The notes under the pieces are model-generated. The model made no database searches. It was not told where the DNA came from and was given only the letters and a program-made list of their open reading frames with translations. The position numbers and the translations under genes are program-made. From Sminthopsis crassicaudata (lineage: Eukaryota), in contig NC_133619.1 in NCBI RefSeq assembly GCF_048593235.1, positions 396,008,454 to 396,072,453 of the forward strand: DNA of 64,000 nucleotides, in the 5' to 3' direction. Positions 1 to 64,000 of the stretch are shown here, piece after piece; position 1 is the stretch's first letter; each line of letters opens with the position of its first letter.

Positions 1-1539
1 GAAAGGAAGCTATTGGCTGTCTTAAAACCCAGAGAAGCAGTGAATCAGGGAATAGGAATTCATCAGCTTGCCTTATACTGCCCTTGCCTTCCTGTTTAAA
101 CTGTAAGGCCCAGAACTAGGATCCTTTATACACATCTTGCTTTATTCCCTTTCCCTGGATTGCAGAGAAGGGTACTTCAGGTCTTTCTTGAGGCATCTGA
201 GGAAGGTTAGTCAGTGATCTGAGAAAACAGCTGGTCAGAGGCTCCTTCCCATTGGGGGAATGCTTGATTTTCTGTGTTTTGCTGTATTTAATAATCCATA
301 AAACCACAGGGAATTGAGCAAATATATTCTATGGGACAGGAGGGGTCACAGAGAGAGGAAATTCCATATGAGGGGAGCTAGAGACATGGATTTCTCTATT
401 TTTAGTATCTGAGCAGTATTTCATCATTTCCCTAGTCTGAATACAATTTTTAAATGCAGTTTCCTGCCAGTGCTTCTGTGTGAAGCTGCTCGGATCAGCA
501 GAGTTGGGAAAAGAAATGGGGTGAGCTCCAATGAATGTGCTGAAGCCTTCAAGCATTCTTAATCTGGGGGCTAGGGCTCTGGATGCCCAAGCTAGCTCTG
601 GATATCCAATAAATCCAGGCAGTCTACTCAGGATGAAGAGAACAGAGAAGGGCCAAGACCAATCTCCACACTGGGCCACTGGAAGAAGTGGCAGAATCCA
701 GAGATTGTGTAGATGGCAGTGTCCAATGCCACTACTCCAGTATCATCTCAGTGTCTGAGGAACTAAACAGTATCGACTCATCTGTAGTAGAAGCACAATT
801 CTAACCTCTTCCCCTACATAGGAGTAAGGTAGTTTCCTTAAAAGGTATTTTTCCCTCAAGACTTTGTTGGCTTAGGAGACTAAAGGCTCTGACTACTGAT
901 ATCATTTCCTCATCATCTGGCTACAAAGCAGGCACAAGGATCTGGAGGGGCTTCCAAATGCCTGGCTTTTGGGGAGCTTCACTCAGCTAAGTCAACTCTA
1001 GGGGTTCTCAATGCTTATTTTTGATGAATATCCTTTTCCTGTTATGGCTAAGTAAATCTCCTTTAATTATGAATGACCTACAAATGTTTCATTTTGTTCC
1101 AATATCTAACCTAAACTACTAGGGGACTTGACTGAATTGGATATGGCCCAGAACATTGTCTAAGAATGCAGGATGAGATAAAGACTGGTCCTAGCATAAC
1201 ATTACAATCTAGAAACTGAGGCTAGAGATATAAACAAACATGAATATAAAGAAGAAATCCTATGGGTCAAGAGAAGCCCAGGAGATTAACACATAATAAA
1301 AGTGATTTCTCAACAAATATAATAGCATTTTAGAGAAAAGAATGGCTTAGTCAAAAGGACCCCAATAGCTAGAAGAAAGAAAAGAGATAAAAAGGAAGAT
1401 TAGAACTACTGGGAGGGAGAAATAGAAGAAAAGCAAGTATCTTTGAACAGAAGTAAGAAAATCTTACCCAAGTGGTAGGAGTTAAGGTGGAGGAGGGGGA
1501 GGCTGCTGAAAAATAGAATGGATCAATCAGAACTCAGTG

Positions 1540-4500
1540 ACCATTAGGAAAAAAAGAAATCTTAGAACAAAGTTTTTTAAAAGTGGGGAAAAAATACTTA
1601 GAATAACATTAAGGTACCTACTATCAAAAACAAATGATCTGAGCATAGACAATGAAGCAATATCAATACTAAACACATATGCACCAAGTGGTATAGCATC
1701 TAACTTCCTAAAGGAGAAGTTAAGAGAGTTGCAAGAAGAAAAAGACAGCAAAACTATAATAGTGGGAGATCTCAACCTTGCACTCTCAGATTTAGATAAA
1801 TAAAACCACAAAACAAATAAAAAAGAAATTAAAGAGGTAAATAGAATATTAGAAGTATGATAGATCTTTGGAGAAAACTGAATGGTGACAGAAAGGAGTA
1901 TACTTTCTTCTAAGCAGTTCATGGATCCTATACAAAAATTGATCATATGTTAGGACATAAAGATCTCAAAATTAAATGCAGGAAGGCACAAATAGTAAAG
2001 GCTTTCTTTTCAGATCACGATGCAATAAAAACTACATTCACCAAAAAGTTAGGGGTAAATAGACCAAAAAGTAATTGGAAACTAAATAATCTCATCTTAA
2101 AGAATGATTGGGTGAAACAACAAATTATAGACACAATTTATAATTTCACCCAAGATAATGACAATGATGAGACATCATACTAAAATTGGAGGGATGCAGC
2201 CAAATCTGTAATAAGGGGAAATTTTATATCTTTAGAGGCTTACTTGAATAAAATAGAGAAAGAGAAGATCAATGAATTGGGCTTACAACTTTAAAAGCTA
2301 GAAAAAGACCAAATTTAAAAACTCCAATCAAATATTAAACTTGAAATTCTAAAATTAATAATATTGAAAGTAAAAAACTATTGAATTAATAAATAAAACT
2401 AAGAGTTGGTTTTAGGGAAAAAAACAATAAAATAGATAAACCTTTGGTAAATCTGATTAGAAAAAAGAAAATCAAATTGTGTCAAATTCTTAAAAATGAA
2501 AAGGGACAACTTTTCACCAATGAAGAGGAAATTAGAGCAATAAGGAGTTACTTTGCCCAACTTTATGCCAATAAATTTGATAACCTAAGTGAAATGGATG
2601 ACTACCTCCAAAAATGTAAGCTTCCCAGATTAACAGAGGAGGAAGTAAATTGCTTCAATAGTCCCATTTCAGAAAAAGAAATAGAATAAGCTATTAATCA
2701 ACTCGCTAAGAAAAAATCCCCAGGATCAGATAGATTTACATGTGAATTCTACCAAACATTTAAAGAACAATTAACCCCAATGCTATATAAAATATTTGAA
2801 AAAATAGGGAATGAAGGAGTCCTACCAAATTCCTTTTATGACACAGACATGGTACTAATACCTAAACCAGGTAGGTTAAAAACAGAGAAGAAAAATTACA
2901 GACCAATCTCCCTAATAAATATTGATGCTAAAGTCTTAAATAAAATGTTAGCAAAAAGACTACAGAAAATCATCCCCAGGGAATACACCATGACCAAGTA
3001 GGATTTATATCAGGAATGCAGAGCTGGTTCAATATTAGGAAAACTATTGTTATAATTGACCATATCAATAACCAAATTAACAAAAACCATATGATCATCT
3101 CAATAGATGCAGAAAAAGCATTTGATAATCCAACGTCCATTCCTATTAAAAACACTTGAGATAATAGGAATAAATGGACTTTTCCTTAAAATAATCAGTA
3201 GTATCTATTTAAAACCATCAGTAAGCATCATATGTAATGGGGATAAACTGGAACCATTCCCAATAAGATCAGGAGTGAAACAAGGTTGCCCACTATCACT
3301 ATTACTATTCAATATTGTATTAGAAATGCTAGCTTCGACAATGAGAAAGAGATTAAAGGAGTAGGTAATGGGGAAACCAAATTATCACTCTTTGCTGATG
3401 ATATGATGGTATAGTTAGAGAACCCAGAGATTCTACTAAAAAGCTATTAGAAATAATCCACACCTTTAGCAAAGTTGCAGGATACAAAATAAACCCACAT
3501 AAGTCATCATATAAGTTATATATCACTAACAAAATCTAACAGTTACAAAGAGAAATTCCATTTAAAGTAACTACCGATACTATATCTTCCAATCTTCCAA
3601 GAATCTATCTATCTTCCAAGGGAAAAACTGGAACTATATGAGCAAAACTACAAAACACTTTCCTCACAAATAAAGTCAGATCTAACCAATTGGAAAAATA
3701 TTAAATGCTCTTGGATAGGGCGAGCAAATATAATAAAGATGACAATACTACCTAAACTAATCTATTTATTTAGTGCTATACCAATCAGACTCCCAAAAAA
3801 CTATTTTAATGACCTAGAAAAAATAATAACAAAGTTAATATGGAAAAAAAAGGTCAAGAATTTCAAGGGAACTAATGGAAAAAAAATCAAATGAAGATGG
3901 CCTAGCCAAACCAGATCTAAAATTATATTATATTATATCATTTAGTATTGGCTAAGAAATAGACTAGTTGATCAGTGAAATATATTAGGTTCAAAGGACA
4001 AAATAGTCAATAACTTTAATAATCTAGTATTTGACAAACCCAAAGACCCCAGTTTTTGGGATAAGAACTCACTGTTTGACAAAAACTGCTGGGAAAATTG
4101 GAAATTAGTATAGCAGAAACTAGGCATTGACCCACACTTAACACCATACACCAAAATCAGGTCAAAATGTTTTCATGACCTAAGCATAAAGAATGAGATT
4201 ATAAATAAATTAGAAGACCATAGGATAGTTTACCTCTTAGACCTGTGGAAGAGGAAGGAATTTATGACCAAAGAAGAACTAGAGATTATTGATCACAAAA
4301 TAGAAAATTTTGACTGCATCAAATTGAAAAGTTTTTGTACAAACAAAACTAATGCAGACAAGATTAGAAGGGAAGCAATAAACTGGGAAAACATTTTTAT
4401 AGTCAAAGGTTCCGATAAAGGCCTCATCTCCAAAATATACAGAGAATTGACTCTAATTTATAAGAAATCAAGCCATTCTCCAATTGATAAATGGTCAAAG

Positions 4501-5530
4501 GATATGAACAGACAATTCTCAGACGAAGAAATTGAAACTATTTCTAGCCATATGAAAAGATGCTCCAAGTCATTATTAATCAGAGAGATGCAAATTAAGA
4601 CAACTCTGAGATATCACTACACACCTGTCAGATTGGCTAAGATGACAGGAAAAGATAATGATGAATGTTGGAGGGGATGTGGGAAAACTGGGACATTGAT
4701 GCATTGTTGGTGGAGTTGTGAACACATCCAGACATTCTGGAGAGCAATTTGGAACTATGCTCAAAAAGTTATCAAACTGTGCATACCCTTTGAGCCAGCA
4801 GTGTTACTACTGGGCTTATATCCCAAAGAGATTTTAAAGAAGGGAAAGGGACCTGTATGTGCAGGAATGTTTGTGGCAGCCCTCTTTGTAGTGGCCAGAA
4901 ACTGGAAACTGAGTGGATGTCCATCAACTGGAGAATGGCTGAATAAATTGTAGTATATGAATGTTATGGAATATTATTGTTCTGTGAGAAATGATCAGCA
5001 GGATGATTTCAGAAAGGCCTGGAGAGACTTACATGAACTGATGCTAAGTGAAATGAGCAGGACCAAGAGATCATTATATATTTCAAAAACATTACTATAT
5101 GTTGATCAATTCTGATGGATGTGGCCCTCCTCAATAATGAGATGAACCAAATCAGTTCCAATAGAACAATAATCAATTGAACTAGCTACACCCAGCGAAA
5201 GAACTCTGGGAAATGAGTATGAACCATTACATAGAATTCCCAATCCCTCTATTTTTTGTCCGCCTGCATTTTTAATTTCCTTCATAGGTTTTCAAAGTCT
5301 GATTCTTTTTGTACAGCAAAATAACTGTATGGACATGTATACATATATTGTATTTCACAAATACTTTAACATATTTAACGTGTATTGGTCAACCTGCCAT
5401 CTGGGGGAGGGGATGGGGGAAAGAGGGGAAAAATTGGAACAAAAGGTTTTGCAATTGTCAATGCTGAAAAATTACCCATGCATATATCTTGTAAATAAAA
5501 AGGTATAGTTAAAAAAATAAAGAAAAAAAT
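1540..5530 (+). mobile_element. 5'-truncated, inactivated LINE-1 (ORF2 endonuclease, RT, C-terminus, 3' UTR, A-tail)
   Basis: Broken ORF track pieces read as L1 ORF2: ILNTYAPSG..TIIVGDLN (EN), [24 protein letters not shown] (RT), [23 protein letters not shown] (Cys-rich C-terminus). Many stops and frameshifts. AATAAA and A-rich tail at ~5495-5530. Confidence 0.95.
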
Positions 5531-7087
5531 GACCTAGAAAATATAAATCATTTAAGAATCAGACTCCCTGAAAATCATGACCAAATAACAAATTTGCATA
5601 CTATCTTTGGAGAATTCATAAAACAAAACTGCCCAAATCTGTTGAAAGCAAAAAACAAAGTGAAATCTACTGGCTACCTCTTGAATGAAATCACGAATTG
5701 AAAACACTCAGGAATGCAAGAGCCAAAAATTTAGAGCTTCCTCCAAAGGAAAAAAATTGCTGTAATCTAAGGGAACAAGCATTTAATGAGCATCTACTAT
5801 GTGCCAAGTGTTTTACTAATATTATTTCATTTGAGTCTTACAACAATCCTATGAGTTAGGTAGAACTGAGTCAGACAACAGTAAAATGATTTACCTGAGA
5901 TCATTATAGCTAGTAAGTGTCTGAAGCTGGAATTGAACTTAGGACATCTTGACTACAAGTCCTACATTCTATCTCCTGAAGTACCTAGCTGCCCCTAGGA
6001 TTACAATAACATTATGAAAGGAGAGAAATTCTTGGAATATAATATTCTAAAAGACAAAATAAGAAATAACTTGAAAATTCTGAAGGGAAAAAATGAGAAT
6101 TGGACAAAATTCTTGAAAGGCAAATACTACAAACGAGAAATATAGAAAAGTAAATACATTTTAAGCAATTGGAAGGAAGAAATGATGTGCTACATTCTAA
6201 ACAACAACAACTTACTGACTAATTAATTGGTTGAAAAAGGAAATTTCATTGTGCTTAAAAAAGTTGTAGAAAATGAATGATACCAATACTTAATAGATAT
6301 ACATTAAATGATATAGCATCTACGTACTTAAGGGAAAAGCAAATGTATTTTCTTATATGGGATCATCATTCTTCTTTAAGAACTAAAAAAAAGAAAGAAG
6401 AAGTTAAAGATTTGAATAGAATTTTAGAAAGTTAGATATCACTGTCTCTGGTAATTGCTAGAGGGAAGCCAAAAGAAACTCATATAACACCTTTACAAAC
6501 ACTGACCTTGTAAAGTATAAGAACCTAATAAACAATTACAAAAAAGCAGAAATTTTGATCAAGTTCTTTACTAAACACAATCTGATAAAAACTATAACTA
6601 ACAAAAAGCTAATAACATTCAAATTTAGATGATGATTAAATAATTCTAAAGAATTTGGGTCAAACAAATAATATAAATAATAAGCAATTTTAAAGAAAAA
6701 TGATATAAAATAACTTGAAATGCAGTTTAAAAAATAAGAATTTTTTAAAAAATGAATAAACTTAACATACAACAAAAGCAACAAGTAACAGTCATTTGAA
6801 TTTTAAAGTAGACATCCTGAAAATCAACAAAAAATATTAGAAGATAATTTAATTTTTAAAATAGTAACTTCTTTTACAAACTAATAAAATAGATCAATTA
6901 TCAGTCAATTGGTAAAGAGAGCAAATATTTAAATAGAATAGGAAAGTTCACAAGAAATGAAATCTGTTATAAACAAAAATGGCTAATTTTAAATTAAATG
7001 GATGAATATTTGCAAAAACACAATGTTCAAACTAACACAATAATAAATCCAATCTCAGAAAACAGTCTGAATAAAGAATCTCTAAAA
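5531..7087 (+). mobile_element. Older, heavily decayed L1 remnant (ORF1 to ORF2 start), containing a MAR1/MIR SINE at ~5770-6000
   Basis: A-rich L1-like sequence with degenerate ORF1/EN motifs. The CORE-SINE sequence (aatgagcatctactatgtgcc...acctagctgcccc) interrupts it. Confidence 0.6.
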
Positions 7088-8017
7088 CAAATCACTATTG
7101 ATCAGAGAAATGCAAATTAAGACAACTCTGAGATACCACTACACATCTGTCAGATTGGCTAAGATGACAGAAACAAATAATGATGAATGTTGGAGGGGAT
7201 GTGGGAAAACTGGAACACTGATGCATTGTTGGTAGAACTGTGAACAGATCCAGCCATTCTGGAGGGTGATTTGGAACTATGCTCAAAAAGTTATCAAACT
7301 GTGTGTACCCTTTGATCCAGCAGTGCTACTACTGGGCTTATATCCCAAGGAAATACTAAAGAAGGGAAAGGCAGCTCTTTTTTTTTTTTTTTTTTTTTTG
7401 TGGCAGCTCTTTTTGTAGTGGCTAGAAACTGGAAAATGAATGGATGCCCATCAATTGGAGAATGGTTGGGTGAATTATGGTATATGAATGCTATAGAATA
7501 TTATTGTTCTGTAAGAAATGACCAGCAGGATGAATACAGAGAGGCTTGGAGAGACTTACATCAACTGATGCTGAGTGAAATGAGCAGGACCAGGAGATCA
7601 TTATACACTTCAACAACAACACTGTATGAGGATGTATTTTGATGGAAGTGGATATCTTCAACATAGAGAAGATCTAATCCAGTTCCAATTGATCAATGAT
7701 GGACAGAATCAGCTACACCCAGAGAAGGAACACTGGGAAATGAGTGTAAACTGTTTGCATTTTTTGTTTTTCATCCCAGGTTATTTTTACCGTCCGAATC
7801 CAATTCTTCCTTTGCTGCAACAACATGTATCAGATCCAGGATATACTATAACATATTTAATATGTATGGGAATGTCTGCCATCTAGGGGAGGGGGTGGAG
7901 AGAATGAGGGGAAAATTCGGAACTCAAGTGAGTACAAGGGATAATGTTGTAAAAAATTACCTATGCATATGTACTATCAAAAAATGTTATAATTATAAAA
8001 TTAATAAAAATTTTAAA
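7088..8017 (+). mobile_element. Younger L1 3' fragment with 15-bp target-site duplication
   Basis: ORF2 C-terminal sequence ([15 protein letters not shown]-type), 3' UTR and A-tail. Flanked by AAAGAATCTCTAAAA at 7073-7087 and 8018-8032. Confidence 0.92.
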
Positions 8018-8032
8018 AAAGAATCTCTAAAA

Positions 8033-9120
8033 GGAAAACAAAAACAAGATGAACTTACAAGTGAGTTACAAAGTACAATTAATTCAAGTTTTTTTGTAAA
8101 AATAAGGAAAGAAGGGATTCCACCAAAATCCTATGAGATAATGTCTTGACATCTAAACTAGATAAATTAGAGATCAATATCTTTAATCAGTATCAATATA
8201 AAAATATGGGATCAAATATTAGGTTTTTTTTTAAAAAAAAAAGGCTATGTAAGTTATTAAAAATTAAGGATTTACCAAGAATTAAACATTAGTTCAATAT
8301 TAGGAAAATTATAATAACAGTGGGCTTTTTCACATTGAAAAGGGGTAGAAGATATCCATTTTTATCACTACTGTTTTATATAGATCTAGAAATTCTAGCT
8401 ATAGCAATAAAAATGTTGGGGAACTAAAGATAAGCAAAAACCAAAGTTATTTTTTTCTCCAGATGGCATATTTAGAGAACCTTGAAGATTCATCTAAAGT
8501 TAATTGATACAATTAATTCATAACAGGATTATTAAAAGAATCCCTCCCCCAAATCATCAGCCTTTTAGTAAATTAACAAAATACACCAGATACAAATAGA
8601 GACAAATATTAATAGATATTAATTGTTCGTGTTTAGGCTCTGCCAACCTAAGAAAAATGACAATGCTATCTAAATTAATGAATCAAGGACATTCTTAGGA
8701 AAACCTGAAAAAACTTATATGAAATGAACAAAATCAGGATGACGTTATTTATACACAGTAACAGTAATATTGTGCAATGATCAACTGTGAATGACTTAGC
8801 TATTCTCAGCTATACAATGATTCAAGAAAATTGTGAAGGACTTATGAAAAAATGCCATCCCAATTCCAGAAAAAGAATGAAATCTGAATGCAGGTTGAAG
8901 CAAACTTTTTTTTTAAATTTTTCTTGTTTTTTTTTTTTAATCAGTTTTCTTTTATAACGATTAAAATGTTTTACATGATTGCACATGTATAACCTATATT
9001 AAATTGCTTGACTTCTAGATGTGGGGTGGGAAGGGGAAGAAGGTAGGGAGAAATTTGGAACTCAAAAATACTTTTTAAAGTGAATGTGAATTGTTTTACA
9101 TGTAATTGGGAGACAAAATA
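8033..9120 (+). mobile_element. Continuation of the old decayed L1 (RT region and 3' UTR)
   Basis: Degenerate ORF2 motifs (agatcaatatctttaat, gttcaatattaggaaa) and an old L1 3' UTR with a G-rich tract near 9020-9060. Confidence 0.6.
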
Positions 9121-9324
9121 TTAATATTTTAAAAAGAGATAAAAATGCTCCAAATCACTAATAAGATAAATTACATTAATATAACTGATGTTCTTCCACA
9201 TTCTTCTCAGGCTGACAAAGATGACAGAAGGAAAATTCTTATAGTTCTTAGGGAAAGACAGAAACACTAATAACATACTATTGGTAGAGCTATGAATTAG
9301 TCCAACCATTATTGCAAGATGCTA

Positions 9325-9490
9325 ACAGGAATGAATCCTGGAAGGTCAGTCAGAAGGGGATGAGATGGATAGATGATATCATGGAAGTAAGGAACATGAG
9401 TTTGGAAAGACAGAGAATGGAAGCTAGAAGGACCTTTTGTGCTATGGTCCATGAGGTCATGAAGAATGGAACAGGATTAAACAACAAAAA
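9325..9490 (+). mobile_element. RTE/BovB-like LINE 3' terminal fragment
   Basis: Translates as QKGMRWIDDIMEVRNMSLERQRMEARRTFCAMVHEVMKNGTGLN. This matches the RTE-BovB C-terminal pattern (RQRMRWLDGITDSMDMSL..W.A.VHGV.KSRTRL) as recalled. Confidence 0.75.
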
Positions 9491-9894
9491 GATTGGCTTA
9501 ATGGCTCTTGGAAGCATTTCTAGAGAAGGACAAGGAATGGAGTTTTACTTGTTAGTGGGACAAAGGGCAAAGGTTTCCAGCTGCACAGGTCCCATTTCAG
9601 TCTTATCCCCAAGATGATTTATATTGCAACCAGGAGCATTCATTATGGGCAAAAAACCCAAATTTTTTTCTCATATTACTTCTAATCTTATATTTTGCAA
9701 TGTAACAAAGTTTATTCCCTTTGGGAAGAGTTGACAGTGATCCAGGGAATGTGATAGGGTAACATAACTAAGGGTTTAGACTAAGGTTTAATGAAGTAAT
9801 TAGAAAATAAAGGTGTTGTCTCAAACTCTCTTGAATTTATTATCTATATACTTGTATCTGTCTGTTTTCTCAGAAGCGAATATGGTACACGGCA

Positions 9895-10150
9895 CATTTG
9901 TCGTCCATCATTTCAATTGTGTCCAACTCATTTTGAAATTGTGATACCATTTGGGGTTTTCTTGGCAAAGATAATGGAGTAGTTTGCCATATCCTTCTGC
10001 AGCTCATTTTACAGATGAGGAAACTAAGACAAACAGGGTTATTTTGTGACTTGCTCAGTCACACAGTTAGGAAGTGTTGAGTGTATTAGGCTGGATTTGA
10101 ACTCTGATCCTTCTGACTCCAGGCCTGGTACTCTCTCTCTTATACCATCT
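9895..10150 (-). mobile_element. MAR1-type CORE-SINE
   Basis: tttggggttttcttggcaaagat..ggagtagtttgccat (RTE-derived tail) followed by the cattttacagatgaggaaact CORE sequence. Confidence 0.75.
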
Positions 10151-10374
10151 AGCAATCCATAATCTAGCATCTAGTAGGTGCTTTACAAATGCTTGTCGAT
10201 TAAGTGATTAATGGTAGATCAGGTGGTAAATTCAACTTTTGCTCCACTTCCCACTAGTAACCCAAAATATAGACAAAGATTCCCAGAGAAATTCCTAGAG
10301 AGAGATTGTCTCCTCAAATCTGAGGTCTAATAGACAATTAAGACAAAAAAAAATTAAAAACAAAGACTTGGAGC

Positions 10375-10380
10375 TTTATT
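10375..10380 (-). terminator. Poly(A) signal (AATAAA) of the unannotated minus-strand gene
   Basis: tttatt on + at 10375-10380, 480 nt past the stop at 10860. A U-rich element follows on the minus strand. Confidence 0.6.
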
Positions 10381-10859
10381 AAAGTTCACCTTTGACATTC
10401 ATATAATTGTTAAAAACAAGCTACAGCACAGCCTTAATCAATCATGGCTGAGACTGTGTATACTAAAGTTCACTCCCTCCCCTCCTCCAAGAGTAACAAG
10501 TGTTGAATGTAATTGCTCCATATGCTAAAGATTAGGTCTCACCCCCTTCAACAGGTACTAGAACCTGAATACCCTCCTTAACTAAACTAGTATTAATTTG
10601 GATTTACTAAAATGACTAACCTAGTAGGAGTCAGGGAGTTGGCTTCTTATAGATACTTCTGAATACTTGGGACTGCTCTCAAGTGCCAGGTCCTACCTAC
10701 TCTAACATGTCTGCTGGCCTGGAAAAAATGAATCATCTTCCAAATATTCTGCAAAATTCATTAAGATTGTAATCACTTTCTGGATTTGACCACTGGCATC
10801 CGGACTTCCTGATAAGAGGGCATCTGGGCTGCACTTGGTCTCTCTCATTCTGACTATAG

Positions 10860-12274
10860 TCAAATGTGATCATCTGGTTGATCAGACTTGGGGGGCATTC
10901 CAGTCTCATCTTCTTTGTCAGCCATTTGGATATTTGAAAAGAGCTTTGAGTAAACTCTCTCTTTTATGATAGATTTCACCAGCTTTTTAAATATTTCCAT
11001 AATCTCTTGGAGGATACAGTGGTTGTCTTCTTGTTCAAAGTATCGTTTATAATTCTCCAAGGAGTCGGGGTCCATGTACTCCAGACAAAGCCAAAAGATT
11101 CTAATCCCTGCTTTACTACAATTAATATCTGGCTTTTCATGGTCTGTCTGTTTTCTAAAGAGAATTTCATCATCCATTGCTACTGCTCTTGCTAGTGCTT
11201 TCATTCTTGCTTCTGCGGCTTTCATTTTTGCTTCTGTATCTGGATCTATTTCTTCATCTGCTGCTGCTACTGCTGCTGCTGCTGCATCTAGTGCTGCTGC
11301 TGCATCTGCTGTTACATCTGCTGCTGCTGCTACATCTGCTGCTGCTGCTACATCTGCTGTTATATCTGCTGCTGCTACTGCAGATGACAGTGCCCTTATT
11401 GTAGCTGTATCTGCTGTCACTACCAATATTGCGGCTTCTGCTGCTGCCATTGTCATAGCTGTTTCTTCTGCTACTATTCTAGCTGTTGTAGCTGTTTCTA
11501 TTGCTGCTGATGTTGATGCCCCTGTTGTTGCTGTTTCAATCGATGTTGCTGCTGCTGTTGCAGCTCCATGATCTTCTTTGTCTAAGATATGGGCACGAAT
11601 GAGTTCTGCTGGGTCAGCCTGCAACATCCTCTGTATTTCTTTATTGCTAGGAATGCCTTTCTCGGGCTCCCTCAACATCAAGACCAATTGAATTGCCCAA
11701 GTTTGCTGTTCTTCAAGGTAGTTCAGATAGTTTTTGCCGACTTCTATAGCCTTTGTAAGGGCTCTCATCGACTTTTTGCTCTTTTGTCCAATTGGACCCA
11801 GTTTTGGACTTGGAGGTCTGGCTGGCACTTGAGTTTCAGTTGAAGTTATAGGCTGATGGCTCTCTTCCCTTTTATAAGTACTTGGACTTGAGTGAATCTT
11901 CAAACAGTGACTGCACACACGCCGAAAAACCTTTTCAAGACGAGTTGAATTTGTGTCGGTTCTTGGCTTCTGTGTTTTGACCTGTGGTGGGAACTGGTAA
12001 TATGGTGCTTGGCAGAAACTCCAAGAATCTGGTAGAGAATCAAAGGAGTATAAACAATATTTTTCAACAACTTGTCTCAACTCCTTTAAATCCAACCCTC
12101 GACAAGCTGCTGGAGGAATTTTCCATGTAACTTGTGGTAGGAGCTCCCGATGTTCTGGCACCCCACAATTATGGAACAATGAGACAACAGCTAGAGAGCG
12201 CTGCCTTGTGTCTTGAGCATTTTGGACAGGAACATGAGTTCTCTGTGGCAATTCGGTTGAGGAAGTGGTAAGTC
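10860..12274 (-). CDS. Terminal coding exon (exon B) of an unrecognised gene; Cys-containing N-part, Ala/Asp-rich tract, helical C-terminal domain
   Basis: Stop-free frame of >1.4 kb in an AT-rich TE field. The ORF-track start (12251) is TTG, not ATG. The frame stays open up to a strong acceptor ctctttacttttttctccag|GA at 12275/12274, with a phase-1 entry (GA CTT ACC..). Stop at 10860-10862. Confidence 0.75.
11255..11570 (-). repeat. GCA-rich coding low-complexity tract (Ala/Thr/Asp) with an 18-nt DVAAAA sub-repeat
   Basis: Plus strand shows tgctgctgc runs and repeated tacatctgctgctgctgc at ~11313-11350. Confidence 0.85.
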
Positions 12275-12359
12275 CTGGAGAAAAAAGTAAAGAGGTTTAT
12301 TTTAACCAGTTCTGATATCTTGGCCAAATATATCTTAGCCTTTTTTTTTTTTTTAACCC

Positions 12360-13640
12360 CATTATAGACTTCTTACTGCTTCCTCATTCATAGATGATCT
12401 CATTATCCCAAAGAGAGTATAAAAGAGGGGAAAGAACCCACATGTCCAAAAATATTTGTAGCAGCTTTCTATGGTGGCAAAGAACTGGAAATTGGGCAGA
12501 TGTCCATCAATTGGAGAATGACTGAATAAGTTATGGTATATGAATATAATGGAATATTTTTGTTCTATAAGAAATGATGAGCTGGCTGATTTCCAAAAAG
12601 TCTTGGAAAGTCTTACATGAACTGATACGGAGTGAAGTGAGCAGAATCAAGAGAACATTGTATAAATAAGAGCAAGATTAAGTGATAATTAACTATGATA
12701 GATTTAGCTCTTCTCAGCAACACAGTGATCTAAGACAATTCCAATAGATTTGGGATGGAAAATGCCATCTGCCTCCAGAGAGAAAACTGTGGAGACTGAA
12801 TATAGATCAAAGCATATTATTTTCACCTTTTTTGTGTTTGCTTTGTCTCACTTTTTTCCCTTTTGTTCTGATTTTTCTTTCACATGACAAATGTGAAAAT
12901 ATGTTTAAAATTATTATACATGTTTAATCTATAGCAAAATACTTGCTGTCTTTGTGAGGGGATAGTTAAGAAAGAGAAAAAGAAAAATTTGGAATATAAA
13001 ATCTTAACCAAAAAAATGATGATGGTGTTTTCACCTTTTTGATTGTTTGCTTGCTTTCTTACTTTCTCTTTTTTTTTTCTTTTTCATCTAATTTTTTTGT
13101 GCATCATGATAGATGTACAAATGTGTGCAAAGGAACTGCACATGTTTAGCATGTATTTGATTGCTTTCTGCCTAGGAGGGTGTGGGGAGAGGTAAGGGAG
13201 AAAGATTTGGAACTCTGGATTTTGCAGGAGTGGGTATCTTTGCATACATTTTGAAAATAGCTATTATTTAAAAACCCACTAATTTGGAAATATTAAAAAT
13301 TACAAGTGATATTCATAAAATTGACTGTAACAAATAAAACTAGAAGTTGGTTCTATGAAAAAAAAAACTTAAAAATGAATGATGAAAACTATCAGTACTT
13401 GTCATTGATACTATGGAAATTTTTTAAAGTTCCAAGGCAATCCCAATAAACTTCAGATAGAAAATGTCATCTGCATCCAGAAAAAGAGCTATGAAGATTG
13501 AAATCAACACATGGTATGTTTCACTTATTTTTTTTTCCTCTCCCTTGGTTTTTCCCTTTTGTTCTGATCTCTCCCTTCCAATATGATTCAGAAAGCAATG
13601 TGTACTAAAAATGAATAAATAAATTTTAAAAAGAGAAATG
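12360..13640 (+). mobile_element. Cluster of older L1 3'-end fragments
   Basis: ttgtagcagctttctatggtggcaaagaactggaaa..gtccatcaattggagaatg ORF2-end motif, followed by several 3' UTR/G-tract/A-tail remnants. Confidence 0.8.
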
Positions 13641-14833
13641 ATTCCAGGAACTCAGTACCAATCTTAAAATATCAGACCCAGTGATACCCTTTGCTTGAGA
13701 ACTTCCTTTGCTTGTAATACCTTTAACATTAATTCAAAGGTGTATCTCCCTATATATGTTAGGGCTCATGAGGCCTGCTCTTAAAAGGAAGAAAAATAAA
13801 TATGTATCCAAATAGACTATAATACAAGGCAGAATATGATAAATGAATAAAGGGAAAAGAAAGTTGGAACAAAACCTTTGTTCCATAGATAACAAACAAG
13901 CTTTGCTGTCTTTGGGAGAGGAACCAGTGAAATATTTGTATCTTTCTTTGGCTTATCAGTAGTTGCTTGGAATCTCAGAGTTGGCAGAGCCATTAATTCC
14001 ATCCTATAACTAAATAAGGATCTCCTACCACATAGCAGACAAGTGATCATTCAGCTCCCAGGCTACTTTTAAATAACTCCAGTTGCTGTAAAGAGTTACT
14101 TCCTGAAATCTAAATTGTTATCTTTATACTTTTAGGTACAGAAGACATCTGGGAGGCACTGGCAACAGTGTAATAGGCTAAGATTCAGAAAGATCAGAGT
14201 TCAATTCTGTTCTCAAATATTTTATAGCTGTGTGACTCTGGACAAGTTATTTATGATGATTTTTTACCTAATTAAAAAAATTATCAATCTGGGAGGGGAA
14301 GACTCAGGGTTTCTTTGCTATTTATACATTTCACTTTGAACCATCAGGGCCCATTAAGTCTCACTTATTCATCTGTAAAAGAGAGATAATTAATTATAGC
14401 ACCTCCCTCTCAGAGTGAGAATAAAATTAAATCATATTTATAAAGCACTTATTAGAGTTCCAGGAACACAGTAGGTGGTTAATACATGCTTGATTCCTTT
14501 CTTTATCTACTACTTCTAGTTATGCCCTCTAACTTTCTTATCTTTTCCTCCATTATGTCATGGTAGGAATGTGCTAGTATTCAACTGAATGAGAAGAGAG
14601 TGAAATATATACAAAATATATTTTAAAGTTTAAAGCATTATTAACATTTTCTCTTACTTTGTAACACTTTCTTAACTCTAGACAAACAAAAGAATCATAA
14701 ATTAAATCCTAATCTTGGTGTTTGTAGATTTCTAATATGTAAATGGTCACACTAAAAATTTAACAATTGACTCTTGTGATCTCATTGTCACTAGTTCTAA
14801 GACATTCTTGATCATTAGAATTTTAAATTGATA

Positions 14834-15335
14834 CATGAACTGATGCTGAGTGAAATGAGCAGGACCAGGAAATCGTTGTATACTTCAACAACAATACTAT
14901 ATGATGATCAATTCTGATGGACGTGGCCCTCTTCAACAAGATAAAACAAATTAGTTCCAAAAGAACAGCAATGATTCGAACCAGCAACACCCAGCGAAAG
15001 AACTCTGGGAAATAAGTGTGAACCACTACATAGAATTCCCAATCCCTCTATTTTTGTCCGCCTGCATTTTTTATTTCCCTCACAGGTTAATTGTACACTA
15101 TTTCAAGGTCCAATTCTTCTTGTGCAGCAAAATAATTGTATTGACATGTATACATATATTGTATTTAACATATACTTTAACATATTTACCATGTAATGGT
15201 CTACCTGCCATCTGGGGGTGGGAATAGAAGAAAAGTGGGGAAAAATTGGAACAAAAGGTTTTGCAATTGTCAATGCTGAAAAATTACTCATGCATATATC
15301 TTGTAAATAAAAGGCTATAATAAAAAATTTTTAAA
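14834..15335 (+). mobile_element. L1 3' UTR fragment
   Basis: Near-identical to 5030-5520 (acatgaactgatgctgagtgaaatgagcagg ... aataaaaggctataataaaaaa). Confidence 0.9.
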
Positions 15336-16169
15336 AATTTAAGTTGAACTAAATTCACTTCTATATTTCCTTACAACAATTCTCAGAAATTTCCAGATTC
15401 TGCTCAAACATGCTGAATGACAGACAATTAATTTATTGTTTGGCCAAGTAGTCCATTTCTTTTACAGAGAGTTTTAATAGAAAGTTCTTTGACTCATTGA
15501 GCCAAAGCCTGTCTTCACATAACTACCATCCATATTCCCCAATTCTGTCTTCTAGACCTCTATGAAATAAGTCTATTCCTAATACATGACAAATTTTTCA
15601 ATCTAATTTTTAAAATGAATCTTTTCAAATTTAACTTAATTTTAAGTCTTGATCCAAAGACTTTAACCCTTTTTGCTAAGGTAGACCTCTCTTTGTGTAT
15701 TCTTGATCCATCCTTTGTCTTTTCCATGGGATTGGCTCCTTGGTTAAACTCTTACCAGTCCTTCATCTTTCCCTATCTACCATTTCCTTTCCTTCTGTCT
15801 ATTGTTCTTTGTCCCTAGTTCTCAAAGAGGACCATAATATCAGGGAGGTGATGTCTTGACAGGAAAATTAATTGGATTTACTTGAGGGAGCTGTGCAAAA
15901 TTACCAACCTTGTTTTTTTCCTCTGGAACCATCTGAATGCATAGCAAGATATAGATTAGGATGATTGGAGATGGTCCTGGATACAGTGGGAATTCTTGGT
16001 CTTTTTCTCCTCTGCTGTCTATAAAGATGTTCAAGTCTCCCTTTTCAATTGCTCTCCCCCTTCCTCAAAAAATCTTAAGAAACCCTACTAATATACAAAT
16101 GAGTATCTTCTTTTTGGCAGGAAAACGTGAAAAAAAATCTGTCCGTAGTCCTTAACACACTTCTTCACT

Positions 16170-17510
16170 TTTTTAAGCTTTTTCCAATCTGATTTCCAAC
16201 CTAACTATTCTTTCCAAAGTCACTAATGACTTCTTTGCCATATCTAATGGTCTTGTCCTCAATCTCATTGTTCTTGATTTCTTCAGTATTTGATATTGTT
16301 AGTCACTTCTAGTACTTGATACTCTCCTCTGAATTTTTTGCAACTTAGTTCTGTTCTACTTATCTGATCATTCTTTTCAGCCTCTTTTTTCTAACCTCAT
16401 TCTAAGGGTATTCCCCAAGGCTTTGTCCCCTTCTCTTTTTCCTTTAAACTTTTGCTTGTGGAATTTATCAACTCCCATGAGTTTAATGATCAGATGATTA
16501 TATCTATCTCTAGTCTTCTATTCCTCCATCATTAGCTACTTATGGAACATTTTGTATTTAATGTCCCATAGGTATCCCAAACCCCTTAAGTCCCAAAGAG
16601 GACTCAGCCTATTTCCTTAAAAAAACATGACCCTTCTTCTGAGCATCTCCCTTTCTGTCAGGGATACTATTGCCTTCTGGCCCCCAGGTTCTTAACTTCA
16701 ATTGATTCTGCACTCTCCTCACTCCATGTCTAATTAATTTAACAAATCTCTCTATCAGGGAAAAAAGTGTTCTGCCAGGCACACTTTTAAAATTTAATCT
16801 ACTTTATTTAACATTTTTTCTATCACTTAAATCTAGTCAATCAAAACAATGTACCTACAGTTCCACTTCAGTCTATTGTTTGCAATTCTTAGGGTGGCAG
16901 GAACTACAAAGGTTTTAAATGGTCACTGACACTATGCATTTATTAAATGTCTCTATATGCCAGTCACTGTACTAAACGTTAAAAATACAAAAAAAAAAAA
17001 AAATGGGCAAAAAGCACTTCCTCCCCTCAAGGAACTAATTAATAGTCTAAAGGGGAAGAGAACATGCAAACAATTACATACAAACAAGAAATGTACAGGA
17101 TGTCTTGCAAAACATTGGCATTAAGAAGGGTCTGGAAAGGCTTCCTAGAGAAGGTAGGATTTCAGTTTGAATTTGAAGGGAGCTAGAGAAGCTGGGAAGT
17201 AGAGCTAAGAAAGAGCATTCCAGATATGGAAGAATATCCAAAGTGGAGAGATGGAAGATCTTATTGGAAGGACAGTAAGGATGCCAAAGAATGTGGAGGA
17301 AAGAAAGATGTATAAAAAACTAGAAAAATGAAGGGAGAGATAGGGAAGAATGTCAGAGGGTTCTGAATTTGATGCTGGGAATAAGGAACCACTGGAGTTC
17401 ATTGGGGGATCAGATCTGTATTTAGGAAGATCTGTTTGGCAGCTGAGTGGAGGATAAAGTGGAGGAAGAAGCGACTTAATGAAAACCCTATCCATTATTT
17501 GAGGCCTACT
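16170..17510. mobile_element. Ancient LINE-2 fragments in both orientations
   Basis: Pyrimidine-rich L2 RT-like text (ccaaagtcactaatgacttc, ccaagggctttgtcccc) and a complementary purine-rich L2 3' part (atgcatttattaaatgtctct..). Confidence 0.6.
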
Positions 17511-17859
17511 CAAATACCATCCCCTCCAAAAAGCCTGATCTGATTACTCTACATAAATATTTCCCCTTTCTGAACTCCTACAGAATCCTGCCTATACTTC
17601 TCTTAGGGATATGGGTTATACTTCATAAATAATGCATTTGGTCAAAAACCTCAAGCATGATCTTTATATCGACTGGCTTAGGTCTCAAGGGACTTCTCAT
17701 AAAATCAGACTGATTCATATTTCTATAATAGGCTTAGGGCACGCCCAGATCACCTCACAGAGTGGCAGCTGCCTGGGAGGTTCCAGGAACCCACCTCTGG
17801 GAGAAGGTGATCTCTTTTCATTGACTTTGTAGCTGGAAGAGACCGATCTTCAGAATTAC

Positions 17860-20340
17860 CAGATGAGCATATTCTGTCTTCCCCCACTCTCATCTCTCCT
17901 TTTCCCATCTCTCTCTTTCCTCCTCTTTTCCTCTTTCCCCCCTCCTCCTTCTTCCCCTCTCTTCATTCTCTAGTGTCCAGAAAAGGTCAGGATCCTGTTG
18001 CTCCATAGCATAGATGCCATGAACTGGGTGAAGAAAAGTTCCCCATCCTTCTTTTAACTGTGTCCCCAATAACTAGGATCTGAGTTTTGGTTTTGGTTAG
18101 TTAAGGTTGGTTTTCAGGTCTAGATTAAAGTAGTGGAAACCCTGAGCTTGGTGGCTTTGGAGGCAAGATTCCAGGTTAAATGTTGCAACCAGCATGTTTA
18201 ACATATATTGAATTACTTGCCTACTAGGAGAGGGTATAGGGGGAAGAGAGGGAGAAAAAATTTGGAACACAAGATTTTGCAAGAGTATGTTGAAAACTAT
18301 CTGCATATATTTTGAAAATAAAAGGCTATTATTTTAAAATTAAAGGTAAAAAAAAAAAAAGGATCAAAGTTTAAAAAATGATATAGCCACATCAACAGGA
18401 AACCCTGGGAAGTTAGGGTGCCTGGGAGGGTGCCTGGAACTTGAGTCATGAGGGGTTTTGGACTTGGAATTTAGTGGGATAATTTATATGGGTGGTGGAT
18501 TAAACTGTGAACCTTATCCCTACTCCTTCCCAAAGACTGAGAAACAAGGGAAGGGGATTATGCTATCTGGAGAAGGGGAGTTGGATACATTCTACCTTAG
18601 AAGTAATATTCTTTTGTAAAAGTTAAATGGTTAAAAGGAATTGGAATTGAAAAGCCCTTAAAATTTGGGGAGATAACCTCAATGGGGAGGCTGGAGTGAA
18701 TGGCAAGGACTAGAAATCCCCAAACTCCTTTAAGGGTACCAGAGAATCCTAAAAAGGAGCATAATATAAGATACCTGGTCATCAACCACTAGGTGTCTGG
18801 GTAGACTATTATATTCTCAACTATAGTCTCTCCTTCAAACAATTTCACATGTAGGTCTTTACAGAAAAAGTAAAAAGGAGTCCTTGAAGTCCTGGGCAAA
18901 CTGGTACTTATTGAATATAGGTTATCCTACCAAAGAACAAAAACTGTGGGATAAAAAGACTGAAAGAAATCTACAAAAGTCAAGATAACTCTTTAACTCT
19001 CTTTAGGCCAAGAAGGGAAATGTAGGCTCCCCAAAGAGAGGAGAACATTTGGGATTATCAGGAAAATCAGCCTCTTATCTTTCAGTGAGCCTAACCTCAG
19101 CTATAGACCAATACGGTCCCCCAGACCACATCATCAATTTTACTTCTGTGTGGCAAAAAGTTTTCAAAACCCAAGGGCCAGGGAACCAGATTACAATGTA
19201 GTCAGAAAATTTTTAATAAAAGAAATTAAAATACAACATAACCTAGACAATGGCAATTTTTGGTTTTCTAAATCAACATATGGCCTAACAGAATCAGTTT
19301 CCAAATTTTATCCCTTTCACATTTCAGGATTAGAAGTGTGGGTCTATACCCCCAAACCTTTAATCTGGAAAATCCCTATGAAATTTTTTAGTCCTTCTTT
19401 CATATCAGAGAATTTTAGTATTGAATGATATAATGTGTGGATATCAATCAGTACTATTGGTATATTTTATGTATTTCTGAGTTTCTAAACTTTTTTCTGT
19501 GTCATCTGTTGGCTTTCAAATGTTTGCAGCTTCTTCAAAACTTCTAAAAATTCCCATTTAATTCCTTATGCAAACCAGCAACATATCAAAACTGATGAGA
19601 AAATCATGATGTAGAAAGAATAACTGTATTTGAGTTTGATACTTCTGCTTTAGGTTTATTTTGTTACTCCTAAAGTCAAGTTTTACCCAAAAGAATATTT
19701 TTTCACTTGAAGTTGCTAAGATTCAACCCTCTTTCCATTGGATCAACACAGTACCCAGCACATAGTAGGTACTTAATAAACACTTGTTGACTTGATCTAT
19801 ACAATCATCATAATTCATAGTACAGTGAAAGGTCAAGATTTTTGCTTCTGTATTATGATAGGTTTCTTTAGTTTCTCCCATATTCCAAGGTCATATAGTC
19901 ATCGTTATTCTCTTTATTCTACCAATGCTCCTATCTCTTGATTCCTTCCCCAAAAGTCCTGAGCAAATTCCTTCCTTACTCTGCAGTTGCTTCTTCATGA
20001 CTAATAGGATCAGGGCTGAAGGAGTTTGATAGGGTTGAGGTGCCCTCCTCCCCAGTCTTGCCCCAATACTGAGAGGCCCAAGTTTATTCTCTAGTTGATA
20101 CTTCCTTCAGCCCTCTATCTCAGTTTAACTCGTTAAGAGGCAGAATCCCACTACCACATACACACTTCCTTCCTTTCCTCTTTTCCTGATTGGTGTTAAT
20201 CTTGCTGACAGCCACTTTGAAGCATGATACACTGGTCTGTCTTATGGGACCCCAGAACTATTCCTAAAGTCCCAACAAATAGGGCAGGCAATTAACTTGG
20301 GCTGCAGAGATTCTCAAGGAGTCTATTTTAGGGGGCTGTG
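17860..20340. mobile_element. Possible decayed ERV/LTR-derived sequence, with an L1 3' UTR piece at ~18170-18360
   Basis: Composition and motifs look retroviral rather than LINE/SINE. No intact gag/pol motif could be read. Confidence 0.25.
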
Positions 20341-21080
20341 AACTGGATGAGGGAAAGTTACATCTTTTTTAGATATAATTGATTTACTTTGTAAATCTAT
20401 GGAATTTGTTTAAAAAGAGAAATGATTCATAGACTTTCACAAAATTGGCAAAAGAGTCTATGACATAAGAAAATTTTGTGAACTTACATTATGAAGTGGC
20501 CTGCAAATCAGAGAAATAAGGCATTTTTCTGTAGAGGTGGATTTGGAGGGAAGAATCTTTCTCAACATTTGACTATATAATTGTCCTATTCAGTTCATTA
20601 ATTTGCTTGATGAGAACAAATTGAATGGGACCATTCTTTTTATGTTCCCCTATAGGTGACCTACTATGTGTCAGATACCATGGATACAAAGATAAAAACA
20701 AAATAATAAAAAGTCACTTTCATCCCCATATTGTGTTGTAATTTTTTGCTTTGTTCTGTTCATTTTCATCAGATTTTATCCAGATAGAGGTGTTTGGAGA
20801 TAGGAAAGCCTAGACAAAAAGTCACCAAATGTGGTTTACTTCAGGTCTGCCTAATTTATCTAAAGATAATTCTAGGCCTATTTGGACCCCACTCCACTTC
20901 TAAAGCCCACTTGTAATTATTCCTCCCCCTAATACAGGTCTTTAAAAAGATTCATAAATGCAAATCTCTAGTCCCCAAGTTAATTTAACAGGACTGGAAG
21001 TTACTTTGTTACTACTGCTTCCTCTTTTTCCTCATCCTCCTTCCCTTTCCCCTAAACCTTTTCCTTCTTCTCCTCCTCAC

Positions 21081-22032
21081 CTTCATCGTTTTCTTTCCCA
21101 TGTCTAGTTTCAGGTCCAGATTTGGATGAAGATTTAGGCAGATCTTTAGGCTCAGGTGGACGCTTAGAAGGACCAGAAGGCTCAGGTCCAGATTTGGATG
21201 AAGATTTAGGCAGATCTTTAGGCTCAGGTGGACGCTTAGAAGGACCAGAAGGCTCAGGTCCAGATTTGGATGAAGATTTAGGCAGATCTTTAGGCTCAGG
21301 TGGACGCTTAGAAGGACCCGAAGGCTGAGGCCCAGATTTGGATGAAGATTTAGGCAGATCTTTAGGCTCAGGTGGACGCTTAGAAGGACCCGAAGGCTGA
21401 GGCCCAGATTTGGATGAAGATTTAGGCAGATCTTTAGGCTCAGGTGGACGCTTAGAAGGACCAGAAGGCTGAGGCCCAGATTTGGATGAAGATTTAGGCA
21501 GATCTTTAGGCTCAGGTGGACGCTTAGAAGGACCCGAAGGCTGAGGTCCAGATTTGGATGAAGATTTAGGCAGATCTTTAGGCTCAGGTGGACGCTTAGA
21601 AGGACCCGAAGGCTGAGGTCCAGGTTTGGATGAAGATTTAGGCAGATCTCTAGGCTCAGGTGGACGCTTAGAAGGACCCGAAGGCTGAGGTCCAGATTTG
21701 GATGAAGATTTAGGCAGATCTTTAGGCTCAGGTGGACGCTTAGAAGGACCCGAAGGCTGAGGTCCAGATTTGGATGAAGATTTAGGCAGATCTTTAGGCT
21801 CAGGTGGACGCTTAGAAGGACCCGAAGGCTGAGGTCCAGATTTGGATGAAGATTTAGGCAGATCTTTAGGTTCAGGTGAACAATTAAAAGGACATGAAGA
21901 TTTAGGCATACATGTGGGTTCAAGTCCTAGTTCAGGTGCAGGGTTAGGTATATGTCCAGGTTCAGGTTCAGGTTGGGGCTCATTTGGAACACTGGCCTCA
22001 CTTCTAGCTTTTTTCTTCTTGCCTTTGGACAT
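21081..22032 (-). CDS. First coding exon (exon A) of the unrecognised gene; basic N-terminus plus Pro/Ser/Lys tandem repeats
   Basis: ATG at 22032 (gacATGt) gives MSKGKKKKAR. The frame is open for 952 nt to a consensus donor GAAG|gtgagg at 21081/21080. This is phase 1, matching the acceptor at 12274. If unspliced, the ORF stops at 21052 (326 aa). Confidence 0.7.
21112..21876 (-). repeat. 72-bp coding minisatellite, ~10.5 copies (KDLPKSSSKSGPQPSGPSKRPPEP)
   Basis: Period 72 is directly visible (tttggatgaagatttagg at 21121, 21193, ...). Copies differ by only a few substitutions. Confidence 0.97.
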
Positions 22033-22508
22033 GTCTTACCTATAAACGGGACCTCAAACACCTCAAGGTAGAAGAATTGGCAAGGAGAGGTTGGAGAAAA
22101 GAGATAATAAAAACAGATAAAATTCTAATATCAAGATACGACTAAGAAAACTGTATGCTTGCCTGCTCTGCTGACTTATAAAGATTTGACCTCTCAACTA
22201 TCCCTTTACCAGATCATCTGGCAATTGATGCTGTTAATTTGTGGTTAATTCATCTCACCCTTGTGGCTAATTAGTCTCACCCTTGTTGTGCCTTTTCTGA
22301 GTTGGTGAATACCCTTTCTTTTCTGACCACCTTTTCTTTCCTGGCCTCCCTCTTGGTCCTGTTGATTATCTTGGGATGGAATGGGGAGCAATAGGGAAAT
22401 GAAGACAAAAGAGATCTCAGCAATCACAACAACCCTAATTGGGTTGATTCTCTTCCTCTCCTTTCTACCCCTAAATTGGGAAGGAAACATCTTTTCACAA
22501 GGAAATTT

Positions 22509-22526
22509 TTTTTTTAAATTTTTTTT

Positions 22527-22558
<32 letters not shown>

Positions 22559-23368
22559 TTTATAATATTATCCCTTGTATTCATTTTTCCAAATTACCCC
22601 CCCTCCCTTATTCCCTCCCCCCGACGACAGGCAATACCATACATTTTACATGTGTTACAATATAGTCTAAGTACAATACATGTGTGTGAATATCATTTTC
22701 TTGTTGCACAATAAACATTAGAATCCGAAGGTACATGCAACCTGGGCAGACAGATATTAGTGCTAACAATTTACATTCCCCTCCCAGTGTTTCTTCTCTG
22801 GGTGTATCTACCTCTGTCCATCATTGATCAACCGGAAGTGAGTTGGATCTTCTTTATGTTGAAGATTTCCACTTCCATCAGAATACATCCTCATACAGTA
22901 TCGTTGTTGAAGTATACAGTGATCTTCTGGTTCTGCTCATTTCACTCAGCATCAGTTGATTTAAGTCTCTCCAACCCTCTCTGTATTCCTCCTGCTGGTC
23001 ATTTCTTACTGAGCAATAATATTCCATAACTTTCATATACCACAATTTACCCAACCATTCTCCAACTGATGGACATCCATTCATCTTCCAGTTTCTAGCT
23101 ACAACAAAAAGAGCTGCCACAAACATTTTGGCACATATATGTCTCTTTCCGCTCTTTAGTATTTCTTTGGGATATAATCCCAGTAGTAGCGCTGCTGGGT
23201 CAAAGGGTATGCACAGTTTGATAACTTTTTGGGCATAATTCCAGATTGCTCTCCAGAATGGCTGGATTCTTTCACAACTCCACCAGCAATGTATTAGTGT
23301 CCCAATTTCCCCACATCCCCTCCAACATTTGTCATTATTTGTTCCTGTCATCTTAGCCAATCTGACAG
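22509..23368 (-). mobile_element. Young 5'-truncated L1 with 15-bp TSD
   Basis: ORF 22878..23360 is an intact L1 ORF2 C-terminus (CWRGCGEIGTLIHCWW). T-rich tail at 22505-22530. TTCACAAGGAAATTT at 22494-22508 and 23369-23383. Confidence 0.95.
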
Positions 23369-23994
23369 TTCACAAGGAAATTTAAACAAGATGAATGAAT
23401 CAAGAACCAAAGAGAGGACTTTTAGGTTTTCCTTAGTCCTGCTGTCCAACTCTTTCTCTGTAAGGTGTGTTTACCCATTTCACATGATTGTGAAAAAGCC
23501 ATTTTGTAAGCTATTAAAATGTGAATTATTACTGATAATTGTATGGGTGTCTTGTCTTCCCATAAGACTGTGGATTGCCATTTCCAGGTTCTTCCCCCAC
23601 ATCTATAACTCAGTAATCTTTTCTCCTCAGAGGTTCATGCAAGTCAGATCTACTATCCAATCAAAATCAAGGTAACTTTTTTACAGAAGACCCCCCCCCA
23701 AAGAAATTCGCCTTCCTTCTTGAAAAAGTCCAATAGCAGGCTCACAATTTTTCTCCCCAGTTCCAGCCTTCATATTTGACACTCCTTCAAGTACTCTATT
23801 CACTTCCCATAATACCTCAGACAGACACAAAGTTGGTCATATCTTTACTCTTGCATTATCTACAAATTCACCATCCACATGTATAAGAATTCTGAAATGC
23901 TTTTATCTGACTATAGTCTAACAGCTATCTATTTCTCTCTCTCCGCCTTCCCTTACTAAATATTACTTTTCCACTTTGATCTCCAATAAGAATT

Positions 23995-24440
23995 CTGCCA
24001 TCATTTGGAACTATGCCCAAAAGGTTATCAAGCTGTGCATAGCCTTTGATCCAGCAGTCTCATTACTGGGCTTGTATCACAAAGAGATCATAAAAAAGGA
24101 AAGGAACCCACATGTGCAAAAATGTTTGTGGCAGCCCTTTCTGTAGTGGCTAGAAACTGGAAATTGAGTGGATTCCCACAAGGTGGAGAATGGCTGAATA
24201 AGTTATGGTATATTAATGTGATGGAATATTATTGTTGTGTAAGAAAAAATCAGCAGGATGATTCAGAAAAGCCTGGAGAGACTTACATGAATTGATATTA
24301 AGTGAACAGAACCAAGAGAACACTGTACACGGCAACAAAAAGATTATGTGATGATCAATTCTGATGGACTTGGCTCTTTCCAACAATTAGGTGATTCAGG
24401 CCAATTCCAATAGACTTGTAATAGAGAGAGCCATCTGCAT
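23995..24440 (+). mobile_element. L1 ORF2-end fragment
   Basis: tggaactatgcccaaaaggttatcaagctgtgcat.. homologous to 4750-5170. Confidence 0.85.
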
Positions 24441-25030
24441 GAGTTCCCTTTTCTCCCCTCTTCCTCATCTCATGTAACTCAGATGCTTTCTACCACTCTT
24501 TTCTCCTTCACCCCTATCTACATGAAAAAAATGGCTTTACTTCTTACCAAAACTAACCCCTCTATCTATACAAGCGATCCCATTCCATCCCATATCCTCC
24601 CCCTTTATCATTTCCACACAATCATTTATCTTCAGTCTCTCCCTCTCTATTGACTCCTTCCCTGTTGCCCACAAATACATCCATATTTCTGCCATCCTCA
24701 AAAAACTCTCTTGATCCTTCCATTTTTGCTAATTATCATCATGTATCTCTTCCACATTCTTTCCTCTTATTCCTCAGCCCCTTACAATATCCAGTCTCAT
24801 TATTCCATTGAAACTGCTCTCTCCAGCGTTTCCAGTGATCTCTTAGTTGCCAGATCCAGCAATCTTTTCTCAATCTTCATTCTTCTCAACTTGTCTGCAG
24901 CTTTTGTCACTATGGGTCATTCATTCTCTTCTCGTTCCTTTTTTTCTTTAACTTGTTGGGACACTACTCTCTCCTGATTCTTCTACTAGTATACCCACTC
25001 CATCTCAGTCTCCTTTGCTGGATCTTCACC
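24441..25030 (+). mobile_element. LINE-2 fragment
   Basis: ccattgaaactgctctctcc..tgatctcttagttgcc..ttcttctcaacttgtctgcagc, typical L2 RT-region DNA. Confidence 0.65.
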
Positions 25031-26433
25031 TCACTAGGAATGTTTCCCCCCTGCTCCTTGAAGGCAGGGAAAGATTTTTTTGTTTGTGTCTTTATCTCTC
25101 TCCAGAGTCTAGCATAATGCTTCTGGCACATAGTAGACAGCCCATAAATGTTTGCTGGCTTGAATTAAGCACTGTCAGTAATTAGAATAAACACCAGGGG
25201 TCAAACAGATGAGATGAATGTGCTCCCAAGAGTTTGATTTGAGTCCTAGCTTTGCTCCATACAGTTGTATGATCTTGGGAAATTTACTGAAGCTTTATTT
25301 CCTCATCATATTTTACATTAATACAGTATTTTAAGGGTTTAAAAAAAAAAAAAAAAAAGGATTTCCTTCCAACAGTTCTTTGAGATAGGCCATGTAAGTT
25401 CTGTTTTCCCATTTTACAGATGAGAAAAGTGAGGCTAGAAGAGTAAAGTTCTGTGTCAGAGCTGGAATTTAAACTTAGGTCCCTCCTGACTTAAAGGTTA
25501 ATGTGTTCTATACTACCCCGTGTATTTTTCCTCATCTATAAAATTAAGCTTAGGTAGTATTGTGGTGTGCATAGCTGTCATTTGACGATAAAATTAAGAC
25601 AACCTCTAGCTCTAATATCCTGTGATCCAGTAATTTAGCTATCACAAAATCACATAATCGGGGAGACAACTTTTGTATATATATATACACCTGAGAGTAT
25701 TCATTAAGATTCACAAATCCCATTACCACTGTGACCCCACAGCTGATTCCTGTTGTAGGATTAGGGAAATGACTACAGGTTAAGAGATATCTTCTGAAAC
25801 ATCAAGGAACCCTGAGGGAAAGCTAAAACGCTAAGTAAGGGCTAGGTAAATCAAATCATCCCCTCCCCCAACAACTGGACCTCCATCTCTCCTGAGACCC
25901 TGAGCCCAGAACCCCAGTAGCTTTGGGAATAGCAATGTTTTCAGCGCAGTGCCCGCAGACATCATCCGGGAAAGCAAGTCCTGTGCAGATGCAGTCTGGC
26001 CACTGCTGCTGTAGCTGCCTCAGCTATAATTACCCAAAAAAGAAAGTTCTTGGTATAGCAACAAAACGTTCAACATAATTGATATGATTTTATCAGTGGA
26101 AATAGCTTTAAAGAAAAAGCATTATCATCTTCACCTGAAGGACCATGTAAACTTTCCATCCAACTTGAAGCTGAAACTTTCCATGCATGGTCTTCCCCAC
26201 TGGAATGTGAGCTTGAGTTCATTTTTCTATTCCCCAGGCTTTAGCACAGTGCTTTACACATAGTCAATGTTTAATAAATGCTTTATTCATTCATTCACCT
26301 GTCTATCAAGGGATAAAAGGAAATTTTTGATCTCTGGAAGATGATGACAAAATTAACTATTAGGTGTGCAAGAAAGATGGTGTCATGCAAAAAAAAAAAA
26401 AATCTTGCCAAATGCTTAAACTTGTGGTATATT

Positions 26434-26584
26434 TGGAGCAGCTAGGTGGCGCAGTGCATAGAGCACCAGCCTTGAATTCAGGAGGACCCGAGTTTAAATC
26501 TAGTCTCAGGCACTTAACATTTCCTAGCTGTGTGACCCTGGGCAAGTCACTTAACCCCAGCCTCAAAAAAGGAAAAAATAAAAT
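26434..26584 (+). mobile_element. WSINE1/MAR1-type tRNA-derived CORE-SINE with 16-bp TSD
   Basis: ggagcagctaggtggcgcagtg..gagtttaaatc..ctgggcaagtcacttaacccc. AAACTTGTGGTATATT at 26418-26433 and 26585-26600. Confidence 0.9.
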
Positions 26585-27399
26585 AAACTTGTGGTATATT
26601 AATTTAATGGAATATTGCTGGATTATGCATAATAAATAATGACTAATGAATACAGAAAAACATGGGAAGTCACGTCAGGAGGTATTACAGCTTGGGACTT
26701 GGTGTCAGGAAGACCTAAGTTCAAGATACCTTGGGCGAATCACTTAAAAATAAAATAAAATAAAAAACCTTCTAGCTTCAGTTTCCCCAACTGTAAACGA
26801 TATATATAGTATATATGAAAAGCACTTATAATTATTATTATATGATTCGTGTAAAGTGAAGTATGCAGAATCACGATATCTAATACTGAGGCTAGCATTT
26901 ATATAGTTTCTCGTAACGCTTCCAAAGCACTGTACACATTCACTGGATCCTCACAAGTGCTGGGAAGTAGACATTATCCGCTTTATTTTATAGAAGAGGA
27001 AACTGAGTCAGGCCTAAGTTAAGCACCTAGCTCAGTGTCCCTAAGCTCGTCCTGAAGGGGCGTGTGAACTCCAGGCTTCCGGACTGGATGTTTTGCGACT
27101 CGTTTTGGAACGGCAAAATTTAGCACGTAGCCGGCCTTATCTATACATGTTTAATAAATGTTTATTGATCGCTGCGCCACTCAGCGGGCAGAAAAGCAAT
27201 AGACGCGATGACTGCAAGAAGATCAAAGAATAGGGCAATGGAAACTGAAGCCTGCAAAATTCTATAACGGCCACGCTCGACCTCACCGAAGGGCTGTAAG
27301 GAAGCAGCTTCAGTTCTTGGACGGGCAGCTTGTGGTATATTAAGGGACAAAAAGGAATTAGCAGGAGGAAGGCGCCAGAATAAACTAAGAGGGACCGGG

Positions 27400-28450
27400 G
27401 AAAGTGAGGTTTTAGGTGGGGCTTCAAGGGGGGCAGTGAGCAGAGAAGCTACCCTTCCCCTCCGATTCCTCTAACATTTTTCATATTTCCTTTGCTGCTT
27501 CTACTTTCTTTGTGCAGAGGCAGTTTCGTGCGGAGCGTGGGACTTGGGAACTTTCGTTCTGTACGAGCCCGGGTAATCCATGAGACGTCTACACATGTCT
27601 CTGGAGAACGAAGCGCTAGAGTCAGTGACCTCCGAAATCCCCTGCAGATCCGGGCCCTTTGTCAGCCCCTCCCCCGCTACGGCTCGGGTGTTCTTCAGCA
27701 CCTCCCAAAGTACACTACGTATACTCATTAGTATAAAAGGCGTTTCCCAAGCGCCCCTGAGGGGTGCAGGAGGAGCAGCCCAGGGCTACACTCTAAAGGC
27801 CTAGGCTTTCGAATCCTCTGACTACGAGCAGGACTTTAGAACACGTCATTTCCTCCCACCAGGTCCCGGTTTTTCGCTTCGGTAAGAGAGGAGGGGATCC
27901 AACTCGATTCGGATTGGATAGAAATTGTCCCCGCCTCTCCTCGAAGACTCGGGGAGCGCGTCCGCGCACCCGCAGTAGGAGGAAGGCTGCGCAGTCCGCT
28001 CCGCCGGAAGGGGTGGGGACGCGACAGAGTCGGAGGTCGCGGGGCGTGGCCTCATAGGCGACGACGGCTGCGGAGGCGCCCGGAGGGAGAGCGGTAGTAA
28101 GAGCAATGGCGCCAGCGCATCGCTGCCCGCTGTGCCGCCAGAGCTTTTTCTCCGGCCGCGGACACGTCTATAGCCATAAACACCAGCGACAGCTGAAGGC
28201 GGCTCTGGAGCGGTTGCTGCCCCAGGTCAGGCCGCGCGCCGGGGATTTGGGGGCGGGGGAGGTGCGGAAGAGTCGGGACCCGGTTCGGGGGTGTCTGGGC
28301 GGATGAACTTGAGGGGAAGATAAGGAGCTTCTAAGGTATTCTGGACGAGGAGGTGGGGAGAAGTTAGGGATTTTGTAAAAGTGAGCATTTAAGGGCAAAA
28401 AATGACGAGGAGCTCGGATGCTGGGATGTCGGGATAGGAAGCTGAACTGT
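27400..28450. promoter_or_regulatory. CpG island promoter of CENATAC
   Basis: Sharp rise in GC and CpG around exon 1. GC-box (ggggcgtggc) near 28040. Confidence 0.85.
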
Positions 28451-31400
28451 CAGGAGAGTCCAAAGGAAAGCGGGGTGAAGAAACTGAGGAAGAATGAGGT
28501 TATAAAAATTCGGTGAACTCCAGGAACTTTAGACTTTTAAAAAACTTAATCAGAGAAAAGAGAATGACTGCTCCTTTGGCTGAATGGATGGGTGATGGAG
28601 AACCTGTCAAGTTCTCATTTTGCTGATCTTCTCTGCTAAAGAGAAACATTGTTTGTTGTGTTTTACTAGAACAGACATGCAAGAAAACGGCTAATAGGTT
28701 TTCAGGAACCTAGTTAAGTAAGAAAGCAACTGAGCCATTGGGCCCACGGAAGCATCCTAAGGAATTGTGACTGCAAGTCCCAGTCAGAGCTTTTAATGTG
28801 GTATAGAAGACGAGAGAAGCATTTCAAAACGGAACAACAAATGTCTTTGAGTTTTTTCTTTTAGTTCGCAAATTATATACCAGTGAATAATACTCACTTA
28901 AATTGCCCCCATAATTCTAGAATGAAATGACATGAGATATAAAAATATATATATTTTCCCCTCTGCTGAGGCAGTTGGAGTTAAGTGACTTGCCCAGGGT
29001 CACTCAATTAGGAAGTGTTAAATGTCTGGGGTCATATTTGAACTCAGGTCCTCCTGACTTAAGGGCTGGCACTTTATCTGCTGTGCTACCTAGCTGCCCC
29101 CATTATATGTGTTATTAACCGATATTGGTCAGCTTTGAAATGACAGATAATAGGCAACAGGGAAAACATGATCCTACAAGAGATAATTGGCATTGACAAA
29201 ACATCAATCACAAATTCTCTGGAACAGCAGATTATGCCAAAACTAGTTAAGGACCACTAAATTTGAAACCCAGAACACCTGTAAAGAGTTAAAGGGGACT
29301 GTACCATTAAGGGGTGGGTAGGTTCTCCTAAAGCCCCCACAGCTGTGAATCATAACCCACTTGAAATAATTGCAAATCAGCCTTTACTAGATGTTGCTTG
29401 TGAACTGAGAATCTGCTCATTAGAATTAGATTCCCCAGTAGCCACTAGCAGGTACCTCAATGTAACACAATCTAATTTACATTTTTGACAGAATTACTAA
29501 GCTGGTAGATGAGGAAAATAAAAATTAACCTAACTTTTAGCAAAATGTCATGGCATTCTTGTGAAGAAGGAGAAATATGGTCAAGGTGTTGTTTGTCCTA
29601 CATCCTCAAAGAGGACAGTGGTGGTGATGCTATGACTTTCATTTGAATTAAAGTAAGGGAGGGCTGTGAAAAATCATCAGCCTCACTCTCCTGTCTAGAG
29701 CCATCTAGGTCCAGTGATAAAATGTACTAGAGATAGTCCTAAACGCAATAGGAGAACTTGGCCTTTTTAAGCTAAGATCTTTAACTGGTCTCAGTTTGAC
29801 TAAGGCCCTACTTACACAATGATTAAGGCTAAGTAAAAAAGCAGAAAATAGCNNNNNNNNNNNNNNNNNNNNNNNNNNNNNNNNNNNNNNNNNNNNNNNN
29901 NNNNNNNNNNNNNNNNNNNNNNNNNNNNNNNNNNNNNNNNNNNNNNNNNNNNNNNNNNNNNNNNNNNNNNNNNNNNNNNNNNNNNNNNNNNNNNNNNNNN
30001 NNNNNNNNNNNNNNNNNNNNTATATACACACAGATAGATAGACCAACCCAGGGTTTCTTCCCAGAACAAACAATTGCTATTTGCATTCATTTTAAGTCAG
30101 GGCCCAGACAGTGATTCAATAGGCTTAACCTAAAGCCTACTGTTGATCAATCAATGAGAACCAGAGTGACTTGGGGTATGGTCCTTAAGACAGAAATATA
30201 ACTAGTAAATCCCAAGATATGTTAGAAGTGTTCAGTTATCAAAATTTACATTCCTTTGGGCAAAGCACCTGCAAGTAAGGATATGATACTTTTTTTTTTT
30301 TTTTTTTTTTTTTTTACCCCTTCCCTTCTCTCTGTCCACATAGAATCATAGTGACTGTAAGCAGATGACAATACAGGGGATAGGACTCTCTATTGTGCAT
30401 TTTTACTCTGTGCTATTTAATGTTTTCCTCAGTGACTTTAAATAGATAAATAGTATACTAACTAAATTTGCAGGTATGCCATCACTAAGGAGAGAAGGTC
30501 ATCTTGTTGGATGACAGAATAAGGATCCAAAAAGATTTGAATAGACTAGAACATTGGGCTCAGTCTAATAAGGTGAAATTTAATGGGGACAAATGAATTA
30601 AAGAAATATTTGTATATTTGGGTTCAATAAATCAACTTCTAGAAGATGAAAAGTCATGTTTATATGAATTTGAACTACAAGCTCAATATGAGTCAAAATT
30701 TTGTTTTACTTAATTCAATCTTTCAATGATTTGAAAGAAAAATGGTGTCCAAAACAAAGGTTATGAGTACCATACTATACCATTTCCTAATCAGATGCCA
30801 TCTAAATTATTGTGCTCAGTTCTGGGCAGCACATATTAGGAGGAATTTTGATAAACTAGAGAACCTCCAGAGGAGGGCTCAGAGAGATAACCATATGAGG
30901 ATCATTTGAATGAATCAGTCATATTTAACCTGGGAAAAGTGAAGGTTTAAGAGAGATCTGATTGCTAACTTCAAGCATTTAAAGAGATTTCATAATAGAA
31001 GAGGGATTTGATTTATACTGAGTCTAAGATGACAGAACTAGGAATAATGAATGGCAGTTAGATTGAGTCAGATTTAGGATTGATCAAAGAAAAGCTGCAG
31101 TTGGAGCTGTTCAAAAATTGGAATGGTTTTGTCTTGAGATATAACAAGATCTTCAGTAGATCTTGACGGCTACTTTTCAGGATTCAGAATAGTTTTATTG
31201 ACTGTTATAGATTGAACTACATGGCTTGTAGATGTCATTCTGTGAAAGTAAAGAATTTGAAGCAATTAAAGGGAGTAGTCAGGGGCTGGTCATTGAATTG
31301 AAGGATGAAAAAAAAGATTGACTATGAATTCTCTCCAGTCAAAGAGACTTCTCTTCTTTCCCAGGTGGAGGCTGCCCGAAAAGCAGTTCGTACTGTCCAA

Positions 31401-34400
31401 GTGGAGCGCTATTCCCCTGAGCATGACCAATGCTGCTGGTGTCTGTGCTGTGGCTGTGAGGTTCAGAAGCATCTGAGCCACGGAAACATGACAGTGCTGC
31501 ATGGAGGTCTGCTGGAACATCTGGCCTGGTATGGATAAAGCCTTGAGAAAGGAGAGCAGGGAGACGCACCTTCACTAAGGGTGGAACATTATGTGTGAAG
31601 ACATTTAATGTCATTGAGCACTGCTCTTCCGGTACTAGAGGGGAAATTAGCCTGAAGTCCTGCAGTGTGACTGGAGGAGTGATTTTCCAGGATGATTATA
31701 GCTTTGGCTTCTCCATCCTTCCCCCTTAGAAAGAAAGGCCTAGCAATAAAATTCAGATAACATATAAAGGACTGTATTAGGGCCTTATCAGAGGTAAAGC
31801 ACTCATCTTTCTTTTTTGTTAAGAATCTATGAAGTTGAAAATGATATGTATAATAATTAGCAATCTATCAATTAGGCAGCTTTGCTCAACTGATTTCTAG
31901 AAATGTATTTTATGGAAGGTTGATTGGAAGAATGTGTCTTGAAAAATGTATTCTTCCCTTTTTTCCTCCATCCCTCAAAAAAGGGAAGAATCCTGAATCA
32001 TTTTATTTCCATTCTTTTCATCCACAGTCCAGACCACAGGAAAGCAACCAACAAATTTTGGTGGGAGAATAAGGCAGATATCTTGCTAAAAGAAAAGTTT
32101 CTAGTCTCCCAGCAAGATTATACCCGGTAAGTCATTGGTTTTAAAGATGAATGAGTGGGGAAGAAAACAACAAATCCATGACATGGGTGGCCTTGCTATA
32201 GTAGAAAGAATATTGACGCCAATATAGAGTCATACATAGCAAACTGGAAAATATGGCAAAAGTCAGAAATAATCAATGTTGGAAGAACTCCAGAAAGACT
32301 AATATGCTATTGGTGGATTGATTTAAATCTAGGAAACAATTTGGAATTATGGTGGAAAAATAATTGGATTGTTCATACCCTTTGATGCCTCAAAACTCCC
32401 ACTGTTAGACAATATCCCAAGAATGTTTCCACAAGTCACCAAGTATTCATAGCAGAATTTTTTGGGGTAGCAAAAACTGGCAACACAGTAGCTACCTTTT
32501 GATTAGTGAATAGCTGTGAATAAATTATGGCATATAAATGTCATGGAGAGCGTTACTGCACCTTAAAAAATGAAGAATATAAGGAATTCAGAGAAAAAAA
32601 GAAAAGACTTGTATCAACTGATGTAAAATGAAGTAAGCAGAAACATAGAAACAGTATTGATATTCAAAATAACTATAATTATATATAATGGCTAATATTT
32701 TTTTTATCAATACTATTTTATTTTTCTAGTTACATATAGTTTTTAGCATTTGTTTTTGCAAGATTTTGAGTTCCAAATTTTTCCTTCCTACTCTGCAAGT
32801 AATTTGAAAAGCTTATACATATACAGTAATTTAATGTTGTGAAAGAAAAATAGAACAAAAGTGAAAAAGCAGGAAAAAAAAGTGCCCCATTCAGGTTCCA
32901 TAGTTCCGTTCTCTTGTTCCTCTTTCTCTTTTTATATTTATATATATAAATTTTACATCGGTGGCTAATATGAGAGTTCTTACTGTTCACTGCTACTACA
33001 ATGCAAAATAACTCATTTTGACTCTGAAAATTAGGAAATGCATTCCATTGGGGGTGAAGGAAAGTCCATTGGATAAGGTGGTATTATATATATTATTAGA
33101 TTGAGTAATTCTTTTAATTTGTCTCACTTTCTGTAAATTACTCACATTTAATAAAATGCAACAATAAAAGTTTTTAAAAGCCTACTGGGCTGGGTTGGAG
33201 TCCACAGATTTGAATTCTTTTCCATAATTTCTATTATTTCCATGATCAAGGTTATGCTTTCAAGAAAGTGAAAACCTTGATGAGTCTCACCAAGATGCAC
33301 TACATTTTGTCTAACCTTCAAGAAAGACAAAGCTGGCTGAGTCCAGTGAGACTCATCATTTAGGTTAGCCATCAGAAAATGACATTTTTTTGGCTACAGT
33401 GAAGCTACTTTGTGAAGACCATCAACTAAAGCATTGAAGAGTTAGTTACCTACATCAAAGGAAGGAGTACCCAAATTTGAAGCACTAAATTACTACACTC
33501 ACTTCAGTAATGAGATGACTAGCCTAATGCAGTTCAGTTGGATATTTACCAAGCATTTTTATCATTCACAGTAGCATGAATAAAAAAGTTTGATATATTC
33601 CCAAAATAATGAAAACACATAAGAAAAAATATAAAACATGCTGATTTTTAAAAATGAATTTTCATAAAGATCACATTTTTCCTTCCTATCCCTCACTGAG
33701 AAAAAAAACCCAAACTAGTTATATACATGCTGTTGACACACAAAAATCAAACTGGATGGTATTGGCCATATGTGTTCAGCTGTTTTAAATCTGTTACCTC
33801 TTTATCAGGTCGTAGGTGACTATCGTTTTTCATCCTAAATTGAATAAAATCAAGTGCAAATATGAATGATACTAATGATGCTGTGATGTATCCTCCAGAA
33901 ATAGGAGAGGACAACTAGGTGGTGCAGTGGAGAGAACACCAGCCCAGAAGTCAGAATTTGAGTTAAAATTTAGCCTCAGCCACTTACCACTTATTAGCTT
34001 TGTGACCCTGGGCAAGTCACTTAACCCCAATTGCCTCAGGAAAAAAAGAAAAAAATAAGAGGCTATTCATAGTAGGGAGGAAGCAGGCCTGTTGCCGGAT
34101 TCTTAGTAAATGGGACTTGAGTGCCCCTCAACTTAGCTTAAGAAGTCATGCCTTGGCATTCTTGGGCAGCTGAGGTGAAAAGCACCACTCTTAAAATGGG
34201 CTATCTGAGTGTAGTCAGATCAGCCATGAGCATGGAAAAGGGGAAAATAATCAAGGAATCTTTTATCACACTCAAAAATTTTTAGCAAGTTTTCATTTAG
34301 TCTTAATTGTACAATGAAATACATACTACCAGCTGGGGATAGTCTGTACATACCACAAAAAAGGTGGAAATGCTAGCCTCAAATTAATTTTTTTCTTCCC

Positions 34401-36386
34401 TGTTGACTAAATAACAAACTGGTAGAAAATGGAAAATTGAAAACCAGTCTCTTCCTCATTCTCTCCCATTTCTGTGAAGTGGCCCAAATTTGTGGGATTT
34501 TTAAAAAGTGACTGTAGATGTCAGTATAGTGGCTGGAATTTAAAACTCTTGGGTTTAGTTTGAAAAAGTGTGCAGTTGGGGGAAAAGATTACATAGGGAA
34601 GGAAAGGTTAAGAAGTATCAAGTTTGAAGAATGTACCAAGTAGGCATTTGAGAAGATGTGTAAACTGGTTAAGGAAAGGAGTGAGTGACCAGAATGACTG
34701 GTTCCCCCAACCTTTTAATTTTTCTTTCTAGATTCAAGAAATCCATGGTAAAGGCCCTGGACTCCTATGAAGAAAAAGAGGATGAAATGATTAAAAAGGT
34801 AAGTTATTGGTGACATGATAGGAACTAGAGCTTCCTATGTATGCCCTGGACAGTATCTTAATCTTCCCTGCACCTCTACAATGTCCCTATAGATGGCAGC
34901 CCAGATTCGAGAGGTGGAACGCAGCCGCCAGGAGGTCGTACAGTCTGTCTTAGAGGTTGGTTTCCAACCGAGGCTCCAGAGCAGTATCCACCATGGCTGG
35001 TCTCTGAATTGCTTTGAGCTCCCCAGCACTTCACCTACTGGCTGTTCTTGAGAACACACCGACTTTTGTTCTGCTTGGAACCCTACAACTGAAGGCACCT
35101 TGGCTTACCAGGGTGTCAGACTGGCTAGGATAGTGGTGATTGGCAGAGGGGGCATTTATGCTTTCACTGTTCCCTAAGCAGGGAGGGTCATTTAAACTTG
35201 CCAACTTCTAAAGCATGGTTGAAATTACTGGGGCAGGGAGGGATTCTACATATTGGGCAGCAAAGTTCAGCTGCCAATCTGTATTTTGGGCATTGGTTTG
35301 AGAGGTGGGTAGAGCATTGCAGGCAGGCATAAAATTCTAGACACATTTATTTTTCCTGAATCAAACTCAGCCTCAGGCAGTGCCAGACCCAGAAGAGGGC
35401 TGTTCATCGCCTTGTATCTGGAAAGGAACAAACAGGTAAGAACACCAGAAATGGGAGTCCTAAAACCTCTGAATAAAAAGGTCCCATGCCCCAGAAGGTG
35501 ATTAGGCTGGTTATGATAGTAATTCCTACATATGTGCAAATGGGCATCTCTGTGAGATGAGACCAAGTCCCATTTCTGTGTGCCTCAATCTCCAGGTTCT
35601 CTCCGGTTTTCTTTTGCAGCATAACCTCCAGCTCACAACAGCTCTCCTTCAACCCACTACCTGCTCCAGAACTGAACTGGATGGAGGCTACACAGTCCCT
35701 AACTTTCATTGGACATCAGGTAAAGTGGAAATATAAAATCTTGTTATTCAGAAAATGGACTTTTCTTTCCTCCATCTAAATATTTCTCATATTTCTAATC
35801 TTAGGATATACCTGAAGTTGGCAATGTTCATTCAGGTAAGAAGTGTTGATTCTGATTCTTGATCTCATTAATAGGGAACACACCTCTCATAAAAAAAAGT
35901 TGTGCTTTTATAATTAGCTGGGCTAAAAGATGATACCCTTACTGTTTCCAACTGAGTGCTTTTATCTCTTTATTCTTATTTAGGGGCTACTCCACCCTGG
36001 CTGTTGCAGGATGATGAAGAGTCCCACAACTCAGCAGACCAGATTGGACCTTCCTATGAAGAATTCCTCAAAGAAAGTGAGTTAAAGGAATGGGATTGAT
36101 TTTTCTTAATTACTCTTTTAATGCTGTAACAATGTGCCTTTGCAGAAGAGAAACAGAAATTGAGAAGACTACCCGCAGATCGAGTAGGGGCCAATTTTGA
36201 CCACAGCTCCAATACAGGTGCAGGCTGGCTGCCTTCCTTTGGAAGAGTGTGGAACAATGGGAGACGATGGCAATCTCGGTAAGAAAGAGCAGACTACTTA
36301 CTAGTGTTTTGTTTTTAAACCTGATCTCAAACTTATCAAACTTTTTTCTTTCCAGGCATCAATTCAAAGCAGAAACAAAGCAGTAA
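28106..36386 (+). CDS. CENATAC: Centrosomal AT-AC splicing factor (CCDC84), 11 coding exons, 321 aa
   Basis: Exons 28106-28225, 31365-31528, 32028-32126, 34732-34798, 34893-34955, 35371-35435, 35620-35719, 35805-35835, 35984-36076, 36146-36278, 36356-36386. All GT-AG, total 966 nt. Protein [57 protein letters not shown] matches CCDC84. AATAAA at 36434-36439. Confidence 0.97.
28966..29100 (-). mobile_element. WSINE1/MAR1-type SINE
   Basis: Reverse complement of the 26434 element (aagtgacttgcccagggtcac..acctagctgcccc). Confidence 0.85.
29853..30020. other. Assembly gap (168 N) in CENATAC intron 1
   Basis: Run of n flanked by TA/CA microsatellite-like sequence. Confidence 1.
30495..31235 (+). 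mobile_element. CR1/L3 LINE 3' fragment
   Basis: gatccaaaaagatttgaatagactagaacattggg..aaatttaatggggacaaatg and gataaactagagaacctccagagg are CR1/L3 RT-end motifs. Confidence 0.75.
32200..33140. mobile_element. Old L1 3' remnant (+) with an antisense L1 3' UTR piece (~32700-32920)
   Basis: Degenerate ORF2-end motifs (tgttggaaga.., ttcatagcag..tttttggggtagcaaaaactgg) and a T-rich antisense tail. Confidence 0.65.
33909..34058 (+). mobile_element. WSINE1/MAR1-type SINE
   Basis: ggacaactaggtggtgcagtgg..ctgggcaagtcacttaacccc followed by an A-tail. Confidence 0.85.
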
Positions 36387-36623
36387 CCAATCAAGCAAAT
36401 GTGGCAAACTACATAAAACTTATTGATACTGTAAATAAAATTTTTTAGTAAAGAGTCAAAACTACAAGAAAACACAGCTCTTAAGTTTTTGAAAACGTTT
36501 TATTCTTGGAAATGTACACAAAAACGTCGAACCTGCCAAGGAAAAAAAAAATTAAATAAATATTTAGGTAATCACCTTTCAAGTCACTCTTAAATAAATG
36601 GGCCTAATATTCCCCTTACCATT

Positions 36624-40517
<3,894 letters not shown>

Positions 40518-40579
40518 GGTGAGGCTTCAGGAGCGCCTGCTGCTACCGCCTCCAAGCTAAGATGTCCGACAGAAAGGAA

Positions 40580-41088
40580 GTAAGTGGTATGGGTGAGCGG
40601 TGAAACTCCGTCTGTCTCTAAGTGCTTCCGGGACTAAACCGAAGGAACTTAAACGGAGTGGACTACAATTCCCAGTAGACACTCACACTCTACAAGAGAA
40701 AGTTCAAGAGACGTGAACTACGACTCCCAAGATGCATTATATCTAACGCAACGCTAAACAGCCACTACTATGATAACGCTGGGGGAATCTGACGAAACTG
40801 CGCTTACGTCTCTATACCCTCTTCGAGGAACTCGAGGTTAAAAAACGATAAAAAGCTAACCTTGAACTTATTATTTAACCCTTGTGGGAACAATAAAATA
40901 GGGATTGGAGAAGCATCAGTAAATATGAGTTAGACAGTTTTTCCTCCCCCTATAACCTCCACAACACAGAATGGACTGGTCGAGGATCACGTGTTCCAGG
41001 TTTCCTGGGTGGAACAACCAGAGGGGGAGGGAGAGACTTTTAAGGACTAGAGTAGTGCTCGAAACCGGAAACAGTCGCTGATGGAGCA
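40580..41088. promoter_or_regulatory. RPS25/TRAPPC4 bidirectional promoter with two ZNF143/THAP11-type motifs
   Basis: Head-to-head ATGs 572 nt apart. ACTACAATTCCCAG at 40662-40675, ACTACGACTCCCAAGATGC at 40717-40735, ETS-like cttccgg (40625) and ccggaa (~41065), E-box cacgtg (~40988). Confidence 0.8.
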
Positions 41089-43399
41089 ATGGCGATCTTC
41101 AGTGTTTATGTGGTGAACAAGGCTGGCGGCCTCATCTACCAACTGGACAACTACGCGCCTCGAGCCGAAGCTGAGAAAACCTTCAGCTACCCACTGGACC
41201 TGCTACTGAAGCTACACGACGAGCGCGTTCTCGTTGCCTTTGGCCAGCGGGATGGCATCCGGGGTGGGCGTGGAATTAGGCGCTGTCCTTTCGCGTGGGG
41301 GTGGGGCTGAGGAATGCTTTTCCTCATGAAGGGGCGGGGCTTTTGGAATCCTAGAATCTGATTTGTTCTCTTCCTAGGGGGAGGGCTCGAGAATCTCGGA
41401 ATAGAAATTTTTTTTTTTAATTTTTTTAATTTTTTATTTTTCCTGAGGCTGGGGTTAAGTGACTTGCCCAGGGTCACACAGCTAGGAAGTGTTAAAATGT
41501 CTGAGATCAGATTTGAACTCAGGTCCTCCTGAATTCAAGGCTGGCTCTCTATCCACTGCGCCACCTAGCTGCCCCCTGGAAATAGAATTTTTTTGAGCCG
41601 AGGGGATGTCAGGGTTTTTAGGGCTCTGGGCTTGAGGCTCTTGGAGTCGGCATCGGTTCCTGAGGTGGGAGGACTACGAACCGGGATAACCCAACCCATA
41701 CCTCCGCAGTGGGCCATGCGGTTCTTTCTATCAACGGTGTGGACGTGAATGGCAAGTATACTGCAGAAGGGAAGGAAGTGCTGGAGTACTTGGGCAACCC
41801 CACCAACTACCCCGTGTCCATCCGTTTTGGCCGGCCACGACTCACGTCCAACGAGAAGCTAATGCTGGCCTCCATGTTCCACTCGTGAGTTGCTTTCTCG
41901 CGTGGGGATGAAGGGTGGTTCATTTCCCGAAGGGGCCCGTAGACCTTTTAGCTCGGGAACACAATGGGGCTTCCCCCTCCCCCCGTCCTCCCACACCACA
42001 CTTTTCACCAAAGCTGATCACGCAGGAGGCAACTAGACTTGTTTGCACACAGGCTGTTTGCCATAGGCTCGCAGCTGTCTCCCGAGTTGGGGAGTTCTGG
42101 CATCGAGATGCTTGAGACCGACACCTTCAAACTGCACTGCTTCCAGACGCTGACAGGTGCAGATCTCGGAAGGGGAAGGACCGGGGGGGCTGAGGCTGTA
42201 GGTGGGGCACTGATGTGGTAAGCAGGGTGGGGGTGCCTTTTTTCAACCAAGTGGATAAAACCAAGGTAATCAGATATTCTTTTCCCTTTGTACATTACCC
42301 AAATCACACCTTTAATCCGAGATTGACTTTCATATGTGGCTCGTATTGCCTCTTCAGGGAAAGTTAAGACAGCATAACTTGGTCTCTAAAAATGCTGCAT
42401 TTAGATATCAAGTAGCTTTTATAACATGCCGTTTTTGAAGTCACATACCATTGTTTCCACTACTTAAATAAATTAGGTGACGTAGGGCTTCTCAGTGCTT
42501 TCCCATGTAGTCTAGTGTGAAGAGCATGGCCTTCCTTGTTCTGCACAAAAAAATCTTTGTGCCTTAAGGAAGTTACAAAGGTCTCTCCTGCTTTTATCTC
42601 ATCTAAAAAATGTGTCTGCCCTAATTTCCTAGAAATTATAGCTATAAAAGACAGCGTCTCCTCTGCGCTTTATTTCGATAAAGCAACTCCATTTCATATA
42701 TAGAAAAGTTATTAGTAATAAGATAAAATTAAAAAGTGCCTTGCAAACGTAAAGCTATACAAATGCAAGGCTGAAAAAGCCCTTAGAGATCGTCTAACCC
42801 AGCAACCTCTTTTCACAGGTGAGGAAATTAGAAGCCAAACAGCCAAAGGAAGTTGCCCAAGATCATATAGTTGATGGAAAACTAAGACCAGAAATACTAG
42901 GCTGGCTTTTTGGGGGTTTTCTATTGTATTGTGGACTATGTAACTTTCCTACAATTCACAGGTATCAAGTTTGTAGTACTGGCAGATCCTCGACAAGGTG
43001 GAATTGATTCTCTCCTTCGAAAGATCTATGAGATTTATTCAGACTTTGCCCTCAAGAATCCATTCTATTCTTTGGAGATGCCCATCAGGTAAGCTGCCCC
43101 TTCCCAACCCCTTTATAATTTAGTCAGTTTTGTTGAAAGGGCATCACCTCCACTTAAAGCAGATAGGGATAAATATCTTAAATATGACATGAAACTAAGT
43201 GAGCAATTTCTTGGAGGGAAATGCCCTCCCCTGAGGGTTTTTCTGCCTTTGGTAATTAAGTACTACTTTAAGTCACTATAATTCTTCATCTCTTACTTGT
43301 GCCTTCTTGGCCCAATCCAGGTGTGAGCTGTTTGACCAGAATCTGAAGCTAGCCCTGGAAGTGGCTGAGAAGGCTGGGACTTTTGGGCCAGGATCATAG
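41089..43399 (+). CDS. TRAPPC4: Trafficking protein particle complex subunit 4 (synbindin), 219 aa
   Basis: Exons 41089-41263, 41710-41884, 42053-42156, 42962-43088, 43321-43399. Total 660 nt, all GT-AG: [42 protein letters not shown] at 43640-43645. Confidence 0.98.
41409..41576 (-). mobile_element. Young WSINE1-type SINE in TRAPPC4 intron 1
   Basis: Near-identical to the 26434 copy. Approximate TSD GGAATAGAAATTTTT (41398) and GGAAATAGAATTTTT (41578). Confidence 0.9.
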
Positions 43400-45240
43400 G
43401 CCTGCCAGCAAAAACCAAAACTTGAGATGGACTCAGCTATTTTACTAGAATGGAGATCCAAATACCTATGTTAGAGTACATCAAGAAGAATGGACTCTGA
43501 GCAAGAGAAGATTATGTGGTACCTTTAAAAATCAACTGTTCAGTATGCTGTCTTCTTTTCCCTGTATATAATGTTCCTACCTCCTTAAAGTTGTACAGAT
43601 CTATTTATGGAAGGAGTGAGACATGATTGAAAATGATATAATAAACATTCCTGTGAACCCTGGGGTACCTGGTTTCCAGCTTTGGGGCTTCTGAAAAGCA
43701 TTAAAAGGCAAGACACACAGGAGAAATATAACAGGAGGGGGGAAATGGCATGATCCAGAGCAAAGAGCCCAAACTTAGTAACCTAAGACGTGTCTAATCC
43801 TGAATCTGGTACTACCTAGCTGCTTGACTTTGGGCTTGTCTTTAACTTCTAGATTACACTTTAGCTTCTTCATAGGCTCTTTTTGGAAGACAGTTAAAAA
43901 ATCTGATCCAATACCACTACAACATTCAAGCAAAGGCTGGGTAACCATTTGTTGGGTATGAGATGGTAAGAAGATGAAGAAAACCCCTTACAAGTCACAT
44001 TCTGTATGATTTTTTTGTGATCCGACCTAGCCTTCTCTTAAAGACCTCCACTGACAGAACTCCCTACTTTGCTATGGCCACCTGTTCCATATTTGAATAG
44101 TCCTAAAGATTAATTAATTAATTAATTAATTGTGCAGAACTGAAATCAGGACTTTAGGACCATGGAACATATAAAATGTTTTCTATGAAAATACCAATGT
44201 TTCATATATTTGACACTTAGAATTTTCTTTCACCCCTAAACCCTAAAGTTTCACGTGATCCTTAAGTAATAAATAGGATTTTCAATCTGTTTCCTTAAGT
44301 GTCTTTCCCAGAAATGTGATGCAATCCTAATTCCAGATGTGATCTGACCAGGGAAAATATAGTGGCACACTACAAATCATTAAGGGCAAACAGTAAGGAG
44401 ACAGTTTGATCTAAAAAAAAAATAACAGAACGAGTTTCTGAACAAAGTCCTACTTCAGGGGGAAATTTAAAATGCTACTTTTCCTAGAGGTCATAGAGGG
44501 GTTATGAACATCAAATGAGGTAATAATGTTCAGGTATTCTGAAAAGTTACAAATGCTCTAGTGTATCTTAGGGGTAGGAGAACAAACTGAATGAACCACC
44601 AAGGTGTGGAGCTGTGGAGAAGGGAAAAGCTTCCCTTCTCCAGTGGTGCCAGAACAACCTACCCATTTTGGCAAAAGGTGAAAAAACAAACTGGATCAAG
44701 GTTCTCCCATCCTTTTTGAAATAAATTGCTGACAACATTTAGTATCAAATCTAAATTTTTTTTCCCTTCTGTTACAATGCTTGAGTTCACTCCCTATTCC
44801 AATACCACAGAGTATAAAAGGTGTCACTACCATCCCAAGTCCTCGACACTAGTGTCTGTGGGTGTTCTTGATCATAGTATGTGGGTCTGGCTCCGGCACT
44901 GACCAAACTGCTCTCCCTTCTGACCAGGGACTACCATGATACCAAAGAGAGAGGAGCAGAAGTGGGAAGCAGTTGGGCACAGGGAACCTAACCCTGACGC
45001 AGGCTCAGTTGTGTAACTGTTTGTTTTGGGCACAGGATGGAGCACTGCCATAGCCTGAGAACAAAGGTTATAATTTAAATAAATTGACAGGCGAAGGGTG
45101 TTGGGACCTAGAGCCCTTGTCTGTAATGATAACCCCAATGCCTACGTGAGGCAGAGGCAGAAAAGGGAAGCCAAAGGCTCAATGCCAGATGACGACCAGA
45201 GAGCACCCATGGGCACCAAACAATGCCCCCGAGCCCGCCC

Positions 45241-50720
<5,480 letters not shown>

Positions 50721-50783
50721 TCACACACAAACTGCTGAGTTGGGGCTTTCAGTCTGTCTCCGGTGCTGGGCTCCCCGGTTCCC

Positions 50784-50813
50784 TTTATAGCCACTGTCTG
50801 GGCAATCATTAAG
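50784..50813 (-). promoter_or_regulatory. TATA box and HNF1-like site of the proximal SLC37A4 promoter
   Basis: tttata (TATAAA on minus) at 50784-50789. GGCAATCATTAAG at 50801-50813 matches GTTAATNATTAAC at 10/13. The human G6PT promoter is HNF1alpha-dependent. Confidence 0.6.
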
Positions 50814-51449
50814 CTCTGGGGCGGCTCCCTGGGAACCCAGTGTCCTGGAGGAAAAGGGAAAACAGTGGAGAAAGCGAAGAGAGGGGCCAGTGCTCTGCAT
50901 GGCGCTCTGTGCTCCAAGGTGCTGGGGAGCCGCCTCTCCCCCCCACCGGGACCTCTTCCGTCTGCAGCCCTCCTGCTTGGGAATCCAGCTGTGATTAAAA
51001 GCACAGCCTAATTACCCTTGCCTGCCAGAGGACCCGGGGGAGCCTGTGAGTCCCAGGAAAGCGAGTGAGCAGGGTGTCCCCAGCTTCCCCCTCCCTCATG
51101 TGCTCCCCTCCCCCAGCGCTCACAGAAAGCCGCTGCCTCCGTGCCTCCGGACCCTCACCACTCTCCCACCGTCGCTTTCACACCTAAGCGCTAATCCGGG
51201 GAGCTCCCTGGGCAGCGGCCAGAAACGTGGAGGCCACACCGGGCCTGGGATCAACTGACTGAGCGCTTCCAGCCTAACCTGCGGGAGTCTGGAGCAAAGC
51301 ACTTCTCTGCCGGGCTTCCTCGTCTTCCGTAAACGGGGGCAATAGTCCGGGCACTAACTGCCCACCCACGGCCGCTGTCAGGGAAGTGTCCACTAACTCT
51401 TACAACGCTGTATAGAAACAGCCGTTATTCCTCCACTTCCCACCGTCCT

Positions 51450-52450
51450 ACTCATCTCTCCCCAAAGGTACCAGTGTCACTGCCGGGTTGGGGGGGGGGG
51501 GGAAGAGGGGCCAAATACTTTGGGGGGGAGGTAAGGAAGGACTCTCTGTCTCGATGGGGGGGAGGGGGCATAAAGGGTGACCGAGCGGTCTCAGTGCAGT
51601 CACGGGGCCGTGCACCAGCACACAACAGTGATGCCCTGGGCACCAGGATGGGGCAAGGGCCTCACCAAGCCCACACCTCCTCGGCTAGAACAACTGGCTC
51701 GTGAAGCAAAGGCACGGAGGAGGAGGAGGAGCCGGCCCTGTCCCCCGCCCGGGAAAGGCTGCCCCTCTGCCTCGCTGCTCACTGCCCGTCACCACGGATG
51801 CTGGGTAGGACGAGGGGCGGGAAGCCGGCGGAGGACGGCCGGGAGGAAGCAGCACGGCCGCATGGGCCGGGATCCTCACAGAGAACCAGGGGCGCCGGCG
51901 CGGCAGGGTGGAGGGATGGGGAGGGAAGGACACGTGCCGCAGGAAGGAGCACACCTGCCGAGGCCGGAGGGAGGGGCGGAGGGCGGAATAATTCCGGGAG
52001 AGGCAGGCGAAGTCGCAGCCCCCGTCCTTTTCCAGCACCGCACCTTCGGGAAGAAGGGGCTCTAGCGGCGGGAGCCCAAGGCCAGAGGAGAGGGTGGGGA
52101 GATGCGAGATGCAGAGCGTGCCTTCGCCCTGCTCGGCGCGGCAAACACGGCTCCCCGCCTGCTTGTCTCCCTCCTCCCCTCTCCCTCCTCCCTCCTGTCC
52201 CGTCTGGCTGGCAGCCCGCCTCCTACCTGCGCGAAGCCACTAGAAAATGGCAAGTAAGCATGCGGCGGCCAAGCCCGCCCGGAGCCGAACGCGCAGGCCG
52301 GGGGGGCGGGGCAGAGGTTCCGGCGCATACCCGGCGTTCTAACCCCGCCCCCGCGCGAATAAACTCCGCCCACCGAGCCGGAGCTTCGGTCCCTGCGGTG
52401 AAGGGGTGTGGCCTGCCTGCGATTGTTAATTTCCAGTCCGGTGTTTCCTA
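51450..52450. promoter_or_regulatory. CpG island; probable distal SLC37A4 promoter with a non-coding first exon
   Basis: Very GC/CpG rich with GC-boxes at ~52300-52350. Minus-strand donor GCAG|gtagga at 52227/52226. Confidence 0.6.
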
Positions 52451-53239
52451 AAATCTCTTAAACCCTGGAAGGAAGGTCACACACCGGCCAGTGCAAAGAG
52501 CAAAGAAATTGACCATCCGTAAATGTATTTGTGGAGACCTCGGAAAAGGGAGGTGAGAACCGTATTCCCTTCCAACTCAGAATCGTGAGAACTAAGGCTT
52601 AAAAACAAATTATTGTAAACCTACAACCATCCAAAAAAGTATAATAATCACATAAACGCGGGTCAAGTTGTCAGGAAAACCTGAAGATCCAGACGGGCCA
52701 AGCTGCCGCCCACCGGCTTATTTGCCAGTTAACGCGTGACCTTGAGCAGGACAGCCTCCACGAGTCCTGGGCAGCTTAGCTACCAAATCCCAAAACTGTT
52801 TCAGTTAAGGCCGCAACCAGAGACCCCAAGAAAACCTCAACGGAGAACAGTACATTTTAGAGAGAATATTACAACAAATAGGTTATAAAATGAAGCAGTT
52901 GATATATGTCATTCGGTATTAGCAGCACTTACATATTTTTTAATTGCTGTTGAATTATTGAGTTGTCACTACTGACAAACATTTTACATTCCTAATTCAA
53001 TTTTCAACTGTACTTAATTCCCAGTAGCAAAGATGGGGAGAGTGAAAGAGGGAAAGAAGAATTTAAGATCTAAGCAGGCAGTAGCCAGCACTTATAATAA
53101 TAATAGCTAACATTTATAGAGCTGTTCTTTGAAGTTTGAAAAGTACTTTGTTTTACATAGCCTTACAAAAACCCAATGAAATATAGCCATTTTTTTCATT
53201 TTCTGCCTTTTCTTTCTTTCTTTCTTTTTTTAAATTAAA

Positions 53240-53430
53240 GCTTTTTTATTTTCAAAACATATGCATGGATAATTTTTTAACATTGACCCCTTCAAAACCT
53301 TGTATTCCAAATTTTCTCCCCTTCCCCTTCCCCCTCTCCTAGATGGCAAGTAATCCAATATATGTTAAATATGTTAAAATACATGTTAAATTCAATATAT
53401 GTAGTATAGCTATTATTAACATCATATTAC
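53240..53430 (-). mobile_element. L1 3' UTR end
   Basis: ttttttaaattaaagcttttttattttcaaaacatatgcatgg.. antisense L1 tail. Confidence 0.8.
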
Positions 53431-54879
53431 AAATGAAGCATATAAGGCAATGCATCCACGGTCACGTAGCTAGAAAGTCTCAAAGGCAGGATCTGAACCC
53501 AGCTCTAACCCCTACCAGACTTGTGGGGGACTCTCTGGTCAAAAGTATTTGTCTATTTTGTGTGGTACGAGTGCCTCTCCCAGAAAGAAAGGGGAACTTC
53601 TGTAATCAAACCGAGGTCTAGCCATCCCTTTTGTTACCATGTCAATAGAAATCTGGATAAGTTGCAAAAAAATCAACAAAATATTTACATATTTGGATCA
53701 GAAATGGGAACATTGAGCAATAGAAACACCGCAGCTCTAACTCCTGTCTTCCCTAGCAGAATCCTAAAAGGATGCTCCCTCTGTCCAGGATCCCCTCACA
53801 AACTAGGGACAACTTAGCATCGGAGCTCACAGCTTTCCGAGGTCAGTCTGCCCCCTTGTGGAAGTCCTTTGCAACTTCTTATACAGCTCTGGCCAACTTT
53901 GGCAGTTACTGGCTCCCTTCCTTAGAGAAGCCAGCTGTATATACAATTCACATTTATAGTGTTCTAATTACAAAGCATGTTCCTTGCAAACGCCTTGTGA
54001 GGTAGATGGTGTGAATATCATCACCGTTTTACTGATTAGGAAACCTGAGGATCAGAAATTAAGTGACTTCCCTGTGGTCATACCGCTGGTCACTTGTGGA
54101 GTTGGGTTTTAGATTTGGGTCTTCACTCCAAGGCTAGTGCTCTTTCTACTACATTATTCTGTAAATGGAGATAAGTACTAGACAGCCATGGCACTTGTAG
54201 CTAGAGGAAGTATCACATCAATCACTCCTCTCCGTCCCTTCAGAGATACCCAGGCTATAGGATTACAACATGAGAAGGTACATGATGGGAGAGAAGGAAG
54301 GAAGGGTTAGAAAGAAGTGACTGGTGTCCTAGGTTCAAATCAAAGGACAGCAGTGAGAGGAAAGTGATGTCTTTGGTCTCAGGAGGAGCCTGGAGAGGAA
54401 TGGGTGATAAGGAGGAGGGGAAATATTAAGAATATAGGAAAGGAAGAAAGCCTTACTTTGGAATAAATGGGAGTTCCACCTAGTTGAAGGAAGATGAGGA
54501 CTTTACACTGGGTGGGGCCTGAGAGATTTGGTACCTGAAAAGTTTGCTTGTTTGGGGAAGAGGAGAGCTGAAATCCCTGGGAGTAGCTGGCACCTGGAAG
54601 AGTGAGAGAGCATGGAGCCAAGGAGATTTCCAGGCAAAATACAAAAGAAGGAATAAACCAGTGGAGAGGGAAGTGTCCTATCATAGTTATTCTGATACCT
54701 ACAGTAATTGGCACAATGGAAAAGGGAAATGTGTGAGTTAAACCTACAAGACAGTGTAGAAAATATAAAAGGAAGATTTCAGAATGGATTCTTTGGAAAC
54801 TTTGGTTATATGAAGAATATAAAGAAAAGTGAGAAATCAAATAATTAGAGGGAATCATGAACCAGAGATTAAGGTTCTC

Positions 54880-57470
54880 ACATAAACATAAGGAGAAACT
54901 GGATAATGAAGAATAAAAAAAAATCTTTTTAAAAAAAATAATGAACAGGTCTGGGGGAACTTGCCTGACTGACAGAAAAAAAAAAGAGAAGGGAAAAATA
55001 CATAACCAGATTAAAAAGCAAAAGAAGGGAACTAGTAAACAAAACCCTAATGGAAAAAAAAAAAAAAGGTTAACAAATGAAGAGAGAAATGGAGTAAAAT
55101 ATAAACCTAACTTATAATTTGCAATGTCAATTGATTAAACCAATAAAATGAAAATAAGTGGCAGATTAGTTAAGAAAACAAAACCCTATCATCAGTTACT
55201 TACAAGAAACATATTTTTAAAAATGACATACACCAAATAAAGTTGAGGGGATGGAAAAATTTTATTGTACATCAACTGAATCCAAAAAAGCAGTAGTAGT
55301 CATCATGCTATCAGACAAAATAAAAATAAGCATTAAAAAGAGATGAACAAGAAAATTATATTGAAAGGAATTATAAGCAACCAATAAATATCAGTAATAA
55401 ATTTATATGCTTCAAATGTCTTAGTATACAAATACAATATCATTATCTAACCAACACAATAGCAGTAGGACACTTTAATATCTTTCTATCAGTTTTAGAT
55501 AAATCTAAGAGAAAGCTAAACAAAAGGAGGAAAGTGGAACTGAAAAAAAATTCTGATAAGACTAGAGTTAAAAGACTTATGGTGTCTTCTAAATAGAATA
55601 ACAAAAATGTACAAAGTTCTCTGCACCATATGGAACTTTTACAAAATTTGACCACACACTAGGACACAGGGATGTTACAAAGAGATGTAAAAAGACAGAA
55701 ATATTCAATACATCCCTTAAAGACTATAATGCAAAAAAGAATAGAAATTGATGGGGCAGCTAGATTGTGCAGTGGATAGACAATGGGCCCTAAAGTCAGG
55801 AGGACCTGAGTTCAAATGCCATCTCAGACACAACACTTCCCAGCTGTGTGATCCGGGCAAAGTCACTTAGCCCCAATTGCCTCAGCAAAAAAATAAAATA
55901 AAATAAAAACTGACTTAGGGACCCCAAACATAAGCTACAGACCCAATGGAGACTTAACAATGAAATCTCAAATAAGGTATAACCAAATAACAAATATTAG
56001 TAATTATGTTACACAAAAAATAAATAACAGAATTGAGGTTTGAACCCAGGTCCTGTAACTTCAAATTCAGTATTACTTCCACCGTACCATAATGTAGTGG
56101 TACAATGTACCATAATGCAGTGGTACATTGCACTGTTGAATATCAAAGAATACTTTGATATTTTGCTAGTTTGGGATGTAGAAAAAGTTCAAGCTCTTTA
56201 TTACATCTATCACTTGCTCCCTTCTTTCTTCCTTTCTTCCTTCCTTTCCCTCCCTCTGTCCACAACGACGGTATATTATGAAAATGACCAATATTGTATT
56301 AAAATTGTATTAAAAACCATGATTATTTCAATAGATGCAGAATAATCTTTGATAAAGTATAACTTTCTTTTATGCTAAAAACCCTACAAAAATTGGTATA
56401 GAGGGATCTTTTTTAATATTTTAAAAACCATCTTTTTAAAACCAAAAGTAAGTACCATATGCAATGGGAATGCATTAGAATCTTTTCTAATAAATATAGG
56501 AATGAAAAAAAAAAGCTTACTCTCCCCACTATTACTAAATATAGTTCTGGAAATGCTGGCATTAACAAAAAGACAAGAGAATTAAGAGTAATAAAGATAG
56601 ATTTTAAAAAGAAAACTATCATTTTTTGCTGATCATATAGTAGTTTATGTGGAATATCTCAGAAAATCAGCAAAGATAATTGAGGCAATCAATGGCTTTA
56701 GAAAAGTTGTGTGTTTGTGTGCTACAAAACAAATTACTATAGATTAGGTCACAGAAAAAATATTTACTAATATTTCTAAGGTTAGCACATTTGTGTATCC
56801 AAAAATAACATTCTGTCAACTACCAGTTTGTCATTCCCCTCTGCACCTGTGTACCTCAAAAATCCCTTGTGTACCCTCAATCTTAACATGCAAATTGGTT
56901 AGCTCCAAAAGCCACTGAGATCAGGGGTTAAGTAACCCATTCTCCAGACACTTTGGTCATCTCTCCTCAGGAGCATGTTTAAACTAAATCCTCCCCACTA
57001 AATGGAACCGTGCCTCTATGACCCTCAATGAAACACTACCCTTACTTGAAAACTATAAAGCAGTCTAGCAGAAATTATACAACAAAATACAGCACACTAT
57101 AATACTTTCTCAATTTATATATGTGTGTGACCTTAATATTCAAGCCCATACTGTAAATAAATTAGAAGAGAAACAGATCACGTATCTCTTGAAGCTTTAG
57201 TAATAGATATATTTTAATCAAATAGATTGATTTAGAGGCAAATCTAAATTGAGATTTAGAAGCAATTGTAAAAGATAAAATAGATAATTTTGATTACTTG
57301 AAATTGAAAAAGCTCCTGCAAAGACAACCTTAATGCATCTAAAATTAAAAGAGAAATGATTAAATGGGAGACAATTTTTCTATCAAATTTCTCTAATTAA
57401 GGGTTTAGTATCCAAGATAAATGAACAATGAATAAATATGTACAAGAATAAAAATATACTTCTCCTCAAC
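54880..57470 (+). mobile_element. Decayed old L1 (ORF2 EN/RT pieces) interrupted by a SINE at 55753-55912
   Basis: Degenerate motifs (atgctatcagacaaa, aatttatatgcttca, atgattatttcaatagatgcagaa, ttttgctgatcatat). The SINE reads ggggcagctagattgtgcagtgg...A-tail. Confidence 0.7.
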
Positions 57471-57479
57471 TACAAAGTG

Positions 57480-58940
57480 GGGATAATAGCATCTACTTCA
57501 CAGGGTTTTTTTTTAATTAAAGCTTTTTATTTTGAAAACATATGCATACGACCAGCAGGATGATTTCAGAGAGGCTGGGAGAGACCTACATGAACTGATG
57601 CAAAGTGAAATGAGCTGAACCAGGATATCATTGTACACAGGAACAACAAGACTATATTATGATCAACTCTGATGGATATGGCTCTTTTCAACACTGAGAT
57701 GATTCAAACCCAGTTCCAGTTGTGCAGTCTTGAAGAGATACCTAGAGAGAGGACTGTGGGAACTAAGTGTGGATCACTACATAGCATTCTCACTCTCTCT
57801 GTTATTTGCTTGCATTTTTTTCTGTTTTTCTTTTTCTTCCTTCTAGATCTGATTTTTCTTGTGCAGCCAGATAACTGTATAAATATGTATACACTTATTG
57901 AATGTAACCTGTATTTCAACATATTTAACATGTATTGGACTACCTGCCAGCTGGGAGAGGAGGTGGGAGGAAGAAGAGGAAAATTTGGAACAAAAGGTTA
58001 TGCAAGGGTCAATGTTGGGAAAAGTACCCATGAATATGCTTTCTAAATAAAAAGCTTTAATTAATTAAAAAAAAAAAAAAGAAAACATGCATAGATAATT
58101 TTCAACATTCACTCTTGAAAAACCTTGTATATACATTTTTTTCTCCCTCCCTTGCCCTCACTCCCTCCCTTAGACAGCAAGTAATCCAGTATATGTTAAA
58201 CATATGCAATTCTTCATACATATTTCCATAATTATCATGCTGCATGAGAAAAATCAGATCAAAAAAGAAAAAAATGAGAAAGAAAACAAAATGCAAGTAA
58301 ACAACAAAAAAAGTGAAAATACTATTTTGTGATCCACACTCAGTTCTCACAGTCCTCTCTCTGGGTCTCTCCATCACAAGACCATCGAAATGGGTCTGAA
58401 TCACCTCGCTGTTGTAAAGAGCCACATCCATCAGAATTGATCATCATATGAACAAACTGATCATAGAAAGGGCTGGAGAGATTTACATGAAATGATGCTG
58501 AATGAAACAAGCAAAACCATGAATACACTGTACACAATAACAGCAAGAATGTGCGATGATCAATTATGAAAGGATTGGTTCTTCTCAGAGATAAAAGAAA
58601 TTCCAATAGACTTTGGACAGAAAATGCCATCTGCAACCAGAGAAAGAACTAAGGAGACTGAATATAAATCAATACATACTGTGTTCCCTTCTTTTTTCTG
58701 TTTTTTTTTTTTTTTTAATCTCTCCCATGGTTTTTCCCATTTGCTCTGATTTTCATCTCCCAACATAATTCATAAAAATTGTGTATTAAAAGTAAATAAA
58801 TAAAAAATTAATTGGTCACCATATAATCTTGCTGTTGCTTTTACAGGGTTTTGTAAAGATCAAATGAGATAATTTTTGTAAATGCACAAAGTACTAATAA
58901 ATGCTTACAAGTGCTTAATAAATGTTCATTCTCCTTCCCC
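57480..58940. mobile_element. Nested composite: MIR/MAR SINE split by an antisense L1 3' end, which is itself split by two sense L1 3' ends
   Basis: TSD-like pairs: acagggtttt (57500/58843), gaaaacatatgcat/gaaaacatgcat (57534/58081), aattgatcatcatat/aattggtcaccatat (58435/58810). Confidence 0.8.
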
Positions 58941-60229
58941 TTTTGTATATATACTGTATAAAAGTAGACCATATAATACAGTAGGATCTTGTATTCCCTA
59001 TATCTTAGTTAATTGTGCAACTGCGAATATGTGATTAGTTATAGAAAAAAAATAAGCATTTCTTTTTCAGAAGTACATCAAGGATGTCCTCAAAGTATAC
59101 ATAGATCATTGATATAAAGACAGAAGAAAAAGTTGATATAGATAAGTGGTTTTGTGGTCCTTTATCAATTTGGGAGGGGTTATAATACTGTCTATCAATG
59201 AATCAACAATCATTTATTAAATGTCTAATAGCACTAGCATTACATATAGATTTAAGGTTTGCAAAGTGCTTTATTTGTTATCTCATTTGAGCCTTATAAC
59301 AATTCTGAGAGAGGTAGTATAATAGTTTATAATCTCCATTTTACAGATGAGGAAACAGATTTTTTAAGGTTAAGTGACTTGCTTGAGTCACATAGCTATT
59401 AAGTGTCTGAGGTCATATTGGAACTCATGTCTTCCTACTACAGGTTCAGCATTCTATCCACTGTGTCACTTCACTTCCAGAGAATATGTTAGAGACACGA
59501 AAAGTGAAATAGTCCCTGCCTTCAAGGAACTTTTAACAGGAGAGCCAAAAGGTACATAAATTTATACCTAGTCTGTATGAAGTAAATATAAAGTAGTTTG
59601 GAGAGGGAGGAAAGCTGCATGTAGAAGGTGTTGATTGAGCTGAGTTTTGGAGGAAATCAGGGATTCCAAGAGATAGAAGGGAGGAAAGACTGCCCCAGGT
59701 ACGAGCTGAGCAAGCACTTGGGGACTGAAAATGGGAGCAGCAGGAAGCAGAGCCCCTTTGGAGAGAATATACTAGGTCGTGGAATGGAAGAAGGCTGTCA
59801 GGTGTGAAGACAAGTCCCAGAGGAGTTATATTTGATCCAGGGCCAGACCTAGGCTTTAGGCCAATGTGTATAAGCTTGACAGAGAGACATCAAATAAGGG
59901 ATCATTGTAAAGGTTTGGGCCAGGGGAGATTCAGGCCCACACTAGGGTGCTAGTTGGTTTGTCCTTGGGTCCAGAAGAGGAGCATGACATAACTGCATGT
60001 AAATTGGATAATTGGATTTAAGTGAGGGTGGTCCGGTGGCAGGACACGGGTCAGGCGGATGGGAGATGTCTATGAGGGAGGAGGTATGTAAGGGATGTAT
60101 GTGGAGCTAGAAACGGATTGGTCAAGTGGGTGAGGATGCCGCCAGCACTGGGCCCTGGGGGACTGGAAGGGCGTCGTCACACATACACCCTCACTCCGGT
60201 TTGCCTCTTTATCACCTCTTGCTGGGATC

Positions 60230-61200
60230 TCTAATACTCTCCAAAACTGGCTTCCTGGCAACTTCTCCCCAATCTAGCCCATTCTACTCAACTGCCAAAG
60301 TGATTTTCTTCTCCTTTTTTTATTATAGCTTTTTATATACCAGATATATGCATGGGTAATTTTTCAGTACTGACATTTGGCAAGCCTTTTGTTCCAACTT
60401 TTCCCCTCCTTTTCCCCACCCCCTCCCCCCAGATGGCAGGTTGACCAATACATGTTAAATATGTTAAAGTATAAGTTAAATATAATATATGTATACATGT
60501 TCAAACAGTTGTTTTGCTGTACAAAAAGAATCGGACTTTGAAATAGTGTACATTTAGCCTGTGAAGGAAATCTAATATGCAGACAGACAAAAAATAGAGG
60601 ATTTGGGAATTCTATGTAGTGGTTCATAGTCATCTCCCAGAGTTCTTTCCCTGGATATAGCTGGTTCATTGATGAACTAAATCAACTCCAATAGAGCAGT
60701 AAAATGATTTTCTCAAAGTCTCTCTCTGATCCTCTCACCCCCCTCCTCAGTACATTCCAGTGCCTTCCCCTTCCCTCCGTGTTCTCCTTTTGAAGGCCCT
60801 CACAACCTGGCACCAGGAAGGTGCCTTTTCATCTCTTTTATCTATTCCTTCCATGCACAAATGCTCCAATTGAGCCTCACTGACTTGTCCTTTACACAGG
60901 ACACCTTGTCCCAGATTTTGTCCTCGCTGTTCCCCACACTTGAAAAGTTCTGCTTCTCACTCACCATCGTGTCCCTGGCTTCCTTCAAGACAACTCAAAT
61001 TCTGTGTTCGACGCAAGCCCACTCCTGGCTCTGACCCACGCCTTCTACTCTGAAATTACCTTCTACCTACCCTGTGTATGCCTTGTATATATGTCATCAT
61101 TTAGATGCTGTCTCCCCCATTATGAGAATTCTTTGAGGTCAGCAAGTATTTTTGCCTTTGTATCCTTAGCACTTAGCACACTGTCTGAACATTCAATTTC
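60230..61200. mobile_element. LINE-2 remnant interrupted by an antisense L1 3' UTR (~60310-60670)
   Basis: L2 text (actcaactgccaaagtgattttct..) resumes after the L1 piece (..gtaaaatgattttctcaaag). The L1 piece is the reverse complement of 5170-5520. Confidence 0.75.
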
Positions 61201-61423
61201 TTTATTAAATCAGAGATGATCTGAGTTCTTGGGCCTTTTTTCTGTTGTATGAGTGCTTAAGTTGGGGCAAGTTCCTGCAAGACAGGGATTGTTTCATTTT
61301 TGTTTCCTCAGAACCTAGCACATAATTGATGCTTCTAAGTCAGGATGAATTAGAATAAGGTCCATGTAAACTTGAAGGAAAGCAGTTTTGATTTTGTTTT
61401 TAAAAAAATTGGTCTTCATAACC

Positions 61424-61753
61424 TGTAATGTCCTAGCTAGCTTTCTGGAGGTCCTCCAGAAGGGCCTCAGTCTTAGGAGGATAGACACCAAGAGAATGGA
61501 CAAGAATCAAGTCCAAAGTCTTTATTGTCTCTTACGCAGTCTCTGTCAGTCTGACCCAGTCTCCCTTCGAGGCTGATTTTGTCCCTAGTTTAACTATCCT
61601 ATTAGTTACATCATTACAGCATACTGAATGTGTGAACTAGAAAACCATTACATCACCGTACTAAGTGTATATGTGATCTAGAGAACCATCATCTCAATTC
61701 CAGAGTTAACACCTTGTGGTAAGTATAGTTGTCCAGAGTTCCAGCCCTCTACA
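61424..61753 (-). mobile_element. Solo LTR (330 bp) with 6-bp TSD, class II ERV-like
   Basis: TGTA...TACA termini. ATAACC at 61418-61423 and 61754-61759. AATAAA on minus at 61526-61521. Confidence 0.8.
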
Positions 61754-62609
61754 ATAACCCTAGCATAAATGCTTAAAATGCTCATTTACTGAAGGCTATA
61801 ATAATGTTAGTGACTGAGCCCAATTAAAGGTGGTGGTAAATGAGTTTGAAGGAAAAAAAAAAGTACAAGGGATAGTCCCCTTCTTTCAACAAAGCTGGGG
61901 TAACCTGTATCAGAAAGGGTACTAATAGTGTCTTTAAAAAGGTGGGAAGATATTTCAAGTTTCTCTTTTTACTTCTCTCCCATTTTGTCTAGGGACAAAA
62001 GGCCTTTTTCTTTTTTCTTTTATTAATGTCCTTTCCATTACCTCTCTAATCTGTCATCCAGCAAAAAGTAAAAACAGAACACCATGAACAAGGCCCTCAA
62101 AATAAAGATTCATAGTCCCACTTTAGCCAACTTTTCTTTGCATATTGAATTCCATCTCTCGGGCAGAGGAGCTTTCTTCTTGACTTCATTCTTTTGGACT
62201 TATGACAAAACATCTCGTATTACAAGCATCATATTTTGTTTAGCCATTCACAAAGATGAGTATACCCCCTTACCCCTTTTAAATTTTTGGCTACCACAAA
62301 GAGTTCCTGTATTCTGTACATCACACAGGTACTTTTCTTTTTTTCTTTTGTAGTGTAGGCCTAGTGGTGGTTAGTACAGCCAGGACATGCAGTTATTAAC
62401 TTCTGGGGCTAAGCACCAGTAGAGCCATCCTTGGGGGGAGGGGGAAGAGCAGGAATGCCAATGGAGTGATTCCCAAATCTCCCAACTACAAAAGCCTTAA
62501 AGTTGTTAATTCCTGTCTTCCTTTCTAAGGGCTCAGTCCTTTCTCTCACCTGTTTTTAAGGGCCTGAGTGAGATTTAATAGAAAGAAAACTGACACTCAA
62601 GAGACAGGT

Positions 62610-64000
62610 TGTAGAAAAGCAAATATTTTATTGAAACCATTTTCTCAATTAACAATGTCTCAAAGTACAATTTGACTCAAAACTGTCCAACCAGCCTCAA
62701 CTCCTAGTCAAAGAACCCAAATGCACAGGAGGGGAGAGGAGGCAAGACCATTAGAGAGGTCCCTGTTGCTGCCAATGTGGCAAAAAAGAAAAAAAAAGAA
62801 AAGAAAAGAAATGGAGACACAGATACAACATGGCTTCCCTCCAGCTGGAGCAATATTCCTTAGCCCCTGGTGCAGAACCCTGGAGGGAGGCTCCCAGAGG
62901 AAAGGGATTCTACTCTTAGATCTACAGCAGAGTCTAAAAACCCTCACCCCCCAACCAGGAACTGAGTTGAACACCCCCCACCCCTACTTCTAACTTCTGG
63001 CTTCCCTGGCATTCTCGAGGAACCAAAAGACATTTGGCAGGCTCGCCGCAGGGCTGGGGCTCACAGTAGAAAGCACATTTTGGTCTGTCCAGGAGAGGCT
63101 GGGCCTGGGAGACACTGGCAGAAAGGGAGACCAAACAACTAGGGCACATGGGGGACAGAACCAATGGGATGTACCTGCTGGGCACTGCCACCACATGACT
63201 ACGCTGTATCCTATCTACCCACCCCCAGCCCAGACTTCCTCTCTCTCCTTCCACAATGAATGAGCTCAGTTCTGGATTTCTAACTTGCCCCTCTCTGCCT
63301 CAGCCTTAGGGGGATGTCCTAGGTGTGTATATAGGCCAATTTATGCCTCCCCACATCCTAACCCTTCTCCCAATATGAAATGAGGCCATGGGAAAGAGCA
63401 GAGCCCCAGGATAGTGATCCCAAGGAGCAAATGCCAATAGGGTCAGCTCTTTTAGGGAAAGAACATGGGTGGGGATGGAAGAGGAAGGAGGGGAGGGGAA
63501 GAGCCAAACACCCAACTTAGTGACCAAGAGAATGCCAGCTCCTTCAGAATCCCTCCCTTCCTCCCCCAAGTAAGTGCACATGGGACAGCATTTTGTTTAG
63601 TGGCCCTGGAGATTCAGAGAGAAAATGGAGAAGAGGGAGGGTGGGGAGATACTGAGGGGGAGCTCAGACACGGCAGGCCAGCAGGGCCTCTCCCGAAGGC
63701 CTCCCTGTCATTCCTCCCTTCTCTCATAAGCAAGTACTAACTCCCAAGAGTATAGTACAAGTCCCCCCCCTTTCCTGATGTATCCCTGCACCCAGCCCAT
63801 CTCAGCTCCTGTTGGCATGCCAGCCCCTGCCCACTTCCAAGCATAATGAGAGAACTTGGGGTGTTCTGAAACATTCAAGATGTTGTGTTGTCAAGGTCTG
63901 GGAGAGATGGCAACTCCAATTTAGCCCCTAGTGTTCCCCATCAAAAGAAAAAGGGAGCTGGAAGCTGCTTCTTCATTCTCTCTCCTTAGGGACCCCTGGG
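62610..64000 (-). other. HYOU1: 3' UTR of the next minus-strand gene, most likely HYOU1 (no coding sequence in the window)
   Basis: AATAAA on minus at 62632-62627 ending a repeat-free, GC-richer stretch. Gene identity rests only on human synteny (SLC37A4-HYOU1). Confidence 0.5.

Follow-up and report, generated by a model that had tools for sequence, protein, structure and literature searches.

The question raised by this locus was whether two long open reading frames on the minus strand of a Sminthopsis crassicaudata contig belong to one gene and, if so, what kind of gene this is. In the stretch analysed here (64,000 nucleotides, in the following called the window), they represent the two longest stop-free frames, with 478 and 327 codons. 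Joining exon A (22032-21081) to exon B (12274-10860) in phase 1 resulted in a CDS of 2367 nt without any internal stop, encoding 788 aa plus stop and revealing the junction peptide ..ENDE-G-LTTSSTELPQR... Thus, coordinates, lengths, and the 788-aa frame given in a preliminary description of the locus proved to be exact. Based on the analysis reported below, we regard it as very probable that the locus is a real protein-coding gene of this two-coding-exon structure and restricted to marsupials.

Coding exon A (21081..22032, minus strand, 952 nt, phase 1) starts with an ATG at 22032, two codons upstream of which an in-frame stop is located, and ends at the donor GAAG/GTGAGG at 21081. Its product displays a basic N-terminus (MSKGKKKKAR) followed by Pro/Ser/Lys-rich repeats of 24 aa. 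Coding exon B (10860..12274, minus strand, 1415 nt) begins behind the acceptor TTTTTTCTCCAG/GA at 12274 and terminates with the stop at 10860-10862. The single intron in between (12275..21080, 8806 nt) contains old repeats, and the longest ORF called inside it comprises 102 aa. At least two L1 pieces were found (12404-12720 and 14832-15336), both on the plus strand and hence antisense to the gene, as read by similarity to the L1 ORF2 C-terminal ORF of the window itself; at the protein level, similarity to the ORF2 C-terminus was detected for the first piece only (12404-12533, plus strand). The antisense orientation noted earlier was therefore found again, though two pieces are too few for calling a bias. 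A Pfam search with ten intron ORFs revealed no L1 or RT domain, and an Rfam scan of the window resulted in no match. The 3' UTR (10355..10859, minus strand) contains an AATAAA at 10380-10375, 479 nt past the stop and followed by a T-run, in agreement with the polyadenylation signal and U-rich element previously placed at 480 nt.

Stop-free frames of this length had initially been taken to imply selection. This argument turned out to be weak, since repeats make up much of the length. Most of exon A is taken up by a tandem array (21112..21893, minus strand, 72 nt x 10.9 copies with 97% identity according to TRF, unit PPEPKDLPKSSSKSGPQPSGPSKR), through which two frames are open. In exon B, about 330 nt of GCN-rich low complexity (11237..11567, minus strand) encode an acidic Ala/Thr/Asp-rich segment (pI about 4) and are open on both strands, so that the ORF length is partly mechanical. 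Exon A also has a second open frame (21012-21923), which was rejected as a by-product of these repeats, as was a plus-strand ORF (11074-11571). Both coding arrays grew and shrank lineage by lineage: in the Tasmanian devil, the 72-nt unit is the same but present in only 3.7 copies, while the koala carries a different unit (42 nt x 4.1), and the place of the Ala-rich segment is occupied by a 730-nt AAGAEAADDE array in the devil and by about 30 aa, thus almost no spacer, in the koala.

A phmmer search with the window protein against 1.84e9 representative proteins resulted in four matches at E <= 1e-3, namely the Tasmanian devil (4.6e-101), koala (8.2e-69), tammar wallaby (3.6e-43), and one further sequence (P0004). 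The RefSeq models of the first three were identified as orthologues. The gene can hence no longer be called unrecognised, as it had been before, because genome pipelines have already predicted models for it in these relatives, under the uninformative names 'NACA muscle-specific form-like', 'titin-like', and 'uncharacterized'. The koala model LOC110207205 (XP_020840464, 'uncharacterized protein', in UniRef 'Titin-like') has a length of 581 aa and begins with MSKGKKKK as in the window. Its coding sequence likewise lies on exactly two exons joined in phase 1 at the homologous residue, and it too has one intron (7.75 kb in the koala) and CCDC84 as divergent neighbour. The devil model XP_031817193 ('nascent polypeptide-associated complex subunit alpha, muscle-specific form-like', 689 aa) revealed similarity to both exons, with the junction ..GKEDNE-G-PSTSPTELPQR... 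The first 300 aa of exon B are 62% identical to it (E 2e-103) and 45% identical to the koala protein. Splice sites are conserved as well, with the donor AAG/GTGAGG in window and devil and AAA/GTGAGG in the koala, the acceptor CTCCAG/ in all three, and phase 1 throughout. The two-exon structure is thereby reproduced with junction, phase, and start in the koala model and with junction and phase in the devil model, and neither of these complete orthologous models contains an intervening coding exon, which the preliminary description had left open.

In both devil and koala, the gene lies next to the divergently oriented CCDC84/CENATAC (Pfam PF14968 on the neighbour gene), positions 2863-36446 of the window are colinear with the devil locus, and the intron is colinear with that of the devil (90-92.5% identity) and of the koala (71-78%). 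Both the koala model and devil genomic DNA (at L001 16502) preserve the start and the N-terminal ~45 aa, while devil genomic DNA also shares the C-terminal domain and the stop with the window. In comparison, the devil RefSeq model begins in two upstream exons beside CENATAC, enters the repeat via an internal acceptor instead of the ATG exon start, and stops short owing to a pair of compensating frameshifts in the 730-nt Ala/Asp array (L001 26886-26990). This model is probably wrong at both ends; since it uses these upstream exons and the internal acceptor, the true 5' end or isoforms may also differ from our model. The frameshifts and stops within the Ala/Asp array of the devil assembly may reflect genuine damage and not an error of assembly. 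A further difference concerns the C-terminus, where the koala protein has about 70 extra residues; the wallaby retains this tail, whereas the dasyurids lost it behind a shared stop.

Neither of the existing names was substantiated. An identity with NACA/skNAC was rejected, as no NAC or UBA domain and no Pfam family was detected and only the Pro-rich composition is alike. Likewise, for titin, whose PEVK segment is rich in P, E, and K, no Ig or fibronectin-III domain was found in Pfam and the resemblance is confined to a P/E/K-rich composition.

Upstream of the ATG, a candidate promoter or 5' UTR (22033..22330, minus strand) represents the best-conserved stretch of the locus, with 89% mean column identity in the alignment of window, devil, and koala. 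Over these nearly 300 nt, identity to the koala amounts to 82%, exceeding that of the introns and of exon B (67%). The stretch is CpG-poor (GC 0.38, CpG o/e 0.11) and includes a TATA-like box (TTTATAAG, 22182-22175) that precedes the start codon by about 148 nt. Minus-strand transcription would start from the gene's own CpG-poor TATA-type promoter, divergent to the CENATAC CpG island about 6 kb away.

The 788-aa product (about 85 kDa, predicted without signal peptide or membrane segment) appears largely disordered. A Lys-rich, very basic N-terminus is followed by the Pro/Ser/Lys repeats of 24 aa, a middle part with a few conserved Cys/His residues (CxxCxKxH), the acidic Ala-rich spacer, and a short helical C-terminal domain (10863..11234, minus strand, ..RIFWLCLEYM..FKKLVKSIIKERVYSKLFSNIQMADKEDETG..). 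The latter is the most constrained coding part: its amino acids are 76% identical to those encoded in frame by devil genomic DNA, where the stop position is shared, and its dN/dS versus the koala is 0.48-0.52. An AF2 model reached an overall pLDDT of 44.5, the C-terminal domain alone 70-76, and because of this low confidence no statement on the fold is possible. Foldseek with this poor model as query yielded nothing better than E 1.2 in the PDB, a PDB profile search gave no match, Pfam searches with five family members detected no consistent family, and an ESM Atlas feature search scored 0.55 at best, a meaningless value obtained with unrelated bacterial clusters. We infer an intracellular role of the protein, possibly a nuclear one, as suggested by the KKKK start.

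Since only four HMMER matches and no Pfam, PDB, or fold match were obtained, the protein may be classified as a marsupial-restricted orphan, its family comprising marsupial-type sequences only. This classification is based on a single-sequence search of representative proteins and agrees with the marsupial- or lineage-specific gene proposed at the outset. Word-based searches with two other members (P0004 and the koala C-terminus) revealed no further relatives, while in a homologue search with the whole exon B, matches to Ala-rich words prevailed to such an extent that only the devil was found and the koala missed. In the literature on LOC110207205 and on marsupial-specific testis genes, no description of the gene was found. 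It has been predicted automatically in three relatives but described by nobody.

Sequencing runs of the same organism, presumed to be RNA and with coded tissues, provided hints on transcription. Runs with words of the locus comprised X1, X2-X5, and X11-X13. Of a query covering exon B and the 3' UTR (10400-12300), runs X1 and X11 (62 M letters each) contained 0.99 of the words and many other runs 0.00, so the 3' UTR belongs to the transcript. As very small runs contain 0.99 and most others none, expression is strong but tissue-restricted, provided that these runs are indeed RNA. For a query composed of half exon A and half adjacent intron, the fraction in X1 and X11 was 0.20, with exon A accounting for 0.31 of the distinct 31-mers, which, as a word count, fits spliced RNA. 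Runs X4 and X5 contained 0.61-0.63 of this query; their intron signal could derive from pre-mRNA or from libraries other than poly(A) RNA.

As to the tissue, a role in testis or germline is our leading, though tentative, suggestion, drawn by analogy. Lineage restriction, a CpG-poor tissue-specific promoter, changing repeat numbers, and dN/dS >= 1 are most often combined in germline proteins under sexual selection or conflict, and since the gene displays the features typical of that class, its product might well belong there and act in testis or spermatids. It is also possible, if rather doubtful, that the gene is equally real and marsupial-restricted but somatic, encoding an epithelial or cornified-cell, mammary, placental, or immune-related structural protein. 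All evidence for a real gene holds equally for such a protein, the transcript words are confined to a few samples with coded tissue, and Pro/Ser/Lys repeats with varying copy number suit it as well, given that proteins at host-environment and mother-young interfaces typically show Pro-rich tandem repeats and positive selection, too. However, as neither a signal peptide nor a membrane segment is predicted, it is not a secreted milk or antimicrobial protein, the locus adjoins CENATAC and lies outside known epidermal or milk gene clusters, and no somatic tissue is positively indicated.

Whether a protein is still needed at all in dasyurids was judged from the divergence between relatives. Among dasyurids, the protein changes at or above the neutral rate while its frame stays open. 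In regard to the devil, dN/dS was 1.4 (CI 0.97-2.1) for the coding sequence and 1.67 (CI 1.08-2.9) for the N part of exon B, and coding identity (85-87%) is lower than that of the introns. Comparison of dN/dS among orthologues, as proposed earlier, thus indicated constraint only versus the koala (0.59-0.67, upper CI < 0.9), not versus the devil. A dN/dS >= 1 between close relatives is also expected from loss of constraint, so that these values would likewise suit a transcribed locus whose protein is no longer or was never needed in dasyurids, be it an RNA gene or one in decay, its frame being open owing to stop-free repeats and the recent split from the devil. Repeats open in more than one frame, which supply much of the ORF length, the absence of the ~70-aa C-terminal tail of koala and wallaby, and the stops within the repeat of the devil assembly point in the same direction. 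We nevertheless consider this improbable. Raw nonsynonymous divergence from the devil is 0.150 as compared to 0.0875 in introns (z = 6.4), which exceeds what relaxation alone yields. Outside the arrays, all coding indels between window and devil are net in-frame, while this applies to only 21 of 101 (21%) in introns and flanks. Furthermore, the non-repeat 1233 nt are stop-free in both lineages, an outcome to which neutral substitution assigns a chance of about 0.03 per lineage and about 0.001 for both, and window and devil agree in start codon, phase of splicing, and position of the stop. Finally, the koala retains its 581-aa frame despite about 33% nucleotide divergence, with a dN/dS of about 0.6. 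In-frame indels, the ORF retained in the koala, and dN/dS < 1 versus the koala therefore provide sounder evidence for coding selection than the mere length of the frames.

Descent from a domesticated retrotransposon gag gene (PNMA/Ty3-like), to which the helical C-terminal part might point, is highly improbable and was rejected on sequence evidence, since no PNMA, Retrotrans_gag, or other gag family appeared at E up to 10 in Pfam searches with the five family members, no gag or PNMA protein was among the HMMER matches in 1.84e9 proteins, and the PDB profile search was without match. Foldseek yielded nothing better than E 1.2, though the underlying model (pLDDT 44.5) is too poor to speak against a capsid fold.

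Altogether, the locus in S. crassicaudata contains a clean, well-bounded, marsupial-restricted coding gene, very probably real, with a conserved promoter, a protein outpacing its own introns, and two labile coding arrays. Genes of this kind are candidates for reproductive or other lineage-specific marsupial biology, and laboratory dasyurid and opossum models now permit knock-outs. For annotation, the names 'NACA-like' and 'titin-like' are misleading, and a 788-aa model is due at this locus in Sminthopsis crassicaudata. In kind, the gene is not surprising, as orphan genes that evolve fast are frequent and annotation pipelines had already caught its orthologues. A more far-reaching scenario, which we regard as speculative and unlikely in its entirety, would be that the gene was born in the marsupial stem lineage beside CENATAC and, through recurrent positive selection and repeat turnover, came to encode a germline protein of a new kind, acting in sperm or spermatids, whose Cys/His motif and C-terminal helical domain would both be novel and which would aid competition between sperm or reproductive isolation among dasyurids.

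Among mammals, reproductive genes that evolve rapidly and are restricted to particular taxa form a recognised general class. Compared with this class, the gene described here differs in being fairly old, common to dasyurids and diprotodonts and not species-specific. Apart from that, it resembles these genes in its lineage restriction, its CpG-poor promoter, its disordered, repeat-rich product, its repeat turnover, and a dN/dS >= 1.

The two-exon, minus-strand gene beside CENATAC is best read as real and protein-coding, confined to marsupials, tissue-specific, and evolving fast and in part adaptively. The preliminary description had joined two long reading frames into this gene, and its coordinates were confirmed. 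Exon A (22032-21081, 952 nt) extends from the ATG at 22032, with an in-frame stop two codons upstream, to the donor GAAG/GTGAGG at 21081, and exon B (12274-10860, 1415 nt) follows the acceptor TTTTTTCTCCAG/GA at 12274 and ends with the stop at 10860-10862. Joined, they comprise 2367 nt, i.e., 788 aa plus stop, with no internal stop and with the junction peptide ..ENDE-G-LTTSSTELPQR... The AATAAA signal with its U-rich element, as described earlier, was found at 10380-10375 on the minus strand, 479 nt past the stop and followed by a T-run. The frames of exons B and A are the two longest stop-free frames of the 64-kb window (478 and 327 codons, respectively); within the 8.8-kb intron, no ORF call exceeds 102 aa. 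ORF length alone is weaker evidence than it appears, because both exons carry repeats open in other frames: exon A is mostly a tandem array (72 nt x 10.9, 97% identity) with two open frames, and exon B includes about 330 nt of GCN-rich low complexity that is open on the opposite strand as well. Accordingly, a second long ORF at 21012-21923 (minus strand, 303 aa) is the other open frame of the array, and an ORF at 11074-11571 (plus strand, 165 aa) runs antisense through the GCN-rich segment; both were rejected as repeat by-products, neither frame being conserved.

A HMMER scan with exon B against 1.84 billion representative proteins resulted in only four matches, namely Tasmanian devil XP_031817193 (E 4.6e-101), koala LOC110207205/XP_020840464 (E 8.2e-69), tammar wallaby XP_072469120 (E 3.6e-43), and a UniParc sequence, P0004 (E 6e-11), so that the proposed lineage-specificity was right. 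The gene is not "unrecognised", since automatic models already exist in devil, koala, and tammar; a literature search found no paper describing it. In the devil protein, homologues of exons A and B are joined at the identical residue (..GKEDNE-G-PSTSPTELPQR..), and the koala gene likewise starts with MSKGKKKK and consists of just two coding exons, separated by an intron of 7.75 kb. Both splice sites are conserved in sequence, and phase 1 is retained, in all three species (window, devil, and koala), and neither complete orthologous model contains an intervening coding exon. CENATAC (CCDC84) is the divergent upstream neighbour in devil and koala alike, and since colinearity of the window with the devil locus (L001, assembly GCA_902635505.1) extends over 2863-36446, CENATAC can be placed at about 28.1-36.4 kb on the plus strand; an N-run lies within this span (29853-30020). 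The gene is thus common to at least dasyurids and diprotodonts. We suspect P0004 to be an opossum sequence; if so, the gene would be common to all living marsupials.

Around the gene, C-terminal fragments of L1 ORF2 with the signature ..CWRGCG..HCWWSCE..FW..IW.. were located at 4114-4950, 7086-7477, and 24003-24205 (plus strand) and at 23043-23366 (minus strand), the last about 1 kb before the ATG and in the gene's orientation. Right of CENATAC, two GC-rich stretches (40000-42000, GC 0.53, CpG o/e 0.65; 50000-52500, GC 0.62, CpG o/e 0.54) carry Arg/Gly/Pro-rich ORFs of spurious appearance and probably represent the promoters or first exons of genes that follow.

The devil model departs from this structure at both ends. 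At its 5' end, it starts with two exons adjoining CENATAC (L001:10001-11996; window about 27020-27830), whose translation resembles non-coding sequence, and enters the 72-nt repeat via an internal acceptor at L001 16652, skipping the conserved ATG at L001 16502, where devil DNA retains the homologous exon start (MPKNKKKKARTEAS..). These exons may be an artefact of the model or may serve as an alternative 5' UTR if the CENATAC promoter is bidirectional. At its 3' end, the model meets a premature stop within a 730-nt array coding for AAGAEAADDE, in which two compensating frameshifts in the assembly (L001:26886-26990) create stops. Past the array, the frame resumes with a C-terminal domain 76% identical to that of the window and an identical stop position; XP_031817193 therefore ends early, without this domain and the true stop (L001 about 27711). 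Either the repeat was misassembled here or the lesion is real.

Conservation at the locus peaks in the stretch of about 300 nt before the ATG (22033-22330), with a mean column identity of 89% among window, devil, and koala. Its identity to koala is 82%; introns and exon B reach 71-78% and 67%, respectively. It contains a TATA-like box (TTTATAAG, 22182-22175, minus strand) about 148 nt before the ATG, and invariant AT-rich motifs (TAATTAGCC, CACAAATTAACAGCA, and CAATTGCCAG) that look like candidate homeodomain- or SOX-type sites. Since this block is CpG-poor (CpG o/e 0.11), while a CpG island lies at the inferred CENATAC 5' end (27300-28300, GC 0.59, CpG o/e 0.86), its composition fits a gene with a putative tissue-specific promoter of its own rather than a shared CENATAC promoter. 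The devil model suggests that upstream exons may also be in use.

Transcription was assessed by word content of coded RNA-type runs. For 10400-12300 (exon B and 3' UTR), 0.99 of the sampled words were present in runs X1 and X11 (62 million letters each) and 0.58-0.93 in X12, X13, and X2-X5, compared with 0.00 in many further runs of the same organism; one run from a second, related organism revealed 0.21. As 62 million letters are too few to cover a locus of a mammalian genome by chance, the RNA must be abundant and sample-restricted. A second query (20131-22032) was half exon A and half adjacent intron, exon A accounting for 0.31 of its distinct 31-mers. X1, X11, X12, and X13 each contained 0.20 of it, a pattern that fits exon A without intron; X4 and X5 reached 0.61-0.63, so that intronic sequence is also present there, which could be pre-mRNA or reflect another library type.

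The predicted protein (788 aa, about 85 kDa, pI 9.0) consists of a basic N-terminal half (pI 10; 27% Pro, 22% Ser+Thr), an acidic spacer (pI 4; 40% Ala), and an acidic C-terminal domain (pI 5.2), and revealed neither a signal peptide nor a hydrophobic segment fit for a membrane. The motif CxxCxKxH (exon B C120, C123, K125, and H127) and, upstream of it, FHxCG..H and ACRGL are conserved over five family members, a hint at possible metal binding. AF2 on a shallow alignment gave chiefly low-confidence helices (pLDDT 44.5), only the C-terminal helices reaching 70-76. Pfam searches of all five members, a PDB profile search, Foldseek with this model against PDB, and an ESM Atlas search resulted in no hits. 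Database labels such as "NACA muscle-specific form-like" and "titin-like" stem solely from Pro/Glu/Lys composition. A PNMA/gag-like identity found no backing in any sequence test, the AF2 model being too poor to bear on the fold.

The species also differ in their repeats. The exon A array has 3.7 copies of 72 nt in devil and 4.1 copies of a different, 42-nt unit in koala, and the Ala-rich spacer of exon B measures about 110 aa in window, about 30 aa in koala, and about 240 aa in devil, there as an AAGAEAADDE array. Koala and wallaby proteins also carry about 70 extra C-terminal residues; in window and devil, a common in-frame stop removes this tail and the homologous DNA runs on as 3' UTR.

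The window comes from a species closely related to the devil, with introns and flanks 90-93% identical; coding identity is lower (84.8% in the exon B N part, 86.6% in the C-terminal domain). Against devil, over 397 non-repeat codons, dN/dS was 1.4 (dN 0.168, dS 0.12; 95% CI 0.97-2.1), and 1.67 in the exon B N part (dN 0.20, dS 0.12; 1.08-2.9); raw nonsynonymous divergence was 0.150 versus 0.0875 in introns (z = 6.4). In the middle region of the protein, the signal among dasyurids exceeds the neutral rate. Against koala, all regions gave 0.67 for the window (dN 0.402, dS 0.601; 0.50-0.88) and 0.59 for devil (dN 0.376, dS 0.636; 0.46-0.75), and the C-terminal domain alone 0.48-0.52 (dN 0.39-0.42, dS 0.81-0.82; upper bound <0.9). 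Of 101 indels in introns and flanks, 21 have a length divisible by three; those in coding non-repeat sequence (3, 6, 12, and 15 nt and one 1+5 pair) are all net in-frame. The chance of 1233 non-repeat nt staying stop-free under random substitution at the observed level is about 0.03 per lineage. Taken together, in-frame indels, the stop-free frame, and high dN indicate a protein maintained as such under very fast change, its reading frame protected despite the divergence. For its function, we tentatively favour a germline protein, intracellular and possibly nuclear, judging by the kind of genes in which the properties seen here come together. A tissue-specific role in the soma ranks next and is somewhat less probable, and decay or an RNA-only function in dasyurids is unlikely. 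Altogether, the gene adds a new, uncharacterised example to the familiar class of fast-evolving orphan genes.
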